Program-made: the position numbers and the translations under genes
Shown here: positions 1 to 64,000 of the stretch, piece after piece
Layout: each line of letters starts with the position of its first letter
Position numbering within the stretch: the stretch's first letter is position 1
The notes under the pieces: generated by a model
Seen by the model: the letters and a program-made list of their open reading frames with translations, nothing else
Database searches by the model: none
Told to the model about the DNA's origin: nothing
Assembly: GCA_026395295.1 (NCBI GenBank)
Contig: JAPLYZ010000006.1
Span: 21,836-85,835, forward strand
Reading direction: 5' to 3'
From: Candidatus Staskawiczbacteria bacterium
Lineage (GTDB): Bacteria > Patescibacteriota > Minisyncoccia > Minisyncoccales > Staskawiczbacteraceae
DNA: 64,000 nucleotides

Positions 1-415
1 TTGCATTAAATGGCACCGGGTCTGGTTTTTGCCAAACCAAGGCATCAACGGCTATAAAGCCATTTTTTTCTAAAGCATTCCAAAAAATACCTATATCCTT
101 TTTCGCACAAAATGATATAAACCAGCCATTTGTTTTCTGGGTTGCCAACTCCAGCCATTCATTATTGAGTTTATCCCATTCCCCAAAATTAAAATTTAGT
201 TTAGCAGTTGTTCCAAGTCTTTCATTCTTACAATTTAAATCCTTACTTATACCATAAGGAGGGTCTGTAATTATCGAGCTAACGGCTCTGTCTGGTAATT
301 TTTTTAATTCTTCAATTGCATCACCACAAATAATTTGGTTAATTGGCAAAACAAAAGTTTGTTCTTTCTTATCATCAATCAGAATTTTCGATTTTTTTGC
401 TATTTGTAATGACAT
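1..415 (-). CDS. DNA methyltransferase (N6A/N4C amino-MTase), N-terminal part; gene runs off the left window edge
   Basis: Absent from the ORF track because it is truncated. Manual minus-strand translation from the ATG (complement of 413-415) gives MSLQIAKKSKILIDDKKEQTFVLPINQIICGDAIEELKKLPDRAVSSIITDPPYGISK... The DPPY catalytic motif IV lies near the N-terminus. Confidence 0.75.
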   Translation of the reverse strand, partial: MSLQIAKKSKILIDDKKEQTFVLPINQIICGDAIEELKKLPDRAVSSIITDPPYGISKDLNCKNERLGTTAKLNFNFGEWDKLNNEWLELATQKTNGWFISFCAKKDIGIFWNALEKNGFIAVDALVWQKPDPVPFNA

Positions 416-541
416 AATATATTCGTTGATTTTATTGTATTATAGTATAAAAAATATTAAATACCAAATGCAAAGTACAAGCTTGTTTTTAGGGCTAAAA
501 AGTGGTAGTTTAGAATTGTAATAAAATAACAATTAAATATT

Positions 542-1420
542 ATGAATGATAAAATAAACCTAATTAAACCGCAAAAAATTAGTTTAGTAAACAACCCTGT
601 TTTAACTGAAAAATGGGTGCAGGAAATTATCGCAAACGATCCGACCATTTTAGGTTTGGGAGATTTAATATTAAAAGACAAAGAAAGAATGCAACCAAGA
701 GCTGGTAGGTTGGATTTATTACTGCAAGATGTCGATTCTGAAAGGAGATATGAAGTTGAATTGCAACTTGGCAAGGTGGACGAAAGCCATATTATAAGAA
801 CTATTGAATATTATGATATTGAGAAAAAAAGATACCCGCAATACGACCATTGCGCAGTTATTATTGCAGAAGATATAACTAATAGGTTTTTGAATGTAAT
901 AAATATTTTGAATGGAACCGTGCCGCTGATAGTGATAAAAATGGAGGCATACAAAAACGGCATTGACCATTGGCTTTGTTTTACAACTGTTCTTAGCGAA
1001 GTTAATTTGGGTTTAATTGAAGAAGATGAAATCGCAGAAGTTACAGACAGAAACTATTGGGAGGAACGGGCAAACACTAAAACGGTGGAATTAACAGACG
1101 AATTGTTGGCAATAATAAATGAATTTGCTGGCGGATACGAATTAAAATATAATAAATTTTATATTGGACTTGCCAAAGATGGGAAGGCAAATAATTTTAT
1201 AGTGTTTAGGCCACAAAAAATAAATGTAAGAGCGGAAATAAGGATAGACCAAAATGAAGAGCTGACTAAAGAAATAGAAGATTCGGGATTGGATTTAATG
1301 GAATATTCTAGCCAATGGGGGCGGTATAGAATAAGAATTTCAAAACAAGATTTAACGACACATAGGGACTTAATTATAAAAATATTTAAAATGGCATTTG
1401 AGCAGAACAATAGAGATTAG
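542..1420 (+). CDS. Nuclease-fold (PD-(D/E)xK-like) protein, candidate restriction endonuclease partner of the divergent methyltransferase
   Basis: 292-aa ORF. The segment GRLDLLLQD...YEVELQLGKVDESH resembles a D...ExE/Q nuclease core. It is divergently arranged from the MTase across a 126-bp shared intergenic region. The function is inferred, not proven. Confidence 0.5.
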   Translation: MNDKINLIKPQKISLVNNPVLTEKWVQEIIANDPTILGLGDLILKDKERMQPRAGRLDLLLQDVDSERRYEVELQLGKVDESHIIRTIEYYDIEKKRYPQYDHCAVIIAEDITNRFLNVINILNGTVPLIVIKMEAYKNGIDHWLCFTTVLSEVNLGLIEEDEIAEVTDRNYWEERANTKTVELTDELLAIINEFAGGYELKYNKFYIGLAKDGKANNFIVFRPQKINVRAEIRIDQNEELTKEIEDSGLDLMEYSSQWGRYRIRISKQDLTTHRDLIIKIFKMAFEQNNRD

Positions 1421-1438
1421 TTAAATTTGTCGCCTGAC

Positions 1439-1467
1439 AAAAGCCCAACTCATTATAAGGGCTTTTT
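1439..1467 (+). terminator. Intrinsic terminator after the nuclease-like gene
   Basis: Stem aaaagccc / gggctttt with a loop and a trailing T-run. Confidence 0.6.
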
Positions 1468-1485
1468 GTTTGGCTTAAAAGGGGC

Positions 1486-1513
1486 TTGACACGGATTTAT
1501 GAAATGATATACT
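1486..1513 (+). promoter_or_regulatory. Sigma70-type promoter of the mini-HTH/HEPN operon
   Basis: TTGACA (1486-1491), 16-nt spacer, TATACT (1508-1513). Confidence 0.55.
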
Positions 1514-1603
1514 GAAAACTGAATAAATAACTTTAGATAAAAAGTAATACATGTCTTAGATGTATTTTTAGCCAATTATTACTTTTTTTTCTTATTAACC
1601 ACT

Positions 1604-1846
1604 ATGGATATAAAAGAAATAGATGTAATCAGAGAGCTTAAATCAACAAATAAGCTTTTAAGGGTAATCGTTTCCCTACTTCTTAAAAGGAAGGAAAAAG
1701 ATTTGCTTCCCTTGAAGGAACAGGTTGAGATTTTGTATGATTCTGGACTAAAACCAATTGAGATTGCTGAAATAATCGGTCGAAGCAATCTCTATGTTAA
1801 TAAAGAAATCTCCGGCATTAGAAAAAACAGGGAACAAAAAAAATAA
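1604..1846 (+). CDS. Mini HTH protein, paralog 1 of 4
   Basis: 80 aa. C-terminal HTH-like segment GLKPIEIAEIIGRSNLYVNKEISGIRK. The stop lies 1 nt before the next ATG. Confidence 0.7.
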   Translation: MDIKEIDVIRELKSTNKLLRVIVSLLLKRKEKDLLPLKEQVEILYDSGLKPIEIAEIIGRSNLYVNKEISGIRKNREQKK

Positions 1847-1847
1847 T

Positions 1848-2018
1848 ATGGCAAAGAAACAAAAACAAGAGAATACAACGGATGAACTGCTTCGAGATAT
1901 CTTTATCACTCAGCTTGGTTTGGCGGGGCTTACTCAACATCAAATAAGAGAAATTGTTGGGGTGGATATGCACCGCGTAAATCGTATTGTAAAACATTTT
2001 AAAAAATTAAACAAATAA
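1848..2018 (+). CDS. Mini HTH protein, paralog 2 of 4
   Basis: In-frame ATG at 1848 (MAKKQKQ...), chosen over the track start at 1794, which overlaps paralog 1. HTH-like GLTQHQIREIVGVDMHRVNRIVKHFKK. Confidence 0.65.
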   Translation: MAKKQKQENTTDELLRDIFITQLGLAGLTQHQIREIVGVDMHRVNRIVKHFKKLNK

Positions 2019-2019
2019 C

Positions 2020-2193
2020 ATGGAAAATAGTAAATTAGAGGAAAAAGTAGAGATTTTAGTAGAGTTAACGCGTCACAACTTGGTTCTCTCATTGTTCATG
2101 AGTGGAGCCACACAAGATGATATTTGCAAAAGTTTGCATATGAGTAAAACAAAGGTTGTAGACATGTTGAAAGGAGTTAAAAGAGATAAATAA
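2020..2193 (+). CDS. Mini HTH protein, paralog 3 of 4 (57 aa, below the track cutoff)
   Basis: Manual translation gives MENSKLEEKVEILVELTRHNLVLSLFMSGATQDDICKSLHMSKTKVVDMLKGVKRDK. It fills the gap between its neighbours exactly (1-2 nt spacers). Confidence 0.6.
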   Translation: MENSKLEEKVEILVELTRHNLVLSLFMSGATQDDICKSLHMSKTKVVDMLKGVKRDK

Positions 2194-2195
2194 TT

Positions 2196-2429
2196 ATGGA
2201 GCAAGAAAAACTTTCGGAAATATCAAAAAAACTTAATGTGCTCATTGCCCTGTCAATCAAAAATTTAGGGGGAGAAAAAGATTTTGGCAACAAGGGACGA
2301 AAGCAAGGTGCTGGCGAATTAGCACGCTATCTTTCAGATTTTGACATAGATTCTAAGGATATAGCAGAGATATTGGGTGCTCCTCTACAAAGCATAAGGA
2401 CATTATTAACGCCTAAAAGAAGAAAATAA
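2196..2429 (+). CDS. Mini HTH protein, paralog 4 of 4
   Basis: 77 aa. HTH-like DIDSKDIAEILGAPLQSIRTLLTPKRRK. Confidence 0.7.
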   Translation: MEQEKLSEISKKLNVLIALSIKNLGGEKDFGNKGRKQGAGELARYLSDFDIDSKDIAEILGAPLQSIRTLLTPKRRK

Positions 2430-2430
2430 T

Positions 2431-3147
2431 ATGGCTCGTCCTTGTATTCTTGACCCGAAAATAATGTCAAAAATTGCCAAAAAAATTGGCAAAAAAGATA
2501 TTACTGCCATCAATGTAATGGTAAGTAAAAAAGCATCAAAGCTTGGCATATCTGCTGAGGCGGCTTTTGTAATTTTGGCTAATAGCTACGGCATAGGGAC
2601 TTCTACATATCAAAAAAACTTAGACGATTCGAAACGTGCAGAAATTAGAGATTCAATACCTATCATTTTGAATGGTGCTAATCACACAAATTCTAAAAAA
2701 CAGAACAAGAATTATAGAAGAATAACCAATAATAAGCTGGCTTTGAAAATAGTAATCAATAATTTAATAAAAGATAAAGAATTATTGAGCAGATGTGGGG
2801 ATATTTTAATGGCACATAAGCATTTTGATAGACCTATAAATCAAGCAACGCAAGTGCTTGAGGACAGGGTAAGAGATAAATCAAAACCAACGAGCAAATT
2901 AACTGGAGAAAGTTTGGTCGGGTATGCTTTTAATGAAGATTCGGCTAAAACCGTTCTACAAGTTTTTAGTAAAGACGCTGATGACCAAAGAGGTTTTACT
3001 CAAATTATGAGAGGAATTGTTCCTGCATTTAGAAATAAAACCCATCATCATCTTGTAAATAGTTTTACTCAAGAAGAGGCATTGTCGGTTTGTGGGTTTA
3101 TAGATGTTTTGTTAAGAGTAGTTGATAATTCAACAAAAATAAAATAG
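2431..3147 (+). CDS. TIGR02391 (Hypoth_Ymh)-like protein with a HEPN-type Rx4H motif; putative RNase toxin/abortive-infection component
   Basis: 238 aa. The C-terminal GFTQIMRGIVPAFRNKTHHHLVNSFTQEEAL matches the family pattern as I recall it (R-N-x-x-H-H). The gene starts 1 nt after the stop of HTH paralog 4. Confidence 0.6.
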   Translation: MARPCILDPKIMSKIAKKIGKKDITAINVMVSKKASKLGISAEAAFVILANSYGIGTSTYQKNLDDSKRAEIRDSIPIILNGANHTNSKKQNKNYRRITNNKLALKIVINNLIKDKELLSRCGDILMAHKHFDRPINQATQVLEDRVRDKSKPTSKLTGESLVGYAFNEDSAKTVLQVFSKDADDQRGFTQIMRGIVPAFRNKTHHHLVNSFTQEEALSVCGFIDVLLRVVDNSTKIK

Positions 3148-3324
3148 ATTTTTTAAATTTGAAACAATTCCTTAAATAAGAATTAAATTATCCATTTCAA
3201 CCTTCATCAAACTCCAATCAATACTTCTGAACGCATCCAGTAGGGGGCGCACGAAGCACTTGGTATCACGCGATGCCGAGACCATAAAAAAGCTCATTCC
3301 CTAAAAAGTGAGCTTTTTGCTTGT

Positions 3325-3369
3325 TTGACATGGGTTTTGTTAAATAGTATACTAATAAAAATTAGTATA
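3325..3369 (+). promoter_or_regulatory. arsR-operon promoter with an overlapping inverted-repeat operator
   Basis: TTGACA (3325-3330), 17-nt spacer, TATACT (3348-3353). The inverted repeat tatactaat-aaaa-attagtata (3348-3369) covers the -10 box, as is typical for ArsR/SmtB operators. Confidence 0.6.
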
Positions 3370-3377
3370 GCTTTTTT

Positions 3378-3656
3378 ATGGAAAAGAAAATAGATAAAAT
3401 AAACGAATTTCTCAAAATAATAGCCGACCCAAATCGGCTTAAAATTTTAGTTTTCTTAAAAAATAAACCTCAATGCGTTTGTAAGATTTACCCAATGCTT
3501 AAAATCTCTCAAAAATTGGCTTCACACCACTTGTCCCAATTAAGAAAGTTAGATCTGGTTAAGCAGGAGAGAAACGGAAATTTTATATATTACAGCATAA
3601 ATAAAAAAGTTTTTAAAAAATATATGCATATTCTTAATTCAACAATAAAAATATGA
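3378..3656 (+). CDS. ArsR/SmtB family transcriptional repressor
   Basis: 92 aa. Contains ADPNRLKILVFL...CVCKI...SQKLASHHLSQLRKLDLV, a wHTH with a CxC metal/metalloid site. Confidence 0.85.
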   Translation: MEKKIDKINEFLKIIADPNRLKILVFLKNKPQCVCKIYPMLKISQKLASHHLSQLRKLDLVKQERNGNFIYYSINKKVFKKYMHILNSTIKI

Positions 3657-3940
3657 TAAAAATTTTAGGTATGGGTTGCCCAAGCTGTGCAACATTAGAG
3701 AAAAACGTAAAAGAGGCGTTAAAACAATTAAATAAAACCGACGAGGTTGTTAAAATAACCGATATTAAAGAAATTATGGGCTATGGAATAATGAGTGTGC
3801 CTGCTTTGGTTATTGACGAAAAAGTTTTAAGTTCCGGCACGGTTTTATCTGTTGATGAGGTAAAAGGTCTTCTTACAAATAATAAAGCCAGTGAAAACAC
3901 GCAAAAGCAGGGCGGTTGTTCGTGTGGCGGTAATTGTTAA
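3653..3940 (+). CDS. Small thioredoxin-fold protein (redox-active disulfide protein 2 type)
   Basis: N-terminal GMGCPSCATLEKN with a CxxC motif, and a Cys-rich tail CSCGGNC. It overlaps arsR by 4 nt. Confidence 0.75.
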   Translation: MIKILGMGCPSCATLEKNVKEALKQLNKTDEVVKITDIKEIMGYGIMSVPALVIDEKVLSSGTVLSVDEVKGLLTNNKASENTQKQGGCSCGGNC

Positions 3941-3948
3941 TTAAAATT

Positions 3949-4914
3949 ATGAGTATTTTTTATCCAGTTCAGTTATTAGCAGATTGGTTAACATATAGTG
4001 TTTTTCATATTGCTACCGAAACAACACTGGCAGGAGCAGTCAATTTTTTTATTTTTGACACAATAAAGATTTTGATTTTATTGATTGTAATTATCTTTAT
4101 CGTTTCAATTATCCGTTCTTTTCTGCCTCCTGAAAAAATCAAAAAGATACTTTCTCGTAAAAATAAATATGTTGGTAATGTTTTAGCTTCGTTGCTTGGC
4201 ATAATAACGCCATTCTGTACCTGTTCTGCCATCCCCTTGTTCCTGGGCTTTGTTGAGGCAGGAGTTCCTCTTGGAACGACTTTTTCTTTCCTTGTTGCTT
4301 CTCCAATGATAAACGAAGTGGCACTGGTGTTATTATTTGGATTGTTCGGCTTAAAAGTAGCCAGCATTTACGTCGTAAGCGGTTTAATTATAGCGATTTT
4401 GTCGGGTATTATTATAGGTCATTTTAAAGTTGAAAACCTTGTAGAGGACTTTTCAAATGGTAAAAAAATAAATGAACTGGATTTGCCTTCTCTTTCGTGG
4501 AAACAAAGATTTATCTACGCCAGAAATTATACTTTTGATATTGTAAAAAAGGTTTGGTTATATGTCATTATTGGAATTGGAGTTGGGGCTTGGATACACG
4601 GCTATGTTCCAGCCGACCTAATAGCAAAATACGCAAACGGAAATAATTGGTATGCCGTTCCTTTGGCTGTGCTTATCGGAATACCTCTTTATTCAAATGC
4701 GGCGGGAGTAATACCGCTAATTGGAGTTTTAACTGAAAAGGGGGTATCAATGGGAACTGCACTTGCTTTGATGATGGCTGTAACGGGTTTGTCTCTCCCA
4801 GAGTTCCTTATTTTAAGGAAAGTAATGAAAACAAAGCTTATACTTATATTCGCTGGTATAGTGGGAGTTGGGATTATTTTTACAGGTTATTTATTTAATT
4901 CTTTAATGAAATAA
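3949..4914 (+). CDS. Multi-pass permease (DUF318/ArsP-like, CTC motif)
   Basis: Highly hydrophobic, with the TPFCTCSAIPLF motif. The ATG at 3949 is preferred over the TTG at 3934. Confidence 0.7.
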   Translation: MSIFYPVQLLADWLTYSVFHIATETTLAGAVNFFIFDTIKILILLIVIIFIVSIIRSFLPPEKIKKILSRKNKYVGNVLASLLGIITPFCTCSAIPLFLGFVEAGVPLGTTFSFLVASPMINEVALVLLFGLFGLKVASIYVVSGLIIAILSGIIIGHFKVENLVEDFSNGKKINELDLPSLSWKQRFIYARNYTFDIVKKVWLYVIIGIGVGAWIHGYVPADLIAKYANGNNWYAVPLAVLIGIPLYSNAAGVIPLIGVLTEKGVSMGTALALMMAVTGLSLPEFLILRKVMKTKLILIFAGIVGVGIIFTGYLFNSLMK

Positions 4915-4915
4915 T

Positions 4916-5359
4916 ATGGGGAAAAAAATAATTATAGGAATAGGAGTAATAGCTTTAATTTTGTTAGCCGTTTTCGTTGTTAAGCCAAAAAATAACCTCA
5001 TAAATAGCACAAATCAAACAGGAGCTACAAAGGTTCAAGTTTTTCTTTTCCACGCAACCCAACGATGCCCGACCTGTATTAGTATCGGAAGATTAGCAAG
5101 GGCTACGGTAGAGGAAAGGTTTGCAGAGCAACTTAAATCTGGCACGATAGAATTTAGAGAGGTTAACATTGATCTCCCAGAAAATAAAGCTCTTGCAGAA
5201 AAATTCCAAGCTACTGGTTCGGCTCTCTATATTAACGCAATTAAAGATGGGCAAGATAATATAGCAGAGGATACTATGGTCTGGCAACTTGCGTCTGGTT
5301 ACGAGATCAAGTTTAAGGATTATTTATCGGAGAAGTTAAACACCATATTGGAAATATAA
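4916..5359 (+). CDS. Membrane-anchored thioredoxin-like protein (CPTC)
   Basis: N-terminal TM helix, then FHATQRCPTCISIG. Its size and context resemble the ArsF-like partners of DsbD-like transporters (low confidence). Confidence 0.6.
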   Translation: MGKKIIIGIGVIALILLAVFVVKPKNNLINSTNQTGATKVQVFLFHATQRCPTCISIGRLARATVEERFAEQLKSGTIEFREVNIDLPENKALAEKFQATGSALYINAIKDGQDNIAEDTMVWQLASGYEIKFKDYLSEKLNTILEI

Positions 5360-6078
5360 TGGAATTTATCAATACTATAATCGCTAACTATAACATACCT
5401 GTTTTATCAGCTTTTCTGTTGGGCATATTAACCTCTATAAGCCCCTGCCCGTTAGCCACCAACGTAACAGCTATCGCCTATATCTCCAAAGACATTAAAA
5501 CTCCAAAGCACACGATTTTATCAGGTCTTTTTTATACTTTGGGGAGGGGAATAAGTTACACATTATTGGCGACTTTAATCTATTTTGGTTTCTCCACTTT
5601 TCAGATTTCCCGAATTTTTCAAGGGTGGGGAGATAAAGTTCTGGGGATTGTTTTGATTTTAATAGGTTTAGTTATGTTCGGGGTAATTAAGATAAATATA
5701 AAAAATAATAGCCAAATTATTGAAAAGGCAAAACTATGGCTGGCAGATAAGGGTTATTTTGGGTCGTTGTTATTAGGTATGCTATTCGCCCTTGCTTTCT
5801 GTCCTTATAGTGGGGCTTTATTCTTTGGGGTAGTAATCCCATTGATAGTAAATTCGGTCGGCGGTTTGTTGCTCCCTGCTTTTTTCGCTTTGGGAACTGG
5901 TTTGCCAGTAATCATCTTCGCTTTTCTTATTGCTTTTAGCGTGAATACTGCGAGCAAAGCATTCCAATCGGTGCAAAAAATAGAGAAATATGTTCGTTAT
6001 GGGGTAGCGTCTGTATTTGTCTTGACGGGAATTTATTATATGCAGTTTTTAATTAAATTTATTTTGGGTTATTTTTAA
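5359..6078 (+). CDS. CcdA/DsbD-family thiol-disulfide transmembrane electron transporter (ArsG-like)
   Basis: 239 aa, about 6 TM helices. SPCPLATN and FCPYSG motifs sit in separate helices. Confidence 0.65.
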   Translation: MEFINTIIANYNIPVLSAFLLGILTSISPCPLATNVTAIAYISKDIKTPKHTILSGLFYTLGRGISYTLLATLIYFGFSTFQISRIFQGWGDKVLGIVLILIGLVMFGVIKINIKNNSQIIEKAKLWLADKGYFGSLLLGMLFALAFCPYSGALFFGVVIPLIVNSVGGLLLPAFFALGTGLPVIIFAFLIAFSVNTASKAFQSVQKIEKYVRYGVASVFVLTGIYYMQFLIKFILGYF

Positions 6079-6281
6079 GTCGTTGGCTTCAAGCCCGGGA
6101 TATAAGTATATTCTTTATTCTCCTGTATGGCGGTTCTAACGTCGTCCAACTAGCCCGCGCTTTCGTGAAAGCTGTTTCGAAGACGGCTTTTTTGTTGTAT
6201 AATGGAGTAAACATTCATTCAGCGAAGATAATAAAGGTCGAAAAAATAATTAGCAGAGCTAAAAAATTAAATCATTTTTTT

Positions 6282-6755
6282 ATGAATATAGCATCTTATT
6301 TATTAGCCAGTCTTTACTCGGGCGTTTCTCCGTCATTCAATGTTGCGGCTTTGTCTTGCACAGTGAATGGACAGGAGGTGGCGTGCCCGGGGTGGGCAGG
6401 GCCTTTAATGGCGTTCTTCCCGATTGTGATGTTGCTTTTTGTTGCTTTCATTTTTGTTACAATGTGGATAATCTTCAAAAAAGCAAATCAGCCGGGCTGG
6501 GCAGCCATCATTCCTGTTTATAACATTGTTGTAATGTTGCAAATTGTGCGAAAGCCTACTTGGTGGGTTATTCTGTCTTTTGTTCCATTAGTCAACATAA
6601 TTATAGGGTTGATTGTCATGTACGAATTTGCCAAAGTTTTTGGCAAAGGGTTCGGGTTCTTTTTGGGAATGCTTTTCTTGCCTATAATTTTTTATCCTAT
6701 TCTGGCTTTCGGAAAGTCTGTCTATATGCCGGGCAGTCAAGCTAAAATCGCATAA
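6282..6755 (+). CDS. Small membrane protein (DUF5684-like)
   Basis: IFKKANQPGWAAIIPVYNIVVMLQIVRKPTWW is the motif typical of this family. The ATG at 6282 is preferred, because the track start at 6165 reads through a terminator-like region. Confidence 0.6.
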   Translation: MNIASYLLASLYSGVSPSFNVAALSCTVNGQEVACPGWAGPLMAFFPIVMLLFVAFIFVTMWIIFKKANQPGWAAIIPVYNIVVMLQIVRKPTWWVILSFVPLVNIIIGLIVMYEFAKVFGKGFGFFLGMLFLPIIFYPILAFGKSVYMPGSQAKIA

Positions 6756-6786
6756 CTTTCTCTGGACGTTTATCCTTTATTGACCA

Positions 6787-6818
6787 AAAAACCACCTTTT
6801 TACAAATAGGTGGTTTTT
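6787..6818 (+). terminator. Intrinsic terminator
   Basis: aaaaaccacct / aggtggttttt stem with a T-run. Confidence 0.7.
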
Positions 6819-6838
6819 GTTTTAGTAAGTATATTTAC

Positions 6839-6867
6839 TTGACACGGCTGGTTTTTTAAAATATAAT
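6839..6867 (+). promoter_or_regulatory. Promoter of GC-rich cassette A
   Basis: TTGACA (6839-6844), 17-nt spacer, TATAAT (6862-6867). Confidence 0.65.
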
Positions 6868-6969
6868 CGCAAGTGCACCTTGACAAAAGCAAAACCATAT
6901 ATGTTTTATCCCGCTATTGTGGCGGGAGCAGATGTGGGCTTTATAGTCTGGGAGAAAGGATTGGTTATT

Positions 6970-7725
6970 ATGAAGAGCATTGTATTGATAGTATCAGCAT
7001 TGTTTTGGTCGGCAACTGCCGTATTCTCCGCTGGTCCGGCAACGACCAGTGGCGACTGGAGGTTCAGCTTCGCGTTCGCCCCAAATTACTACGACACGTC
7101 CGGGGTGGAGTCGAAGTCAATTCCGGTCAACCCTGCGGATGCAGGATTCTTGCACGGCAACACCGAGGCGCGCGCACGCAGCGGCGTGGACTGGGCGTGC
7201 TTCGAGCTGGGCCTGGCGAAAAGTTTTCGCATCAGAAGCTGGGAAGGGCAACGCTGGTCATTACGACCAATAGTTGGGATTAACGCGCAGTTCAGTTTCC
7301 TTTCCTTGGGGTCAGACAGCTCGGATAATACGGACAGGGCCCTTTTCAATGTTAAGCAACAGTCTTCAGACACGCGGCCACCCTCGAGCGGATCGTTCGT
7401 GTATGACAAACTGAATCCCGGAATTGTAACCCCAATTCCATTTCTGGGCGTGGAAATCAACTGCGGAAACCTGATCCTGAGTCCCGAGATCGGATTTGCG
7501 TGCAAGCAGTTCTCCCGGGAATTTGGCGATTACAGGTGGGCAGTTTTTTCAGCCATCGGGAAGTCTTCTGAATGGGTATTCAGCCCCAGACCAGCGCTGA
7601 AAATCGGCTACAAATTTGATGAGAACATCGAAGTAGGCGTGTCCTGCGCGTACGAGTCCTACAAGTGTAGCTTCGGCACCGTGAAGGAGTTTTCGGCCGG
7701 CATCTACGGGCGAATCAGCTTCTAG
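6970..7725 (+). CDS. GC-rich cassette A: secreted protein with outer-membrane beta-barrel-like features
   Basis: Signal peptide MKSIVLIVSALFWSATAVFSAGP. Alternating hydrophobic/polar strands and aromatic girdle residues. The C-terminal ...AGIYGRISF ends in Phe. gaaagga lies upstream of the ATG at 6970. The region is much more GC-rich than its flanks. Confidence 0.6.
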   Translation: MKSIVLIVSALFWSATAVFSAGPATTSGDWRFSFAFAPNYYDTSGVESKSIPVNPADAGFLHGNTEARARSGVDWACFELGLAKSFRIRSWEGQRWSLRPIVGINAQFSFLSLGSDSSDNTDRALFNVKQQSSDTRPPSSGSFVYDKLNPGIVTPIPFLGVEINCGNLILSPEIGFACKQFSREFGDYRWAVFSAIGKSSEWVFSPRPALKIGYKFDENIEVGVSCAYESYKCSFGTVKEFSAGIYGRISF

Positions 7726-7750
7726 CCCCTCTGCCTGGTCAGCGGTTTAT

Positions 7751-7786
7751 GCGGTTTCGTTCACTAAGCGAAACCGCCTTTTTTAT
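7751..7786 (+). terminator. Terminator of cassette A
   Basis: Stem gcggtttcg / cgaaaccgc, loop ttcactaag, then ctttttt. Confidence 0.75.
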
Positions 7787-7801
7787 TCGGTGTCATAAAC
7801 C

Positions 7802-7830
7802 TTGACAGGATTGCAATTATGATATAAAGT
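7802..7830 (+). promoter_or_regulatory. Promoter of GC-rich cassette B
   Basis: TTGACA (7802-7807), 17-nt spacer, TAAAGT (7825-7830). Confidence 0.5.
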
Positions 7831-7913
7831 ATTTGTAGCACTTAAAATCGGCGAATCCGAGCCTTGCATGGCTGCAAGGCAAGGACAAGCCAAAATATGG
7901 AAAGAAGACACCG

Positions 7914-8444
7914 ATGAAGAAAACAATCACAATTAAAACAGGTGATAAGCCGAAGCAGAAGAATGGAAAAACCGAAATGCAGAAGTTCCTGCTGGATCTC
8001 AGCCGCCAGATCGGCGCCGTGAAGCTGGGTGACGATGCTACTGGACCGAAGGAGGAAGTCGGACCAGGGGAAAGGGTTATCGGCACTTTGCCCGAAGACG
8101 TCAGGAAGCTCTTTGTTGTACACTCCAATCACATCGATGCGATGAATGGGCTGTGCAAGGGTTTCCACGCCTCATCATTGGAATTCCTTCTTGGCAAACC
8201 GCCTGAGCCCGAAGATGCGGTCGCTGCGGATCAACATGTCGTGTTGCACAGGCAGGTTGAACTCGTCAGCAATATCTTCTGGCACAGCGTCAGGAGAGCC
8301 TTTCCCGGAATTGCCTGCGAGGATCATATCGGGATCCGCAAGGACTGGCAGGTGGTCGTCATCCGCGAGCCCGAGTTGCCTAGTTCGGCGGTTGGTCTGG
8401 CTACTCTGCTGTCGCTATTGGGACGACAGCCTCATCGGGGTTAA
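7914..8444 (+). CDS. GC-rich cassette B: hypothetical protein (176 aa)
   Basis: Longest ORF of the GC-rich block, with overlapping shadow ORFs in other frames. I recognise no motif. Confidence 0.45.
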   Translation: MKKTITIKTGDKPKQKNGKTEMQKFLLDLSRQIGAVKLGDDATGPKEEVGPGERVIGTLPEDVRKLFVVHSNHIDAMNGLCKGFHASSLEFLLGKPPEPEDAVAADQHVVLHRQVELVSNIFWHSVRRAFPGIACEDHIGIRKDWQVVVIREPELPSSAVGLATLLSLLGRQPHRG

Positions 8445-8476
8445 CGCCCCGCCCTAATTTCGGGAAACTAGTTTAT

Positions 8477-8512
8477 GCCCCCTTTCGTTCACGCGAATCG
8501 GGGTCTTTTTTT
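8477..8512 (+). terminator. Terminator of cassette B
   Basis: ccccctttcg-ttcac-gcgaatcgggg followed by tcttttttt. It shares the 10-mer tttcgttcac with the terminator of cassette A. Confidence 0.6.
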
Positions 8513-8540
8513 ATAGCTACCGTAGTATACGGATACTTTT

Positions 8541-8560
8541 AATTCTGCGACCGCAGAATT
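8541..8560. repeat. Near-perfect 20-bp palindrome aattctgcg-ac-cgcagaatt
   Basis: 9-bp arms read directly from the sequence. It lies between the cassette B terminator and the helicase promoter. Confidence 0.5.
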
Positions 8561-8589
8561 CAGCGTATTAGCTGGGTGGGCAGTTTAAT

Positions 8590-8618
8590 TTGACATTAGG
8601 GATTTTTTGGTGTATAAT
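8590..8618 (+). promoter_or_regulatory. Helicase promoter (extended -10), leaderless-looking
   Basis: TTGACA, 17-nt spacer, tgTATAAT. Only 5 nt separate the -10 box from the ATG at 8624. Confidence 0.65.
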
Positions 8619-8623
8619 TAAGT

Positions 8624-9892
8624 ATGATACATAAACAAGCAGAAAAACCTTTATTAAATGAAACCGAAATGACTTTCGGCGGACTTGGCATTGCTCCAAA
8701 AATTCTTGATGTAATTTCAAAATTAGGATTTAGCGTCCCAACTTCCATACAACACAAGGCAATTACGCCTGCCATTGAAGGCAAAGATATTATTGGAATA
8801 GCTCAAACCGGCACAGGAAAAACTTTGGCATTTGGAATTCCCCTGATTCAGCAAATTTTGAAGGTTGGAGGACGAAAGGGTAAAGGCTTAATTATTTTGC
8901 CGACTCGCGAACTGGCCCTGCAGGTTGACGAAGTTATGCAAAAAATTGGCAGGTCATTTGGCATAAAAACAGTGGTTTTAATTGGAGGCGCTTCAATGTA
9001 TAACCAAGTGTGCTTAATAAGAAATAATCCTCATATTGTCATTGGAACCCCGGGAAGAATTATTGATCACATAGCTCAAAGAACCCTGAGTTTGAGCGAT
9101 GTCTCGGTGCTAATTTTAGACGAAGCCGACAGAATGTTTGACATGGGTTTTGCTCCACAAATAGCCAAAATACTTCAAGTTGTTCCAAAAGAAAGACAAA
9201 CAATGCTGTTTTCAGCAACCATGCCCGATGGCATTGTAAAAATTGCCAGCCATCATATGAAACTTCCGGTAAGGGTGGAAATAGCCAGGGCCGGAACCAC
9301 TGCTGAAAACATTGAGCACGAACTTTTTGTTGTTAAAAGGGACCAGAAATTTCCGTTGCTGAAAAAATTGCTTGAAGAGTACAAAGGAAGCGTGCTAATT
9401 TTTTTAAGAGTTAAGCATAACGCCAGAAAAATTTGCGATGGTTTGCGAGGCGTTGGAATTTCTTCAGCTGAAATACATTCAAACAGGTCTCTGGGCCAGA
9501 GAAAAGAAGCCTTAGAAGGCTTTAAGTTGGGCAGGTACAGGGTGCTTGTTGCAACTGACATTGCCTCGCGCGGGATAGATGTGAAGGGCATTGAGCTGGT
9601 TATCAATTATGACCTGCCGGAAAATCCTGAAGATTATGTTCACAGAATTGGAAGAACCGGCAGGGCCGGCATGACAGGCAAAGCAATTTCTTTTTGTTTG
9701 CCTGACCAAGGAGATAAAGTAAGGGAGATAGAAAGATTAACGCGGCTTTATTTGCCCATTGTAAAATTGCCGGACCTTTCGGCTCACATGGGTAAGCCCA
9801 TTAGCGCTTCAAATAGTTTTGAGAGAAATAATTATCCTCCGCGCAGGTCTAGGCAAACTAACCGTTTTAGTTATGCAAAAAAAAGATACTAA
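8624..9892 (+). CDS. DEAD-box ATP-dependent RNA helicase
   Basis: Q-motif, AQTGTGKT, PTRELA, DEAD (LILDEADRM), SAT, HRIGRTGRAG. Confidence 0.95.
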   Translation: MIHKQAEKPLLNETEMTFGGLGIAPKILDVISKLGFSVPTSIQHKAITPAIEGKDIIGIAQTGTGKTLAFGIPLIQQILKVGGRKGKGLIILPTRELALQVDEVMQKIGRSFGIKTVVLIGGASMYNQVCLIRNNPHIVIGTPGRIIDHIAQRTLSLSDVSVLILDEADRMFDMGFAPQIAKILQVVPKERQTMLFSATMPDGIVKIASHHMKLPVRVEIARAGTTAENIEHELFVVKRDQKFPLLKKLLEEYKGSVLIFLRVKHNARKICDGLRGVGISSAEIHSNRSLGQRKEALEGFKLGRYRVLVATDIASRGIDVKGIELVINYDLPENPEDYVHRIGRTGRAGMTGKAISFCLPDQGDKVREIERLTRLYLPIVKLPDLSAHMGKPISASNSFERNNYPPRRSRQTNRFSYAKKRY

Positions 9893-11150
9893 ATTAAAAA
9901 AAGAAATTAAATATGACGTTGCTGTTGTTGGAGGAGGCCCGGCTGGTATAATGGTGGCTGCCACAGCTGCAGAATTAGGGGCCAAAGTTGTGTTAATAGA
10001 AAAAAATAAACAGCTTGGCAACAAGCTTCTTTTGACCGGCAAGGGCAGGTGTAATTTAACTAACGCAGAGTTCAACCTGAGAGAGCTGGTGAAGAGCTAT
10101 AATAATGGTGAATTTTTATTTCACGCTTTTTCTGTTTTTGGTCCGAAAGAAACAATTGAATTTTTCGAAAAGCTGGGGGTAAAAACTAAGATTGAAAATG
10201 GCAAAAGAGTCTTCCCCGCAAGTAATGACGCAGAAGAAGTTTTAGAAGCGCTAAATAAATTTTTAGTTAAAAATAAGGTAGAAGTGCTTTTTAATTGCGA
10301 GGTCAAGGATGTTGTTAAAAAAGGGAATAGAATTGGAAAAATAATTTTAAACACGGGAGAGGTAACAGCTAAAAAATATATTTTTTGTAGTGGAGGAAAA
10401 TCTTATTCTTTGACCGGTTCTGATGGCTCGGGATATAAATTGGTTGAAAAATTAGGGCATACAATTATAAACCCAAAACCTGCTTTAACTCCCATAAAAC
10501 TGAAAGATAACTTAAAGGGCGGAGGCATTAAAAACTTGCAGGGTATAAATTTAGAAAATATAAGGTTAAGCGTTTTCCAAAACAATAAAAAGCAATTTTC
10601 AGAACCCGGAGAAATCTTGTTTACTCATTTTGGAATAAGCGGGCCGGCTGTTTTAAACATCAGCGGAAAAGTTGGCGACTTGCTGGAATTGGGAGAGGTA
10701 AAAATAATTGTTGATTTGTTTCCAGAGTTGAATCAAGAAGAAGTTTCTGAAAGTTTTGAAGAGATGTTAAAAAAATATCCGAAGAAGACTTCAAAAAATG
10801 TTTTATCGGAATTTTTGCAAGAGAGGCTGGCAGAATTTATATTGGGCATTTCCGGCATAGATAAAGATAAAACAGCTAACAACATGTCTAAGATTGAAAA
10901 AGCAATGTTGGTGAAAATTCTCAAAAATTTTGAATTGACGCCGGAAGCTGTTTTAGGTTTTGAAGGAGCCATGGTTACAAGAGGAGGCGTATCTTTAAAA
11001 GAAATAGATCACAAAACAATGCAGTCAAAGATAATAGATAATTTATTTTTTGCAGGAGAAATTATTGATGTCGACGGAAGAACAGGAGGATTTAATTTGC
11101 AATCCTGCTGGAGCACGGGTTATTTGGCCGGTAAAAGTGTTATAGATTAA
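9873..11150 (+). CDS. HI0933/BaiN-like FAD-dependent oxidoreductase (aminoacetone oxidase family)
   Basis: DVAVVGGGPAGIM dinucleotide fold, GKGRCNLTN, and C-terminal FFAGEIIDVDGRTGGFNLQ. The internal ATG at 9873 is preferred. Confidence 0.85.
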   Translation: MQKKDTKLKKEIKYDVAVVGGGPAGIMVAATAAELGAKVVLIEKNKQLGNKLLLTGKGRCNLTNAEFNLRELVKSYNNGEFLFHAFSVFGPKETIEFFEKLGVKTKIENGKRVFPASNDAEEVLEALNKFLVKNKVEVLFNCEVKDVVKKGNRIGKIILNTGEVTAKKYIFCSGGKSYSLTGSDGSGYKLVEKLGHTIINPKPALTPIKLKDNLKGGGIKNLQGINLENIRLSVFQNNKKQFSEPGEILFTHFGISGPAVLNISGKVGDLLELGEVKIIVDLFPELNQEEVSESFEEMLKKYPKKTSKNVLSEFLQERLAEFILGISGIDKDKTANNMSKIEKAMLVKILKNFELTPEAVLGFEGAMVTRGGVSLKEIDHKTMQSKIIDNLFFAGEIIDVDGRTGGFNLQSCWSTGYLAGKSVID

Positions 11151-11180
11151 AAAATATTTGATACTGTCAAGCATACTTTT

Positions 11181-11202
11181 CCGAGGCATTCCTCGGCTTT
11201 TT
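11181..11202 (+). terminator. Intrinsic terminator
   Basis: ccgagg-catt-cctcgg followed by cttttt. Confidence 0.7.
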
Positions 11203-11257
11203 AATTTGCTTTGAAGGTCTTTCATTTTGATAGTTTAGTTATCCACAGGTATGCATA

Positions 11258-11287
11258 TTGACACCCGACTTTTTGGTCAGTTATAAT
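11258..11287 (+). promoter_or_regulatory. lexA promoter, leaderless-looking
   Basis: TTGACA (11258-11263), 18-nt spacer, TATAAT (11282-11287). The ATG at 11294 is 6 nt after the -10 box. Confidence 0.6.
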
Positions 11288-11293
11288 GATTTA

Positions 11294-11929
11294 ATGACCA
11301 AGATTACAAAAAGACAGAAACAATTATTAGAGATTATTTATGATTATATTAGGGACACGGGTTATCCTCCGACATTTGAAGAAATGCGGGAAAGTTTAGG
11401 TGTGGTTTCAAACCAGTCCATTATTGACCTCTTGGCAAAATTAGAAAAGCAAAAATTGTTGAAAAGAAACGAGGCTTCTGCAAGGAGTTTAACCATTTTA
11501 CCTTTTGGTGACAAAATTTTGGAGCGACCGGCGTTAATCCCATTTTTGGGTGCCACAACAGCCGGTTCGCCTATGGAGGCAATGGAAATAGCGGGTGAAT
11601 GGAAGCAGATTTCTCCAGAAATTAAAGAATTAAAAAATAATGTTTTTATTTTGAAAGTTTTTGGTGATTCAATGATAAATGCCGGTATAGAAAATGAGGA
11701 TATAGTTTTAGTGAAAGAGCAGAAGGAATTTATTTCAGGTGACATAGTCTTAGCTCAGACAGAGGACGGCTCAACAATAAAAAGATTTATTTCAGACGAT
11801 AAACCGCCATATATTTATTTAAAACCGGAAAATCCAAAGTATAAAAATATTCCTTTTTCAGAAAACATGGAGTTAAAAGGCAAGATAATTTCAATATTAA
11901 AAAACGGATATTGGGGACCAGTAAAATAA
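11294..11929 (+). CDS. lexA: LexA repressor
   Basis: N-terminal wHTH (KRQKQLLEIIYDYIRDTGYPPTFEEM), an A-G cleavage site (TTAGSP), and S24 peptidase motifs GDSM and K (IKRF). Confidence 0.9.
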   Translation: MTKITKRQKQLLEIIYDYIRDTGYPPTFEEMRESLGVVSNQSIIDLLAKLEKQKLLKRNEASARSLTILPFGDKILERPALIPFLGATTAGSPMEAMEIAGEWKQISPEIKELKNNVFILKVFGDSMINAGIENEDIVLVKEQKEFISGDIVLAQTEDGSTIKRFISDDKPPYIYLKPENPKYKNIPFSENMELKGKIISILKNGYWGPVK

Positions 11930-11945
11930 CTGGTATAATAAGTTT

Positions 11946-14372
11946 ATGAAAAAAATAAAAGATATAAACTTTGCTCTTGTTGAGGAAACTCGACCACCAA
12001 TTTATACCGCTATGAAATATTGGGGGAAAAAACCTCATAATATTTGGCGGGAGTATATTAAGAACTACACTCCTGAAGATGGTTTATATTTAGATCCGTT
12101 TGCTGGTAGCGCAATAAGTGCTTTTGAGGCGATAAAAGCTGGCAGAAAAGCTATCGCGTTTGATTTGAATCCATTAACCTCTTTTTTGATAGAGACTTTT
12201 TGTAGTGAGTTTAAAAGAGAAAAATTTTTAGACGAAGTAAACAAAATAGTTGATGAAGTCAAAAATGATAAAGTTTATCAGGAATATTTTTATACCACTT
12301 GCAGAAAATGTGGGAGCAATTCAGCTGTGGCACAAAGCTTTAAATGGGAAAACGGAGAACTCTATGAGGTCGGAATTGAGTGTTTAAAATGTCAAAAAAA
12401 TAAAAAATCTCGATATCTTGAAAAACCGACATCAGCAGAAATAGCTAAAGTAAAAGAATTAAATAAGATAAAGATAAACACATGGTATCCTGAGGATGAA
12501 TTCTATAATTCGCCGTCTTTTTCTGCAAATTTTATAGAATGTATTGGAGGCAATCATTTTTCTGATTTATGGACCAGAAGAAATTTATATGTAATTTCCA
12601 GAATTTTTAACAAAATACTTGAAGTTGATGATATTACTCTAAAAAATCAGCTTTTGTTAGGTTTTATTAAAACAATCCATTTATGTACAAAAATGAGTGT
12701 CCCAAGAAGAGAAAAAGCGAATAGGGCTTTTTCTACGAGCTGGGGAAGATCAGCGTATATTTGTGCGGCGAGACAAATGGAAATGAACCCTTTAATGGTT
12801 TTTTATGGAAGTTGTTTCGGAAAGCAATCAGTCGAAAGCTCGCTTATTGATATAAAAAAATATTTAGGGAAAATTCCAAAAATATTATATGTTGATAAAA
12901 GCAATAAAAGTAATAAATCAAAAAATTTCGATATAAAATATGGCATTATTGATATAAATACAATTACCGATTTTATTGAAGAGGATTCAATAGATTTTAT
13001 TATGACAGATCCTCCATATGGTGGCCTTGTCCAGTATTTGGATTTGAGCACAATATGGCTGATTTGGTTAAAGAAATTCGATCAGAGATTTACTCCAAAC
13101 TATGAAAGTGAGATAACTGTAAAAAATAATATCCAGGATATTAATACCTATAAGATAAAGTTTCAAAATGGTATTAAAAATCTTTTTAAAGTATTAAAAA
13201 ATGACGGAAAAATAGTCTTTACATTTCATAATAAGGACATTAAAATTTGGAATGCCTTTTTAAATGCGATTTCAATGTCTGGTTTTAAAATAGAGAAAGT
13301 TATTCATCAACAAAATAGACGAACGGGAGAATCAAATGTTGCAAATCCTTACGGGACATCAGCTACCGATTTTTATATCCGTTGTATAAAAAAACCGACT
13401 GCAAGTTTCAAAACGGACGAACAAGAGTTTGAGCATTATGTCGTTGAAAAAACCATAAATCTTATAGCCCAAAGAAACGAACCAACCCCATATCAGATAT
13501 TATTTAATGGTATTTTGGCTGAAATTTCATCTGCTGGATTTAATATTGAGAATTTTGATAAGAATATTGAGCAAATTTTGTCTGCTCATGTCGGAACTAT
13601 TTTTGCGCTCAAAGACAATAATAGTAAGGCAGGAAAATATTGGTGGTTTAAAAATCCAACAGAATATATTAAATATCCCGATAAAAAACTAACCGATAGA
13701 GTTGAGGAAACAATAGCCTCTCTTTTAAGGCGAAAAGTGTCCGTGACACTTGATGAAGTTTTGGGTGAAATATTTGTTAAATATCCAAATGGATTAACTC
13801 CTGATATTAAATCAATCGATCAAATATTGAAAAAATTTGCTAATAAATCAGGTGGCAAGTGGGTTTATAGGGGCGGCGAAACCGAAAAAGATTTTACGGA
13901 TCATACTGAAATGCTTTATTTTTTGTCAGAAATCGGGAGGAAAATGGGATACGAAATCTATATTGGCAAAAGAGAGCAACCAGAAAATTACAATGGAAAG
14001 AGCCTATCAGAATATGCCGATATTACAAAATTGGATAAGTTAAATTTTGATCAGGATAAAAAAGATAGAGTTGAAATGATAGACATGGTCTGGATAAATA
14101 ATGATAGTGCTGAATATGCTCTTGAGGTAGAAAACTCCACAGACTTTACATCTGGCATACAAAGAGCGTCCAATCTTGATATTTCAATAAAGAAAATCAT
14201 GGTCTTACCGAATAAGAGAAAAGCAGAATTTTTGAACATTAAAGATCCTCTGTTTACTGAGAGTTTTAAAAAATATAACTGGTGCTATCTTTTTTATGAT
14301 GACATAATAAAGTTAAAATCCCTTAGAAATATCGATAAAGAAAACATAAATACCTTTTTGAACCATTTTTAA
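11946..14372 (+). CDS. Zn-ribbon DNA methyltransferase (COG1743-like) fused to a C-terminal PD-(D/E)xK-like domain; candidate type IIG-like R-M enzyme
   Basis: SAM motif LDPFAGSAISAFEA. CxxC...CxxC ribbon (CRKCGS...CLKCQ). Catalytic MTDPPYGG. The C-terminal IDMVW...YALEVENSTDF is nuclease-like (inference). Confidence 0.7.
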   Translation: MKKIKDINFALVEETRPPIYTAMKYWGKKPHNIWREYIKNYTPEDGLYLDPFAGSAISAFEAIKAGRKAIAFDLNPLTSFLIETFCSEFKREKFLDEVNKIVDEVKNDKVYQEYFYTTCRKCGSNSAVAQSFKWENGELYEVGIECLKCQKNKKSRYLEKPTSAEIAKVKELNKIKINTWYPEDEFYNSPSFSANFIECIGGNHFSDLWTRRNLYVISRIFNKILEVDDITLKNQLLLGFIKTIHLCTKMSVPRREKANRAFSTSWGRSAYICAARQMEMNPLMVFYGSCFGKQSVESSLIDIKKYLGKIPKILYVDKSNKSNKSKNFDIKYGIIDINTITDFIEEDSIDFIMTDPPYGGLVQYLDLSTIWLIWLKKFDQRFTPNYESEITVKNNIQDINTYKIKFQNGIKNLFKVLKNDGKIVFTFHNKDIKIWNAFLNAISMSGFKIEKVIHQQNRRTGESNVANPYGTSATDFYIRCIKKPTASFKTDEQEFEHYVVEKTINLIAQRNEPTPYQILFNGILAEISSAGFNIENFDKNIEQILSAHVGTIFALKDNNSKAGKYWWFKNPTEYIKYPDKKLTDRVEETIASLLRRKVSVTLDEVLGEIFVKYPNGLTPDIKSIDQILKKFANKSGGKWVYRGGETEKDFTDHTEMLYFLSEIGRKMGYEIYIGKREQPENYNGKSLSEYADITKLDKLNFDQDKKDRVEMIDMVWINNDSAEYALEVENSTDFTSGIQRASNLDISIKKIMVLPNKRKAEFLNIKDPLFTESFKKYNWCYLFYDDIIKLKSLRNIDKENINTFLNHF

Positions 14373-14375
14373 TTT

Positions 14376-15197
14376 ATGAATGGAATATTTGATAGAAGAA
14401 ACAAATTAAACGACCTTACGGGTAAAGAATGGTTGAAATTAACCAAGAGTTTTTGGGTTAGCGAAAAATGTAAGGAAGACAAATTTGCCTTTCAGCATCC
14501 AGCCCCCTTTTTAATAAAAGATATTGAGAGATTGATATCAATGTTTACAAAAAAAGGAATGATAGTTCTTGACCCGTTTAATGGCGTTGGAACAACTTTA
14601 ATCGCGTGCAATAATCTAAAACGAAAAGGAGTCGGAATTGATTTGAGTAAAAAATATTGCAATTTGACAGAAAAAAGACTAAAGGAATTCAATATAAAAG
14701 ACGGACAAAAAATTATTTGCGGAGATTCATTAAAAGAAATTTCAAAAATAAAGGGTAGAATAGATTATTGCGTTACCTCGCCACCGTATCACAATATATT
14801 AAAAAATAACGGGCAAGGATTAAGAGCTGAAAAAGAAGGCAAACGAAATGGATCAAGAATTGGGGTTGAATATTACTCTGAAGACAAAAATGATTTAGGA
14901 AATCAAAAATCTTATGAAAATTTTTTGAATTTGTTCGGTGAAATAATGTTAGCTGTTCATAAAAAATTAAATGATAAAAAATATACAAGTATTATAATTA
15001 GTGATTTTACTGTAAATAAAAAAGAAACATGTGTCCAAAGCGATATTTTTAAAATTATGGAAAGTATCGGTTTTGAATTTTCAGGCACAACCATTTTATT
15101 GCAAGATAATAAGCCATTATATCCGTTTGGATATCCGTATGCTTATAAAATAAATCATCAACATCAAAACATTATAACTTTTAGGAAAAATAGTTAG
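14376..15197 (+). CDS. DNA methyltransferase (SPPY, N4C/N6A type)
   Basis: HPAPFLIKDIERLI, LDPFNGVGTT (motif I) and CVTSPPYHN (motif IV). Confidence 0.85.
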   Translation: MNGIFDRRNKLNDLTGKEWLKLTKSFWVSEKCKEDKFAFQHPAPFLIKDIERLISMFTKKGMIVLDPFNGVGTTLIACNNLKRKGVGIDLSKKYCNLTEKRLKEFNIKDGQKIICGDSLKEISKIKGRIDYCVTSPPYHNILKNNGQGLRAEKEGKRNGSRIGVEYYSEDKNDLGNQKSYENFLNLFGEIMLAVHKKLNDKKYTSIIISDFTVNKKETCVQSDIFKIMESIGFEFSGTTILLQDNKPLYPFGYPYAYKINHQHQNIITFRKNS

Positions 15198-15209
15198 GAA
15201 ACAAAGAAT

Positions 15210-15560
15210 ATGGCAAAAGGAAAAAATAATGTGGAAAATTTAGATAAACTCAACAATAAGGAAACAAATGTGGTTCTGGAGATGCCAGAAGAGGTAGTTA
15301 TTAAATTGGTTCAAGAAAACCTAGTAAAAGATTACGAATTGCTGATATGGCTATTCAATGCATCTATTACCATCGCCGCATCCTTGTGGACTGCTTTTTA
15401 TACTTTAAATGTTGGGATCAGGTCTTCTCCATTTTTCAGCTCGGTGGCGTTTAGTATTTTTTCTATTGTTTTAATTTATTTAATTTGGAAGAATAGGAAA
15501 AAAGTATTTTCTATTTCTACCAGAAAAATTTTAAAAATTTCTGATTTTAATAAAAACTAA
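15210..15560 (+). CDS. Small two-TM membrane protein, last gene of the R-M-like block
   Basis: 116 aa with two hydrophobic helices. No recognisable motif. Confidence 0.55.
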   Translation: MAKGKNNVENLDKLNNKETNVVLEMPEEVVIKLVQENLVKDYELLIWLFNASITIAASLWTAFYTLNVGIRSSPFFSSVAFSIFSIVLIYLIWKNRKKVFSISTRKILKISDFNKN

Positions 15561-15661
15561 AAAATAATTTTATCAATTGTGTGAAAAGGTCGCCTTTCAG
15601 CGATTTTTTTATTGGTTCGGCCGGCTGGATGTTTGGCTAAAAATGTGTTAGAGTATTTATT

Positions 15662-17119
15662 ATGGCAAGTGATGAAACAATACTAAAATTTTCAAATGTT
15701 TCTTTTGAGTGGGCCACGTCTAAACCAATTTTAAATGAGGCCAGTTTTTCTGTGCGCAGAGGTTCAAAAATTACACTTATGGGGCAAAATGGAGCCGGCA
15801 AAAGTACAATTTTCCAATTGATAACCGGCGAGTCAAAGCCAGAATCTGGCGCGGTTAATATAAACGAAAATTTAACAGTTGCTACGGCAAAACAAGTAAT
15901 TCCTCGTGAAGATTTAGAACTGACTGTTAAAGATTTTTTTGGCAATTGTTTCACAGAAAAAGTGTATGACATTGATAAGAAAATTGACGACGTTTTAAAA
16001 ATAGTGAATCTTTCTGTCCCGCACGACCGGCTGGTTGGCAATCTTTCCGGAGGACAGCAGGCAAGGGTTCTTCTGGCCGGAGCTTTAATACAAAACCCAG
16101 ATTTGCTTTTGTTAGACGAGCCTACAAATAACTTAGACAAGGCGGGCATTGAACACCTGACAAATTTTATTGTTAATTACCCGAAAACCTGCATTGTTAT
16201 TTCTCACGACGCAGATTTTTTAAACACTTTCACGCAAGGCGTATTATATTTAGACATATTTTCCAAAAAAGTTGAGCAGTACACAGGCAATTATTTTGTT
16301 GTTGTTGAAGAAATTAAACTGAGGCTGGAAAGAGAGCGCATGAAAAACGCCAGATTAGAAAAAGATATTTCTCATAGGAAAGAGCAAGCCAATTTTTTTG
16401 CCCAGAAAGGCGGGCACTTAAGAGATGTTTCTTCAAAAATGAAAAAGAAAATTGAGGAACTTGAAGGCGAGGTTGTTGAGTTGAGAAGGGAAGATAAAAC
16501 AATAAAGAATTTTAACATTCCTTCACAAAAAGATATTGGAGGAGTTATTTTGCAACTGGACTCTGTGGCAGTTTCAGTGAACCACAAGTTCGTTAATAAA
16601 AAAGTTAATGTAACTTTAAACAAGCACGAAAGATTGCTGTTGTCGGGCCCCAATGGAATTGGCAAAACCACGCTTTTGGAAAAATTAGCTTCAGGCCACG
16701 CCAAAGGAGAGCATGTTAAAGCGGGGACCAAAATTGGATATTATAGGCAAGATTTTTCAACATTGGATTTTGACGCCACTGTTTATCAGGCTCTTTCAAA
16801 GGCAATGGAGGGCGATGGCACCGAGCAAGGTTTGAGGGCTCATGCAGCAGGATTTCTTTTGGATGCCGAAATATTAAAGGCTAAAATTGGGTCTTTGTCT
16901 GAAGGTCAAAAAGGGTTGGTTGCTTTTGCTGTGATATCTTTGGAAAAACCCGGTTTGCTTATTTTAGACGAGCCGACAAACCACATTAATTTCCGCCACA
17001 TTCCGATTATTGCCAAAGCAATTAATAATTTTGACGGGGCAATGATATTGGTGAGCCACGTTCATGATTTTGTAAGCAAAATAAAAGTGGATTTTACTTT
17101 AGACCTTGCCGCGCTTTAA
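15662..17119 (+). CDS. ABC-F family ATPase (two ABC domains, no TMD)
   Basis: Two Walker A motifs (GQNGAGKST, GPNGIGKTT), two signature motifs (LSGGQQ, LSEGQK), and an interdomain charged linker. Confidence 0.9.
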   Translation: MASDETILKFSNVSFEWATSKPILNEASFSVRRGSKITLMGQNGAGKSTIFQLITGESKPESGAVNINENLTVATAKQVIPREDLELTVKDFFGNCFTEKVYDIDKKIDDVLKIVNLSVPHDRLVGNLSGGQQARVLLAGALIQNPDLLLLDEPTNNLDKAGIEHLTNFIVNYPKTCIVISHDADFLNTFTQGVLYLDIFSKKVEQYTGNYFVVVEEIKLRLERERMKNARLEKDISHRKEQANFFAQKGGHLRDVSSKMKKKIEELEGEVVELRREDKTIKNFNIPSQKDIGGVILQLDSVAVSVNHKFVNKKVNVTLNKHERLLLSGPNGIGKTTLLEKLASGHAKGEHVKAGTKIGYYRQDFSTLDFDATVYQALSKAMEGDGTEQGLRAHAAGFLLDAEILKAKIGSLSEGQKGLVAFAVISLEKPGLLILDEPTNHINFRHIPIIAKAINNFDGAMILVSHVHDFVSKIKVDFTLDLAAL

Positions 17120-17300
17120 TGTCTAGACGTTTTTCTTTGTATTTGGTATGATTAACATCGGTTCTTTGACAATCTAACGGGGAAAGATCACAGCTTATAG
17201 AAAATTTATCAAGAGTAATAGTTTTTTGCAAGCCGTGATCTGTCCCTAAGCATCTGGACAGAAGTCTGGCAAAAAAATGAAAGAATAGAAAATAAATGTT

Positions 17301-17612
17301 ATGAATGGGCTTCGCGCAGCGACACACCACAGAGAGTGCTTTCTAAGCAAGCCATTGGCGGACGGCAAGTCGCCGATGGACGTGTGGGTTCCAATAAAAT
17401 CTGGCGCAGGAAAATTCTTGCGCAAGGAGGCGCACCACATTGAGCGCCAGGACATGAAGAGGAAGTTGACAAAGCTGGACATCAGCGATTCGGACGAAGA
17501 CTTGTCGTTCGCCGTGCCATTTGTTCCGTTCGACTGGATGTATTGGAAAGCCCGTCAGAGTGCTTCTGTCCACGCGACCGCTACCCACGTCTACTTTAAC
17601 CGGAGCCGGTAA
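17301..17612 (+). CDS. GC-rich cassette C: hypothetical 103-aa ORF (coding status uncertain)
   Basis: Longest ORF in the GC-rich block. Competing ORFs exist on both strands, there is no SD, and no clean promoter was found. Confidence 0.3.
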   Translation: MNGLRAATHHRECFLSKPLADGKSPMDVWVPIKSGAGKFLRKEAHHIERQDMKRKLTKLDISDSDEDLSFAVPFVPFDWMYWKARQSASVHATATHVYFNRSR

Positions 17613-17634
17613 TTTGGTTTGCGGTACTTACAAA

Positions 17635-17679
17635 GGCTACTTATTCGCAGAAAGGCGAATAGGCAGCCTCTTTTTTTTT
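17635..17679 (+). terminator. Terminator of cassette C
   Basis: 14-bp stem ggctacttattcgc / gcgaataggcagcc with one mismatch, then a T9 run. Confidence 0.7.
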
Positions 17680-17730
17680 GTTTCGAAACATCATCTTGCT
17701 TCCTATTATGTTTTTTGGTACAATAGAAAT

Positions 17731-17946
17731 ATGAACTTTTGGAAATGGTTGCTATATTTAACTAATAATGAAAAAACGTCTCACCACGAACAGCTGTTTG
17801 ATGTGATTTTTTTGATCATAAATACAACTGCGCTTATTTTCGGAATTTTTTTGTTTATTGCTCACGACCAGCCGGAATGGGTGCCCATTTTGATAATTGA
17901 ATACACCTGGGCGTTTGATAATATGCGAAACAACAGGAATTACTAA
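17731..17946 (+). CDS. Small membrane protein (71 aa)
   Basis: The internal ATG at 17731 is preceded by TTGCTT-N17-TACAAT and a 6-nt gap. There is one clear hydrophobic helix. Confidence 0.5.
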   Translation: MNFWKWLLYLTNNEKTSHHEQLFDVIFLIINTTALIFGIFLFIAHDQPEWVPILIIEYTWAFDNMRNNRNY

Positions 17947-18020
17947 CGTCGTCTCGTCAAATAAGTTTCTAGCCGTCTCGCCGTTGAGGCGGTTTTTATT
18001 TTGTGGTAAAATAAAAACAT

Positions 18021-18569
18021 ATGTATTACGATGTCAAAATTTTTGAGGCTATTAATGGTTTGGCTAATCAGTCAAAGGTAGTGGACGCTCTGGGTGTATT
18101 TTTAGCAAATTATCTGCCATATTTATTGGTTGCGTTCTTGTTATCTTTTCTGGTTTGGCCGAAAAAAGACAAAACAAAAAACAGGCCAATGGTTTTTCTT
18201 TCTATAATAGCGGCCTGTGTTGCGCGGTTTGTGGTCAAAAATATAATGCTAATTTTTTACAACCGGCCAAGACCATTTGTAAACTTATCTTCAGCCCACA
18301 AACTTATATATGTAGATCCCTCCGAAAATTTGCAGTCTTTTCCTTCTGGCCATGTTATTTTCTTTTTTGCTTTATCAACCGTAATATATTCTTATAATAA
18401 GAAACTTGGTATTTTTTTCTTTGTTTGTTCTGCTATTGTGGGCATATCCAGAATATTTGTTGGAGTCCACTGGCCGAGTGATATTTTAACCGGGATTATT
18501 TTGGGAGTAGCAGTCGGCGTTGCCGTCAAATGGCTTTATGTAAAAGTAACCAGTCGAAAAGTTCAATAG
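18021..18569 (+). CDS. PAP2-family phosphatase (undecaprenyl-diphosphatase-like)
   Basis: KxxxxxxRP (NRPRP), PSGH and SRIFVGVHWPSD motifs, and multiple TM helices. Confidence 0.85.
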   Translation: MYYDVKIFEAINGLANQSKVVDALGVFLANYLPYLLVAFLLSFLVWPKKDKTKNRPMVFLSIIAACVARFVVKNIMLIFYNRPRPFVNLSSAHKLIYVDPSENLQSFPSGHVIFFFALSTVIYSYNKKLGIFFFVCSAIVGISRIFVGVHWPSDILTGIILGVAVGVAVKWLYVKVTSRKVQ

Positions 18570-18644
18570 CGCGTCTAATGGAATATACTGCTTGCACCAA
18601 GCGCGCCGAGCATAGCGTATTCCTTTATGTATTAAGCAATTAAA

Positions 18645-18706
18645 GAAAATTTCGGAAGCGGGGAGTGGCAAAGTCAGACTGAACTGCCCCTGCAACCGAA
18701 ATTTTC
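18645..18706 (+). promoter_or_regulatory. Nested hairpin in the 5' region of the 18714 gene
   Basis: Perfect 11-bp outer stem gaaaatttcgg / ccgaaattttc enclosing an inner gcgggg / cccctgc stem. It ends 7 nt before the ATG. Confidence 0.3.
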
Positions 18707-18713
18707 ACACACT

Positions 18714-19430
18714 ATGAAAACAAAAAAATATATTTCTTTGTTAGCGATAGTTGCGATAGCTTTAGGTCTCGTAGCTTTTGCCCCGGTTTTTGCAAAAAGT
18801 ATTCCCAATAATCCCGGGAGAGTGAACTATAATCGTGACCCGAATATTGTCGGCACTGTTTCGGTGATAAATGGTACGACGATAACTATGACTGGAAAAG
18901 CTAAAAAGACTAATGATGTCGCTGGAACTGCAACAACATATACAGTTAACGCCTCAAGCGCAAAAGTTATTAAAAATGGAGCAAGCTCTTCAATTTCAAG
19001 TATTGCAGTTGGAGACACAATAGTGGTTCAAGGAACAGTGAGCGGAACAAATATAGTTGCAAAAACTATTCGCGACGGAGCGCCTCAACCGGCAATTAAA
19101 GGCAATGGTCAGCCGGTCGTGGCTGGAAAAGTCACAAGCATCAGCGGAAGCACAATTACAATTGCCAATAACAGCAACGTTACCTATACAATAGACGCTT
19201 CAAATGCAAAGTTTATTGTTTCGGGAATAACAGGTCCGACACTTTCGAATATTGCAGTAGGAGATAGTGTGTTGGTCCAGGGAAATGTTAATGGAACATC
19301 GGTAGTAGCCTCTTCTGTAATTGACCAAAAAGCAAAGGTGAACAATACAGGAACCGGAAACAACAAAAAATCTCAACCCGGTTTTATGGGCGGTATCGCT
19401 AATTTTTTTAAGAACCTGTTTGGATTCTAA
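18714..19430 (+). CDS. Secreted protein with two DUF5666-like repeats
   Basis: Signal peptide. An internal duplication (GTVSVINGTTITMTG...SIAVGDTIVVQGTVSGTNIVAKTI versus GKVTSISGSTITIAN...NIAVGDSVLVQGNVNGTSVVASSV). Confidence 0.7.
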   Translation: MKTKKYISLLAIVAIALGLVAFAPVFAKSIPNNPGRVNYNRDPNIVGTVSVINGTTITMTGKAKKTNDVAGTATTYTVNASSAKVIKNGASSSISSIAVGDTIVVQGTVSGTNIVAKTIRDGAPQPAIKGNGQPVVAGKVTSISGSTITIANNSNVTYTIDASNAKFIVSGITGPTLSNIAVGDSVLVQGNVNGTSVVASSVIDQKAKVNNTGTGNNKKSQPGFMGGIANFFKNLFGF

Positions 19431-19503
19431 ATTCGCGTGCAACTAAAAAATCTGATATAATAGAATAACAAATAGTTATTTATAATTAATTTATATTTTT
19501 TTT

Positions 19504-21465
19504 ATGAATTATAAAAAAATTGTTATTTTATTCGTATCAGGTTTTTTGTTTATGCCGGTTTTTGCGGTTTATGCGGCGACTCCGGCGCTTTCGCTTACAA
19601 ATAACGGCGACGGAAACAACGTCCAACTGGTTGTGAACGGAGACCCAAGTGTCAGCGTGATACTATATTACACAAAAGTTGGAGCTGGCGCGCAAATATC
19701 GTCTGTAGGAAACACAAGCTCTGGCGGATATTTTTCAACAGCCATCAGCACGTCATCTTATCAAATTGTTCCAAGCAGTTCTGTTTATGTGACAACAAAT
19801 GGTATTAGCGGACCATCATCAAACAGCGTTATTTGGCCCATTTCAACCAGCAACTCTTCTTTGACCACAATTTCTTTAAGTCAAACAGGAGTGGTGTTGT
19901 CAGCAGGCCAATCTGCAACAATAACTTCAACAGGAGCAGGTTCTTTATATTTATCAAACAACTCCAATCCGCAAATTGCCAACGTCAACGTAAACGGAAG
20001 CGCGGTTACAATTTTGGCAAACGCCAACGGTTCAACTGTCTCGACGGTCTGCTCAACCAGTAATACTTCAAGTTGCGCCAGCATTTATGTAACCGTACAA
20101 AACGCCGGAGTTCAGGCTTTAACTTTCGGACAGAATAACGTTACAATTGTTTCCGGACAAAATGTGCCAATTTCAGTAAGCGGAGGAACGGGCGTTTATA
20201 TGGTCCAAAATAATCCCAATTCATCAATTGTGCAGACAAGCATAAGCGGTTCTACAATAACTTTAAGCACCACAGCCTCGTCTGGCTTTTCGTCAATAAC
20301 GGTTTGTTCAACAAACATGAGTTCGTGCGGGATTATAAACGTGACCGTTGGAACCGCAAGCTCCTCTATTATTTCTTTTAATCCCTCAAACCCGACAGTG
20401 TCTGTGGGGCTTGGAACCACTGTAACAATTTCTGGGTCGTCGGGAGGGGTATATTACATTTCCAGCAATTCAAATCCAAGCATTGCGCAAGTAACTCTTT
20501 CTTCAAGCACCTTGACTGTTGTAGGAAATACCATTGGTTCATCGGTTGTTACAGTTTGTTCTTCTTTGGGCGGTTGCGGTTCGCTTACAATAACAGTAAA
20601 CTATGTGGCTTCGGGCGGAACAATATCTTTAAGCCAGAGTTCTTTGACGCTTTTAACCGGGCAAACATTAAGTGTTGTAATTTCCGGCGGGGCATCGCCA
20701 TATAGTATCATAAATCCTTTACAAAATATTGCGCAAACAAGTCTTAACGGAAACATTTTGGCAGTTTACGGAGCCAGTGTTGGAAGTGATTCATTGAATG
20801 TCTGCTCAGCAGAGGGTGGATGCGTTTCTCTGTCTGTTTTGGTAAATGGTTCTGGGGTTAACAACTCGCAATTGGTTTTAAGCCAGAATAATTTATCTTT
20901 GACTTCCGGGCAAAACACAACAATTTCTATTTCCGGCAACGGAAGTTACTATATTTCAAGCAATTTAAATTCCAGTGTTGCATCAGCGCAAATAAACGGC
21001 AGTTCCGCAGTTATAACTGCCATAACAGCCGGCACCGACACCATTTCAATATGTCAAAGCAATGGGCAGTGCGTTAATTTATTGGTTACTGTTTCTGCGG
21101 TTGTAAGTCCGTTCAATCCGCCGGCAACTCCACCGGCCACCACTTTTTCTCGTTATTTGTTTTCCGGAGTCAATGGGGAAGACGTCTTGCAACTTCAAAA
21201 AATACTTTCTGCGAAGGGATTTCTATCTGCAACTCCAAATGGCCATTATGGCCCGGCAACTGTTGCAGGTGTCAAAAAATTACAGAAAGCCAATGGGCTT
21301 AGTCAGCTTGGAACAGTGGGCCCTTCAACCAGAAGTATTTTGAACCAAATTTTGAATTCAACCCCAAATGCTTCATCGGCCGCAATAAGAGAACAGCAAA
21401 TGGCAACAATCCAACAGCAAATACAGCAACTTATGGCTCAGATAGCTCAAATTCAAGGACAATAG
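19504..21465 (+). CDS. Large secreted S/T-rich protein: five tandem ~80-aa two-Cys Ig-like repeats plus a C-terminal peptidoglycan-binding domain
   Basis: Signal peptide. Repeats of the form LS.....L..GQ..T...SG....Y.......N..IA......GS...V....GS....VC....GC.S...TV. PG_binding_1-like GEDVLQLQKILSAKGFL...GHYGPATVAGVKKLQ. Gln-rich tail. Confidence 0.8.
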   Translation: MNYKKIVILFVSGFLFMPVFAVYAATPALSLTNNGDGNNVQLVVNGDPSVSVILYYTKVGAGAQISSVGNTSSGGYFSTAISTSSYQIVPSSSVYVTTNGISGPSSNSVIWPISTSNSSLTTISLSQTGVVLSAGQSATITSTGAGSLYLSNNSNPQIANVNVNGSAVTILANANGSTVSTVCSTSNTSSCASIYVTVQNAGVQALTFGQNNVTIVSGQNVPISVSGGTGVYMVQNNPNSSIVQTSISGSTITLSTTASSGFSSITVCSTNMSSCGIINVTVGTASSSIISFNPSNPTVSVGLGTTVTISGSSGGVYYISSNSNPSIAQVTLSSSTLTVVGNTIGSSVVTVCSSLGGCGSLTITVNYVASGGTISLSQSSLTLLTGQTLSVVISGGASPYSIINPLQNIAQTSLNGNILAVYGASVGSDSLNVCSAEGGCVSLSVLVNGSGVNNSQLVLSQNNLSLTSGQNTTISISGNGSYYISSNLNSSVASAQINGSSAVITAITAGTDTISICQSNGQCVNLLVTVSAVVSPFNPPATPPATTFSRYLFSGVNGEDVLQLQKILSAKGFLSATPNGHYGPATVAGVKKLQKANGLSQLGTVGPSTRSILNQILNSTPNASSAAIREQQMATIQQQIQQLMAQIAQIQGQ

Positions 21466-21487
21466 CTCCATTTATAAATCAAAGGTA

Positions 21488-21516
21488 TTGACAATACTGA
21501 TAATTTTTGTTAGAAT
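21488..21516 (+). promoter_or_regulatory. Promoter of GC-rich cassette D
   Basis: TTGACA (21488-21493), 17-nt spacer, TAGAAT (21511-21516). Confidence 0.65.
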
Positions 21517-21564
21517 ACAAGAAGATCGTTGAAAACGAAACGACACAGCCAAGATTGAATTAAT

Positions 21565-22149
21565 ATGAAATTGACAGAAGCAGTATATGACGCCATTTTT
21601 AATGGCACCAGCGATGGGATTTTGATCGTCAGTAGGGTGGGGATCGAAATTTGCAACAAGGCCTTCACCCTGATGACCGGGTACCAGCTGGGAGAATCAG
21701 CGAGTTTGAAAATCCCCGACTTACAGCCTCCGGGGAGCTCGCCGTCTATTTTCGATGAATTGAGGAAGACTTTCGAGGGAGGGGAAGGCGTGCAACTTGA
21801 TGTCGAATTTGCGCGGAAGAGCGGAGCCTTGTTTTTTGTGAATGCAAGTTTGTCCGCTGTTGAGTTGGACGGGCGAAGGTGTGTGCTGATGTCTCTCCGA
21901 GACATCACCGAGCGGAGAATGGCGGAAATCCAGCTCCGGCAAGCGCTTAGAGAGGCGAAAGTTTTGAGAGGCTTGCTTCCAATTTGCGCCGGTTGCAAGA
22001 AAATTCGGGATGACAAAAATCAGTGGACCCAAGTGGAGGCGTACGTTGCAAAACACACTGAAGCCACATTTACTCATGGCATGTGCCCGGATTGCATCAA
22101 GAAGTATTACCCAGACATTGAGATGGACGCCAGCGGTAACGTTGTGTAG
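21565..22149 (+). CDS. GC-rich cassette D: PAS-domain protein with a C-terminal Cys/His-rich module
   Basis: PAS-like N-terminal region (AIFNGTSDGILIV...SLRDITERRMAE), then LPICAGCKKIRDDKNQWTQVEAYVAKHTEATFTHGMCPDCIKKYYP. Confidence 0.7.
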   Translation: MKLTEAVYDAIFNGTSDGILIVSRVGIEICNKAFTLMTGYQLGESASLKIPDLQPPGSSPSIFDELRKTFEGGEGVQLDVEFARKSGALFFVNASLSAVELDGRRCVLMSLRDITERRMAEIQLRQALREAKVLRGLLPICAGCKKIRDDKNQWTQVEAYVAKHTEATFTHGMCPDCIKKYYPDIEMDASGNVV

Positions 22150-22170
22150 CCCTTTTGGGGCGGTTAGTAT

Positions 22171-22198
22171 GCGGAGCTTATTAAGCCCGCTTTTTTTT
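22171..22198 (+). terminator. Terminator of cassette D
   Basis: gcggagctt / aagcccgc stem followed by T8. Confidence 0.65.
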
Positions 22199-22266
22199 GT
22201 AAATAGTTTGCATTTTTGTTGTAAAAGGAGTATCAATAAGTAATAATAATTAAAAATTAAAAAACT

Positions 22267-23034
22267 ATGGATATTGTATTATTTTATATTTTAGTAGTTT
22301 TAGTTGTTGTTGCTCTTTCCGGCATTCGCGTGATTAAGGAATATGAAAGAGCAGTTATTTTCTTTTTGGGAAAACAAACCGTTATCAGGGGTCCTGGTCT
22401 TATATATTTGATTCCTGTCTTTGAAATAATGGTTAAAGTGAGTTTTAGGACAATAACAATGGGCATTCCGTCGCAAAAAATTATTACAAAAGATAATGTT
22501 TCCATTGATATTGCGGCCGTGGCATATTACCACATAGTTGATCCAAAAAAATCAGTTATTGCCATTGAAGATGTTTTTAGCGCGGTAAATCAAATAAGCC
22601 AAACAACTGTGAGAAATGTTGTGGGTCAATTCCAGCTTGACCAATTATTATCGCAAACTTCTGACATTAACAATCAAATAAAAAATGTCATTGACAATCA
22701 TACCGAGCCCTGGGGAGTTCAGGTAACAGCAGTGGAAATTAAAGACATTATTTTGCCTGACAACATGCAAAGAGCCATGGCAAAAGAAGCTGAGGCTGAA
22801 AGAGAGAGAAGGGCGAAAATTGTTGCCGCGCAAGGAGAGTTCCAAGCAGCTGAGAAATTGGGTCAAGCTGCAGATATCATTGTCAAACATCCTATAGCCT
22901 TGCAATTAAGAACCCTACAAACAATGTCTGAAATTGCAACAGAGAAGAATTCCACTATTATTTTTCCCGCTCAATTTATGACAACAGTTAAAGAAGTTAT
23001 AGACACCATAAAGGCTGACAACATAAGCAAGTAA
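22267..23034 (+). CDS. SPFH/band-7 (stomatin-like) protein
   Basis: N-terminal TM helix, then the SPFH core (IKEYERAVIFFLGK...), then an EAEAERERRAKI coiled coil. Confidence 0.9.
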   Translation: MDIVLFYILVVLVVVALSGIRVIKEYERAVIFFLGKQTVIRGPGLIYLIPVFEIMVKVSFRTITMGIPSQKIITKDNVSIDIAAVAYYHIVDPKKSVIAIEDVFSAVNQISQTTVRNVVGQFQLDQLLSQTSDINNQIKNVIDNHTEPWGVQVTAVEIKDIILPDNMQRAMAKEAEAERERRAKIVAAQGEFQAAEKLGQAADIIVKHPIALQLRTLQTMSEIATEKNSTIIFPAQFMTTVKEVIDTIKADNISK

Positions 23035-23049
23035 TTTTTCAAAAATAAA

Positions 23050-23084
23050 AACCGTCTTCGGGGTTGCCCCGAGGACGGTTTTTT
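23050..23084 (+). terminator. Intrinsic terminator
   Basis: 14-bp stem aaccgtcttcgggg / ccccgaggacggtt followed by a T-run. Confidence 0.8.
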
Positions 23085-23098
23085 GGTAAAGTTGATAT

Positions 23099-24229
23099 AT
23101 GAGCAAAGCCTTGGATATTCATAGAAAATTAAAGGGGAAGATAGAGATACGCCCGAAAATAAAAGTCTCAAAGAGGAACTTAGGTTTAATTTACACACCG
23201 GGTGTGGTTGAGGTGACAAGAGAGATTGCAAATAATCCTGAAAAGTCTTACGAATACACCGGTCGCGGAAATAACGTGGCAATTATTACCGATGGTTCGC
23301 GCACGCTTGGGGTTGGGAACACGGTTCCTGAAGCATCTTTGCCTGTAATGGAAGGCAAGGCAATGTTTTTGAAATTACTTGCAGGAGTTGATGCGTATCC
23401 CTTATGCTTAAACACGAAATCCAAAGAAGAGATTTTGCGAACTATTGAAATTTTATCTCCTAATTTTGGAGCTTTTAATTTGGAAGACACATTAGCTCCA
23501 AAAAGTTTAGAAATTATGGAGGAATTGAGGCAAAAAGATTTTATTGTTTTTCACGACGACGAACAAGGCGTGGCAATAGTTGTTTTGGCATCGCTATTGA
23601 ATGCCTTAAAAGTTGTCGGTAAAAAATTGGGGAAAATAAAAATTTGTGTTGCCGGAGCAGGAGCAGCAGGATATGGTATTTTTAAAATTTTAAATTATGC
23701 AGGCGTTAAGAATATGATATTTTTTGACGCTAAAGGAATTATATTCAAAGGCAGGGAAGGGGACAATAAATATTTAAAAGAAATAGCCAAAGGTACGAAC
23801 TTCGGAAACTTAAGAGGCGCGAAAATTGAGGCAATTTTAGGAGCAGATGTTTTTATTGGAGTTTCCGGAGTTGGAAATCTTTTGAAAAGTTCCGACATAA
23901 AGCTTATGGCTGAGAAACCAATAATTTTTGCCATTTCAAACCCCAATCCGGAGGTTTTGCCCGAAGAAATAGAAAAAATTGCAAAAGAATATATTTTCGC
24001 CAGCGGAAGCTCTAATTTTAAAAATCAAATTAACAACATTATTGTTTTCCCGGGAGTTTTTAGGGGGCTTTTAGATTACAGAAAAAAAATGGATCTGGCG
24101 CTGGAACTGAAAATTGCAGAATCAATAGCCTTCTTGGTCAAACAACCGAAAAAAAATAAAATTATACCAAACCCATTTGATAAAAGATTGGTTAAAACCA
24201 TAACCTTGTGCATTAAGAATTTTTGTTGA
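23099..24229 (+). CDS. NAD(P)-dependent malic enzyme (short MaeB-type)
   Basis: LIYTPGV, ITDGSRTLGVGN, PVMEGKAMFLK and GAGAAGYG Rossmann motifs. Confidence 0.9.
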   Translation: MSKALDIHRKLKGKIEIRPKIKVSKRNLGLIYTPGVVEVTREIANNPEKSYEYTGRGNNVAIITDGSRTLGVGNTVPEASLPVMEGKAMFLKLLAGVDAYPLCLNTKSKEEILRTIEILSPNFGAFNLEDTLAPKSLEIMEELRQKDFIVFHDDEQGVAIVVLASLLNALKVVGKKLGKIKICVAGAGAAGYGIFKILNYAGVKNMIFFDAKGIIFKGREGDNKYLKEIAKGTNFGNLRGAKIEAILGADVFIGVSGVGNLLKSSDIKLMAEKPIIFAISNPNPEVLPEEIEKIAKEYIFASGSSNFKNQINNIIVFPGVFRGLLDYRKKMDLALELKIAESIAFLVKQPKKNKIIPNPFDKRLVKTITLCIKNFC

Positions 24230-24254
24230 CTTTTATTATGGCGCGTTGTAATGT
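24226..24254 (+). promoter_or_regulatory. Promoter of GC-rich cassette E (overlaps the malic-enzyme stop codon)
   Basis: TTGACT (24226-24231), 17-nt spacer, TAATGT (24249-24254). Confidence 0.5.
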
Positions 24255-24300
24255 TTAATTAGTTCTTAAACAACCAAGCAAATAGAAAGAGAGAGCAGAT

Positions 24301-25353
24301 ATGAATACACCGAAATCGATAATTCCGAATGGGGCGCTTACTGCGTTAGTGACTCCGCTTTTACCCAATGGGGAAATATATTGGGGAGGGCTTGAAAAGC
24401 TTGTTGCCTTTCAGGCTTCCCAGGGAATCTCTGGTATAGTTCCAGTTGGGACAACCGGAGAATCCTCAACTTTGGCTGAGCATGAGCACAATGCGGTCAT
24501 CAGGCAAACGCTTAAGCTGGGCTTAGGTAAATTGTTGGTTATGCCCGGGTGCGGGTCAAACAACACCAAGGAAGCCATGCATTATGTGCAAGTGGCTGCC
24601 AAAAACGGCGCCAAGGCAGTTCTTTTAGTGGATTGCTACTACAACGGACCATCGTCCTTGGAACTTCGAAATGAGTACTATGGTCCGATCGCTAAAGCTT
24701 TTCCCGATGTTGCCATTGTTCCGTACATCATCCCGGGGCGGACAGGTTGCGCCTTGTGGCCCCAGGATTTGGCAGAACTCAATCGCGAATTTCCCAATGT
24801 CTGTGCGGTCAAAGAGGCGACCGGAGACTTGGCGAGAATGTCGCATACCAGGTTTTTGACCTCGCCGGAATTCCAGATTTTTTCAGGCGACGACGATAAG
24901 ACGCTTGAGATGATGTGTAGTAATCAAATCAGAGCATGCGGAGTGATTTCAGTAGTTTCAAATATCGCTCCGGCGGCAGTGCAGGTTATGTGCACAGCAG
25001 CCCTCAGGGGTGATTTCAACTCCGCCGTGGCAATGTACGAGAAGCTGGCTCCATTGTTCAATATTGTGACAGTTTTGGCGGACCGAAAAGTGGGGAATTC
25101 GTCGGCTGTTACCGACAAGTTTCGCAACCCGCTACCGATCAAGACCGCAATGAACGCGCTCGGAATGCCGGCAGGACCTTGCCGACAACCGCTTGGCAAA
25201 ATGACGCCAGCCGGCGCGCAAAAAGTTCGCGAGGCGCTCACCGAGGTCTGGCGGAAAAGTCCCGAGGTACTTTTACCCATACAAGGCTTCTTCGACGTCA
25301 ACATCGAGCAACGGCTTTCGGATGAAACTCTTTGGAGAGTTTTATGCTATTAG
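24301..25353 (+). CDS. GC-rich cassette E: DapA/N-acetylneuraminate-lyase family class I aldolase (350 aa, long C-terminal extension)
   Basis: GTTGES motif, the YYNGPS tyrosine motif, and the Schiff-base lysine context AVKEATGD. GC-rich codon usage (ccg/gcg/ggc). Confidence 0.8.
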   Translation: MNTPKSIIPNGALTALVTPLLPNGEIYWGGLEKLVAFQASQGISGIVPVGTTGESSTLAEHEHNAVIRQTLKLGLGKLLVMPGCGSNNTKEAMHYVQVAAKNGAKAVLLVDCYYNGPSSLELRNEYYGPIAKAFPDVAIVPYIIPGRTGCALWPQDLAELNREFPNVCAVKEATGDLARMSHTRFLTSPEFQIFSGDDDKTLEMMCSNQIRACGVISVVSNIAPAAVQVMCTAALRGDFNSAVAMYEKLAPLFNIVTVLADRKVGNSSAVTDKFRNPLPIKTAMNALGMPAGPCRQPLGKMTPAGAQKVREALTEVWRKSPEVLLPIQGFFDVNIEQRLSDETLWRVLCY

Positions 25354-25378
25354 GCTTTCGCGTTTGCGAGAGCAAGCA

Positions 25379-25409
25379 CCCAGTGCAGAAATGCACAGGG
25401 TCTTTTTTT
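25379..25409 (+). terminator. Terminator of cassette E
   Basis: cccagtgca-gaaa-tgcacaggg followed by tcttttttt. Confidence 0.7.
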
Positions 25410-25442
25410 GTCTGCGCGAGCATTTTCTGATATAATAAAACC

Positions 25443-27383
25443 ATGAAAGCAACAAATATATTATCAGTATTTTTATTATTTTTATTTATTCCATTGGTCG
25501 CCGGAGCTTCTTTGAATGCCAATCTATATTATGGCTTAAAAAATAATAACGACGTCAGAACGCTTCAGCAATATTTAATTAGCAAGGGATTTTTTACCGG
25601 TTCAGCAACCGGCAACTTTTTTTCTTTGACTCTCGGGGGTGTTAAAAAATATCAGACAAGCAAGAGCATAAATTCAACAGGATATGTCGGACCCTTGACT
25701 CGGCAAGCAATAAACACCGATTTGTCGGGTATTGCGCCGGCATCACCTGCGCTATCTGCATCTAATTTACCTTCGCTTACAGGCTCGTTAGATTTATCAC
25801 AAGACGCATTATATTCTAACCAAACAGTTATGGCCCCTAAAACAAAGCTAAGATTAGCCGGTTTCACTTTGAAAAACAATACAACCGAGACAATAAATCT
25901 TAAAACAATAGAGGTTGATTTTGCAATAGGCTCTAATTTGTATGTTGCCAATAATTACATAACAAATTTGTATGCGATTTGCGGAGATAAACAAACAGGT
26001 GCCTTGGGCGCAGTGTCTCATAATAATTATTTGTCGGTTGACTCTCAGCTGGCAGCCGGGAAAACAATTGACCTGTCTATTTACGGAGATATAAACTCTT
26101 CAGTCCCGACAGGTTCGGCTATTAATACTAGTGTATTGGCGTCTGGCGTGTCTGTCATTTCCGGAACCGCGGTCAGTACCAACTCAAATGTTGTTCTGGC
26201 TGGGCAAAACATATCTTTTGGAACAAGCTCGTTTGCCGTAGGGCAAGACAGTTCAACTCCTGCGTTAAAAATAGTTTCAATGGGTCAGAGAGTTGTTGCC
26301 GGTAAATTTCAATTCACTTCAACAAACGATTCTTATACAATATTGGAATTAAAGTTTATTGTCCCAAACTCTCAATTCGCTTCAGCAATATCTGGAGCAG
26401 TTCTGTCAGACACCTCATCGGCAACCCCGTCATCACCAAAGCCGACATCTACTGTTTATTACAATGGTTTTTCTATTTTAGATTTTAACTTAAGCGTTTT
26501 AGTCCCGGCCAATTCTTCAAAGTCATTAACTTTATATTACGATTTGAACGCTCTCGCGACTTCGGTCGGAACCAACTTGAACATGGCTCCCACATTAGCC
26601 TATGTTAAGGCTGCAAACGGAGAAGGAGTTTTTATTGATGGCGTTGCTAAGAATTACAACAATAATATAGTTACTCGTTACAACGGTATTACGCTTCCGG
26701 ATGTCGGGGTGCTGGTTAATGGTATTTATTTATTCAAAAGTATTCCGATTTTTACAGCAGCTGCGTCCAGTGCCAGCGTAGCAGATGGCTCAAACGCAAA
26801 TCTTTATACTTTCAATGTCGCTGCTGATCAAAACGGAGATATTTCTATAAAACAAATAATGTTTAAAATTTCAATAAGCGATCCGAAAAACAGCTACCCA
26901 AACCTTACAAACTTTACCTTTTTAAAAAATGGCTCTGATTATACCAGCTCGGTGGCTATTAGTAATGACGTGAATGATATAAGTGTAAGTATGGCCAACA
27001 TTGGCATTGGAGTCGGGGCGAATACAGTGGTGTTGACTTTTAACGAAGAAGAAACAATTTCGGCAGGAAAAAATGCAACGTATATCCTAAAAGCAAAGGT
27101 AAACAATTTTTTGTCGTCTTCTTCTGTTTCAACCTATATTCCATCGGATGGCGCTATATCAACCAACGGAAATTATTTAAGAATGACGTTTACTAATATC
27201 TACGGATTGTCACAAATTCCCTCAGACCTTTATGTGGTAAACTATAATTTGTTATGGTCTGACAGGTCAAACATTGCTTTTTTTCCTCATAGCGGCGCAA
27301 ACGGCTATTCGACAGGGGATTGGTATAACGGGTTTAAGGTCTCAGGCTTGCCCTCAACAGCTCAAACCGTTACAGCTAAATAA
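25443..27383 (+). CDS. Large secreted protein with an N-terminal peptidoglycan-binding domain
   Basis: Signal peptide. PG_binding_1-like NDVRTLQQYLISKGFF...GGVKKYQ. The long S/T/N-rich beta-type region has no other motif. Confidence 0.75.
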   Translation: MKATNILSVFLLFLFIPLVAGASLNANLYYGLKNNNDVRTLQQYLISKGFFTGSATGNFFSLTLGGVKKYQTSKSINSTGYVGPLTRQAINTDLSGIAPASPALSASNLPSLTGSLDLSQDALYSNQTVMAPKTKLRLAGFTLKNNTTETINLKTIEVDFAIGSNLYVANNYITNLYAICGDKQTGALGAVSHNNYLSVDSQLAAGKTIDLSIYGDINSSVPTGSAINTSVLASGVSVISGTAVSTNSNVVLAGQNISFGTSSFAVGQDSSTPALKIVSMGQRVVAGKFQFTSTNDSYTILELKFIVPNSQFASAISGAVLSDTSSATPSSPKPTSTVYYNGFSILDFNLSVLVPANSSKSLTLYYDLNALATSVGTNLNMAPTLAYVKAANGEGVFIDGVAKNYNNNIVTRYNGITLPDVGVLVNGIYLFKSIPIFTAAASSASVADGSNANLYTFNVAADQNGDISIKQIMFKISISDPKNSYPNLTNFTFLKNGSDYTSSVAISNDVNDISVSMANIGIGVGANTVVLTFNEEETISAGKNATYILKAKVNNFLSSSSVSTYIPSDGAISTNGNYLRMTFTNIYGLSQIPSDLYVVNYNLLWSDRSNIAFFPHSGANGYSTGDWYNGFKVSGLPSTAQTVTAK

Positions 27384-27388
27384 AAAAA

Positions 27389-28294
27389 ATGATTTACTGG
27401 TTGGTAACAATAATCTCGGCTTATCTTTTTTTTGCTTTCGCGTCATTGTGCGATAAGTTGGTTTTAGCTGGAAAACCGAAGCCCGCTTCGTACACATTTT
27501 ACGTTGGCGCCTTCAGTCTGTTTGTGGTTTTTCTTATGCCATTCACAAAATTTGGTTTTCCCAGCTCTGGGGAGCTGATTTGGGTTGTATTAGACGCTGT
27601 CGTCCATATAGCCGGTTTGTATGCGATGTTTGTTGCTATACAAAGGTTTGACGTTTCTAAGGTTGTGGCAACCATAGGAGCCACTCAGCCTATATTTATT
27701 TTGCTTCTAACGTGGTTTTTTTGGGGGCCGCAGGCTATTCCCGCGATAGATATTCTGGCTTTCGGCATATTGTTTTTGGGCAGTATTATTATTTCCGTTG
27801 AAAAAAATTCTAAAGTCACTGCCGATTATCTGAAGATTACTGTAATCTCTTCCTTGATGTTTTCTTTAGATTACATTTTTTCCAAGATTGTTTTTCTAGA
27901 CCAGCCCTTTTTACAGGGAATTATCTGGATAAGGATATTCGTGTTCCTGCTCGTTTTGCTTTTTCTTTTATCAAGAAAGTCCAGAAAAGAAATTCTTTCA
28001 AGACAGACCCTCTCTAATAAAAAAACGCAGATAGCTTTTTTTGCTGCGCAATTGCTGGGCGGAGCAGCCAATTTTTTACAAAGTCTTGCTATATCCTTGG
28101 CTCCGGTAGCTTTTTTGGCAACAGTAAATTCTCTTAGAGGGATCCAGTATGTCTTTCTTTTTATAGCGACTCTTATTACCTCTATTTTTTTACCGAAGAT
28201 CCTAAAGGAAACGCTATCAAAGAAGGTTGTTGCGCAAAAAGTTATTTCCATTGCGTTGATAGCAGTCGGTCTATCTATACTTGTAGTCCGCTAA
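27389..28294 (+). CDS. EamA/DMT-family transporter
   Basis: 301 aa, about 10 TM helices, with two-fold internal symmetry typical of DMT. Confidence 0.75.
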   Translation: MIYWLVTIISAYLFFAFASLCDKLVLAGKPKPASYTFYVGAFSLFVVFLMPFTKFGFPSSGELIWVVLDAVVHIAGLYAMFVAIQRFDVSKVVATIGATQPIFILLLTWFFWGPQAIPAIDILAFGILFLGSIIISVEKNSKVTADYLKITVISSLMFSLDYIFSKIVFLDQPFLQGIIWIRIFVFLLVLLFLLSRKSRKEILSRQTLSNKKTQIAFFAAQLLGGAANFLQSLAISLAPVAFLATVNSLRGIQYVFLFIATLITSIFLPKILKETLSKKVVAQKVISIALIAVGLSILVVR

Positions 28295-28301
28295 GCAAAA
28301 T

Positions 28302-28331
28302 AAAAACTCCTGAAATTAATCAGGAGTTTTT
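28302..28331. terminator. Bidirectional intrinsic terminator
   Basis: A-run, then actcctga-aattaa-tcaggagt, then T-run, between convergent genes. Confidence 0.75.
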
Positions 28332-28345
28332 ATTTTGCTGTCCAG

Positions 28346-28606
28346 TTAGGACAAATGCTTTGAAACTAATTTTGTCATCTCAAACATATCAACTACGGCT
28401 TTTCCGCCAAAAACCACTTTTAACTTGGCGTCAGCGATTATGTTTCTCTTTGCTTTTGGGTCCTGTAAATTGTTTTTTTTGATGTATGCCCAAAGTTTTT
28501 TTACAACTTCAGACCTTGGCATCGGGCCCTTTCCTACAACTGCCTCTAAATCAGCGGACAGTTTTAACGGCTTCATGAAAGCCGAGTTTGCCTTTTTTGC
28601 TGGCAT
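28346..28606 (-). CDS. SWIB/MDM2-domain protein
   Basis: PLKLSADLEAVVGKGPMPRSEVVKKLWAYIKKNNLQDPKAKRNIIADAKLKVVFG is a classic SWIB pattern. The internal ATG (MPAKKANS) is preferred. Confidence 0.85.
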   Translation of the reverse strand: MPAKKANSAFMKPLKLSADLEAVVGKGPMPRSEVVKKLWAYIKKNNLQDPKAKRNIIADAKLKVVFGGKAVVDMFEMTKLVSKHLS

Positions 28607-28850
28607 TATTTTAACCGCTCGTTTAGTGATTTTTCTGCCTCGTTCAGTCCATTGCAATAAAGACTGAACAAATTGAAAAAATTACTTATCGCCCGGTTTT
28701 TAATTAATTACCTTAATAATATTACCTCTATACTCTTATATTGGCATATATCCCCCTGTAAAGCAAGGTTGTCAACCATTTTTCAATGGATTTTATCCAC
28801 ATATGGGGGCTTGTATTCGTCTTTATTCTGGGGTAAAATAATAGAATAAC

Positions 28851-30014
28851 ATGAGTAATAAAATTGTCATACAAGACCTGCCTACCGGTCAGGCAGGCAA
28901 AAAGGAGAAAGAATTGATTAAGGAATTAGAGAAAAGGACCGACATAAAAGCAGAGAGAATAAAAAGGCTTTTAAAACTCCCAGACCTGACAAAAAAGGAA
29001 AACTCTCCTGTAAAAATTTTGTTTGACCAAATTTTAAAACTTCCAAGGTTTAAGGACTTTGATTTGATTGACTTCCCAAAAATAATAAGTGTTGAGGACG
29101 ACTTCGACCTCTTGAACACGCCGAAAGACCACCCCAGCAGAAGGGAAACAGATACCTATTATGTGAACGACAAATACGTTTTGCGGACGCAAATGACAGC
29201 TATGTGGTCTTTTTATTTGAAAGACCAGGAAGTTTTGAAACGGCTGGAAAAGAGCGGGCAGATTGCAGTGTTGGCTCCTGGAATTGTTTACAGAAAAGAT
29301 GAAATTGATAAGCATCATTTTCCGGCTTTTCACCAAATTGACGGATTGTTAATTTGCAAAAAATCCCAGAAAATTATTACTCAGCAGGATTTGAAAGATG
29401 TGCAGGTTGACTTGGCTCAGGGTATTTTTGGCAAAGACATAGAATATAAATTTTTGGATGATGAATTTCCTTACACGGTTGAAAGTTTGGAAATGGATAT
29501 TATGTTTAACGGAGATTGGATGGAAGTTAACGGAGCCGGGCTTGTGAATCCCGTGGTTATGAAAAATTTCGGTATTGATCCGGAAGTTTATAATGGCTGG
29601 GCGTTTGGTTTTGGTGAAAGGCTGGCTATGATAAAAATGGGAATTCCCGACATCAGAATTTTGTGGTCAGAGGACCCGAGAATTACCAGTCAGTTCAAGG
29701 ACATAAACAGTAAATTTAAAGAAGTCAGTAAATATCCGCCGATTTCACGGGACATTTCTTTTATAATTGATAAAAATATAAACCTGAACAATTATTACGA
29801 GATTGTTCGCGACTTTGCCGAAAATTTAATTGAGGAGGTGAAACTCTTAGACAGCTACGAAAACGAGGAAAAGTTTGGAAAAGACAAAAAAAGTTATACA
29901 TTCAGAATTATTTATCGTTCGCCGGAAAAAACTTTAACCAATGAGGAGATAAATGTTATTCAAGAAAAAATCCGCGCCAAAACTGCCCAGGACCTAAGTG
30001 CAGTTTTACGCTAA
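28851..30014 (+). CDS. pheS: Phenylalanine--tRNA ligase, monomeric (mitochondrial-like) architecture: alpha-type catalytic core fused to an FDX-ACB domain
   Basis: Class II motifs (DHPSRRETDTYY, FPAFHQIDG, GFGERLAM). A ~100-aa C-terminal KYPPISRDISFIID...KKSYTFRIIYRSPEKTLTNEEIN is the FDX-ACB domain normally found in PheT. No pheT is adjacent. Confidence 0.8.
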   Translation: MSNKIVIQDLPTGQAGKKEKELIKELEKRTDIKAERIKRLLKLPDLTKKENSPVKILFDQILKLPRFKDFDLIDFPKIISVEDDFDLLNTPKDHPSRRETDTYYVNDKYVLRTQMTAMWSFYLKDQEVLKRLEKSGQIAVLAPGIVYRKDEIDKHHFPAFHQIDGLLICKKSQKIITQQDLKDVQVDLAQGIFGKDIEYKFLDDEFPYTVESLEMDIMFNGDWMEVNGAGLVNPVVMKNFGIDPEVYNGWAFGFGERLAMIKMGIPDIRILWSEDPRITSQFKDINSKFKEVSKYPPISRDISFIIDKNINLNNYYEIVRDFAENLIEEVKLLDSYENEEKFGKDKKSYTFRIIYRSPEKTLTNEEINVIQEKIRAKTAQDLSAVLR

Positions 30015-30024
30015 AATAAAAGTT

Positions 30025-32166
30025 ATGAAATTAAATATAAAATCTAAAGACGAGCCCGACAAAAACGTAAAACGCATTTTGACGGGCAGGGAGGTCGAGA
30101 AAAAGGAAGTTCCAAAGCCAGAAAAGAAAGTGGTAGAGAATTTGTCGAACGACAAAAAACCAACCACTTTGAAAAAGGAGGAGCGAAAAGCTGAAATCAT
30201 AAAAGAGCCGGTGAAGTCAGAGATTGAGCCGCCAACCGGGTCGGAACCCAAGAAAAAAAGGAAAGAAGGGGAGTATACTGCAAAAGACATCTATGTCTTG
30301 AAAGGTTTAGAGCCTGTCAGATTAAGGCCGGGAATGTATATTGGTTCTACCGGAGTAGATGGTCTGCACCACTTGATTTGGGAGGTTGTGGACAATTGTT
30401 TAGACGAAGCCATGGCCGGTTACGCCAAAAATATTGAAGTTACCTTGTTGCCAAACAGCAGAGTAAAAATTTCTGATGATGGCAGGGGAATTCCGGTTGA
30501 AAAACATCCTGACACCGGTAAATCAACGCTGGAAACGGTTTTGACAACATTGCATGCCGGAGGAAAATTCGGCGGGGAAGCCTATAAGGTCTCCGGCGGA
30601 TTACACGGAGTTGGAATTTCTGTTGTCTGCGCACTGTCAACTTATATGCTTTCTCACGTTGAGCGCGATGGAGGAATCTATGAGCAGGAATATTTCAGAG
30701 GAAAGCCAAAAGCCAATGTAAAGAAAATTGGCGATTCAAAGAGAACAGGGACTACTCAAACCTTTGATGCCGACCCTCAGATTTTTTCAAAAATAGAATA
30801 CGACCCAAAAAGAATTCTAAGTCATTTGCGCCAACAGGCATATTTAACCAAAGGCGTAAGGATAACTTTTAAAGACGAAAGAATAAAAGGCCAGGAAACC
30901 AGTTATGATTTTTATTTTGAAGGAGGAGTTGGTTCGTATGTAAAATATCTGGTTCAAGGAAACACCCCAAGGCATCCGAATATTTTCTCCATTGCCGCGG
31001 AGAAAGAGGGAATTTGGGTTGAAGCGGCTTTTCAGTATACGCAGGAAATGGAATGCACCGAGGAATCTTTTGCCAACAACATTTATACAGTTGAGGGCGG
31101 AACTCACATTTCCGGTTTCCGCACATCTTTAACAAGGTCATTGAATGATTACGCCAGGCGCGAAGGGTTTTTGAAGGAAAAAGATGAAAATTTTTCCGGA
31201 GACGATGTCAGGGAAGGTTTAACTGCTGTTGTTTCTGTAAAAATTAGAACTCCGCAATTTGAAGGTCAGACAAAAGCAAAGCTGGGGAATCCGGAAGCTA
31301 AAAATGCCGTTGAAGCGGCAACCTCCGAAGGGTTGTCAGATTATTTGGAAAGAAATCCTTCAGACGCCAGATCAATCATAGAAAACTGTTTACTGGCGAC
31401 CAAGGCCAGGTTAGCTGCAAAGGCAGCAAGACAAACGGTTTTGAGAAAGGGCGCTCTAGAGGGGTTAGCTCTGCCGGGAAAGCTGGCCGATTGCTTGTCG
31501 CGCAAACCGGAAGAGTCGGAAATTTATATCGTTGAGGGAGATTCTGCCGGCGGTTCCAGCAAAATGGCTCGAGACAGAAGATTTCAGGCAATTCTGCCTT
31601 TGCGCGGGAAAATTTTGAATGTGGAAAGAGCAAGATTAGACAAAATGCTGGTATCAAAAGAAATCAAAGCGTTAATTATTGCCATGGGAACCGGCATTGG
31701 AGAAGATTTTGATATTACGAAATTAAGATATCATAGAATTGTAATTATGACCGATGCCGACGTTGATGGGGCTCATATCCGCACATTGCTTTTGACGTTT
31801 TTTTACAGGCACTTCAAACCGGTTGTTGATGCTGGCCATATTTACATTGCTCAACCGCCTCTTTATAAAATTCAGTCTGGTAAAAATGTTCAGTATGCTT
31901 ATACAGATGAGCAAAGAGACAAAATTTTGAAAGATATTGGCAAAGTTTCTGTGTCTATACAGCGCTATAAGGGCTTGGGAGAAATGAATCCCGAACAGCT
32001 TTGGGAAACAACAATGAATCCGGAAAACAGAACTTTGTTGCAGGTTGCAGTTGAAGAAGCCCACGTGGCAGACAAAACTTTGGATATTTTAATGGGCGAG
32101 GAAGTTGAACCTCGAAAGAAATTTATTCAAACTCACGCTAAAGCCGCAAGAAATATAGATATATAA
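30025..32166 (+). CDS. gyrB: DNA gyrase subunit B with a ~80-aa Lys/Glu-rich N-terminal extension
   Basis: VLKGLEPVRLRPGMYIGST, GHKL ATPase, Toprim EGDSAGG, PLRGKILNVE, and C-terminal QRYKGLGEMNPEQLWETTM. Confidence 0.95.
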   Translation: MKLNIKSKDEPDKNVKRILTGREVEKKEVPKPEKKVVENLSNDKKPTTLKKEERKAEIIKEPVKSEIEPPTGSEPKKKRKEGEYTAKDIYVLKGLEPVRLRPGMYIGSTGVDGLHHLIWEVVDNCLDEAMAGYAKNIEVTLLPNSRVKISDDGRGIPVEKHPDTGKSTLETVLTTLHAGGKFGGEAYKVSGGLHGVGISVVCALSTYMLSHVERDGGIYEQEYFRGKPKANVKKIGDSKRTGTTQTFDADPQIFSKIEYDPKRILSHLRQQAYLTKGVRITFKDERIKGQETSYDFYFEGGVGSYVKYLVQGNTPRHPNIFSIAAEKEGIWVEAAFQYTQEMECTEESFANNIYTVEGGTHISGFRTSLTRSLNDYARREGFLKEKDENFSGDDVREGLTAVVSVKIRTPQFEGQTKAKLGNPEAKNAVEAATSEGLSDYLERNPSDARSIIENCLLATKARLAAKAARQTVLRKGALEGLALPGKLADCLSRKPEESEIYIVEGDSAGGSSKMARDRRFQAILPLRGKILNVERARLDKMLVSKEIKALIIAMGTGIGEDFDITKLRYHRIVIMTDADVDGAHIRTLLLTFFYRHFKPVVDAGHIYIAQPPLYKIQSGKNVQYAYTDEQRDKILKDIGKVSVSIQRYKGLGEMNPEQLWETTMNPENRTLLQVAVEEAHVADKTLDILMGEEVEPRKKFIQTHAKAARNIDI

Positions 32167-32172
32167 AAAATT

Positions 32173-33744
32173 ATGGATTTGCATCTTCTCATACATAACA
32201 TTGGTTTTATCGTCGGAGCAGCCATAGGCTTATCAATGGGTATTTTTGTATTATCCAGAAACCCGCGTCGCCCTTTGAATATTTTGTTTTTCCTCACCGC
32301 CTTTTCCACTGTTGTATTCCAGGTGTCCCATATAATCGGCACTAATATCACCGACCCATATCTTTCTCGAAATGTTTTAATGTTTAACGCCGTAAACTTG
32401 TTTATTGTTGTTTTTCTTTTTCACTTCACAGCCGTTTATACGAATCGCAGTCATGAACTTCGTTGGCAAATAACTTGCTCGTATGCTTTCGGAGCCATTC
32501 TGCTCGCTATATATCTCATATTTCCAGATACATTTCTTCTTCCATCTGTGTCGAAAATGTATCTTCCAAACTATTATGTTCCTGGTAGCCTGCATTTTGT
32601 TATGAGGATTTTTTCTAACATCCTTATGCCCGCTTACATTGCATATTTTTGTCTCAGAGAAATCTTCACAACCAACGATCCCATCTTGCGAGTCCGCCTC
32701 AAATATTTTCTTTTTATCCACTCTTATGCATTCGTGCTTGGTTCTCTTGCGGTCTTGCTTGTATACAATATTCAATTTGACCCTGCATGGGCGGCATTAT
32801 GCGGTCTTTATCCTATACCATTTGCCTATGTTATTTTCAAATATGAATTTTTAGATATAAAAATTTATTCTAAAAGAGCCATTGGCTATGCATTTGCCGT
32901 CGGTTTGCTGGCCTTTCTAATTGGTTCAGTCCAGATTGCCAATAAGTATCTTTCTACCCGTTACTCAGATTTTTCCCCCCTCTTTGTATATTTAATTTCT
33001 GCAGTGATAGCTGTAACTATAGGCGTTTTAGTTTGGAAAAGGGCCCGCGAGTCAGATCTCGCAAAGTTTGAGTTCGTAGATATTGTCACTCATAAGTTTA
33101 GAACGCCTCTTACCAGGATTAACTGGTCAATAGAGACATTACGCCAGCGAGAAAAATTTTTTAACGATGACGAAAGGCATGCTATTGAAGCCATTATGCG
33201 TTCGACCACTCAGCTTGTTGAATTGACTAATATGCTTGTGGCCTTAGATGAGTCTGAAAAAAATCCCCTTTTCCACAATGAGAAAATATCTATGCCAAAA
33301 ATAGCAGAAGACATAGTTTTATCCTGTCAGTCAGAAGCGCAGAAAAAAGGCGTGAAGTTGTCCATCAAGGAAGACGTGACTCCACCGGACATATTCATAG
33401 ATAAAAAGCAGATCCACTTTATACTTGGAGTGCTGATAGATAATGCTTTAATATACACGCCGTCGGGAAGAGAGATAACCATTACAATCAAAAAAGAGGG
33501 TAGGACTGTTGCCTGCAATGTGAAAGACGAAGGCATAGGCATTTCTAAAGACGACCAAAATCATATATTCTCTAAATTTTATAGGGCAAAGAACGCTCGG
33601 CACACTTATACCGAAGGGTCTGGTGTTGGATTGTACGTGGCAAGGGCCTTGGCTAAGAGAAATGGCGGCAATATTTTTTTCAAATCAGAGGGAGAAGGCA
33701 AGGGAACCACTTTTACTTTAAAACTGCCAGCGGCAAAAGGCTAG
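32173..33744 (+). CDS. Membrane sensor histidine kinase (orphan)
   Basis: About 8 N-terminal TM helices, H-box THKFRTPLT, and N/G1/G2 boxes (DNALIYTP, DEGIGI, GSGVGL). Confidence 0.9.
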   Translation: MDLHLLIHNIGFIVGAAIGLSMGIFVLSRNPRRPLNILFFLTAFSTVVFQVSHIIGTNITDPYLSRNVLMFNAVNLFIVVFLFHFTAVYTNRSHELRWQITCSYAFGAILLAIYLIFPDTFLLPSVSKMYLPNYYVPGSLHFVMRIFSNILMPAYIAYFCLREIFTTNDPILRVRLKYFLFIHSYAFVLGSLAVLLVYNIQFDPAWAALCGLYPIPFAYVIFKYEFLDIKIYSKRAIGYAFAVGLLAFLIGSVQIANKYLSTRYSDFSPLFVYLISAVIAVTIGVLVWKRARESDLAKFEFVDIVTHKFRTPLTRINWSIETLRQREKFFNDDERHAIEAIMRSTTQLVELTNMLVALDESEKNPLFHNEKISMPKIAEDIVLSCQSEAQKKGVKLSIKEDVTPPDIFIDKKQIHFILGVLIDNALIYTPSGREITITIKKEGRTVACNVKDEGIGISKDDQNHIFSKFYRAKNARHTYTEGSGVGLYVARALAKRNGGNIFFKSEGEGKGTTFTLKLPAAKG

Positions 33745-33776
33745 CTTGCTGAAAGGCTATTGGGGCTTGACAAGGC

Positions 33777-33805
33777 TTGCTTTAAGAGGTAATATATAAA
33801 ACAAT
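33777..33805 (+). promoter_or_regulatory. Promoter of GC-rich cassette F
   Basis: TTGACA (33777-33782), 17-nt spacer, TAATAT (33800-33805). Confidence 0.6.
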
Positions 33806-33858
33806 AGGAGTAGCACTTTGTCAAATCAACAAAACTCCTAAACCCAGAAAGGCCAATT

Positions 33859-34161
33859 ATGAATAAAGTGGAAGCGTTAGTCAGCAGTCAAGGACTATAC
33901 ATTGTGGTCGTGCTGGTCGAGATGGTGTCGGTTTTCCGTCGATCACGCGACAACGCAAAAGAGTTTTTTGTGGTGACCGTAGTCGGTCAAGGTAGTGTTG
34001 GCGCCAACCTGATTGCGGCTGGCAAGGATGCAGGGCTCACGCCCACGGATATTGGCTTTGTTGCCCATAAGCTTCAAATTCCTTTACCCGAAGACGCCGG
34101 CATCCCCGACATGCACGAGCCCCGTGGCAAGGCTAACAGGTTCACCTTCGCCCTTCCGTAA
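33859..34161 (+). CDS. GC-rich cassette F: hypothetical 100-aa protein
   Basis: ORF in a GC-rich block bracketed by its own promoter and terminator, with a weak SD (gaaagg). No motif recognised. Confidence 0.45.
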   Translation: MNKVEALVSSQGLYIVVVLVEMVSVFRRSRDNAKEFFVVTVVGQGSVGANLIAAGKDAGLTPTDIGFVAHKLQIPLPEDAGIPDMHEPRGKANRFTFALP

Positions 34162-34180
34162 GGGTGAACAAAACAGCAAG

Positions 34181-34210
34181 AGCGTTCCACTTGGAGCGCT
34201 TCTTTTTTTT
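34181..34210 (+). terminator. Terminator of cassette F
   Basis: agcgttcca-ct-tggagcgct followed by tctttttttt. Confidence 0.65.
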
Positions 34211-34217
34211 ACAGGTA

Positions 34218-34246
34218 TTGACTTATTGCTTGGCTTAATATAACAT
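34218..34246 (+). promoter_or_regulatory. secE-nusG-rplK promoter
   Basis: TTGACT (34218-34223), 17-nt spacer, TAACAT (34241-34246). Confidence 0.5.
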
Positions 34247-34308
34247 TAAATATAGATGGCCTTCGGGCCTTTTTAAGAACCATAGAAAGTGCTAAAATTT
34301 ATTTAATT

Positions 34309-34503
34309 ATGACAATTACACAAAAAATTAATTTGTTTTTTAAAGAAGTCTGGGTAGAAATGAAGAGGGTGAGCTGGCTTTCGAAAAAGGATATTTGGAG
34401 ATATACGTTGATTGTTCTGGGAGTCACTATTGCGGCAGCAGCCTTTTTGGGCGGGTTAGATTACATTTTTACAGAAATAATTAAAAGGTTTGTTCTAAAA
34501 TAA
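34309..34503 (+). CDS. secE: Preprotein translocase subunit SecE
   Basis: 64 aa, FFKEVWVEMKRVSWLSKKD followed by a single TM helix. It sits immediately upstream of nusG. Confidence 0.9.
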   Translation: MTITQKINLFFKEVWVEMKRVSWLSKKDIWRYTLIVLGVTIAAAAFLGGLDYIFTEIIKRFVLK

Positions 34504-34504
34504 T

Positions 34505-35053
34505 ATGCCAAAACAAGTTATAGAACAGGAAAAAAATTGGTATGTGATTCACACATACTCGGGATACGAGGATGCCGTTGCTAAAAACCTCAAACAAAGG
34601 ATTGAGAGTTTGGGCATGGAAGACAAAATTTTTAATGTTATAGTTCCGAAGGAAAAAAAAATAAAAATTAAAAACGGAAAAAGAAAAGCATACGAGGAGA
34701 AAATTTATCCGGGTTATGTTTTGGTCCAAATGCTGGTAACCGACGAATCGTGGTATGTGGTCAGAAACACCCCCAGAGTTACAGGATTTTTAGGGGCGGG
34801 AACTACTCCAATACCGGTTTCTGCGCCTGATATGGCAGACCTGATGAAGAGAATGGAGGTATCTGAGCCCGAGTTTACAATTGATTTTGAGATTGGAGCT
34901 ACAGTCAAGGTGGTTGACGGGCCGTTTAAGGGTTTTGAAGGAAAAGTTTCAGAGATTGATAAAGAAAGAGGAAAAATTAAAGTTTTAGTTAATATGTTTG
35001 GAAGAGACACTCCGGTTGAACTGGATTCATTACAAATTAAAAAAGTAGAGTAA
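34505..35053 (+). CDS. nusG: Transcription termination/antitermination factor NusG
   Basis: [14 protein letters not shown] domain and a KOW motif ([19 protein letters not shown]). Confidence 0.95.
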
Positions 35054-35084
35054 ATTATGCTCGGCAACAAACTTTTTTCCGTTG

Positions 35085-35124
35085 CTGGTAACCCCCTTTG
35101 TCGCTGTGGCGACAAGTGGACCAG
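35085..35124 (+). promoter_or_regulatory. GC-rich structured element in the nusG-rplK spacer (possible r-protein leader)
   Basis: Perfect hairpin ttgtcgc-tgtg-gcgacaa nested inside a ctggt...accag stem. Confidence 0.3.
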
Positions 35125-35165
35125 GGACTACAAAAAGTTTATTGCCTCGCTTACACGATAATTTT

Positions 35166-35591
35166 ATGGCAAAAGAATTAAAAGCAGTAGTAAAAATACA
35201 AATTCCGGCAGGGAAAGCAACACCGGCTCCTCCAATAGGGCCTGCGTTGGCTCAGCATGGTTTGAACATTGCTGAGTTCTGTCAGAAGTTTAATGCCGCC
35301 ACTCAGCAGATGGTTGGTTTTACAATCCCGGCAGAGGTTACAATTTACAAAGACAGGTCTTACACCTTTAAACTAAAAACACCTTTGGCGTCTGAGTTGA
35401 TTAAAAAAGCCATAGGAATTGAAAAGGGGTCCGGCGCGCCCAACAAAACAAAGGTGGGTAAGATAACCAAGTCGCAGTTGAAAGAAATTGCGGTAAAGAA
35501 AATGCCCGACTTGAACACCACAGACATTGAGCAGGCGATTAAAATAATTGCCGGCACCGCCAAAAACATGGGAGTGGAGGTAAAAGACTAA
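35166..35591 (+). CDS. rplK: 50S ribosomal protein L11
   Basis: [35 protein letters not shown]... The internal ATG at 35166 is preferred. Confidence 0.95.
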
Positions 35592-35600
35592 ATGTAAATT

Positions 35601-35630
35601 AAAAGCCACTGGCAACAACCAGTGGTTTTT
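35601..35630. terminator. Bidirectional terminator directly after rplK
   Basis: aaaa, then gccactgg-caacaa-ccagtgg, then ttttt. Confidence 0.75.
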
Positions 35631-35636
35631 GTATTG

Positions 35637-36311
35637 CTATCTGGTGATGAATGACAATTGCTGGGTTACTGATACATTCCCGGAAGCATCTGTTGCTCGG
35701 ATAATGTAATAGTATGTTGTGTTGGTTTGCAGATTACCAAGGGTGACACTTTGGGCATTTGCCGCATATGCTGTTGAAACGTTCAAACCTCCTAATATCG
35801 TCGGATTAGAGAAGTTTCCAACTGCTTCTGTAACACTAAATGGGTATGTGCTGTAGAATACCACTCCTGAAGCATATCCTGTGGCAGTCCAATTAATTGT
35901 GGCGCTATTGGAGAATGTTTGTACAGATGTATCGTATATTGTTGGTCCATATACATCTATGCCATATTGTCTTGCCATGGTGTTGTTAATTGACGCAAAA
36001 GTTGCCGGTCCTACATTTCCTAACGTTTGGATTCCATAGCTCAATTGGTATTGCTGAACCGCGGCTTCTGTTAATGGTCCATAATATCCTGTAACTCTTC
36101 CCGAAGGATAAATGTCGGAATTTGATGCCAAGAATATTTGTAATTTGGAAACATCGCTTCCTGTAGATCCTACTCCCATGTGCACGATAAGGGGTGTATT
36201 GGCAGATACTGTGAAATATCCATTGCTGGCTGATACAAGTCCTGCTGACATTAACAATGATGCTACTGCTATAGCCGATGTGACGACTATTGTTTTAATT
36301 TTTGTGTTCAT
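35637..36311 (-). CDS. Secreted protein: peptidoglycan-binding domain plus a fibronectin-III-like domain
   Basis: Signal peptide. GSDVSKLQIFLASN...GYYGPLTEAAVQQYQ is PG_binding_1-like. The C-terminal TINWTATGYASGVVFYS...TTYYYIIRATDASGN is FN3-like. Confidence 0.75.
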   Translation of the reverse strand: MNTKIKTIVVTSAIAVASLLMSAGLVSASNGYFTVSANTPLIVHMGVGSTGSDVSKLQIFLASNSDIYPSGRVTGYYGPLTEAAVQQYQLSYGIQTLGNVGPATFASINNTMARQYGIDVYGPTIYDTSVQTFSNSATINWTATGYASGVVFYSTYPFSVTEAVGNFSNPTILGGLNVSTAYAANAQSVTLGNLQTNTTYYYIIRATDASGNVSVTQQLSFITR

Positions 36312-36443
36312 ATGTTTTTTTCACTATTTATATGTGTAAAGAATTTATTAGTGAAATTTTTATTGTGTTCTGTATCGGCACAAACTCGACTTTACTGCTT
36401 ATCTGTGCCTTACATAAATGATGCCGTTCGCATAACTGGTATA

Positions 36444-36776
36444 TTACAGCCCTATTTCTTTGGCGATATTTTTCCAATGGCCCTTCAGCTCGTCTGAAAA
36501 TTCTGCGACATCTTTTTTGTTTATATTTTTTAATACCTGGTATTTTCCAGAAACTTCTTTTATAATTTTTTTATAAGCGCTCTCGCTGATCTCGGAAAGA
36601 TTCTCCAATTGTTCTAATACTTCGCCTTTTGCCTTAAGCATCCATGCTTTTATTTTCTTGCGGTTCTTTGCAGAGTCTTTTGCGCCGTAAAGAAAATAAG
36701 TCCCGGCTATTGCGGCGGCCACTGTCGCAACGCCCGCTCCCACAGCCGCGCCTTTAATTATTTGATGGTTTTTCAT
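36444..36776 (-). CDS. YtxH-like small membrane-associated protein
   Basis: Gly/Ala-rich N-terminal helix (GAAVGAGVATVAAAIAG) followed by a charged helical region. Confidence 0.55.
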   Translation of the reverse strand: MKNHQIIKGAAVGAGVATVAAAIAGTYFLYGAKDSAKNRKKIKAWMLKAKGEVLEQLENLSEISESAYKKIIKEVSGKYQVLKNINKKDVAEFSDELKGHWKNIAKEIGL

Positions 36777-36788
36777 ATTTTTTAGTTT

Positions 36789-37070
36789 TTAATTATTTTT
36801 TTTCGACCTTTTACCACGATTTTTTAGAAACGATATTATGCTGGAAACAAAAGAAATAATTATAGCTTCTCCGCCCTTAATTTTGTCACGCGCGCTTTCT
36901 AGGTCATCTGCAATTTTTTTCGATTCATTTTTGATTATCTCCAGAAAATAAAGCACATTTTTTAAAATTGAGATAGTATAAGCTATCAAGATTACAAAAA
37001 TTGCTAAAATAAAGATTAGAAAAATGCTAATGACAGAGAATAAAATGTTTGTAATAATTGTTGTGTCCAT
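36789..37070 (-). CDS. DUF948-like small membrane protein
   Basis: N-terminal TM helix followed by a charged helix. It pairs with the YtxH-like gene, as is often seen. Confidence 0.5.
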   Translation of the reverse strand: MDTTIITNILFSVISIFLIFILAIFVILIAYTISILKNVLYFLEIIKNESKKIADDLESARDKIKGGEAIIISFVSSIISFLKNRGKRSKKNN

Positions 37071-37103
37071 AGTCCTATGTTTTTAAATAGTCGAAAATAA
37101 AGT

Positions 37104-37697
37104 CTATTTAGACTTTTTGAGACCATTGACCTCTCTTTCCAATTTTTTAACATACTCTTCCAGTTTTAGGGTTCTTTCTGAAAATTTTTCTTCAAGGTTT
37201 TTCGTGTGTCCTACAAGGGTTTCGGCAATGATCATCATATCGGTAATGTCTTCAATCGCGAGAAGTATAATGGGGGGAAAAGCCTTCGAAGTGGCCCCGT
37301 CATCTTTGGCAAAATGAATTTGGCGGGCATTCAGAACCATTACCTTATGTCCTATAAAAGGAAAGTCGTGGATAACTTCAAAACCCTTAAAAAATGTATT
37401 TTTAGGCAGAATATCTTCAAGAAGTTTTTTCAAAGCGGGAATATTCCATTGACCATCTCCAAGTTCGTATACAACCTTGCTTTCCGTATCTGCCGGCTCT
37501 ACGTGAAATGTCCTGTAAAAAGGTTCATTGGCAACCAGCACTCGAAAATCCTTGTCAAGAACCAAAACAGGTTCTCGCACAACGTCTACTACGGTTTTAA
37601 TATATGACCATGATCTTTCCCACAGTTTTTCGAAAAAATCAGCGCTTATAACTGTTTGATTTATTTGGGTATCTATTTTCATGTTTTTTATTTTCAT
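37104..37697 (-). CDS. Stand-alone PAS-domain protein with a C-terminal coiled coil
   Basis: REPVLVLDKDFRVLVANEPFYRTFHV...VMVLNARQI...ILLAIEDITD. No output domain. Confidence 0.7.
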   Translation of the reverse strand: MKIKNMKIDTQINQTVISADFFEKLWERSWSYIKTVVDVVREPVLVLDKDFRVLVANEPFYRTFHVEPADTESKVVYELGDGQWNIPALKKLLEDILPKNTFFKGFEVIHDFPFIGHKVMVLNARQIHFAKDDGATSKAFPPIILLAIEDITDMMIIAETLVGHTKNLEEKFSERTLKLEEYVKKLEREVNGLKKSK

Positions 37698-37957
37698 AAC
37701 ATTACGCCGAAAGAGAGTTTAAATTATTACAAGCTAAAAAACGGCGTGTGTCCGTATCTATCATATTGATAGTGTGCTATGCTTAGCTCCCCCGGCACCT
37801 TACAGTAATATTGTAATGTAAACGTAACTAAATATTCGTGAAATCATGCTTATTATTTATAATTTGTAATATTAGTGTAATATAATCTCAGTTTGTACGG
37901 CGTAATTTATCTGACCTAAAAAGGTCTAAAAAATATATCGCTACGCTATGTAAACTT

Positions 37958-38475
37958 ATGACAGAAACACAAGAAACACAATTAAGAGCAATATTGACTT
38001 CGGCTCACCTCAACTACGAGAAGAAGCTTAATTTACATGCCTGTTTTAAGCTGAGCGACTGTTCTCTTGGAGAAGATTTGGTGCAGGATACTTTTTTGAA
38101 AACATGGATTTACCTTGTTAGGGGGGGAAGATCGATATAATGAGATCCTTTCTCTACCATATATTAAATGACCTCATTATTGACGAATATAGAAAACACA
38201 AGACACATTCTTCTTTAAACAATCTTATGGAAAAAGGTTTTGAGCCAACAAGCGCCGGTAGCCCCGAGCGTTTTTTTAACTTTCTGGACGGCAAGGCCTC
38301 ACTTCTTTTGATCAGTCGGTTGCCAGAAACATATCAGAAGGTTATGCATATGCGATATATCCAGGAACTATCAATAAAAGAAATGTCGCTGATTACAGGA
38401 CAATCAAAAAATAGTATTACTGTGAAGGCTCATAGGGGGTTAAAAAAATTAAAAAAATTATATGAAAATCAATAA
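37958..38475 (+). CDS. ECF-type sigma-70 factor split into two frames at a G7 run (needs a -1 frameshift or one extra G)
   Basis: Part 1 (37958-38140) ends ...DLVQDTFLKTWIYLVRGGRSI*. Part 2 (38140-38475) starts MRSFLYHILNDLIIDEYRK (region 2) and ends with a region-4 HTH (LSIKEMSLITGQSKNSITVKAHRGLKKL). The G run is at 38121-38127. Confidence 0.75.
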
Positions 38476-39661
38476 AATAGTAAAATTTTATTTTGGAATA
38501 GGTATATTATTATTTTTATCTGTGTTATGGACGACCCCCATTTTCGCTGATAAAAGTCCGGCTGGTTGTACGGGTAGTGGTTTAGGAATTAACCTATATG
38601 CAGACGTGCAGGAGGTTCACATTGGCGATACTATTTTTTACAGCATAGATGTTTTTAATGGCGCTAACAGCGGGCCTGTTGTTTGCGATGCTTCTGAAAT
38701 TCAAGCCTCTATTGTCACCCCTGATGGCATAACTCATCCCATTGCACTGCTACGAACATTACTATTAAGCGGCCAAACTGATTCTTATCCAAATGTCATA
38801 CCCTATACTGCGATGGCACAAGATGTCAAAACTGATGGAACATTAGCAGCTACCGCGAGTGATACGGGAAACATTCATCAAAACGACACTAACAGCCAAG
38901 GAGGTGGCAATCAGGGAGTAAATGTGAGAGTTATTGGCGTTCTCGTTGCGCCTCCTTTGAACCAGCCGAGTGGAGGGGGAGGTGGTGGCGGAAGCGAAGT
39001 TAGTTATAACCCCATCCCGCCCGTTGCAGCTGTTGCTCCGCCAGTAACGTCCACTTTGATACCTGTAATACCGGTAAATCCGTTGCCTCCACCCATTGTT
39101 AAAGAAGAGATTGTTGCGGTTCCGGTGAAATTGCCGAACACAGGATTCTCTCCAGAGAATAAGGATATTTTATGGAATAAGGCTAACGAAATTATCCCAC
39201 AGAAGCAAGCTGGCACAGATAATTCGAGCCGCCTTAAAATTCCAAAAATAAATGTTAATGCGGTAGTTGGCAATGCGGGTCTTACTAATAAAGGGTCAGT
39301 AGGTGTACCCAACAACGGGACAGATGTGGCATGGTTTGATGCTGGTCCGCGCCCCGGAGAAACAGGTACGGCAATTATTGTTGGGCATTACGGTCCGTGG
39401 AAAAATGGACAAGGCTCGGTGTTTGATAACTTGAATAAATTGAAAAAAGGGGACAAATTGTATGTAGAAGACAGAAAAAGCGCGACTATTGTTTTTATAG
39501 TGCGCGAAATTAAAAGTTACGACCAAAATGCAACCACCCCGGAAGTGTTCAATTCAAGCGATGGAAAAGCTCATCTTAACTTAATAACTTGCCAAGGAAT
39601 TTGGAATCAAGCGCAAAAAACTTACTCCAATCGACTTGTTGTGTTTGCTGATAAAGAATAG
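38462..39661 (+). CDS. Secreted DUF11-like domain / Pro-Gly linker / LPNTG motif / class F-like sortase fusion
   Basis: Signal/TM peptide. The sortase core has IVGHYG (His), LNLITCQG (Cys) and NRLVVFA (Arg). An internal VKLPNTGFS precedes the catalytic domain. The gene overlaps the end of the sigma gene by 14 nt. Confidence 0.75.
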   Translation: MKINKIVKFYFGIGILLFLSVLWTTPIFADKSPAGCTGSGLGINLYADVQEVHIGDTIFYSIDVFNGANSGPVVCDASEIQASIVTPDGITHPIALLRTLLLSGQTDSYPNVIPYTAMAQDVKTDGTLAATASDTGNIHQNDTNSQGGGNQGVNVRVIGVLVAPPLNQPSGGGGGGGSEVSYNPIPPVAAVAPPVTSTLIPVIPVNPLPPPIVKEEIVAVPVKLPNTGFSPENKDILWNKANEIIPQKQAGTDNSSRLKIPKINVNAVVGNAGLTNKGSVGVPNNGTDVAWFDAGPRPGETGTAIIVGHYGPWKNGQGSVFDNLNKLKKGDKLYVEDRKSATIVFIVREIKSYDQNATTPEVFNSSDGKAHLNLITCQGIWNQAQKTYSNRLVVFADKE

Positions 39662-39689
39662 AAATTATGGCACAGATGTAATTTAAAAA

Positions 39690-39715
39690 TCAAGCGCGAA
39701 AAACGCTTGATTTTT
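39690..39715 (+). terminator. Intrinsic terminator
   Basis: tcaagcg-cgaaaaa-cgcttga followed by ttttt. Confidence 0.75.
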
Positions 39716-39776
39716 GTTTTACGAAAATGGTAGAATTACAATAGTCAATTTAATGAATTAATTTAACGTAAAAAAT

Positions 39777-40277
39777 ATGGATGAAGCAAAAGAAAAATAT
39801 GTGAGACCCGGTTGGGACGAATATTTTTTGAATTTATTAGAACCAATAGCCAGAAGAGGGTCCTGTGACAGAGGAAGAAGCGGATCGGTTATTGTAGGTC
39901 CAGGTCATACAATTATAGCAACGGGATATGTTGGCGCGCCTCCTGGACAACCGCATTGTGATGATGTTGGGCACTTGATGAGAACAGTTATTGATGAAAA
40001 TGGAAATCAGTCCCAACATTGTGTTAGAACTTTGCATGCTGAAGAAAACGCAATTTTACAGTGCGCAAAAGACGGAATAAAGGTTGAAGGGGCAACTATT
40101 TATTGTAAAATGGTGCCTTGTTATAACTGCGCAATGAGAATTGTTAGAGTGGGAATTAAAAAAGTTGTAGCTCAAAAGAGATACCATGCCGACGGGTTAT
40201 CTCTAAAATTGTTTAAAGATGCCGGCGTTGAGCTGGCGGTAATTGATAATTCAGTGGAATCATATGACAAACAATAA
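39777..40277 (+). CDS. dCMP deaminase
   Basis: HAEENA and PCYNCA zinc motifs, about 166 aa. Confidence 0.9.
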   Translation: MDEAKEKYVRPGWDEYFLNLLEPIARRGSCDRGRSGSVIVGPGHTIIATGYVGAPPGQPHCDDVGHLMRTVIDENGNQSQHCVRTLHAEENAILQCAKDGIKVEGATIYCKMVPCYNCAMRIVRVGIKKVVAQKRYHADGLSLKLFKDAGVELAVIDNSVESYDKQ

Positions 40278-40878
40278 AGATGACGAGCAGGTTTTAGTTG
40301 TAAAATCTGATATAATTTTTGGCAATGGAAAATGGCAAGGGTTGAAAACTGATAATTTAGATTATTATGTTGATTTGATAAAGAAAAATTATGAGTTTCG
40401 TCGTCGGGGCGACGTGGAAGAAGATTCAACTTTTCAACAGATAATTCCGTACGTTATTTTCAATTTTAAAGAAAAATACTTTCTTTACAAATATTTGCCA
40501 AAAACCACAGAGAAAAGATTGGTTGACACATATCAGCTGGGCTTTGGCGGACACATAAACCCGATTGATGGTCAAGAAGGTAATATTTTGGAAGTTGGAA
40601 TGATGAGAGAGTGGTTTGAAGAAGTAGATTTCAAAGGGAATATCTTAGAAAAAAAGTTGATAGGCATTTTAAAAGATGATTCCATGTCGGTTGAAAAAGT
40701 TCATATAGGATTGGTTTATAATTTCATAGGCGACAGTCCAAATATCTTCGTAAAAGAAACGGAAAAGATGGAGGGAAGGTTAGTTGACTTAAAAGATATC
40801 GGAAAACACATTGAAGGCAACTCGGGAATTTGGGTCAAAATAGTCTACAACGAATACCTGAGAAAATTAACAAAATAA
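40264..40878 (+). CDS. Nudix-like hydrolase
   Basis: Degenerate Nudix box GFGGHINPIDGQEGNILEVGMMREWFEEV. The ATG at 40264 is preferred. Confidence 0.6.
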   Translation: MTNNKDDEQVLVVKSDIIFGNGKWQGLKTDNLDYYVDLIKKNYEFRRRGDVEEDSTFQQIIPYVIFNFKEKYFLYKYLPKTTEKRLVDTYQLGFGGHINPIDGQEGNILEVGMMREWFEEVDFKGNILEKKLIGILKDDSMSVEKVHIGLVYNFIGDSPNIFVKETEKMEGRLVDLKDIGKHIEGNSGIWVKIVYNEYLRKLTK

Positions 40879-40886
40879 ATAAAAAT

Positions 40887-41240
40887 ATGGATGAATTTTT
40901 AAAAAATTATCAAGAATTTTGCAAAAAGGTTGCTAAAAAGTTCGATGATCCGGAAAAAGAAATAATGACTTGGGGTTTGGGAATTTCAGGGGAAGCCGGA
41001 GATGTCGCTGGGTGCATTAAAAAGACGATTTCTCACAAAGATAGCCAAACATCCGGAATTAAAGAAAATTTGGGCGATACTTTGTGGTACATAGCAGCTA
41101 TTTGTAATTTTTATGATTGGAATTTGGAAGATATTATCAATGAGAACACGGAAAAGTTGAAAAAAAGATATTCAGAAGGCGTTTTTACAGAAAAAAGTGC
41201 CTGTAAACGCGAAAGAATTGATTGGAACGAGAAAAAATAA
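40887..41240 (+). CDS. MazG-family nucleotide pyrophosphohydrolase
   Basis: GLGISGEAGDVAGCIKK...LGDTLWYIAAICN is the MazG EExE-type helix pattern. The ATG at 40887 is preferred. Confidence 0.7.
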   Translation: MDEFLKNYQEFCKKVAKKFDDPEKEIMTWGLGISGEAGDVAGCIKKTISHKDSQTSGIKENLGDTLWYIAAICNFYDWNLEDIINENTEKLKKRYSEGVFTEKSACKRERIDWNEKK

Positions 41241-41249
41241 TTTTAAAAT

Positions 41250-41792
41250 ATGAAAAAAATAATTGGTTTAACCGGGGAAATTGGGTCGGGCAAGGATACT
41301 TTTTGCGGATATGTTAAAGAAAATTACAAAAATGTTTTTGTTTTAAGGTTTTCCGATGCGCTTACCGATGTTTTAAAGATATTTTTTGATTCGGTAAAAA
41401 GGGAGGACCAGCAGTGGTTAAGTCCGCTGTTGAAGCAGAGATTTGGCGAGGATATTTTGGTAAGAGCTCTTACCAAAAAAGCAAACAGCATTGGAGATGG
41501 AATTATTATTCTGAACGGGGTTAGGGCTGGCGCCGAGGCAAAAGCAATAAGAGACGCCGGCGGGAAAATCGTCTATGTGACAGCAGATCAGAAAACAAGA
41601 TGGGAAAGAGTTAAAACAAGGGGAGAAAAAGCAGACGACGACGTTCCTTTTGAAAAGTTTTTGGAATTAGAAAAAGCCGAAACAGAAATACAAATTTCTA
41701 AAATAGGCAAACAGGCGGATTACAAATTAGAAAACAACGGCTCTAAAGAAGATTTTTACAAAGAAATAAAAAAAGCGATAGATTTGTTATGA
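41250..41792 (+). CDS. P-loop (d)NMP kinase-like protein
   Basis: Walker A GLTGEIGSGKDT. Its size and context lie in the nucleotide-metabolism cluster. Confidence 0.6.
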   Translation: MKKIIGLTGEIGSGKDTFCGYVKENYKNVFVLRFSDALTDVLKIFFDSVKREDQQWLSPLLKQRFGEDILVRALTKKANSIGDGIIILNGVRAGAEAKAIRDAGGKIVYVTADQKTRWERVKTRGEKADDDVPFEKFLELEKAETEIQISKIGKQADYKLENNGSKEDFYKEIKKAIDLL

Positions 41793-42400
41793 TAAAAAAT
41801 AATTACCCGGGAAAATTTATTGTAATAGAGGGGTTAGATGGCTCGGGGAAGTCGGCGCAAGTTGACTTAGTAATAAATTATTTAAAAGAAAAAAACAAAG
41901 AGGTTGTTGTAACAAAAGAGCCAACAATGGATTCCGAGGCAGGAAGAAAAATAAAACAGGCATTAAGAAAAGAAGTTGTCGTAGAGCCTTTGGAGTTGCA
42001 GAAATTATATGTGCAGGATAGAAAAGAGCATTTGAAAAATAAAGTTGTTCCGGCGTTAAAGCAAGGGAAATTCGTTGTTTCTTCTCGCTATGCGTTTTCC
42101 ACTTTTGCCTACGGCTACTCCGACGGCTTAGGTGTTGATTTATTGGTGGAAATGAATAACGAATTTTTGTTGCCCGACCTGACCATAATAATTGATGTTT
42201 CGCCTGAATCTTGCGTTGAGAGAATTGAAAATAGGGGGGAGCCGAAAGAATTATTTGAGCAAAAAGAGAAATTGGCGAAGGTGAGTATTGTCTACAAAAA
42301 AATACCGGAAATGTTTAAAAACGCAGTTATAATTGACGGCGAACGTTCAATTCAGGAGGTTTTTGAAGACGTAAAAAAGCAAATAAGTAAATTATTATGA
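41789..42400 (+). CDS. tmk: Thymidylate kinase
   Basis: FIVIEGLDGSGKSAQ P-loop, a DR-type motif (YVQDRKEH), and typical length. Confidence 0.9.
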   Translation: MIKNNYPGKFIVIEGLDGSGKSAQVDLVINYLKEKNKEVVVTKEPTMDSEAGRKIKQALRKEVVVEPLELQKLYVQDRKEHLKNKVVPALKQGKFVVSSRYAFSTFAYGYSDGLGVDLLVEMNNEFLLPDLTIIIDVSPESCVERIENRGEPKELFEQKEKLAKVSIVYKKIPEMFKNAVIIDGERSIQEVFEDVKKQISKLL

Positions 42401-42441
42401 ACCCCGTTAGAAGTTTAATCTAATGGGGCAATAAATTAAAT

Positions 42442-43305
42442 ATGGGTCTGCACGAAAAAATAAGGCAGACTTCTAACGGGGTGAAGCAGTATTTAGATTT
42501 GTTAAAAAAAATAATGGAAGAGGGGACCGACAGGCCCGACAGAACAGGAGTGGGTTCGCGCGCAATTTTTGGGCAGTCTATGCGGTTTAATATGAAAGAT
42601 GGGTTTCCGGCAATGACAACGAAAAAATTAGCTTTTGAGGTGGTAAAGGCTGAATTGCTTTGGTTTTTGTCAGGGAGCTCGGACAATAAAGAACTCCAAA
42701 AAATGGGGTGTCATATTTGGGACGGAAATGCCAATGCCGATTACTGGAAGCCAAAAGCAAAATTTGAAGGAGATTTAGGCAGAGTCTACGGAGTTCAGTG
42801 GAGGAGCTGGAAATCGCCCTACACCGACGTGCCAATTGACCAAATAAGCAATGTTATAAACCAGTTGAAAAAAAATCCGGGCGACAGAAGGATTATTGTT
42901 TCTGCCTGGAATCCGGCAGAATTAGACATGATGGCTCTTCCGCCGTGCCATTTGCTTTTTCACTTTTTTTGCGTTGGCAAAAAACTTTCTTTGCTTATGT
43001 ACCAAAGAAGTTGCGACACTTTTCTAGGAGTGCCGTTTAACATTGCTTCGTACTCTTTATTATTACACATGGTGGCACAAGTCACAGGGTTAGAGGCCCA
43101 TGAGTTTGTGCATATTTTGGGTGATACGCACATTTATTTAAATCATTTTGAGCAGGTGAAAGAGCAAATGAGTCGCCAACCATATTCGTTGCCAAAATTA
43201 TGGTTAAACCCGGAAGTAAAAGACATTTTTAAATTTAAAATGGAGGATATAAAGTTGGTTGATTATAAATTCCACCCAACAATTAAAGCCCCCATGGCAG
43301 TATGA
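42442..43305 (+). CDS. thyA: Thymidylate synthase (ThyA)
   Basis: DRTGVGSRAIFG, LPPCHLLFHFF (catalytic Cys), MYQRSCDTFLGVPFNIASY. Confidence 0.95.
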   Translation: MGLHEKIRQTSNGVKQYLDLLKKIMEEGTDRPDRTGVGSRAIFGQSMRFNMKDGFPAMTTKKLAFEVVKAELLWFLSGSSDNKELQKMGCHIWDGNANADYWKPKAKFEGDLGRVYGVQWRSWKSPYTDVPIDQISNVINQLKKNPGDRRIIVSAWNPAELDMMALPPCHLLFHFFCVGKKLSLLMYQRSCDTFLGVPFNIASYSLLLHMVAQVTGLEAHEFVHILGDTHIYLNHFEQVKEQMSRQPYSLPKLWLNPEVKDIFKFKMEDIKLVDYKFHPTIKAPMAV

Positions 43306-43796
43306 TTTCAATGATAGCCGCGGTAGCAAAAAACAGAGTAATAGGAAACAAAAATACAATCCCATGGCACTTGCCTGCGGATTTTAAGTATTTTAAGGAA
43401 ACCACCTTGGGAAAAACCATTGTGATGGGTTTGAATACCTTTAACTCAATTGGAGGCAAACCTTTGCCCGGACGAAAGCACATAATTCTAACCAACGACC
43501 CAAATTTCGTGGCGCCACCGCAAGACTGTGTTGTTGCTCATTCAATTGAAGAGGTTTTGGCAATGGGAAAAGAAATTCCAGAGCTAATGATTTGCGGGGG
43601 AGCGTCGGTTTATAAACAATTTTTACCTTTGGCTCAAAAATTATATTTGACCTATGTGCACGCAAGCCCAGAGGGCGATACATATTTTCCTGAAGTTAAC
43701 CTGGCGGAATGGAAAGAAGTTAAAAGAGAAGACCACAAATCTGACGAAAAAAATAAACACGATTATTCATTTGTAATCTTAGAAAGAAAATTTTAA
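43302..43796 (+). CDS. folA: Dihydrofolate reductase
   Basis: MISMIAAVAKNRVIGNKNTIPWHLPADFKYFKETT..., GGASVY. It overlaps thyA by 4 nt. Confidence 0.95.
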   Translation: MISMIAAVAKNRVIGNKNTIPWHLPADFKYFKETTLGKTIVMGLNTFNSIGGKPLPGRKHIILTNDPNFVAPPQDCVVAHSIEEVLAMGKEIPELMICGGASVYKQFLPLAQKLYLTYVHASPEGDTYFPEVNLAEWKEVKREDHKSDEKNKHDYSFVILERKF

Positions 43797-43797
43797 A

Positions 43798-44421
43798 ATG
43801 TTTAAAAATATTATTTTTGACTGGTCTGGAGTCATTAGAGAGGTTTATGAGGCGCATATTTGGGTTGTTGAAAGAATGATTGAAAAATTTGGAGGCAAAC
43901 CCATGACACCCAAAGAAATAAGAGAAAATTGGGATGAGCCATACATGAAATTTTGGAATAAATATTTTCCGGACATGACCTTAGAACAAGAACAAAAAGC
44001 CTACGTTGAGGGCATTTTAGATAAAAATTGTCCCTTGGCAAAACCGTATCCTGAAATTGTGAAACTTATAAAAAAATTAAGAAGCAAGAATTTTTCAATG
44101 GCGGTATTAAGCGGCGATATGCCAGAGACGCTTTTACCCGAGATGAAAAGATTTGGTTTAGAGAATATTTTTGACGATGTCATTGCAAAAGTGCATGGTA
44201 AATTAGAACCGTTGGAAAAATTGATGGAAAAAAATAATTTTAAAAAAGAGGAGACAGTTTTCATTGGAGACAGCAACCATGAAATTGAGGCAGGCAAGGA
44301 AGCGGGAATAAAAACAATAGCCGTGACATGGGGTTTTCATTCGGAAGAAAAATTGAAAGGATTAAATCCTGACTATTTAGTCCACAATGTAAAAGAATTA
44401 GAAAATATTTTATTAAAATAA
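43798..44421 (+). CDS. HAD-superfamily phosphatase
   Basis: Motif I IIFDWSGV, motif II LSGD, motif IV GDSNHEIEAG. Confidence 0.8.
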   Translation: MFKNIIFDWSGVIREVYEAHIWVVERMIEKFGGKPMTPKEIRENWDEPYMKFWNKYFPDMTLEQEQKAYVEGILDKNCPLAKPYPEIVKLIKKLRSKNFSMAVLSGDMPETLLPEMKRFGLENIFDDVIAKVHGKLEPLEKLMEKNNFKKEETVFIGDSNHEIEAGKEAGIKTIAVTWGFHSEEKLKGLNPDYLVHNVKELENILLK

Positions 44422-44431
44422 TCTTAGTGAG

Positions 44432-44491
44432 TCAGGTTGTCATATGACAACCTAGAACAACTGCAATTTTCATTCGTTATCTTAGAAAGAA
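44432..44491 (+). repeat. Direct repeat copy 1 (~60 bp): 20-bp perfect palindrome aggttgtcatatgacaacct (44434-44453) plus a folA-3'-end-like tail
   Basis: tcaggttgtcatatgacaacctagaacaactgcaattttcattcgttatcttagaaagaa matches 45408-45474 with a few mismatches. The tail resembles 43762-43790. Confidence 0.85.
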
Positions 44492-45145
44492 ATGACAAAT
44501 AAAGAAATCATAAATGAAGTTATACTATATTTGGAACAGAATTTTAAGAATGAATCGACGGGTCACGATTACTGGCATTTTATCCGAGTTTGGAAACTTG
44601 CAAAATATATAGCCGAAAAAGAGGGCGGAGATTTGTTTGTTATTGAATTGGGCGCCTTGCTACACGATATTGCCGATTGGAAATTTCACGGCGGCACAAA
44701 TGAAGTGGGCATAGAAAAAGCGAAAACTCTGCTGAAAGATTTTAATGTTGATGAAAAAATTATAAACCAAGTTTGCTATATTATTGATAATATCTCTTTC
44801 AAAGGAGCAAAGGTGAAAAATGGTATGATTGGTAAAGAGGGTGAAATTGTTCAGGACGCAGATAAGTTAGATGCTATTGGCGCAATTGGAATTGCGAGAA
44901 CGTTCGCTTATGGTGGAAAAATGGACCGAGAAATGTATAATCCTGATATAAAACCGGAAATGCACACTTCGTTTGAAGGTTATAAAAACAGCAAAGGGAC
45001 ATCAATAAACCATTTCTACGAAAAACTATTGCTTTTGAAAGACAGGCTAAACACCAAAACAGCGAAAAAGATTGCACAGAAAAGGCATAAATTTACGGAA
45101 GATTATTTGAAGGAATTTTTTAAAGAATGGGAAGGAAAAGTATAA
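44492..45145 (+). CDS. HD-domain phosphohydrolase
   Basis: H...HD (LLHDIAD)...D pattern, YqeK/HD-superfamily-like, 217 aa. Confidence 0.8.
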   Translation: MTNKEIINEVILYLEQNFKNESTGHDYWHFIRVWKLAKYIAEKEGGDLFVIELGALLHDIADWKFHGGTNEVGIEKAKTLLKDFNVDEKIINQVCYIIDNISFKGAKVKNGMIGKEGEIVQDADKLDAIGAIGIARTFAYGGKMDREMYNPDIKPEMHTSFEGYKNSKGTSINHFYEKLLLLKDRLNTKTAKKIAQKRHKFTEDYLKEFFKEWEGKV

Positions 45146-45172
45146 AATATTAAAATAAATTCACCACAAGTC

Positions 45173-45192
45173 AGGTTGTCATATGACAACCT
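45173..45192. repeat. Second copy of the 20-bp perfect palindrome aggttgtcatatgacaacct
   Basis: Exact match to 44434-44453. It lies 9 nt upstream of the HTH gene ATG. Confidence 0.9.
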
Positions 45193-45201
45193 AAAATAGA
45201 T

Positions 45202-45381
45202 ATGTGGCAGAAAGATTTCTATACAACAAAGGAATTAGCTGATATACTGCAAATTAGTAGGCAATCTGTGCTAAAACGGCTTTGGAGTGGCTCAATTAAA
45301 GCACAGAAAATGGGTAGAAATTTCATAATATTTAAAAAAGATGTTGATTTGGATAAATTAAATTTCATAATTAAACATTAA
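45202..45381 (+). CDS. Excisionase/MerR-type small HTH protein (59 aa, below the track cutoff)
   Basis: Manual translation gives MWQKDFYTTKELADILQISRQSVLKRLWSGSIKAQKMGRNFIIFKKDVDLDKLNFIIKH, the pattern of excisionase-family DNA-binding domains. Confidence 0.65.
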   Translation: MWQKDFYTTKELADILQISRQSVLKRLWSGSIKAQKMGRNFIIFKKDVDLDKLNFIIKH

Positions 45382-45407
45382 ATTATTGTTGACTTCGTCG
45401 AGACGCA

Positions 45408-45474
45408 TCAGGTTGTCGTATGACAACCTAGAACAACTGCAATTATTCATTCGTAATCTTAGAAAAAAAATAAT
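45408..45474 (+). repeat. Direct repeat copy 2: palindrome variant aggttgtcgtatgacaacct (45410-45429) plus a folA-3'-end-like tail
   Basis: tcaggttgtcgtatgacaacctagaacaactgcaattattcattcgtaatcttagaaaaaaaataat. It abuts the gatB ATG. Confidence 0.85.
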
Positions 45475-46989
45475 ATGGCATATAAACCTACAATTGGGCT
45501 CGAAATACACGCCGAGCTAAAAACAAATTCAAAAATGTTTTGCGGGTGCAAAAACGACCCCGATGAAAAACGGCCGAATTTTAACATTTGTCCTGTTTGC
45601 ACGGCCCAGCCGGGAACGCTTCCGGTGGCAAACGAAGAGGCGGTTAAAAAGGTCATCAAAACCGGTTTGGCTTTGCATTGCGAAATTGCGCATGACTCAA
45701 AGTTTGACAGGAAAAATTATTTTTACCCCGATTTGCCAAAAGGTTATCAAATTTCTCAATATGATCAACCGCTATGCCTTGGCGGATATTTGGAAATTAA
45801 CGGAAGAAAAATCCGCATCACCAGGATACATTTAGAAGAAGACACGGGTAGTTTAATGCATCCCGCCCAAGAAGGGCGAGGCTCGCCCAGTGAAGATGGG
45901 CGGCCGGAGGGCGCAGACTACTCGTTGGTAAATTTAAATAGGGCAGGGGTGCCTTTAATGGAGCTGGTGACGGAGCCGGACATTACTTCAGGGAAGGAAG
46001 CCCGCGAGTTTGCGCAAGAATTGCAATTGATTTTCAAATATCTGGGAGTTTCCGATGCCGACATGGAAAAAGGTCAGATGCGCGTTGAAGTAAACATCAG
46101 CATCAGTCCTTCGACGGGCTCAGGGCAAGCAAAAAAACTTGGCACAAAAGTGGAGATTAAAAACTTGAATTCATTTAGGGTTGTTGAAAGGGCGGTTGAT
46201 TTTGAGATTAAAAGACAGGAAGAGGTTTTAGAGTCGGATAAAAAAATTATTCAGGAGACGCGTGGCTGGCACGACAAAAAAGAAATTACGTTTTCACAAA
46301 GAGAGAAAGAAGAGGCGCACGATTACAGGTATTTTCCCGAACCGGATTTACCGGCGATGCATTTTGAACAAAGTTATATTGAAGAAATAAAAAAACAAAT
46401 GCCGGAATTGCCCGAGCAGAAAAGGGAGAGATTTGCTAAGGAGTACGGGTTAGACAGCGGGGCTGTGGAGTTTTTTGTTAGCAATAAAAATTTGAGCGAG
46501 TATTATGAAAAAGTTGTTTCTGAATTTGAGGAATGGACTGAAGAGGAAGAAGAGGACGAGGCGCACAAGAAAGTTTCAAAACTTGTGGCAAATTATTTGA
46601 TATCTGACGTGCAGGGATTGTTGGGAGGTAAAGAGTTCGCGGAGAAGGAGTTCAAAATTACGCCGGAAAATTTTGCTGAGTTTGTAAAAATGATTTATAG
46701 GGGAGAAATTTCCAGCAAAGTTGCCAAGATGTTAGTTGCGGATATGTTTAACACCGGTTCTGACCCGTCTACTGTTGTTGATGAAAATAATTGGAGGCAG
46801 ATGTCCGATGATTTGGGGCTGGAAAAGGCCATAAAAGAGGCAATATCGAATAATCCCAAGGCAGTTGAGGACTATAAAAAGGGCAAGCTCGCTTCGCTCC
46901 AGTTTTTAGTCGGCAAAGTGATGGCGTCTACAAGGGGTACGGCAAAACCCGATAAAGTTCAAGAGCTGTTAAAGAAAATTCTCAACTAA
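45475..46989 (+). CDS. gatB: Asp/Glu-tRNA amidotransferase subunit B
   Basis: GLEIHAELKTNSKMFCGC, RIHLEEDTG, NLNRAGVPLMELVTEPD, and a C-terminal YqeY-like tail. It contains a short GC-rich insertion at about 45862-45918. Confidence 0.95.
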   Translation: MAYKPTIGLEIHAELKTNSKMFCGCKNDPDEKRPNFNICPVCTAQPGTLPVANEEAVKKVIKTGLALHCEIAHDSKFDRKNYFYPDLPKGYQISQYDQPLCLGGYLEINGRKIRITRIHLEEDTGSLMHPAQEGRGSPSEDGRPEGADYSLVNLNRAGVPLMELVTEPDITSGKEAREFAQELQLIFKYLGVSDADMEKGQMRVEVNISISPSTGSGQAKKLGTKVEIKNLNSFRVVERAVDFEIKRQEEVLESDKKIIQETRGWHDKKEITFSQREKEEAHDYRYFPEPDLPAMHFEQSYIEEIKKQMPELPEQKRERFAKEYGLDSGAVEFFVSNKNLSEYYEKVVSEFEEWTEEEEEDEAHKKVSKLVANYLISDVQGLLGGKEFAEKEFKITPENFAEFVKMIYRGEISSKVAKMLVADMFNTGSDPSTVVDENNWRQMSDDLGLEKAIKEAISNNPKAVEDYKKGKLASLQFLVGKVMASTRGTAKPDKVQELLKKILN

Positions 46990-47856
46990 TTTTTTAGCCT
47001 CAGTGTAATTTTTTATCCAGTGAGTTTTTTTATCTCGCTTAAACCAAGTCATTTGTCGTTTGGCATAGTGTTCTGATTCTTTTTGAATTTTGTCTGCCAT
47101 CTCCTGATAGGTAATTTTGTTTTGGAGGTATTGTGCGACAAAACGATATTCTAATCCAAACTCTTCCAACCTTTTCCACGAAACCCCAGACTTGTGTAAT
47201 TTTTTAACTTCTTCTATCATCCCATTGTTCAAGCGCCTTAAGAGTCTTTTTCCTATAAGTTCAACCAGATCTTCTTTAGTTTTATTTATACCCAGGGTTA
47301 ACACGTCAAAATTAGGCTTATTTTGAAAAACAGCTGGAACAGGCTGTTTTGTGCTTAAAACTATCTCTAATGCCCTTATAAGGCGTCTGGGGTTGTTTTT
47401 ATCTATTATTAAGGCTCTTCTGTTGTCTAATTTTTCAAGCATTTCAAATAGCTCTTCCACGGGTTTTTTTTCTAACCTTTTTCTCAATTTCCAGTCTGGT
47501 TTTACTTCGGGAATTACAGCGCCATCAACAATTGATTGAATATAAAAACCGGTGCCACCGACTAAGAAGGGTATTTTATTTTTTTTTTGGATTTTTTTGA
47601 TTGCTGTCAACGCCAGTTTTTGATATTGCACAACGGTGAATATTTTTTTCGGGTTTGCCACATCTAAAAGATAATGGGGGACTCCCTTCATTTCTTTTTT
47701 TGTTACTTTGCCTGTGCCGACGTCCATTCCTTTGTAGACCTGCCTTGAATCAGCTGAAATTACCTCGCCGTTAAATTTTTTGGCCAGTTTTATGGACAAA
47801 TCGGTTTTTCCTGACGCTGTTGGCCCCAAAATTACAATTAGTTTATAGTTTGCCAT
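46969..47856 (-). CDS. miaA: tRNA dimethylallyltransferase
   Basis: ILGPTASGKTDLS P-loop, ISADSRQVYKGMDVGTGK. Confidence 0.95.
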   Translation of the reverse strand: MANYKLIVILGPTASGKTDLSIKLAKKFNGEVISADSRQVYKGMDVGTGKVTKKEMKGVPHYLLDVANPKKIFTVVQYQKLALTAIKKIQKKNKIPFLVGGTGFYIQSIVDGAVIPEVKPDWKLRKRLEKKPVEELFEMLEKLDNRRALIIDKNNPRRLIRALEIVLSTKQPVPAVFQNKPNFDVLTLGINKTKEDLVELIGKRLLRRLNNGMIEEVKKLHKSGVSWKRLEEFGLEYRFVAQYLQNKITYQEMADKIQKESEHYAKRQMTWFKRDKKTHWIKNYTEAKKLVENFL

Positions 47857-49090
47857 TTAGTGTAAAAGGGTTCGCTTCTGTAATTTTTATTTTTAAAAGT
47901 TTTCCCAAAAGATTTTTAGAAGACGCCACTTTTACTGTTTTGTATTGCTCATTTTTGCCAAAATAATTGTCGCCTCTATTTTCGTTAAACAAAACAACAG
48001 TCTCTGTCCCCACCAGTTTCTTATTTTTTTCTAGCGCTGTCTTCTTTAGCATTTCCGTAAGAACTTTTTCTCTTCTCTTTTTTTCCACAACGGAAACGCT
48101 ATCTTTCAATTTTGCCGCGGCAGTGCCCACCCTTCTGGAATATTTGTTGATATAAGCCATATCGTATTTTATGTCCTTAAAGAGTTTTACCGTATTTTCA
48201 AATTGTTTTTTTGTCTCTCCGGGAAATCCTACAATTACGTCAGTTGAGATGGCAATATCCGGTATTTTCTCTCTCAACTTTTTAATTTTATTCTTATAAT
48301 CTTCAACGGTATAGTGTCTGTTCATTGCTTTTAAAACCTTGTTATCGCCCGATTGTACTGCCAAATTCAAATAAGGAGTAACTTTCTTACAATCTGCCAT
48401 GGCATCTATAATTCTTTCATCAAAATCTTTCGGATGAGATGAGGTAAAGCGTATCCAAAAATTTCCTGGGATGTTATTTATTATTTTTAAAAGTTTAGGA
48501 AAATCAGTATTCTTGTCTTTGTAACTGTTAACATTTTGCCCAAGCAACCATATTTCTTTGTAGCCAGTTTTAATCAGATGTTTTATTTCTTTAATTATCT
48601 CTACGGCAGGCCGGGAGACTTCTCTTTCCCTGACGTAAGGCACAACGCAATAGGCGCAAAAGTTATTGCATCCGGTCATTATGGGCACATTAGCAGAGAA
48701 TTTAGAAGAATATTTTGGCGTAATATCTAAATAGCTATCTTTATCAAAAGTTTTCCTTTGCCCGATGATTTTCGGCAGGTTTTTTATTTCTTTTATATCT
48801 AAAACGCAATCAAACCCGTCAGAGAATATTTTTTTATCTTTTTTTAAAACGCATCCTGTTAGAATAGTTTTTAATCCAGGGTTTGTCGCCTTAATTTTTT
48901 CAAACTTTTGCGCGAGCCCATGCACGCGATCAACGGCCGACTGTCTTACCGAGCACATTACAACCGCTATTAAATCAGCCTCGCTTATATTCAGCGTTTT
49001 TTTATATTTTAGGTTCTCTAAAACAGCGGAAACCCTTTCCGCATCGCTAATATTCATTTGGCATCCAAATACAATAATGTGATATTTCAT
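47843..49090 (-). CDS. miaB: tRNA methylthiotransferase (MiaB family, radical SAM)
   Basis: UPF0004 N-terminal domain (FGCQMN), radical-SAM CNNFCAYCVVP, and a TRAM C-terminus. The internal ATG at 49090 is preferred. Confidence 0.9.
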   Translation of the reverse strand: MKYHIIVFGCQMNISDAERVSAVLENLKYKKTLNISEADLIAVVMCSVRQSAVDRVHGLAQKFEKIKATNPGLKTILTGCVLKKDKKIFSDGFDCVLDIKEIKNLPKIIGQRKTFDKDSYLDITPKYSSKFSANVPIMTGCNNFCAYCVVPYVREREVSRPAVEIIKEIKHLIKTGYKEIWLLGQNVNSYKDKNTDFPKLLKIINNIPGNFWIRFTSSHPKDFDERIIDAMADCKKVTPYLNLAVQSGDNKVLKAMNRHYTVEDYKNKIKKLREKIPDIAISTDVIVGFPGETKKQFENTVKLFKDIKYDMAYINKYSRRVGTAAAKLKDSVSVVEKKRREKVLTEMLKKTALEKNKKLVGTETVVLFNENRGDNYFGKNEQYKTVKVASSKNLLGKLLKIKITEANPFTLNGKL

Positions 49091-49094
49091 CGCG

Positions 49095-50759
49095 CTAGCG
49101 GATTTCTTCTTTCTTGTCCTTAATAAAATATCGCCATTTTTCCAAAAATTCCACAAAAGCGGAAAAAGGCATGTCTATTAGGGCATTAAACAGCGCGGCA
49201 AGAGCATTATATCTTTTCCATTTGTTGGAAATCCACCTGCCAAGACCTTGCCCTGGCAAGAAGAACACATCGGACAAGAAACTTATAAAACCTTCTTTTT
49301 CTTCTTCCATTGTCAACTCTTGAGCCCTTTTGGAAACAGCGGTCCCGGCAAATAGAATTAAGGCAATGAATATCATATCTATAAGAATCGAGCTAATGGG
49401 GAAGTTGAAGTAGTGCAGGATATAATATATCACTCCAAAAGTTACAAAAGCCGATAAAACATAAATAAGAGACAAGAAAACTTTCATAACCACTCCTTTT
49501 TTTCTGCTCATCTTTATTTCGTATGTGTCGATACCTTCTTTTCTGTAAGCTATTTTCATTGTTTCCATTGTCACAAGATTCAGATTCTTTTTAGATGGGC
49601 GTCTGGCGGTTGCCACGAGCAAAAACATAAGAAGGGTCGGTATTAAAACGTCCATTGCCAGCAACAGTATATTTATTTTGCTGCCAAGGGCTTTTTCAAT
49701 CAACACTTCCAAAAGCACCAAAGATAAAACTTTAGTTACGAAAATTGAGAGAGTGGAATAAACAGCGGCTCGGGAAATTCTGGATTTCAAGGTGGACAGT
49801 CTTTTCGAATAAGCGTCTTTGATAAGACTTTCTAAGGCAGATGGGTCTGATATTTTCTTTTCGGCTTCGGCCGTATTGTTTGCGGATAAAATATCTCCCA
49901 TTAACAGATATGGGGTGTCATATTTTTCGCATATGTAATAAAATTTATTCGCCATAGGATTTGTAAGATCTTTCTCTATGCCGTTCCAAACCCTGAATAC
50001 GCCTTCGGACATTTTTAGCAACAACTGTTGATCGGCTCTTTGCCAATTTGGATATTTGTATTTTATCAGGTTATAGCTGATTATAGGGTTGTCCAGTTTG
50101 AAAAGAGCTTGGCATACGGCAATGTAAATTTGGAGATCAACATCTTCTTTATTCAAAAGTCCTGCCTGGAAAATTTTATCAGAAACTTTAATTTTTTCTT
50201 TCATCAGACCAAACATATAATCAATCAAAGCCATTTCTTTTATGGCAGGCGCCAGCGCTTCCTCTATTTCGCAAGCCGAAACTTCTATCAACCAGTTATA
50301 AAAATTAAGTCCGGTTTCTCTCGCCTTACTTTCAGGGTTATTTTTTAATATAAAAATGTACTTGTCTATTATTTTTTGTACTTCGCCAATTTTTGTTTCC
50401 GCAATTTTGTCGTTAGGGAAGTGTCCTCCTCTTATCAGCTCTAGAACCAAGGACTCGGCAACATTTTCAGTTACTGTAAAATTGTTCAGTTCCAAGTTGA
50501 AAAATCTTCTTTTCAATTTCCTGATAATGGCCGCTCGCCTCATCAAGTGTTCTTCTTTCCAGTCAACAATGGTTCTTATTTTTTCATAAAAACCGGCAAC
50601 CTTTTTGGCGACCTCATCAACGTGTATAGTTTCAACTCCTTGTTTCGGCAGACTTAGTTGCCGGTCAAGTTTGTACTGGAAAACTAATTTTTTCGTTGCT
50701 TCAGATAATTCCTGCATATATTTATTGCTTTTTAATAATTTCTTCCTTAATTTTATCAA
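49095..50759 (-). CDS. Conserved-looking polytopic membrane protein of unknown function
   Basis: About 554 aa, with a soluble helical N-terminal half and then about 5 TM helices. An alternative start at 50717 would remove the overlap with thrS. Confidence 0.6.
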   Translation of the reverse strand: MIKLRKKLLKSNKYMQELSEATKKLVFQYKLDRQLSLPKQGVETIHVDEVAKKVAGFYEKIRTIVDWKEEHLMRRAAIIRKLKRRFFNLELNNFTVTENVAESLVLELIRGGHFPNDKIAETKIGEVQKIIDKYIFILKNNPESKARETGLNFYNWLIEVSACEIEEALAPAIKEMALIDYMFGLMKEKIKVSDKIFQAGLLNKEDVDLQIYIAVCQALFKLDNPIISYNLIKYKYPNWQRADQQLLLKMSEGVFRVWNGIEKDLTNPMANKFYYICEKYDTPYLLMGDILSANNTAEAEKKISDPSALESLIKDAYSKRLSTLKSRISRAAVYSTLSIFVTKVLSLVLLEVLIEKALGSKINILLLAMDVLIPTLLMFLLVATARRPSKKNLNLVTMETMKIAYRKEGIDTYEIKMSRKKGVVMKVFLSLIYVLSAFVTFGVIYYILHYFNFPISSILIDMIFIALILFAGTAVSKRAQELTMEEEKEGFISFLSDVFFLPGQGLGRWISNKWKRYNALAALFNALIDMPFSAFVEFLEKWRYFIKDKKEEIR

Positions 50760-52467
50760 TAAATGCGTCCAATGTCATCTGCCCCATGTCGCCTTTTCCG
50801 CGAGCTCTGACGGCTACGGCATTGGCAGAAATTTCTTTGTCTCCCAAAATTAAAAGATAGGGGATCTTTTGCATTTCCGCGGCCCTAATTTTTTTACCTA
50901 AAGTCTCATTTTCGTTTTTTATCTCTGCGCGGATATTCTTTTCTTTCAGCTCTTTCGCAATTTTTATTGCATATTCGCTGTGTTTTTCGGAAATTGGTAT
51001 CACGGCAACTTGAACCGGCGAGAGCCACAACGGAAAAGCCCCGGCATAATGCTCTATTAAGAATCCGATAAGCCTTTCGTGAGTGGAAAGAGGAGCCCGA
51101 TGTATGCATATAGGTGTTTTTTCCTTGCCGTCGGAATCTGTATATTTTAGGCCAAATCTTTCGGGCACAGCAAAATCAACCTGGTTAGTCGCTAAAGTAA
51201 ATTCGCGTCCAATGGCAGACCAAACTTCAACATCAATTTTTGGTCCATAAAACGCAGCTTCATTCTTAACCTCCACAAAAGGAATTTTTTCTTTTAGCAG
51301 CGTGGCACGCACCATGTCTTCGGTTTTTTTCCACAATTTTTCGTTGTTAATATATTTCTTTCCAAGCCCCTCTTTGCTGTGCGTGGAAAATCGCATCACA
51401 TATTTTTGTATGCCGAAGATTTTGAAATACTCTAAGTAAAGTTTTATAACCTCCAAAAATTCATTTGTGAATTGGTCCTCGGTGCAGTAAATATGAGCGT
51501 CGTTCATTTCCATAGACCGCACGCGCATCAAACCAAAAAGTTCGCCGGATTTTTCATAGCGGTAGCAAGTTCCGTATTCAGCTAAACGCAGAGGTAAATC
51601 GCGATAACTTCTTGGTTCTGCCGCAAAAATTTGGTGATGATGCGGGCAGTTCATTGCTTTCAAATAGTATTTTGTTTTTTTCCCATCCTCCTCTAAGATC
51701 ATCGGAGGGAACATTGTGTCGGCGTAATAAGGGAGATGTCCGGAAGTTTTATACATTATTTCTTTGGCAATGTGAGGAGTTTTAACTCTTAGGTATCCGG
51801 CTTTTGTTTCCATATCTTTTCCAAGTTTTTCTATCTCCTCAATTATTGCTGCTCCATTTGGAAGCCACAAAGGAAGTCCGGGCCCCACAAAATCTGAAAA
51901 GGTAAAAATTTTTAAGTCTTTGCCAAGCTTTCTGTGGTCGCGTTTTTCCGCTTCTTCCAGCATTTTCAAATGTTCTTGCAATTCTTTTTCGGTTTCAAAA
52001 GCCAGCCCATAAATTCTTGTGAGCATTTTATTTTTTTCGTTTCCTTTCCAGTAGGCGCCGGCAACCTTTGTAAGCTTAAAACTGTTTAGAGTTATCTCTT
52101 TTGTAGATTTTATATGAGGCCCTTTGCACAGATCAACAAACTCTCCGCTGGTGTATGTGGAAACAGTGTCTCCGGGCAATTCTTTTATCAGTTCTAATTT
52201 ATACGGCTGAACTGCAAACAGTTTTTTTGCTGTTCTTTTATTTATGTTTTTCTTTTCAAACTTGATTTTCTGAGAAATCAGCTCTTTCATTTTTTTTTCA
52301 ATCTCGGCCAAATCTTTTTCTTCTAAGGGTCTTTGCAGTTGAAAATCGTAATAGAATCCGTTTTCAATTGCAGGCCCAATTCCTAATTTCGCTTTAGGAA
52401 AAAGTTCCAAAACAGCCGAAGCCATAATGTGAGAGAGCGAATGCCGTATTTTTTCAATATTTTCCAT
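50722..52467 (-). CDS. thrS: Threonine--tRNA ligase (lacks the N-terminal TGS domain)
   Basis: Begins in the editing domain (RHSLSHIMASAV). Class II motifs (FRVRSMEMNDAH-type, GREFTLAT...) and a C-terminal anticodon-binding domain. Confidence 0.95.
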   Translation of the reverse strand: MENIEKIRHSLSHIMASAVLELFPKAKLGIGPAIENGFYYDFQLQRPLEEKDLAEIEKKMKELISQKIKFEKKNINKRTAKKLFAVQPYKLELIKELPGDTVSTYTSGEFVDLCKGPHIKSTKEITLNSFKLTKVAGAYWKGNEKNKMLTRIYGLAFETEKELQEHLKMLEEAEKRDHRKLGKDLKIFTFSDFVGPGLPLWLPNGAAIIEEIEKLGKDMETKAGYLRVKTPHIAKEIMYKTSGHLPYYADTMFPPMILEEDGKKTKYYLKAMNCPHHHQIFAAEPRSYRDLPLRLAEYGTCYRYEKSGELFGLMRVRSMEMNDAHIYCTEDQFTNEFLEVIKLYLEYFKIFGIQKYVMRFSTHSKEGLGKKYINNEKLWKKTEDMVRATLLKEKIPFVEVKNEAAFYGPKIDVEVWSAIGREFTLATNQVDFAVPERFGLKYTDSDGKEKTPICIHRAPLSTHERLIGFLIEHYAGAFPLWLSPVQVAVIPISEKHSEYAIKIAKELKEKNIRAEIKNENETLGKKIRAAEMQKIPYLLILGDKEISANAVAVRARGKGDMGQMTLDAFIDKIKEEIIKKQ

Positions 52468-52530
52468 TGTTTTTTAGTTAAATTTTATGTGTTCAATAAT
52501 CTTACCACCTTTCTTTCCATCTATAAAGTA

Positions 52531-52559
52531 TTGACAAGCTATTATTTATATGCTATTAT
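52531..52559 (+). promoter_or_regulatory. Promoter of GC-rich cassette G
   Basis: TTGACA (52531-52536), 17-nt spacer, TATTAT (52554-52559). Confidence 0.6.
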
Positions 52560-52634
52560 TAATACAGCACATTTAACGGGTTGGCTCTTGAAAGGAAGCC
52601 TTGGTGTCCCGAATAATACACCGCCCCAGTTCCC

Positions 52635-52925
52635 ATGAAATGTACACTGGTAATTAAAGCACCGCCTGGCATTCAGGGCGACATGCGTCTATACGAAGTA
52701 GAATTACCCTCTATCCCTCCGTTCGGCACGACTTTGTCGTTTATAACGCCAAAGTGTTCAAAGAACGGCAGGGTTTTCCACGTCAACGTTACGGGATGTG
52801 AAATAACCCTAGACTCTGAGACTCGGACAACAAACCTTGTCCTCGTCTTTGCCGAAGAGGATAAAGGACGTCCCGCGACTCTTGAAGATTGGGAGGAATT
52901 TGAGGAAACTTCGGTTGATGCATAG
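52635..52925 (+). CDS. GC-rich cassette G: hypothetical 96-aa acidic-tailed protein
   Basis: ORF in a GC-rich block, opposite in strand to the flanking thrS. No SD and no recognised motif. Confidence 0.4.
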   Translation: MKCTLVIKAPPGIQGDMRLYEVELPSIPPFGTTLSFITPKCSKNGRVFHVNVTGCEITLDSETRTTNLVLVFAEEDKGRPATLEDWEEFEETSVDA

Positions 52926-52950
52926 GGACAGAGCAGACCAACTGCTTTCA

Positions 52951-52978
52951 GGGCAATCGCAAGATTGCCTCTTTTTTT
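52951..52978 (+). terminator. Terminator of cassette G
   Basis: gggcaatc-gcaa-gattgcc followed by tcttttttt. Confidence 0.75.
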
Positions 52979-53031
52979 GCTTTAAATTGAGAATTAAGCA
53001 TGCCCCATTTGTCTTAGCGCAAGGTAGTAGA

Positions 53032-53062
53032 TATGTTTTTTCACGTGGCGTGAAAAAACATA
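53032..53062. repeat. Palindrome family 1, copy 1 (tatgttttttcacg-tgg-cgtgaaaaaacata)
   Basis: 14-bp perfect arms around a 3-nt centre. It is followed by tggTATAAT (-10 box at 53069-53074). Confidence 0.9.
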
Positions 53063-53120
53063 CTATGGTATAATGACATATTGGAAATGGGAATGGAAAT
53101 ATATTATTATATTAAAAAAT

Positions 53121-53660
53121 ATGAAAAAGATTTTAGATGAAATATTATGGAACATATATTATCAGACAGAGCAGGCTCGTGTTGGTGGCCGAAATGATGG
53201 CAGGTTTTTTATTTTGAACAGTGTGTTGAAAGATATCCATAATTTTAGTTCAAAACAATCAAACGCCGCAGTCTCTGACTTAAAAAAAGAAAAACTAATT
53301 GAGAAGAAAAATTACGAAGGCTCTGTTTTAATTTCTTTGACCGAAAGGGGAGTGTTGCGAGCGATTAATTTCAGATTTAGGAGGCTTGGCAACAAAAAAG
53401 AAAAATGGGACGGAAAGTGGCGTATGGTTTTCTTCAATATTCCAGAAAATCACAGAAAGGGGAGAGATGCATTAAGGTATCGGTTGAAAATGGCAGGGTT
53501 TCATAAACTGCAAGAAAGTATATTTATATATCCATATGAATGCGAAAAAGAAGTAAGAGATTTTATTAAGTTATTTAAATTGGAAAAATACGTCCGGTTT
53601 GGTTTATTGGATTTTATTGATGATGGTCAGCGTATTGCGGAATTCTTTAAATTAAAGTAA
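53121..53660 (+). CDS. Small wHTH + PaaX-like / Cas2-fold domain protein (paralog 1, 179 aa)
   Basis: KWDGKWRMVFFNIPENHRKGRDALRYRLKMAGFHKLQESIFIYPYE is the PaaX-family/Cas2-like pattern. The track ATG at 53073 overlaps the -10 box, so 53121 is preferred. Paralogous to 58178-58717. Confidence 0.7.
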   Translation: MKKILDEILWNIYYQTEQARVGGRNDGRFFILNSVLKDIHNFSSKQSNAAVSDLKKEKLIEKKNYEGSVLISLTERGVLRAINFRFRRLGNKKEKWDGKWRMVFFNIPENHRKGRDALRYRLKMAGFHKLQESIFIYPYECEKEVRDFIKLFKLEKYVRFGLLDFIDDGQRIAEFFKLK

Positions 53661-53662
53661 GT

Positions 53663-53683
53663 TTTTTCACGCCACGTGAAAAA
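53663..53683. repeat. Palindrome family 1, copy 2 (tttttcacg-cca-cgtgaaaaa)
   Basis: It starts 2 nt after the stop codon of the PaaX-like gene. The centre is inverted relative to copy 1. Confidence 0.9.
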
Positions 53684-53714
53684 GTAGTGTAATATGAAGC
53701 CGTTTCTGAAAGTG

Positions 53715-53743
53715 TTGACAAGGCCATTTGTGCATGCTATCAT
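53715..53743 (+). promoter_or_regulatory. Promoter of GC-rich cassette H
   Basis: TTGACA (53715-53720), 17-nt spacer, TATCAT (53738-53743). Confidence 0.6.
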
Positions 53744-53827
53744 AAATTTAGTTTTTTAACAATAAGTCGTTCTCGCCGGCTAACCCGCTCAACAGAGCAT
53801 GCGAGAGTTTGCAGAAGGAGGTAAAGT

Positions 53828-54079
53828 ATGAAAAGAGCATTTGTTTGGTTGGGCGCAATAATAATTTGCGTCATGTTCGCGTGCAGTGATTGGGGACACA
53901 GTTTTCTTTTTCCCAGCAGATTCAACGCAAAACCACAGGTTCCTTCTCTATTGCCGACGAACAGTTCTGCAACTTGGGTCCCGCCGTTTCGTGTGGCGGC
54001 GCCAAATACAAACCTCGGAGTCCGAGTGCTTAGTCGGCAGTGGATACCGAATGGTGCGGTCGCGTCGCCACGCAGGTAG
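53828..54079 (+). CDS. GC-rich cassette H: small secreted/lipoprotein-like protein (83 aa)
   Basis: Strong SD aaggaggt 6 nt before the ATG. Signal peptide MKRAFVWLGAIIICVMFAC with a lipobox-like Cys. Alternative overlapping frames exist (53886-54134). Confidence 0.5.
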   Translation: MKRAFVWLGAIIICVMFACSDWGHSFLFPSRFNAKPQVPSLLPTNSSATWVPPFRVAAPNTNLGVRVLSRQWIPNGAVASPRR

Positions 54080-54134
54080 CAGATGCATTAGGAGCTCGAG
54101 TATGTCGGCAGATGTCCAACAATTTTTGGTATAA

Positions 54135-54173
54135 GGGTAGGTCTAACGCAATGCGTCACCTGCCTCTTTTTTT
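54135..54173 (+). terminator. Terminator of cassette H
   Basis: gggtaggt...cacctgcc stem with G-U pairs, followed by tcttttttt. Confidence 0.55.
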
Positions 54174-54231
54174 GTTTGGACACCTCAATTCCACCATTCG
54201 AGGTATTTTACGCTTTGTGTTAGTTGGTATG

Positions 54232-54254
54232 TTTTTTCACGCCACGTGAAAAAA
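54232..54254. repeat. Palindrome family 1, copy 3 (ttttttcacg-cca-cgtgaaaaaa)
   Basis: 10-bp perfect arms. With its flanks (gtatgttttttcacgccacgtgaaaaaa) it is an inverted copy of copy 1. It lies 25 nt beyond the dnaE stop. Confidence 0.9.
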
Positions 54255-54278
54255 TATACTTTGAACCGCAGATTTAGT

Positions 54279-57200
54279 TTAGGCTTCTTTGGGAATGAGA
54301 ATCTCTTGAACGTCGTCGGCGACAATTTTAATTTCTCCGTTGCGGTCGTCAACTCTGCCTGCAACAAAAATAATTTTATTTTCCTGTAAGGCAACCGGGT
54401 TTCTTTCCAAAAGATTGGGGAAAATCACAACCTCGGTTTTCCCGGTTAAATCTTCGAGTTTCATAAACAGCATTGGCTGGCCCTTTTTTGTGATAATTTT
54501 TTTGACAGAAGAAACCAATCCGCCCAGGATGACTTTTTTATTTACAAAACCGGCATCAATTTTCGAAATAGCGGTTGTCCTTGTTTCAAAAAGTTTTTTA
54601 AAACCATTCAATGGATGCGAGCTTACATAAAGTCCTAAAAGTTCTTTTTCCCAGCCAAGTTTTTCAAAATTGCTTGCAGGGGTTGCTGATTCAAGCTTTA
54701 TATCGTGATTTATTTTTACACTGCTGTTGGCAAAAAGCCCCATTTGGTTTGTGTTTTGTTTTTTGTTATTTTCGCGGGCAATTTCCAGCATTTTTTCCAG
54801 GTTTTGCAAAAGCTGGTTTCTCTCGGCAAATTGGTCAAAAGCGCCGGCTTTGATTAACGCCTCCATTGATTTTTTATTCAAATCTTTTGACTTTACTCTG
54901 TGTATAAAATCTCCGATTGATTGAAATTGCCCGCCAGATTTTCTTTCCTCAACGACCGCGTCAATTATATTCACTCCAACATTTTTTACCGCCAGCAATC
55001 CAAACCTTATTTGGTTTTTTTCTGAAACCACGGTGAAGTTTTTCAAACTTTCGTTGATGTTTGGCGGTAAGACCTCAACTTCCATTTTTTTGCACTCGTC
55101 AATTAAAAATGAAATTCTTTCCACGTCGGCTCTTTCAGAAGTCAAAACAGACGCCATAAATTCAACAGGGTAGTGAGCCTTTAGGTAAGCTGTCTGGTAG
55201 GCGATTGTGGCGTAAGCTGCTGAGTGCGATTTGTTGAAACCGTAAGAAGCAAAAGGCAAAACCCACTGCCACAATTCCTCGGCAATTTTTTTTGAAACGC
55301 CGTTTTTCATGGCTCCCTGCACAAATTTTGTTTCTTGCGCGTCCAAAAGTTCTTTTATTTTTTTACCAACCGCTTTTCTTAAAACATCTGCCTCGCCCAA
55401 GGTGAATCCGCAAATTTCCTGGGCAATTTTCATCAGTTGTTCCTGATAAATGCAGATGCCCTGAGTTCCCCTTAAAATTGGTTCAAGCTTTGGATGCAGG
55501 TATTCGATCTTCTGCTTGTTGTGCTTTCTTTCAATGTAATCAGGAATAAATTGCATAGGACCCGGGCGATATAAAGCGACCATGGCAGTAATGTCTTCAA
55601 ATGTTGTAGGGTGAAGTTCTTTCAAATATCTTTTCATTCCATCAGATTCCAACTGGAACACAGAAGTAGTTAAAGCGTCCTGCAAGAGTTTATAGGTTTT
55701 CGCGTCGTCGTATGGAATTTTATCTAAATCAATTTTCAAATTATCGTGCAAAACATAAATGCGAGCCAAAGTGTCTTCAATTATGGTCAGGTTTTTCAAA
55801 CCTAAAAAGTCCATTTTCAAGAGCCCCAAGTCTTCAATGCCGTGCATTTCGTACTGGGTAATAATTCCTTCGTCGCCCTCTTTGGGCGGTCTTTGCAATG
55901 GAACAGTATTGGTTAAAGGTTCAGCCGAAATCACAACCCCGCAAGCATGAGTGGAAGCGTGTCGCGCAACTCCTTCCAACTTTTTTCCAAGGTCAATTAA
56001 GCGCTTGCACATTGGGTCTGTTTCGTATTTATCTTTAAATTCGTCAACTTTTTCCAAGGTTTCTGCCAAATCCATGCCCATGGGAATCATTTTCGCCAGT
56101 TGGTCGCAATAGGAATAGGTGTACTGCAAAGCCCTGCCAACATCGCGCACAACAGCCCTGGCGGCCATTGTTCCAAAGGTTATAATTTGCGCCACATGGT
56201 CAGAGCCATATTTTTGAGCTACATATTTTATAACTTCATCCCGCCTTCTGTCGGCAAAATCTAAGTCAATATCGGGCATGGAAATTCTCTCGGGGTTTAA
56301 AAATCTTTCAAAAAGCAGGTCGTGCTTCAACGGGTCAACGTTTGTGATGTTGGTTAAATAAGCAACCAAAGATCCGCCTGCCGAGCCTCTGCCAGGGCCC
56401 ACGATAATTCTGTTTTGCTTTGACCAATTCACAAAATCTTGGACAATCAAAAAGTACCCGGCAAAACCGGTTTTTTCGATTACCGAAAGCTCATAGTTCA
56501 TCCTGTCATTTATTTTTTTCAGAAGCTCGGCATCTGTAATTTCGCCAAATCTTGTTTTTAATCCTTGCTGGCAAAGTTCCTCTAAAAATTTTTCTGCTGT
56601 TTTTCCTTCCGGTAACGGGAATGTCGGAAGCTTTGTTTTTCCCAGTTCAATTTTTAAGTTGCAGGCATCAGCTATTTTTTGTGTGTTTTCAATGGCCTCG
56701 GGAACATCTTTAAAATGTTCGGCCATTTCTTCTGGAGAAAACATAGAAAAATTATCTTCGGTCATGGTTAGCCGTTCTGTGTCGTTGGCGTCGGCCCCCG
56801 TGTTTATCAACATTAAAACATCTTGTGCCTCGGAGTCCTCTTTTTTTAAATAATGAATATCATTCGTCGCCACCAAAGGAATGCCGGTTTTTTTTGAGAG
56901 CTCAATTAATCTTTTGTTGGCGGTTTCTTGTTCGGGTATGTGTTCGTGATGTTGCAACTCTAAATAAAAATTTCCTTTACCGAAAAACTTTTCATATTTT
57001 TTGGCTGTTTCTTCTGCTTCGTCTAATTTATTTGCCAAAAGCAATCTTGGGATTTTTCCTTGCACGCAGGCTGAAAGCCCAATCAAGCCCTCGGCATATT
57101 TTTCCAGAACCTCTTCATCAATTCTCGGCTTATAATAAAAGCCCTCCAGGTGGGCGATTGTCACAAGTTTCACTAGATTTTTATAACCTTGTTCGTTTCT

Positions 57201-57476
57201 TGCTAAAAGGATTAAGTGGTTACGTTTTGAGTCAATGTTTGGTCTTTTATCGGAAAGTTTTTCAAAAGCAGTATAAATTTCGCATCCGATTATTGGTTTT
57301 ATTCCTTTGGACTTTGCTTTTTTATAAAATTCAATGGCGCCGTACATAACTCCGTGGTCAGTTATGGCAACAGAATTCATTCCCAGTTCTTTGACGTAAT
57401 CTAAAAGCTCGTCAATTTTTGGCAAACCGTCAAGCAAAGAATAGTGGCTGTGAACGTGTAAATGTGTGAATTTCAT
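54279..57476 (-). CDS. dnaE: DNA polymerase III alpha subunit
   Basis: N-terminal PHP domain (FTHLHVHSHYSLLDG), polymerase core (PDIDLDF, GLLKMDFLGLKNL), and a C-terminal OB fold. Confidence 0.97.
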   Translation of the reverse strand: MKFTHLHVHSHYSLLDGLPKIDELLDYVKELGMNSVAITDHGVMYGAIEFYKKAKSKGIKPIIGCEIYTAFEKLSDKRPNIDSKRNHLILLARNEQGYKNLVKLVTIAHLEGFYYKPRIDEEVLEKYAEGLIGLSACVQGKIPRLLLANKLDEAEETAKKYEKFFGKGNFYLELQHHEHIPEQETANKRLIELSKKTGIPLVATNDIHYLKKEDSEAQDVLMLINTGADANDTERLTMTEDNFSMFSPEEMAEHFKDVPEAIENTQKIADACNLKIELGKTKLPTFPLPEGKTAEKFLEELCQQGLKTRFGEITDAELLKKINDRMNYELSVIEKTGFAGYFLIVQDFVNWSKQNRIIVGPGRGSAGGSLVAYLTNITNVDPLKHDLLFERFLNPERISMPDIDLDFADRRRDEVIKYVAQKYGSDHVAQIITFGTMAARAVVRDVGRALQYTYSYCDQLAKMIPMGMDLAETLEKVDEFKDKYETDPMCKRLIDLGKKLEGVARHASTHACGVVISAEPLTNTVPLQRPPKEGDEGIITQYEMHGIEDLGLLKMDFLGLKNLTIIEDTLARIYVLHDNLKIDLDKIPYDDAKTYKLLQDALTTSVFQLESDGMKRYLKELHPTTFEDITAMVALYRPGPMQFIPDYIERKHNKQKIEYLHPKLEPILRGTQGICIYQEQLMKIAQEICGFTLGEADVLRKAVGKKIKELLDAQETKFVQGAMKNGVSKKIAEELWQWVLPFASYGFNKSHSAAYATIAYQTAYLKAHYPVEFMASVLTSERADVERISFLIDECKKMEVEVLPPNINESLKNFTVVSEKNQIRFGLLAVKNVGVNIIDAVVEERKSGGQFQSIGDFIHRVKSKDLNKKSMEALIKAGAFDQFAERNQLLQNLEKMLEIARENNKKQNTNQMGLFANSSVKINHDIKLESATPASNFEKLGWEKELLGLYVSSHPLNGFKKLFETRTTAISKIDAGFVNKKVILGGLVSSVKKIITKKGQPMLFMKLEDLTGKTEVVIFPNLLERNPVALQENKIIFVAGRVDDRNGEIKIVADDVQEILIPKEA

Positions 57477-57525
57477 TGTTGTTTATTCTGTTTATTTTAC
57501 TTTTTATGCTCCTCGCGGTCAACCA

Positions 57526-57554
57526 TTGACAAGCATATCAAAGTATGCAATACT
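57526..57554 (+). promoter_or_regulatory. Promoter of cassette I (divergent from dnaE)
   Basis: TTGACA (57526-57531), 17-nt spacer, AATACT (57549-57554). Confidence 0.5.
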
Positions 57555-57583
57555 CAATGTAAGCTCATTAACAATTTGCTGAT

Positions 57584-57790
57584 ATGAAAAAAATAAAGTT
57601 GCTGACATGTGTTGGGTTGGTCTGTTTCTCTGTATTGTTGGTGTTAAGCTTTCTTTCAGACACTGACATTGTCCATGTTGTGAAATATATAATGGGTGGC
57701 ACAACAGTTATTTGTCTCGGCGTTGCCGACTTTCTCGTGACTCGGCAGAAATGTAGAGACATCAACAACAGCCGTCTTTACAAGCCCTAA
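57584..57790 (+). CDS. Cassette I gene 1: small two-TM membrane protein (68 aa)
   Basis: Two hydrophobic helices. Moderately GC-enriched. Confidence 0.5.
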   Translation: MKKIKLLTCVGLVCFSVLLVLSFLSDTDIVHVVKYIMGGTTVICLGVADFLVTRQKCRDINNSRLYKP

Positions 57791-57802
57791 GAAAGGAGCA
57801 TT

Positions 57803-58006
57803 ATGTTTTTCAAAAAATGGTTTAGACAAAGAAAGCTGGCGAAGTTGGAAAAAGACTTGGTCAGAGCAAGGTCATTGCTTGCATCATACAAAGGTATTAG
57901 TTCTTCTGCCGCAGATTCTTTCTTAACATGGCAGGCGTGGGCGCCGGAGGGTTTCTACTCAAGGGAAGTTAGTAGGCTGGAACAGGAAATCCAGTCGTTG
58001 AGATAA
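57803..58006 (+). CDS. Cassette I gene 2: small basic coiled-coil protein (67 aa)
   Basis: Good SD (aaaggag) 6 nt upstream. Heptad-like KLAKLEKDLVRARSLL...LEQEIQSL. Confidence 0.5.
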   Translation: MFFKKWFRQRKLAKLEKDLVRARSLLASYKGISSSAADSFLTWQAWAPEGFYSREVSRLEQEIQSLR

Positions 58007-58029
58007 CGGCGAAGTAATTTTCGGCTAAA

Positions 58030-58091
58030 CCTCGGATGAGAAATCTCGCAAAACAATTTTGCGTGGAATCTCATCGCGGGGTTCTTTTTTT
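58030..58091 (+). terminator. Terminator of cassette I (long compound hairpin)
   Basis: cctcggatgaga...tctcatcgcgggg outer stem, with an inner cgcaaaa-caa-ttttgcg, followed by ttcttttttt. Confidence 0.6.
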
Positions 58092-58113
58092 GTATTAATT
58101 ATTTATGTCATCC

Positions 58114-58153
58114 TCTCGGTAAAAACTACGCCATGGCGTAGTTTTTACCGAGA
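58114..58153. repeat. Palindrome family 2, copy 1: perfect 40-bp palindrome tctcggtaaaaactacgcca|tggcgtagtttttaccgaga
   Basis: Read directly from the sequence. It is followed by tggTATAAT (-10 box at 58166-58171) and the ATG at 58178, so the transcript looks leaderless. Confidence 0.95.
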
Positions 58154-58177
58154 CTGGATTTGTGGTATAATGAATAT

Positions 58178-58717
58178 ATGAGCAATACAAGAGAAAAGAT
58201 ATTATTACTTTTGTTGGGAGGGTTAGCTTTTGGTTGTAGTTATACGTCTCGAAATCAGTGGAGAATATTACGAACCGTCTCACGGGAGTGGAAAAAATTA
58301 GATCAAAAAGAATTAAGAGAGGGAATAACATATTTGTATAGATTGGGGGTTCTCGATAGAGAAGAAAATAGTGATGGAATTTTTAAAGTTTCATTAACAG
58401 AAAAGGGTAAATTAAAGGCGTTAAATTGTCGGCTTAACAGTATAAAAAATAAAGAAATAAAATGGGATAAGAAATGGAGGATGGTTTCTTTTGATGTCCC
58501 TCAAAAGTTTAAAAAAGAAAGGGATGTCTTGCGCAGAAAATTAAAAAAGATTGGATTTTGTGAATTGCAAAAGAGTGTTTTTATAACTCCTTTTGATTGC
58601 AAGGAGGAAATAGAGGATTTAGTTAAGCGCTTTGAATTGGACGAATACGTCCGTTTCGGAATTTTAGAGTATATTGACAGAGAGGGCTATTTCAGAAAAT
58701 TTTTCAAGGTAAATTAA
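58178..58717 (+). CDS. Small wHTH + PaaX-like / Cas2-fold domain protein (paralog 2, 179 aa)
   Basis: KWDKKWRMVSFDVPQKFKKERDVLRRKLKKIGFCELQKSVFITPFD. The ATG at 58178 lies 6 nt after the -10 box. Same length as paralog 1. Confidence 0.7.
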   Translation: MSNTREKILLLLLGGLAFGCSYTSRNQWRILRTVSREWKKLDQKELREGITYLYRLGVLDREENSDGIFKVSLTEKGKLKALNCRLNSIKNKEIKWDKKWRMVSFDVPQKFKKERDVLRRKLKKIGFCELQKSVFITPFDCKEEIEDLVKRFELDEYVRFGILEYIDREGYFRKFFKVN

Positions 58718-58722
58718 ATGAC

Positions 58723-58762
58723 TCTCGGTAAAAACTACGCCATGGCGTAGTTTTTACCGAGA
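58723..58762. repeat. Palindrome family 2, copy 2: identical 40-bp palindrome
   Basis: Exact repeat. The shared 45-mer is 58113-58157 = 58722-58766. It starts 5 nt after the stop codon and ends 8 nt before the rnhB ATG. Confidence 0.95.
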
Positions 58763-58770
58763 CTGGCGTT

Positions 58771-59460
58771 ATGAACTATCCGAATTTTGAAGAGGAAAAA
58801 AAATTATGGAAAAAAGGGTATAAATTTGTTGTTGGTTTAGATGAGGCAGGCAGGGGGCCTTTAGCTGGTCCGGTTGTTGCTGGCGCGGTTATCATAAATC
58901 CGAAGCACGAAATGCGAAACCCGAAACAATATCGAATTTCGAGTTTAGGTATAAGGGATTCTAAACAGTTGTCAGAAAAGCAGCGAGAACGTTTGTTCAA
59001 ATTTTTGACTCGGCACCAAGATATTAGATGGGGGATTGGCATTGTTTCGGAAAAAATAATTGATAAAATCAACATTTTGGAGGCGACAAAACTGGCAATG
59101 CAGAAAGCAGTAGAGAATTTAAAAAAAGATGGGTGGGTTCATAATTCACGCTATCGCGCGAAAAGTGAACCTGGTGTAAAAGTGGATTTTTTGTTAATTG
59201 ATGGGAATTTTAGGATAAAATCTAATGTTCCTCAGAAATCCATTATTAAAGGAGACCAAAAAGTTGTTTCAATTTCGGCGGCGAGCATAATTGCCAAAGT
59301 TACCAGGGACAGAATAATGAAAAAAATTCATAAAAAATACCCGCAGTATAATTTTGCAAAGCACAAAGGGTATCCAACAAAGTTGCACAGAGAAATGATA
59401 AAAAAATTTGGAATTTGTCCTATCCACAGAAAGTCTTTTTATCCTATATCGTCAATGTGA
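58771..59460 (+). CDS. rnhB: Ribonuclease HII
   Basis: VGLDEAGRGPLAGPVVAGAV, DSKQLS, IIAKVTRD, GYPT. Confidence 0.93.
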   Translation: MNYPNFEEEKKLWKKGYKFVVGLDEAGRGPLAGPVVAGAVIINPKHEMRNPKQYRISSLGIRDSKQLSEKQRERLFKFLTRHQDIRWGIGIVSEKIIDKINILEATKLAMQKAVENLKKDGWVHNSRYRAKSEPGVKVDFLLIDGNFRIKSNVPQKSIIKGDQKVVSISAASIIAKVTRDRIMKKIHKKYPQYNFAKHKGYPTKLHREMIKKFGICPIHRKSFYPISSM

Positions 59461-59470
59461 ATATTAACTA

Positions 59471-59499
59471 AAAAACTGCCCCGTTGCCGGGGCAGTTTT
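59471..59499. terminator. Bidirectional terminator
   Basis: aaaaa, then ctgccccg-ttgc-cggggcag, then tttt, between convergent genes. Confidence 0.8.
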
Positions 59500-59509
59500 G
59501 GTTTATTCT

Positions 59510-60187
59510 CTACTGAAACGGCGAGATCTCTTTCCACGTCGGCGTAGTCAGGTTTGTCTTCACGGTCACGTTATTGAGGTAGCTGGTGCTACAGCAGTAG
59601 GTTCCGGGACTGTCGCAAACTTGCAGGTTGGCAGTCTTTGTTCCTACGGTAGAGTAGAGATGAGTAACAGAGCTTGCCTTGCAACTGGCATCTCCTGCGC
59701 TGTCGCAAGTGGCGCCGTCTCCATAGCTCCAGAGATATGTTCGGTTGCCGTTTGTTACGCAAGACTGGGCAGTGTTGCTTGCGTCGTAGCAGATTGAAGT
59801 GTCTTTGAAGGTAACAGGACGACCCAGCAGAACATTGGCGGGGTCAAGCGTGAATGACGGGCTCGGCCATGATTTAGTTGCCGTTGCAAAGTATGTGCCG
59901 GGCATAGTTGTAGTTGTTCCTCCGTAATACCATGTGGCAGAACTACACGGATGGGTCGCGTCGCACGCTCTTACTCGCCAGTAGTATCGAAGAGTGCCTG
60001 TAGTGTTGTAGAGTAATTCATTTTTTGTCCCCGGGTTGATGCTATTGATGTGAACAGGTCCTGTAATGACCGAAGGGTTGAAAGTTCCGCTAGGATAACC
60101 CTGTGTACTGCTGGCAAAGTAGTCTATAGAAGAGAACGTACTACTTTGTGACACTTGCAAATCAAATCCTGCGCTAGAATCGCACAA
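59510..60187 (-). CDS. PKD-domain C-terminal segment, probably the frameshifted continuation of the giant surface protein
   Basis: Contains FKDTS...YLWSYGDG...HLYSTVGTKTANLQVCD (PKD). It has only a TTG start and no RBS, and overlaps the upstream ORF by 64 nt in the -1 frame. Confidence 0.55.
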   Translation of the reverse strand: MCDSSAGFDLQVSQSSTFSSIDYFASSTQGYPSGTFNPSVITGPVHINSINPGTKNELLYNTTGTLRYYWRVRACDATHPCSSATWYYGGTTTTMPGTYFATATKSWPSPSFTLDPANVLLGRPVTFKDTSICYDASNTAQSCVTNGNRTYLWSYGDGATCDSAGDASCKASSVTHLYSTVGTKTANLQVCDSPGTYCCSTSYLNNVTVKTNLTTPTWKEISPFQ

Positions 60188-63100
60188 TTAAGATTTATCC
60201 AGCCTGTTACAGCACTGCTATAAGTGTTGTCGTAAACAGAGTCGCTTCCGCCCCAACCCCATTTGCTAAGTTCGGCAGGTGATGTGCTTGGACCAATGAG
60301 GGTATTTTGTAGTTTTATCCAGCCACCCCATGCCCCTCTGTTGGAATTTAATAACGTTCCGCTACAAGCAGTTTGGTCGCTGAAGACAGAACAAGCTCTT
60401 GCCCAGCCGGTGACAGTGTAATCTCCTGCGCCATCGCAGGCTTGTCCTGCGTCAGGCAGGTCAACACAAGCTGGATAGTTTGGAACGTCCGGATAAGGAC
60501 TGACAGGAGAAAATCTTATCCAGCCAATGTTCTCTGACCAGCCATAACCGGAAAGATAGCCGTTTGGTTCAATGTTAACTCCATAGCTAACTGCTCCTCC
60601 ACCACCAGTGACACCGCCGTAAGAAGTGTTGTTAAGACTTATCCAACCAATGTTTTCTGACCACGCCCAGCCATAAACATTGTGCGATGTTCCGCCAGTG
60701 CTGTTGTTCCAGGATAGATTAAAACTGCTGGTTTTTGAATTTCCGGCGTTGTCAGTGACAGTCAGGCTTATAGAATAATTACCTTGTGCGTTCGCCGAAA
60801 TTAATGTGTCTTCCGTGTTTGGAGAGCTGAAAGTAATTGCGCCTGGTCCCGAAACCTTTGCCCAAGTATACGAAGCAATTCCGCTTTCTGCATCGCTTGT
60901 TGTAGCGTCCTCAAAGAATTGATCCATTTCGGTTCTGTCAGCCCCAACAATCACCGTTGGAGCCACGGTGTCTATTCTGATCATTCCCGAGCTGGCTGTT
61001 TCGCTATTGCCGGCATTATTTGTTGAAAAAAATCTGATGTATGAAGTGTTAAGCGTTGAAATAGCAACAGGTGTTGAGTAGGTTGTTGCTGGAGCGCACG
61101 TGTTGTTTGTGTCATTGCAGTATTTTGTTGTTGCGCAACCCGAGAGTAAATCACTGCAAGCCAGAGTAATTAGGATGTTGGTTTGATTGGTCCAGTTCCC
61201 GAAGGTATAAGCAGTTCCTCCTGCCGTGGCTGTGGCAGAAGTGGATGGACCAGAGGTTTGCCTGTTAATTGTTTTTGAATTAGTTGTCTCGTTATTTCCA
61301 GCGCTGTCTGTTGAATAGAATCTGAAGTATGAAGTTCCAAGCGTTGTAACGGTTACTGGTCCTGCATAAGGAGTTGCTGGCGTACAGCTGGAACCACTGG
61401 TGCAGTAATATGTGTTGGCGCAATTTGAGCCCGAATCATCGCTGCAAGTTAAAGTAACTACAACGCTAGATTGATTGGTCCAATTTCCGAAAGTGTAGCT
61501 GGTTCCTCCTGCCGTGGCTGTGGCAGAAGTGGAGGGAGGGGTTACGTCATAGAAAAAACTTGATGAGGCTCCAGCCCAACTAGTGCCGGAAGTATTGGTT
61601 GCTTTTGCCGAAAAATAATATCTGGTGCCAGAAATCAGGCCAGTAATGTTTTTAGAAAAAGTAGCAGCTGTTTGGGGTTGGCTTGGGCTGGTTGGAATGG
61701 AAGAATAGTCCCAATTTGCAGGAGTTTGTCCTCCATCAGTTGTTCCCCAATAGAAAGTGACAGTTGGGTTGGCCGCGCCGACTGAAGTAATACTTCCGTT
61801 CAGTGTAGCGTTGCCTGATGATATGTTAGTCGCCGGGCTTAATGTAATAGTGGGAGGCAAGGTATATTTTTTTACAATGTATTGCAAAGCAAATCCTGTA
61901 AAGTCTCCGAAAGTATAAGGCTCGGTTCCAACACTATGGGTCGGTCCTACTTTAGTTCCAGACGAATCAAGTTTTGTAACATTAGAACTGCCAAAATCAC
62001 CAGTCCAAACATTTCCCGAGGCATCAATAGCGGCTCCATAAAGAGTATATCCGACATAATACGGCGTTCCTATAGCAACTCCATTGGAGTCAATCTTTCT
62101 TATAGTGCCGTCATAATAACTGGCAATCCAAACATTTCCCGAGGCATCAACGGCAAGTCCCTGTGTATAATCTCCAGCATATGATGCCAATAGTCTAGTT
62201 CCATTGGAATCGCTAGGACTGAACTTTGCAATATTATAAGGACCATAAAAATAATTGGCAACCCATATATATCCCGACTTATCAACGGCAATTCCGTATG
62301 GATGACCTCCGGCGCTACCGGCGGGAGTTGTAAATACCTTGGTCCTATTGGGATTTAGTTTTGTTATATTATCACTGCCAGAATTAGCAACCCATATATA
62401 TCCGGATCCATCTACAGCAATTCCGTAAGGGCCGGTTCCAACAACACCGGCGGTGGTTGTTCCTAAAATAGTTCTACTGGTAGGGTTAATCTCTGTAACG
62501 GTGTTACTAGCGGAATTGGTAACCCATACATATCCATTGTTATCTATAGCAATTCCCTGAGGCTGGGTTCCAACAGCATATGGTGATCCTGTGACGGGTG
62601 TTCCATTGGAGTCAAGTTCTGTGACGGTGTTATCGCCCCAATTGGCAACCCAAACATTTCCGGAGTCATCAACTGCAACTCCAACGGGATTTAATCCGAC
62701 GGGATATGTTCCCAACGTATTTCCCATGGAATCAAGTTTTGTGACAGTGTTATCATTGTAATTAGCTATCCAAATATAAGGAGTCAAAACAGAGGTGGTG
62801 TGAATCACCAATGCTTTGTTGTAGCCCAAAGAGCCGGTGGTTCCTGGAACCGGCAATGTTAGCGTGGCAGAGTTTCCCGCAGCGTCTTTTATTGTTCCCG
62901 CAAGCGCGGTTGTGGAAGCGTAGTCCAAATCAGAAGAAGTGTTGTTGGCGCCAACAGTGTAATTGAATGTGAGATTAGCAGAGTTTGAGCCGGATGCGTA
63001 ATTTACCGCGGTGGTTACAGGATTTCCTGTTGATAAGGTGAGTTGAGGGGTTCCGGTGACAAGAACAGTTTCGCTGAAGGTTGCTTGTATAGAAATCACG

Positions 63101-64000
63101 CCCCCAGCCTTATACCAGCCGTTAGCAGTAGAGGAAGTAACGTTGGTAATTGTTGGTGCAGTGGTGTCAATGGTTATTGTAAGCGCCGAAGAAGCGGGCG
63201 AAGTAGAACTGGATAAAGTTTGTGTTGCAGTTATGGAGTAAACTCCGGAAGAAAGCGCGGAGGAGGTAATTGTAACAGTGCTTGACGTGCAAGTTCCGGT
63301 GCCCACAGAACTTGCGTTGGCATACAAAGTGACGGTGTCTCCTGTCGCGCAGGAAATAGTAAAAGCGGGGGTAGGATTGGAAGTCATATTATCGGTACTG
63401 GAAGAACCAGTATCGCTGGCGGTAGTGAGATCCGGGATTCCCGGAGCAACTGGCATGCTCTTAGGGTGTGCGCTGGGGGCTTGGCCTACGAAATTTTGCA
63501 AGGCAAATCCGGTGAAGTCTCCCAAGGAATTAGGAGTAGCTCCGACGCTAAAAGTTCCTATTGAATTTCCAGATGAGTCAAGTTCTGTGACATCATTGCT
63601 AAAATCATTAACCACCCACACGTTTCCGGAACCATCAATTGCAATTCCTATGGGGTGATCTCCAACAGGATATGTCCCCAGAATATTTCCCGAGGAATCA
63701 AATTCCGTAACACTACTGCTTAAATCATTGGCAGTCCACACATTTCCGGAACCATCAACTGCAATGCCGTAAAGCCCGGAACCGCCTGCAGGATATGTTC
63801 CCAGAACGTTTCCCGAGTTATCAAGTTCTGTAACGTCGTCGCTGCCATAATTAGCCACCCATATATTATTTAAAGCATCAACCGCTATTCCAATTGGCCA
63901 AGTTCCAACAGAGTATGTTCCTAAAATGTTTCCTAAATGGTCAAGCTTAGTAACATCACTGCTTCGGTCGTTAGCAATCCAAACATTTCCAGTGTTGTCT
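60124..64000 (-). CDS. Giant secreted surface protein (5' end beyond the window): NHL/beta-propeller repeats, Ig-like domains, GWxWSENIGWI repeats
   Basis: Many repeats of the form GNVWVAN...D.TVTELDS.G....TY.VG..P.GIAVD. The reading frame stays open to position 64000 and the same repeat continues (…NIWVANYGSDDVTELD). Confidence 0.8.
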   Translation of the reverse strand, partial: DNTGNVWIANDRSSDVTKLDHLGNILGTYSVGTWPIGIAVDALNNIWVANYGSDDVTELDNSGNVLGTYPAGGSGLYGIAVDGSGNVWTANDLSSSVTEFDSSGNILGTYPVGDHPIGIAIDGSGNVWVVNDFSNDVTELDSSGNSIGTFSVGATPNSLGDFTGFALQNFVGQAPSAHPKSMPVAPGIPDLTTASDTGSSSTDNMTSNPTPAFTISCATGDTVTLYANASSVGTGTCTSSTVTITSSALSSGVYSITATQTLSSSTSPASSALTITIDTTAPTITNVTSSTANGWYKAGGVISIQATFSETVLVTGTPQLTLSTGNPVTTAVNYASGSNSANLTFNYTVGANNTSSDLDYASTTALAGTIKDAAGNSATLTLPVPGTTGSLGYNKALVIHTTSVLTPYIWIANYNDNTVTKLDSMGNTLGTYPVGLNPVGVAVDDSGNVWVANWGDNTVTELDSNGTPVTGSPYAVGTQPQGIAIDNNGYVWVTNSASNTVTEINPTSRTILGTTTAGVVGTGPYGIAVDGSGYIWVANSGSDNITKLNPNRTKVFTTPAGSAGGHPYGIAVDKSGYIWVANYFYGPYNIAKFSPSDSNGTRLLASYAGDYTQGLAVDASGNVWIASYYDGTIRKIDSNGVAIGTPYYVGYTLYGAAIDASGNVWTGDFGSSNVTKLDSSGTKVGPTHSVGTEPYTFGDFTGFALQYIVKKYTLPPTITLSPATNISSGNATLNGSITSVGAANPTVTFYWGTTDGGQTPANWDYSSIPTSPSQPQTAATFSKNITGLISGTRYYFSAKATNTSGTSWAGASSSFFYDVTPPSTSATATAGGTSYTFGNWTNQSSVVVTLTCSDDSGSNCANTYYCTSGSSCTPATPYAGPVTVTTLGTSYFRFYSTDSAGNNETTNSKTINRQTSGPSTSATATAGGTAYTFGNWTNQTNILITLACSDLLSGCATTKYCNDTNNTCAPATTYSTPVAISTLNTSYIRFFSTNNAGNSETASSGMIRIDTVAPTVIVGADRTEMDQFFEDATTSDAESGIASYTWAKVSGPGAITFSSPNTEDTLISANAQGNYSISLTVTDNAGNSKTSSFNLSWNNSTGGTSHNVYGWAWSENIGWISLNNTSYGGVTGGGGAVSYGVNIEPNGYLSGYGWSENIGWIRFSPVSPYPDVPNYPACVDLPDAGQACDGAGDYTVTGWARACSVFSDQTACSGTLLNSNRGAWGGWIKLQNTLIGPSTSPAELSKWGWGGSDSVYDNTYSSAVTGWINLNCAILAQDLICKCHKVVRSLL

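Follow-up and report, generated by a model that had tools for sequence, protein, structure and literature searches.

The 64-kb stretch of DNA analysed here (the window) contains two examples of a compact unit of about 0.65 kb, in which a palindrome, a TGnTATAAT promoter, a gene and another palindrome follow one another, and which is found again in most of the roughly 80 related loci from Patescibacteria, each with a long, mostly loop-free palindrome. The gene of the first unit encodes a 179-aa protein composed of two domains, a winged helix and a PaaX_M (Cas2-like) domain. Judged from its sequence context, this protein is probably a minimal PaaX-type dimeric autorepressor served by two flanking operators. 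Because the layout recurs across a large family, it looks like self-regulation and not like a CRISPR-like or mobile element. The variable cassettes found beside the modules are not accounted for by regulation alone. An earlier note on this DNA had described a 1.2-kb unit bounded by inverted repeats. The recurring entity is instead the palindrome–gene–palindrome unit with two copies, and a third copy is present only in this window among the roughly 80 loci.

Palindromes and genes of the two modules

The motif T5-CACG-N3-CGTG-A5 occurs exactly three times in the 64 kb, against a mean of 0.01 in shuffled sequences. Exact matches to TTTTTCACG-NNN-CGTGAAAAA lie at 53037-53057 (centre TGG), 53663-53683 (CCA) and 54233-54253 (CCA), and no further match is present in the 64 kb even when two mismatches are allowed, in agreement with the three palindromes originally noticed. 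The copies are spaced by 626 and 570 bp, with genes enclosed, and their centre triplet switches between TGG and CCA. Copies 1 and 3 are 97% complementary across 32 nt and, in direct orientation, 84% identical across 43 nt when the flanks are counted. Copy 2 begins 2 nt past the stop codon of the 179-aa gene. The dyad centre of copy 1 (53047) precedes the inferred start of transcription by about 34 nt, at the place expected for a -35 element, and no -35 match was found for this promoter. Among eight aligned sequences, namely seven upstream copies and copy 3, the half-sites T5CACG and CGTGA5 of copy 1 are invariant and their spacing to the -10 element is fixed, while the DNA around the half-sites is unalignable. 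Copy 3 has derived states in common with copy 1 that are absent in the orthologs (T6/A6, the ATG/CAT outer arms and the left flank TAGTnGnT), indicating that palindrome copies have exchanged sequence.

Table 1 Features of the two modules and the adjacent cassettes (window positions; strand "." where none applies).
Feature	Position	Strand	Description
Cassette 1 promoter	52531..52559	+	TTGACA-17-TATTAT with TG, strong sigma-70-type, 11/12 match
Cassette 1 ORF	52635..52925	+	96 aa, GC 0.47, no Shine-Dalgarno, no family match
Cassette 1 terminator	52951..52980	+	8-bp GC stem + U7; -12.2 kcal/mol, z -3.5
Palindrome copy 1	53032..53062	.	TATGTTTTTTCACG-TGG-CGTGAAAAAACATA; 14-nt arms; putative primary operator
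Extended -10 element of regulator gene	53066..53074	+	TGgTATAAT, read from sequence
Regulator gene	53121..53660	+	179 aa: N-terminal winged helix + PaaX_M (Cas2-like), no PaaX C-terminal effector domain
Palindrome copy 2	53662..53685	.	GTTTTTTCACG-CCA-CGTGAAAAAG; extent approximate; putative auxiliary operator for looping/roadblock
Cassette 2 promoter	53715..53743	+	TTGACA-17-TATCAT with TG, 11/12 consensus
Cassette 2 ORF	53828..54079	+	83 aa, GC 0.52, GGAGG ribosome-binding site, lipobox-like N-terminus (…MFAC)
Cassette 2 terminator	54133..54174	+	compound hairpin + U7; -15.8 kcal/mol, z -3.7
Palindrome copy 3	54227..54259	.	GTATGTTTTTTCACG-CCA-CGTGAAAAAATATAC; 15-nt arms, 1 mismatch; 20 nt past dnaE stop codon
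Left cassette of second module	57527..58095	+	promoter TTGACAAG…, by eye
Second complete module	58114..58764	+	palindrome, -10, paralog gene, palindrome

In all three palindromes the T-run lies 5' and the A-run 3', with no U-tract after them, whereas ordinary terminators of the window have the reverse order (A-run, looped stem, T-run). The earlier note was therefore right that they are not ordinary terminators. Their identification as Rho-independent terminators was rejected on the missing trailing U-tract, the reversed run polarity and the 78% of palindromes in the family that are loop-free. As RNA, copy 2 folds at -8 kcal/mol (z -3.2) without a U-tail.

A start codon at 53121 for the regulator gene is supported by an identical (100%) protein at NCBI and by about 270 homologs of equal length. 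Residues 94-160 match PaaX_M (PF20803, E=2.4e-23, 82.5 bits with a cut-off of 24), and the PaaX model TIGR02277 aligns with residues 42-161 at 41 bits against a cut-off of 264. There is no match to PaaX_C, the phenylacetyl-CoA effector domain, and the protein stops at residue 179. Full-length PaaX regulators from actinomycetes share 23-35% identity with it. The AlphaFold2 model (pLDDT 80) has E. coli PaaX (8a39) as its top PDB match, and in the Foldseek search Cas2 chains match the C-terminal domain. The winged helix, H-H-H-β-β at residues 32-73 of the model, is matched in Foldseek by wHTH proteins such as AF1382 and F93; the Pfam HTH_27 match is sub-threshold. In addition, Cas2 models from PADLOC and NCBIfam match the protein weakly. 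The PaaX/Cas2-fold wHTH assignment, first made by eye from the letters, thus holds. Asn106 (FFNIPE) stands where the catalytic Asp of Cas2 aligns; most family members retain this Asp (FDIP/FDVP), the paralog in the window (FDVP) among them. PaaX_M is the dimerisation module in PaaX, and VapD toxins and Cas2 have the same fold. The Cas2-like domain here probably serves for dimerisation and possibly contacts DNA. A domain search found no transposase domain in the protein. The genes around it are thrS, dnaE, rnhB, miaA, miaB and gatB, with rpoC and ftsK at other family loci. No paa (phenylacetate catabolic) genes lie nearby, and no recombinase, transposase or cas gene is present among ORFs of at least 120 aa between 44.5 and 63.9 kb.

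The second module is built around a different palindrome, the 40-bp perfect TCTCGGTAAAAACTACGCCATGGCGTAGTTTTTACCGAGA, which occurs at 58116-58155 and 58722-58761 and nowhere else in the 64 kb. Between these copies lie TGGTATAAT (58163-58171) and a paralog gene at 58178-58717, with 40% identity and leaderless spacing. To its left, a cassette carries ORFs at 57584-57790 (membrane-like) and 57803-58006 and a terminator at 58030-58090. The whole module is found between dnaE and rnhB in five related loci (L031, L033, L036, L038 and L039), and in L086 the dnaE–rnhB module and its cassette are wholly missing.

Family layout and co-divergence of palindrome and protein

With clustering at 50% identity and E up to 1e-10, the family comprises 2,536 related clusters. 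Of the best 150, most have a length of 170-240 aa; a few are shorter fragments, and a single one reaches 282 aa. Palindromes with an arm of at least 9 bp were counted up to 200 bp upstream or 110 bp downstream in the 78 loci with enough flank. An upstream palindrome is present in 53/78 and a downstream one in 50/78, while the background of 1.2 per kb predicts about 0.25 and 0.15. Both sides carry one in 43/78 loci, and the two centres are alike in 38 of these 43; about one third of loci lack a clear palindrome on one side. The downstream copy, where present, lies about 0-70 bp past the stop codon and in many loci begins within 0-30 nt of it. The flanking palindromes have a median arm of 17 bp, and 80/103 of them (78%) are loop-free compared with 91/439 background palindromes. 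With this loop-free dyad symmetry they resemble a two-fold symmetric site in double-stranded DNA, not an RNA hairpin. In most family loci the upstream palindrome is followed, after a median of about 17 bp, by a hexamer resembling TATAAT, often TG-extended. Between groups, this distance to the -10 element varies from 2 to 45 bp and more, so no single fixed geometry of repression applies family-wide. No arrays of three or more palindromes were found at other family loci.

Palindromes match within a locus and differ between paralogs and lineages, as the two examples in the window do, and several paralogs per genome each have their own repeats. The outer arms are self-complementary even in loci whose two copies differ (L057, L058, L061, L067, L008 and L019). 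This pattern, which a simple operator model does not predict, may point to selection for extrusion or to templated correction within the palindrome.

In a metagenome scan for the palindrome, 49 loci matched, and wherever two copies lie about 570-660 bp from each other, the gene stands between them. Most single matches are in high-GC contigs, have other centre triplets and are probably due to chance; a few orphan copies are in low-GC DNA. Examples of loci with an orphan palindrome are L091, L093, L099 and L125. No relatives of the 179-aa protein were found in IMG/VR viral contigs or phage records, and the only plasmid matches, in actinomycetes, are distant PaaX regulators of full length.

In relatives with as little as 41% protein identity, the module still lies between thrS and dnaE, and this position, kept over such divergence, shows that the module is not mobile. 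Three synteny groups are each conserved, namely thrS–dnaE, rpoC–ftsK and dnaE–rnhB. Along the thrS–dnaE series, both palindrome copies shift in parallel from T5CACG-TGG-CGTGA5 to TTGACGGTCGTCAA and T5GACGATCGTCA5, accompanying the fall in protein identity to 41-45%. In the orthologs inspected that have no downstream insert, little or nothing else that is terminator-like lies between the converging gene and dnaE.

From sequence comparison, palindrome identity seems to track the Cas2-like domain rather than the winged helix, which is unexpected for a reading head of the PaaX/MarR type. In a Mantel-type test both domains correlate with the palindrome, with partial correlations of 0.14 (C-domain) and 0.09 (N-domain), and of 0.22 for helix α1 versus 0.08 for H3 plus wing; as to which domain predicts the palindrome, these values are suggestive only. 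Residue 116 in helix α1 tracks the first bases of the core, with Asp accompanying CAC, Lys accompanying GCC and Asn accompanying G-N-C.

Orphan cassettes beside the modules

The first module is flanked on both sides by cassettes of GC 0.47-0.55, compared with 0.39 for the whole window. The promoter of cassette 1 lies back-to-back with the thrS promoter region and is kept in the syntenic loci inspected (the same block in L004, L020 and L137). Its ORF has only two database matches, itself and one 104-aa protein at 65% identity. In 8/8 loci whose cassettes were read, the left slot holds a different, unrelated ORF, with no mutual similarity. Homology between the window and L004 runs through thrS to position 52556, inside the -10 element, breaks there and starts again with the first T of copy 1.

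Cassette 2 has a promoter block with 72% identity to that of cassette 1, and its terminator tail, TGCCTCTTTTTTTG, is the same; in both cassettes the terminator ends 52 nt ahead of the next palindrome. Likeness is limited to promoters and terminator tails, and the two cassette bodies have no homology. A search of 5.8 billion proteins found no homolog of the cassette 2 ORF, and neither ORF has a match in Pfam, NCBIfam, PHROGs or PADLOC. The cassettes were also considered as structured RNAs and rejected, with fold z-scores of -1.5 and -0.6 (the latter for cassette 2). Rfam gave no match in the whole window at gathering thresholds and, at E up to 1, one chance match only in 52300-58800, on the palindrome of the paralog. 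No tRNA or tmRNA was found in the 64 kb.

Cassette 2 and copy 3 together form a window-specific segment of 575 bp between two palindrome copies, which is missing from six related loci bearing this palindrome (L004, L020, L084, L086, L087 and L137). The presence/absence polymorphism that the earlier note had suggested looking for is thus found. Other downstream inserts (L045, L044 and L085) have no detectable extra palindrome copy. In each of the three synteny groups, and to the left as well as the right of the module, between about 70 bp and 2 kb separate it from its conserved neighbour. The slots to either side of such modules are repeatedly occupied by differing orphan promoter–ORF–terminator cassettes. 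Across about 75 loci the GC content next to the gene rises by only +0.03, at -300 to -400 bp; GC-rich DNA is therefore not a feature of the family, and other parts of the window have GC-rich islands where no such module is present.

Proposed autorepression, competing readings and known systems

In the preferred reading, a dimer of the 179-aa protein would bind the dyad T5-6CACG-N3-CGTGA5-6. Occupancy of copy 1, at the -35 place of a promoter with a TG-extended -10, would exclude RNA polymerase and give negative autoregulation, for which E. coli PaaX at its own Px promoter may serve as the precedent. Copy 2 would be a second cognate site that most likely acts together with copy 1 through a DNA loop spanning the 0.6-kb gene; alternatively, it may act as a protein roadblock parting the gene from convergent dnaE transcription and from its neighbours. 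In this lineage, recombination or gene conversion involving copy 1 may have given rise to copy 3, either at the time a self-contained orphan cassette (promoter–RBS–ORF–terminator) came in between copy 2 and dnaE or later. Cassette 2, now between two operator copies, may in turn fall under the control of the 179-aa protein. Of the two roles first proposed for the palindromes, operators or ends of a selfish element, the sequence evidence best supports the former, with autoregulation, and the conserved position argues against the latter.

The palindromes could instead constitute an integron-like or fragile-site hot spot that gains and loses promoter–ORF–terminator cassettes, with the Cas2-like protein as an architectural or targeting factor or a passenger. 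We consider this unlikely, even though the palindrome-bounded 575-bp segment absent from six loci, the non-homologous left cassettes with the homology break in L004, the variable gaps in three synteny groups, the exchange between copies 1 and 3 and the switching centre triplet all fit it. The third copy is confined to one of about 80 loci, however, and three downstream inserts came without an extra palindrome; moreover, no recombinase, transposase or Cas1 is encoded within the ORFs scanned, the GC enrichment by the gene is weak, and GC-rich islands lie away from modules as well. A simpler null is that the modules sit at operon boundaries, among the few insertion-tolerant places of a compact genome. 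The stronger proposal, that palindromes and Cas2-like protein mark and perhaps create insertion slots, in which GC-rich orphan cassettes are captured, exchanged and controlled by the protein while the Cas2-like domain reads the dyad core, is quite improbable. Cassette capture, already raised by the earlier note, is possible only in a weak form. Variable slots beside the modules do exist, but an extra palindrome does not accompany those three other inserts.

A selfish or addiction module, in which the winged helix and the Cas2/VapD-like domain would form a toxin-antitoxin-like unit with the palindromes as terminal repeats or autoregulatory sites, appears very unlikely. The paralogs, several per genome and each with its own repeats, can be read as diverged element copies, the fold is common to VapD toxins and Cas2, the Cas2-type Asp is kept in most members, and L086 lacks the dnaE–rnhB module with its cassette entirely. 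Yet the position is held down to 41% identity, there is no viral or phage relative in the records searched and plasmids yield full-length PaaX only, target-site duplications and dispersed repeats are absent (exactly three and two copies in 64 kb), the 179-aa protein has Asn at the Asp position, and no partner gene was found. Hardly any weight falls on the view that the palindromes act as RNA hairpins, whether as processing sites, stabilisers of 3' ends or terminators of an unconventional kind, and whether without the protein or with its Cas2-like domain binding the RNA hairpin. Ferredoxin-like domains often bind hairpin nucleic acids, the downstream copy follows the stop codon by 0-30 nt in many loci, between converging genes without a canonical terminator, copy 2 folds as RNA, and the outer arms show compensatory changes. 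Symmetry through the centre in 78% of flanking palindromes, which a hairpin loop does not need, speaks against it, as do the upstream copy 5' of the -10 and hence outside the gene's own transcript, the lack of a following U-tract where real terminators of the genome are canonical, and the free orientation switching of the centre triplet.

Autorepression by the 179-aa protein would be in line with what is known of PaaX. The E. coli regulator recognises a palindrome of 39 bp (TGATTC-N27-GAATCA) and keeps its own promoter repressed through steric hindrance (review PMC9493321). The E. coli and Pseudomonas regulators have homologous winged-helix and PaaX_M domains and, by analogy, would be alike in a long palindromic operator and self-repression by occlusion. 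The proteins described here differ in size (179 aa), in lacking both the phenylacetyl-CoA-binding C-terminal domain and nearby paa genes, in the duplication of the operator on either side of the gene, in having several paralogs per genome with private palindromes, and in belonging to Patescibacteria. As in lac O1/O2, gal OE/OI and deo, a primary operator at the promoter would have a cognate partner some hundreds of bp off; in those systems the partner lies within the gene or past it, whereas here both sites bracket the regulator's own gene, and looping would be by inference from the layout. Controller (C) proteins of R-M systems and MarR autorepressors are likewise small dimeric helix-turn-helix proteins with palindromic boxes in their own promoters and divergent specificities among paralogs, but they have another domain architecture and no downstream duplicate site.

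With Cas2 and VapD the protein shares the ferredoxin-like fold and the pattern (F/Y)D(I/V)x…R…L…GF…Q.S.F, but not cas1 or a CRISPR array; it also has a fused winged helix and Asn at the catalytic-Asp position. CRISPR arrays have repeats of 23-55 bp and spacers of 21-72 bp. The repeat-spacer analogy drawn in the earlier note fails on the distances of 570-626 bp between the three copies, with genes between them, and on the absence of cas genes among the neighbours scanned. RAYT/REP systems also place a single gene between copies of a cognate palindrome that co-varies with the protein, but have a HUH/Y1 transposase domain, lacking here, and dispersed, imperfect hairpins where we find non-dispersed, perfect dyads. 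An IS or MITE element was rejected, since the three synteny positions are conserved, no further copies occur in the 64 kb and a transposase domain is lacking. Integron attC sites and phage morons provide a parallel in variable, compositionally foreign single-gene units beside a conserved platform, with moron-like promoter–ORF–terminator anatomy, and the left cassette lies under a conserved resident promoter comparable to Pc. Here, in contrast, neither integrase nor arrays exist, the cassettes mostly have their own promoter and terminator, the palindrome-bounded insert occurs only in this window, and there is no phage context. An integron was rejected because no intI tyrosine recombinase is found among the ORFs scanned and cassette 2 has its own promoter and terminator.

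The literature search found no paper about the short PaaX_M proteins that Patescibacteria encode, or about the palindromes that flank their genes. To our knowledge, transcriptional control in Candidate Phyla Radiation bacteria is almost unknown, with few regulators and no genetics. Our analysis defines a large family of minimal PaaX-like proteins, with several paralogs per genome of about 1 Mb, and removes a tempting CRISPR-like reading as unsupported. A candidate cognate site can be read from each gene's own flanks, so that a specificity code could draw on dozens of pairs of protein and site, and the family offers a testable autoregulatory circuit as well as orthogonal repressor/operator parts. 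Were the insertion-slot reading true, the module would be a recombinase-less counterpart of the integron platform and would reveal a new role of the Cas2 fold in DNA recognition. The changing orphan cassettes with near-consensus promoters beside the modules bear on how genes are acquired and tamed in streamlined genomes.

Recurrence of a palindrome-bracketed gene

The motif TTTTTCACG-NNN-CGTGAAAAA has three exact matches in the 64-kb window (53037-57, 53663-83 and 54233-53), compared with an expectation of 0.01 in shuffled sequence, and no further match appears in the window when two mismatches are allowed. These three palindromes (copies 1 to 3) and the remaining features listed in the earlier note are all present in the sequence. 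The dyad centre of copy 1 (53047) is located ~34 nt upstream of the inferred transcription start of the target gene, which corresponds to the -35 position, and no -35 element is recognisable there. The leader of the target gene is ~40 nt long and lacks a clear Shine-Dalgarno sequence. The whole window (1-64000) contains neither tRNA nor tmRNA, and no Rfam family reaches the gathering threshold in it.

Table. Coordinates of the target module, its neighbours and the GC-rich islands in the window
Feature	Position	Remarks
Copy 1 with outer arms	53032-53062	
Copy 2 with outer arms	about 53662-53685	
Copy 3 with outer arms	54227-54259	
TGgTATAAT of target gene	53066-53074	
Target ORF	53121-53660	179 aa
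Cassette 1 (left, GC-rich)		terminator ends 52 nt before copy 1
Cassette 2 promoter	53715-53743	11/12 consensus
Cassette 2 ORF		83 aa, lipobox-like N-terminus, GGAGG ribosome-binding site
Cassette 2 terminator	54133-54174	hairpin + U7
Conserved block ATCTTACCACCTTT	52503-52514	between thrS and cassette promoter; also in syntenic L004, L020, L137
Second complete module	58114-58764	
Cassette of second module	57527-58095	promoter–small ORFs–terminator, ahead of module
Other GC-rich islands	6926-8575, 17226-17700, 21576-22200, 24301-25425, 33851-34225, 59451-63875	no adjacent PaaX-like module

The second module contains a paralog (58178-58717, 40% identity to the target) bracketed by two identical copies of a distinct 40-bp perfect palindrome, the upstream copy ending 7 nt before TGGTATAAT and the downstream copy beginning 4 nt past the stop codon. 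This entire block is missing in the related locus L086, where dnaE adjoins rnhB directly. Relatives at 75-77% identity are located between rpoC and ftsK and carry the palindrome …T6GGCTCGAGCCA6… on their flanks.

Among 78 related loci with enough flanking sequence, a palindrome with an arm of at least 9 bp is found within 200 bp upstream in 53 and within 110 bp downstream in 50, against a background density of 1.2 per kb. Both sides are occupied in 43 loci, with like centres in 38 of them; such loci carry two copies, and three occur in this window only. The flanking palindromes have a median arm of 17 bp, and 78% of them are loop-free and symmetric through the centre, compared with 21% of background palindromes, whereas the genuine terminators of the window are of the A-run/looped stem/T-run type. 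The two-copy layout, the loop-free symmetry and the opposite architecture of the terminators together identify the recurring entity as palindrome–promoter–gene–palindrome. Its palindromes represent duplex sites with two-fold symmetry and not terminators. The earlier note likewise set them apart from ordinary terminators; its 1.2-kb inverted-repeat-bounded unit is replaced by this smaller module.

A TATAAT-like hexamer, often TG-extended, usually follows the end of the upstream palindrome at a distance of about 17 bp. In many loci (for example L002, L011-L013, L026, L028, L035 and window 58166-58180) 6-7 nt separate the -10 hexamer from the ATG, implying leaderless mRNAs for many family members. 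Self-complementarity of the outer arms persists even at loci with two unlike copies (L057, L058, L061 and L067). Two independent assemblies of the same strain (Logan contigs L138 and L139) both end 282 bp into the PaaX-like gene, and a third (L140) ends 48 bp further in, at 330 bp. The conserved C-terminal half common to paralogs is probably the cause, and modules may be undercounted or mis-joined in short-read MAGs.

Lone copies of the target palindrome with typical TAC/GTA arms were found in six metagenome loci (L091, L093, L098, L099, L103 and L125) whose contigs contain no PaaX-like gene; in L125, TATAAT directly follows. They may be additional sites of the regulon or traces of modules that have been lost. 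A different palindrome, (T)CAGGTTGTCATATGACAACCT(A), is located at 45171-45194 between an HD-domain gene and gatB, and could be the site of another regulator or a REP-like element. Similar CAGGTTnnCATATGnnAACCTG hairpins adjoin the orphan T5CACG…CGTGA5 palindromes in low-GC contigs (L091, L093, L099 and L125).

The target protein and its proposed recognition of the site

The target protein, encoded in a Candidatus Staskawiczbacteria MAG, matches NCBI entry NT155_01040 at 100% identity. Pfam PaaX_M (PF20803, "central Cas2-like domain") covers residues 94-160 (E=2.4e-23), residues 42-161 align to the NCBIfam PaaX model with a score far under its equivalog cut-off, and Cas2 models match weakly. 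In the AlphaFold2 model (pLDDT 80), an N-terminal winged helix, matched by wHTH proteins, is followed by a β-α-β-β-α-β domain, matched by Cas2 chains 5zyf, 6jhz and 3exc. The best PDB match of the model is E. coli PaaX (8a39), whose C-terminal effector domain is absent from the target. The Asp aligned with the Cas2 catalytic residue (YDVS in 3exc) is kept in most relatives (FDIP); the target and its orthologs have Asn at this position. The target has 269 close proteins, mostly of about 180 aa, and 363 relatives among GTDB species representatives; the family is large, with 2,536 clusters at 50% identity (E up to 1e-10). The locus titles refer almost without exception to Patescibacteria lineages, a few being labelled otherwise. 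No description of this short PaaX_M family or of its gene-bracketing palindrome layout was found in the searchable literature.

Three relatives, L020, L137 (protein P0093) and L028, possess a strongly divergent winged helix, yet share their palindrome with relatives that have a matching C-terminal domain. They are domain chimeras, combining an N-terminal region from a distant subgroup with the Cas2-like domain and palindrome of the local ortholog group, which indicates that intragenic recombination has occurred. Conversely, near-identical winged helices with different C-domains accompany different cores, CACG in the target and GGCT in L001 and L002. Moreover, residue 116 on helix α1 (KGR-x-AL-x-YR) pairs with the first core bases as Asp–CAC, Lys–GCC and Asn–G-N-C, and the partial correlation with the palindrome (Mantel-type test) is 0.22 for α1 versus 0.08 for H3 plus wing. 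These sequence comparisons are only suggestive of core reading by the Cas2-like domain rather than the winged helix, a lead and not a result.

Conserved positions and variable slots

When the upstream copies of the window, L004, L084-L087 and L137 are aligned, with copy 3 included, the positions that never vary are the two half-sites (T5CACG and CGTGA5), a single arm base and a T immediately ahead of the -10. The ortholog sites keep a constant spacing to the -10, and their flanking DNA is unalignable. Chromosomal location is conserved in each of three groups: thrS–dnaE (window, L004, L020, L084-87, L137 and L044-46), rpoC–ftsK (L001, L002, L006, L008, L009, L023 and L024) and dnaE–rnhB (window paralog, L031, L033, L036, L038 and L039). 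Protein identity goes down to 41% within the thrS–dnaE group, where the two flanking palindromes have changed in step, reaching T5GACGATCGTCA5 and TTGACGGTCGTCAA.

The slots that adjoin the modules show fast turnover. Homology with L004 (79% nucleotide identity) runs through thrS to the -10 of the left cassette promoter (52556), is regained at the initial T of copy 1 (53037) and kept as far as copy 2 (53683), and restarts at the dnaE stop; the transcribed left cassette has therefore been replaced, and cassette 2 with copy 3 is missing from L004. In all eight loci read, the left slot holds a different, mutually unrelated higher-GC ORF (96, 78, 105, 173+75, 133, 77, 82 and 67 aa), with one and the same resident promoter in front of it each time. 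On the minus strand, the conserved block ATCTTACCACCTTT reads TGGTAAGAT, probably the extended -10 of thrS, so that the two promoters would form a conserved divergent pair. Cassette 2 and copy 3 (53684-54259) are absent from L004, L020, L084, L086, L087 and L137, where the dnaE end adjoins copy 2. Copies 1 and 3 share derived states absent in orthologs (T6/A6, ATG/CAT outer arms and the left flank TAGTnGnT), and each lies the same 52 nt from a terminator tail TGCCTCTTTTTTTG; these features indicate sequence exchange between the copies within this lineage. Right after copy 2 of L004, the segment 3563-3590 (AAAAAACATA-aatgaggg-TATGTTTTTT) consists of a right outer arm and then a lone left outer arm of the window copy-1/copy-3 type without a core, and may be what a deletion between two palindromes left behind. 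Other downstream inserts measure 0.35 kb (L045), 0.8 kb (L044) and 1.5 kb (L085) and contain no detectable extra palindrome; those of L045 and L085, whose sequences were read, have their own consensus promoter and terminator. Gaps of varying size also occur beside the module in the rpoC–ftsK and dnaE–rnhB groups.

Both cassettes are orphans, the cassette 1 ORF having one homolog (65% identity) and the cassette 2 ORF none. Their interpretation as structured RNAs was rejected. GC enrichment adjoining the gene is weak across all loci, and the genome as a whole is a compositional mosaic: the other islands reach a GC of 0.47-0.52 versus 0.39 overall, and of five island ORFs scanned, three (281, 176 and 141 aa) lack a Pfam match and two are PAS and DHDPS-family.

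Probable autorepression and alternative explanations

We consider the target protein most likely, with somewhat better than even confidence, to be a minimal PaaX-type dimeric autorepressor. Among the alternatives, a recombination or insertion hot spot at the palindromes is unlikely. No recombinase, transposase or cas gene is found among ORFs of at least 120 aa at 44.5-63.9 kb.

A selfish or addiction module is considerably less probable: the module is not mobile, neither the IMG/VR viral contigs nor the phage records contain relatives, and plasmid matches are distant full-length PaaX genes only. Hairpins acting at the RNA level appear marginally less probable still. The speculative CRISPR-like reading in the earlier note fails at least one tested defining feature, as does each of the integron, IS/MITE, RAYT/REP and terminator memberships.

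Under autorepression, copy 1 would be the primary operator, occupying the -35 region of the gene's own promoter. Copy 2, past the stop codon, would serve as a second operator supporting looping, a roadblock facing the converging dnaE, or both, and copy 3 would be a lineage-specific duplicate arising from exchange with copy 1 upon addition of the orphan cassette. The closest precedent for a long palindromic site combined with autorepression is E. coli PaaX, which binds a 39-bp palindrome with distal half-sites and acts by steric hindrance as repressor of its own promoter (PMC9493321). For the target protein, binding, repression and looping are inferences, and the precedent would account for the length of the sites here.

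Follow-up and report, generated by a model that had tools for sequence, protein, structure and literature searches.

The Escherichia coli PaaX operator is TGATTC(N27)GAATCA, 39 bp in length; by sterically hindering RNA polymerase, PaaX represses Px, which is its own promoter (PMC9493321). The central region of PaaX has been described as a dimerisation motif. Several other repressors act with an auxiliary operator hundreds of bp away, as in lac (O1/O2), gal (OE/OI) and λ, where CI binds OR and OL on either side of cI-rexAB. REP/RAYT systems (REPtrons) consist of a vertically inherited gene with its own cognate palindromes, which evolve fast while keeping their hairpin potential, and Rickettsia palindromic elements are palindromic insertions that lie in frame within genes. 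Gene regulation in CPR bacteria (Patescibacteria) is, to our knowledge, almost wholly unexplored, and a literature search found no paper in which PaaX is mentioned alongside Patescibacteria, or alongside both Cas2 and a winged helix. Here we describe a patescibacterial gene that is unusual in being bracketed by two copies of its own proposed operator, with related dyads in frame inside a gene for RNase HII.

The gene (NCBI locus tag NT155_01060; 58178-58717, + strand) lies in a 64-kb stretch of a Candidatus Staskawiczbacteria contig, analysed as a whole and referred to here as the window. It encodes a protein of 179 aa in which a winged helix is joined to a Cas2-like domain. A perfect 40-nt palindrome, TCTCGGTAAAAACTACGCCATGGCGTAGTTTTTACCGAGA, occurs upstream of it at 58114-58153 (P1) and downstream at 58723-58762 (P2), with 0 mismatches at either position; identity between P1 and P2 extends to 45 nt (58113-58157 and 58722-58766). 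The chance expectation for this 40-mer, from 100 shuffles of the window, is 0 copies. We found no third copy in the window, even when 3 mismatches were allowed, and no further copy in another 5.7 kb of matching contig at the left end. A gap of 5 nt separates the TAA stop codon from P2, and one of 8 nt separates P2 from the ATG of rnhB at 58771. On recomputation, all of the coordinates that the preliminary description had given for these palindromes and the gene between them were borne out.

P1 overlaps the promoter of the gene. An extended -10 box, TGgTATAAT (58163-58171, +), is separated by 6 nt from the ATG, a gap from which we infer a leaderless transcript. The -35-like hexamer TTTACC (58144-58149, +) falls in the right arm of P1 and precedes the -10 box by 16 nt, so that the promoter, TTTACC-16-TATAAT, has 10 of 12 matches with the TG present. 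At the other end, rnhB (58771-59460, +; Pfam RNase_HII, E 3e-36) has no space for a promoter of its own after P2, so that transcription from the promoter of the regulator probably continues into it. The transcription unit would end at a canonical intrinsic terminator that a terminator scan called 3' of rnhB (59472-59499, +). P2 itself was considered as an intrinsic terminator and rejected, since it lacks a U-tract and is not called by the scan that does find the rnhB terminator. Elsewhere in the 64 kb, 15 of 18 paired positions are reached by two dyads only, each of them an ordinary terminator. A search of the whole window against Rfam gave no family at the gathering threshold; the repeats of the window include no CRISPR-like array, and no homology was found among the small ORFs upstream of the paralogs. 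Just upstream of P1 there is a non-homologous GC-rich cassette, which is missing from most orthologous loci.

The 58-kb protein matches PF20803 (PaaX_M, Cas2-like; E 1.4e-22, 80 bits against a Pfam cut-off of 24), a domain present in all its listed homologues. Against TIGR02277, which represents full-length PaaX, it scored 41.1 bits where the cut-off is 264.55, and aligned only to profile positions 33-154 of 279; Pfam reported no PaaX_C, the C-terminal effector domain, in the 179-aa protein. The score against the cas2 model TIGR01573 was sub-threshold (22.8 bits; cut-off 24.5), and PADLOC gave only weak Cas2 matches (E 1e-6 to 2e-3). The AF2 model (pLDDT 83) has a winged helix and, after it, a ferredoxin-like domain; its best Foldseek match was E. 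coli PaaX (8a39), followed by Rv0674 and Cas2 structures; a sequence search of solved structures returned marginal matches only (E 0.2-0.9). In the Cas2-like FDxP motif, the Asp is an invariant residue. We conclude that the 179-aa protein resembles the first two domains of PaaX, without the C-terminal effector domain.

A paralogous regulator gene, also encoding 179 aa (53121-53660, +; PF20803, E 2e-23), is present in the same window. No transposase or HUH domain was found in either paralog, PF20803 being the only domain above the Pfam threshold. The C-terminal 115 aa of the two proteins are 48% identical, and BLASTP with the 58-kb protein as query left the N-terminal 63 residues unaligned; the 53-kb paralog has an additional weak Pfam match to HTH_27. 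The site at the 53-kb locus, of a second class (class B), is TTTTTTCACG TGG CGTGAAAAAA and occurs three times. Copy 1 (53031-53060) ends 8 nt before TGgTATAAT, copy 2 (53657-53686) overlaps the stop codon, and copy 3 (54227-54256) lies past a small GC-rich cassette, between convergent gene ends; the asymmetric centre of copy 1 has the opposite orientation to that of copies 2 and 3. The 11-mer tggtataatga, previously noted as common to the two loci, was indeed found at both (53066-53076 and 58163-58173). The two site classes accompany two different N-terminal domains, class B occurring with the other type.

We collected 81 related loci from Parcubacteria, picked by protein similarity alone. Two flanking copies of a locus-specific dyad of ~42 bp were detected in 67 of the 81, with a score above the maximum of 281 shifted controls; hence, the layout that had been reported for the 58-kb gene, with one palindrome over the -35 of an apparently leaderless extended -10 promoter and a second copy past the stop codon, is conserved across the family. 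The centre of the P1-type dyad is 32-40 nt before the -10 box (~33 nt being typical) in most of 24-25 loci, and 12 of the 25 loci with a strong extended -10 box have a gap of 6-7 nt between box and ATG, that is, of the leaderless type. The downstream copy is anchored to the stop codon, its centre lying 9-87 nt past it (median 32), with a distance to the next gene of -8 to 306 nt; the centre-to-centre spacing of the flanking dyads is 593-750 bp (median 639). The family comprises 2,721 clusters at 50% identity with E <= 1e-10, and there are several paralogs per genome, 40-60% identical within one genome, despite the very small size of these genomes. We identified 94 core-type dyads in 471 kb, of which 89 flank genes of this PaaX-like family and five lie away from them. 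This distribution rules against the possibility, raised in the preliminary description, that the palindrome is a generic REP-like element spread independently of these genes.

Across 55 loci, the downstream genes are varied, unrelated housekeeping genes, and no clear regulon is therefore visible beyond the gene itself; paa families are absent from the 25 downstream-gene families listed for these loci. Downstream neighbours are convergent in 17 of 77 cases over all loci (12 among the dyad-bearing loci measured for stop-codon distance), and a strong extended -10 box follows the downstream copy in only 4 of 55. For these reasons, we rejected the idea that P2 generally acts as an operator for the promoter of the following gene. 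There is one exception, L052, where the site-plus-promoter module has been duplicated whole, so that the P2-type copy would serve the promoter of the next gene.

Identity between the two copies of a locus falls off sharply at ±20/21 bp, from 0.72-0.98 inside to ~0.3 outside, and dyad pairing of >= 65% reaches ±21. Although the palindromes of different paralogs had been described as completely different, this does not hold family-wide: most family dyads have a CGATCG-type core with A/T tracts, and C-3/G+3 is invariant across very divergent loci. The outer arms are hypervariable yet dyad-symmetric, and are common to both copies at a locus. Consistent with the earlier claim that each paralog has its own palindrome, the median copy identity is 0.81 within a locus but 0.48 between paralogs of one genome (maximum 0.69). 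Symmetric pairing in the hypervariable arms is 83.9%, compared with 55.5% after shuffling and 36-41% in slid controls, and the arm covariation score is 0.70, against 0.21. We counted 39 compensated double changes between the two copies of a locus, against 4-11 in slid controls; at L024, L046, L052 and L055, for example, the copies have changed relative to each other, yet each has stayed symmetric in itself. Asymmetric centres are flipped between copies at the 53-kb locus and at L081, L051 and L054.

We compared divergence of the sites with divergence of the proteins using a Mantel-type test. The inner site (positions 1-13) follows N-terminal over C-terminal divergence (partial rho 0.34, permutation p ~0.001), whereas the outer arms show no correlation with divergence of the protein (rho 0.06). 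Mutual information between residues and bases across 55 loci gave no signal, with a mean of 0.150 for the N-terminal domain and 0.144 for the C-terminal domain, and orthologues with an almost identical recognition helix (helix 3) have quite different arms. Hence, the anticipated co-variation between the wHTH recognition helix and the palindrome was undetectable at the level of residues and bases, as it was in the outer arms. Of the proposal that paralogs and palindromes are co-evolved specificity pairs, what stands is that sites are private and that site class goes with the N-terminal domain; a correlation of the arms with protein divergence, and residue covariation, do not.

The order of regulator and rnhB is the same in 11 syntenic loci and also in the closest relatives, the orientation of the gene relative to rnhB is the same in all 11 of these loci, and the order dnaE-gene-rnhB is kept across proteins that are 52-73% identical. 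Among 80 metagenome rnhB loci (<= 59% identical), none has a gene of the PaaX-like family within 2.5 kb. Relatives were not found among 2.9 million viral contigs or in phage records, and plasmid records contain only distant true PaaX genes. With regard to marks of an IS or MITE, the paralogs are 40-60% identical, synteny is kept, and identity stops on average at the dyad edge. An earlier analogy to mobile elements or toxin-antitoxin systems gained no direct support from the conserved dnaE-gene-rnhB order and the lack of phage or viral homologues. Within rnhB there is a degenerate dyad of the same family, P3 (59136-59171), with half-sites GGTTCATAATTCACGCTA and TCGCGCGAAAAGTGAACC, which is in frame in the rnhB linker and encodes WVHNSRYRAKSEP. 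The arms of P3 match the sites of NT155_04715, another paralog of the same genome (compared with L081). We identified intragenic in-frame dyads in the rnhB linker at four other loci (L005, L010, L017 and L085), and in a 716-aa ORF at L016. The intragenic copy at L005 matches the flanking element of L005 itself, and its close relative L004 does not have it.

We reason that the 58-kb system is a minimal PaaX-type autorepressor with a bracketing operator pair, a reading that we consider somewhat likelier to be right than wrong. A protein dimer would bind the 40-42 bp dyad as double-stranded DNA. The centre of P1 is ~45 bp upstream of the presumed start of the leaderless transcript, which would begin at the ATG; since the right arm of P1 covers the -35 of the extended -10 promoter, occupancy of P1 would shut off the regulator's own gene, a self-repression like that by PaaX at the Px promoter. 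P2, with the same sequence right past the stop codon, would be a second, auxiliary operator for the same protein. It is expected to cooperate with P1, looping out the ~610-bp gene, and, when bound by protein, to block RNA polymerase heading into rnhB; probably the second site serves for looping or as such a roadblock. The conserved core and A/T tracts would form the family-level portion of the site, and the outer arms the locus-private portion. Selection for binding would keep the arms symmetric and the copies alike, and hairpin-templated correction and gene conversion between copies probably help to maintain both properties. Most likely, the bracket layout is the signature of a large and so far undescribed family of repressors that regulate themselves, each with a private operator pair. 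Some observations run counter to an operator reading. Among them are the outer arms that do not follow protein divergence, the lack of residue-base covariation, the different arms of orthologues whose helix 3 is nearly the same, the flipped centres, and the lack of a visible regulon. A perfect palindrome with 20-bp arms exceeds most operators in length, and the inside of rnhB, where family dyads lie in frame, is an odd place for an operator. Moreover, compensated changes within each copy are predicted more directly by a hairpin or template-switch process than by recognition by one protein.

Such a process is central to an alternative that we regard as unlikely, in which gene and palindromes are a domesticated palindrome-protein pair with REP/RAYT-like logic: the protein would act on an extruded hairpin or cruciform of its own flanking palindromes, its Cas2-like domain possibly cutting, and would maintain, homogenise and occasionally copy the palindromes, with regulation secondary or absent. 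This would fit the different cognate palindromes of different paralogs, the strong symmetric covariation of the hypervariable arms, the compensated changes within single copies, the flipped centres and the invariant Asp of the FDxP motif, as well as the occurrence of several paralogs per genome beside unrelated housekeeping genes. It would also fit the extra copies close by, some of them in frame inside genes (the rnhB linker and the L016 ORF), and the copy inside a gene at L005 that resembles its own flanks and is absent from L004. However, the palindromes are not dispersed: there are no more 40-mers in 64 kb plus 5.7 kb, and only 5 of 94 dyads are off-gene. The conserved dnaE-gene-rnhB order, the age of the paralogs within a genome, which are only 40-60% identical, the lack of a transposase or HUH domain and of viral or phage relatives, and the fact that the closest characterised relative is a repressor also argue against it. 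A more specific form, to which we give slightly less weight again, is a self-maintaining pair, in which the core would be read by the winged helix, and the hairpin or cruciform nicked or resolved by the Cas2-like domain, which has the invariant Asp; this would drive perfection of the arms, conversion between copies, flips of the centre and, occasionally, new copies such as that in rnhB. If true, this would be a non-HUH counterpart of REP/RAYT on a Cas2 fold, new, and in CPR bacteria.

By a shade less probable still is that the palindromes act as nucleic-acid structures that insulate the gene, rather than as sites for this protein, with P2 a terminator, 3'-end stabiliser or RNase III site, P1 a barrier, and the copies alike by gene conversion only. 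The hairpins are very stable (P1 as single-stranded DNA, -19.8 kcal/mol, z -9.2; P2 in RNA, an 18-bp hairpin, with -35.5 kcal/mol and z -5.7 for the fold of 58700-58800), P2 is close against the stop codon, the pairing covaries, and sense-strand G:T mismatches in the dyads exceed A:C (85 versus 53). Most mismatches (191), however, are not wobble pairs. P1 is upstream of the conserved -10 box and is therefore untranscribed by the gene's own promoter, and a canonical terminator already stands 22 nt ahead of P1 in the window. There is no preference for a U-tract, T-runs following P2 in 22 of 56 cases and P1 in 32 of 59. Furthermore, the elements are almost confined to the flanks of one gene family, their hypervariable arms are common to both copies, and the invariant C-3/G+3 and CGATCG core over very divergent loci indicate sequence-specific recognition. 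Least probable is that P1 and P2 are recombination sites, and the segment between them a phase-variable or cassette-like unit. Over their 45 identical bp, the copies are direct and inverted repeats at once, 609 bp apart, and since each palindrome reads identically on both strands, exchange between the two could remove the segment with promoter and gene or turn it round. The site-gene-site-cassette-site layout at 53-54 kb, the flipped centres, and the non-homologous GC-rich cassette upstream of P1 that most orthologous loci do not have would fit such a unit, and in the closest relatives, known from four independent assemblies, every contig breaks off at P1 or within it. In contrast, no recombinase gene was found at the locus, where the neighbours are dnaE and rnhB, and orientation relative to rnhB is identical in 11 of 11 syntenic loci. 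No empty site, with a solo palindrome and dnaE adjoining rnhB, was seen, in a metagenome rnhB set too distant for a good test.

If the autorepressor reading is right, these genomes would offer repressors with matched operators by the dozen, all built on one scaffold, and ~60 such pairs are already in our set. Pairs with a common core and private arms would be a natural experiment in how specificity diversifies without cross-talk, and might provide orthogonal parts for synthetic biology. In addition, a Cas2 fold linked to palindrome recognition would bear on the origin of both Cas2 and PaaX.

Each of the known systems resembles this one in part. As in REP/RAYT, a gene lies between cognate palindromes, and different paralogs have different palindrome families; unlike in REP/RAYT, the protein is not a Y1/HUH transposase but has a fold that matches PaaX and Cas2, and there are two or three palindromes per locus rather than tens to hundreds dispersed. 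The protein shares with Cas2 a ferredoxin-like fold, a β1-Asp and QxSVF-like motifs, with sequence scores that are sub-threshold, but it is joined to a winged helix, and its gene has dnaE and rnhB as neighbours instead of cas1. Like Rickettsia palindromic elements, the dyads occur in frame, in the rnhB linker and another ORF, and are absent in some close relatives; they are, however, much shorter (~36-44 bp), very few, and otherwise tied to one regulator family. The two-site geometry is that of the looping repressors, and in λ the repressor gene itself is between the operator regions, whereas here single identical 40-bp dyads are exactly at both ends of a one-gene unit, for which we propose looping by analogy, and the layout is probably kept over thousands of family members. 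The likeness to PaaX from E. coli W (PDB 8a39) is in the order of domains, a winged helix and then the Cas2-like PF20803, and in the site, an operator of ~39 bp at its own promoter in PaaX and candidate operators of 40-42 bp over the -35 here. The 179-aa protein differs from PaaX in having no phenylacetyl-CoA effector domain, and the 58-kb locus in having dnaE and rnhB nearby instead of paa genes. It differs also in that the centre of the site is conserved, beyond the outer hexamers alone, that a second copy of the proposed operator brackets the gene, and that each genome has several paralogs with private sites.

Both copies of the perfect 40-nt palindrome TCTCGGTAAAAACTACGCCATGGCGTAGTTTTTACCGAGA, at 58114-58153 and 58723-58762, enclose the 179-aa ORF at 58178-58717, and 45 nt are identical between them. 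No third copy was detected elsewhere in the window at up to 3 mismatches, and shuffled sequences yielded none. The second copy begins 5 nt past the stop codon and stops 8 nt short of the ATG of rnhB (Pfam RNase_HII, E = 3e-36). Upstream, the promoter TTTACC-16-TGgTATAAT ends 6 nt from the ATG of the enclosed gene, and its -35-like hexamer lies within the right arm of the first copy. Scanning the whole window for long dyads returned both 40-mers and two ordinary terminators, with nothing more and nothing in shuffles. The palindrome bracket is thus far beyond chance, and every coordinate in the preliminary description was correct when we rechecked the palindrome copies, the ORF, the spacings and the promoter.

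The exact protein is on record as NT155_01060 from a Candidatus Staskawiczbacteria MAG. Pfam returned PF20803 alone (E = 1e-22), the central Cas2-like domain of PaaX; the outcome was the same for the paralog at 53121-53660 (the 53-kb paralog). Two NCBIfam models scored below threshold: PaaX (41 bits versus a cut-off of 264.55, with alignment to the N-terminal half of the model only) and Cas2 (22.8 versus 24.5). An AlphaFold2 model (pLDDT 83) has three helices and a beta-hairpin wing, followed by a beta-alpha-beta-beta-alpha-beta domain, and the closest solved structures are, in order, E. coli PaaX (8a39), M. tuberculosis Rv0674 and many Cas2 proteins. Based on the domain matches, the predicted fold and the structural ranking, the protein matches the first two PaaX domains, lacking the C-terminal effector domain. 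The family comprises 2,721 clusters at 50% identity (E <= 1e-10), with lengths mostly of 170-240 aa among the 150 clusters listed.

We gathered 80 loci on protein similarity alone, one genome per species, from Staskawicz-, Nealson-, Giovannoni-, Moranii-, Wildermuth-, Falkow-, Terry-, Taga- and Vogelbacteria, and locally aligned the 260 nt upstream with the 200 nt downstream of each gene, using 281 shifted controls. The score exceeded the maximum of the controls in 67 of 81 loci and their 95th percentile in 76 of 81; low-scoring loci were mostly truncated, contained Ns or retained a visible short common core. We conclude that bracketing by two dyad copies is a feature of the regulator family. 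Identity between copies ranged from 0.72 to 0.98 up to 20 bp on either side of the dyad centre, fell to about 0.5 at 21-24 bp and was at a background of about 0.3 farther out, and dyad pairing was at least 65% as far as +-21; hence, the unit is a discrete dyad of about 42 bp. In the closest relatives (L164, L165, L166 and L167, from four independent assemblies), all contigs stop at or inside the upstream palindrome and run on through the downstream copy into rnhB, which could reflect hairpin-related sequencing or assembly trouble, or strain variation starting exactly there.

Most loci, including orthologs of the 58-kb gene, carry class A elements, C-AAAA-W-TT-n-Y-R-CGA/TCG-Y-R-n-AA-W-TTTT-G (slash, centre), in which C-3 and G+3 were invariant in 83 of 83 elements and, in another count, in 95 of 95. 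The closest orthologs have the asymmetric centre ACGCTATCGCGT, of which the window centre ACGCCATGGCGT, present in both copies, is a derived, perfectly symmetric form. Class B elements (T6-core-A6), including those of the 53-kb paralog, accompany a clearly different N-terminal domain, consistent with a BLAST comparison of the two window paralogs, where the C-terminal 115 residues alone align (48% identity). Positions about 14-21 from the centre are dyad-symmetric, yet hypervariable from locus to locus. Across 95 class A elements, 83.9% of cells at the outer positions were paired, versus 55.5% after shuffling and 36-41% with a slid partner; the covariation score was 0.70, versus 0.21 and 0.15 in controls, and all four Watson-Crick pairs were used at similar frequency. 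Element identity had a median of 0.81 for the copy pair of a locus and of 0.48 (maximum 0.69) between paralogs within one genome, bearing out the earlier suggestion of a private site for each paralog. Around the 53-kb paralog, its own palindrome occurs three times (53031-53060, 53657-53686 and 54227-54256) in the order site-gene-site-cassette-site; copies 2 and 3 have the asymmetric centre (TGG/CCA) in one orientation and copy 1 in the other, and copy 3 lies between convergent gene ends.

In the 24-25 loci whose extended -10 box is strong, the upstream dyad centre mostly lies 32-40 nt before that box, and therefore about 45 bp before the start, with the right arm across the -35 region. The spacing from -10 box to ATG is exactly 6-7 nt in 12 of 25 loci, which supports predicted leaderless transcripts of the regulator genes. 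The downstream copy is centred 9-87 nt past the stop codon (median 32), at a variable distance from the next gene (-8 to 306 nt), which is convergent in 12 of the dyad-bearing loci measured. Convergent neighbours (17 of 77 over all loci) and the rarity of a strong extended -10 box after the downstream copy (4 of 55) led us to reject this copy as part of the neighbour's promoter; together with the stop-codon anchoring and variable neighbour distance, they argue that it belongs to the regulator gene. We also rejected a canonical terminator, since T-runs were not enriched after downstream copies. One exception is L052, where the dyad and its following promoter (TGTTATAAT / TGTGGTAGAAT) are duplicated as one (2903-2970 and 3530-3598), such that the second site, located past the regulator gene, does act for the promoter of the gene that follows. 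In the window and L006, rnhB starts 8-12 nt past the dyad, so its transcription must pass through the dyad. The regulator is followed, across the family, by housekeeping genes with no relation to one another, encoding RNase HII (9), RmuC (3), prepilin peptidase (3), TIM, aldolase, TruB, LigT, UvrD, FtsK, S12 and others.

The elements are not dispersed, and the regulator genes are not visibly mobile. In 471 kb of locus sequence, 47 core-type long dyads were upstream, 42 downstream and 5 elsewhere. Neither the rest of the window nor an additional 5.7 kb of a matching contig contained a further copy of the 40-mer, and the related L007 site alone matched its 24-nt core within 4 mismatches in 843 kb of fetched sequence. 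Eleven loci and the closest relatives (72% identical) keep the order dnaE(-), regulator, rnhB. No relatives of the regulator were found in viral contigs or phage records, and plasmid records held only distant true PaaX genes. Given the conserved gene order and the lack of viral or phage relatives, the mobile-element or toxin-antitoxin character proposed earlier was not supported. Two weaker, class-A-like lone dyads occur in the window. That at 8528-8572 follows a terminator and lies 63 nt ahead of the -10 box of a DEAD-box helicase gene (leaderless, ATG at 8624); that at 30126-30169 is within the Lys/Glu-rich N-terminal extension of gyrB. These could be remote targets or chance occurrences, as the window has 16 such weak dyads versus 0-9 in shuffles.

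The RNase HII linker of the window also has an in-frame insertion of a family dyad, GGTTCATAATTCACGCTA/TCGCGCGAAAAGTGAACC (59136-59171), which encodes WVHNSRYRAKSEP. In L005, L010, L017 and L085 this linker has similar in-frame dyads with other arms; in L004, L006, L009 and L033 it has none. The L005 dyad matches that locus's own flanking element, and its close relative L004 has none. The window's intragenic dyad is unlike the flanking 40-mer, and has the GTTCATA... arm type of the sites flanking NT155_04715, a paralog upstream of ligT in the same MAG (locus L081). Cross-regulation is therefore possible. Further palindromes, G+C-rich and perfect or nearly so, with no relation to the regulator-flanking family, lie inside ORFs in L005 (4150-4182, the second palindrome of its rnhB), L022 (5007-5039), L060 (2346-2378), L067 (2252-2284) and L079 (4204-4236); in-frame palindromic insertions may be common in these CPR genomes.

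A third, unrelated palindrome family, AGTCAGGTTGTCATATGACAACCTAGAA (44430-44457, 45169-45196 and 45406-45433), brackets an HD-domain gene and a 59-aa HTH_17 gene, a further case of a small regulator with flanking palindromes of its own. After copies 1 and 3, a stretch of about 35 nt duplicates the 3' coding end of folA (43762-43789), just ahead of where the HD gene and gatB begin. Three small GC-enriched cassettes (52531-52980, 53715-54175 and 57526-58090; 44-55% G+C versus about 35%) adjoin the regulator genes, each with its own TTGACA-17-TAxxAT promoter, a small ORF (96, 83 and 67 aa; Shine-Dalgarno-like sequences precede the latter two) and a terminator-like hairpin with a T-run. We detected no homology of these ORFs to one another or to upstream ORFs of other loci. 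Compared with most orthologous dnaE-regulator loci, the 57.5-58.1 kb cassette is an insertion. A terminator-like motif (...CTCATCnCGGGGTTCTTTTTTT) at 58062-58091 is found again 20-60 nt ahead of the first dyad in L006, L014, the ligT-linked L081 and L009, the last without a cassette at that place.

Co-evolution of recognition helix and site, as put forward in the preliminary description, was not shown: the outer arms vary without relation to divergence of the protein (rho 0.06), no residue-base covariation between protein and site emerged, and arms differ between orthologs whose helix 3 is nearly the same. The inner 13 positions, in contrast, do follow protein divergence (rho 0.59; partial rho for the N-terminal domain 0.34, p about 0.001). 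Compensated double changes between the two copies of one locus numbered 39, versus 4-11 in slid controls. The inner spacer is unlike between copies in L018, L024 and L055, with each copy still symmetric, and the 53-kb locus, L081, L051 and L054 have asymmetric centres that are flipped from one copy to another. Arm non-tracking, lack of covariation, compensated changes, flipped centres and the in-frame rnhB dyads do not suit a simple operator, and indicate that the elements were probably shaped by hairpin-templated correction and gene conversion. These same observations also leave some room for three alternatives to an operator function: a REP/RAYT-like palindrome-protein pair, which we consider unlikely; a purely structural role of the palindromes, which seems quite improbable; and use as recombination sites, for which we see very little likelihood.

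We lean towards reading the palindromes as operators of the bracketed protein, mainly because their size and the position of their outer segments match the PaaX operator. The upstream site would mediate autorepression of the regulator gene, and the downstream site would be an auxiliary operator, acting by looping (spacing 593-750 bp) or as a roadblock before rnhB. We found no description of palindrome-bracketed PaaX-type regulators in the searchable literature. PaaX-type repressors are a known kind; what stands out is the conserved bracketing of a gene by two copies of its own putative operator, with private arms that are symmetric and fast-evolving, and the in-frame copies in rnhB. E. coli PaaX represses its own promoter through hindrance of RNA polymerase, and its operator is TGATTC(N27)GAATCA, 39 bp (PMC9493321). 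That size is close to the 40-42 bp of the dyads described here, and the outer hexamers of the PaaX operator, 14-19 bp from the centre, correspond to the locus-specific outer positions of these dyads.
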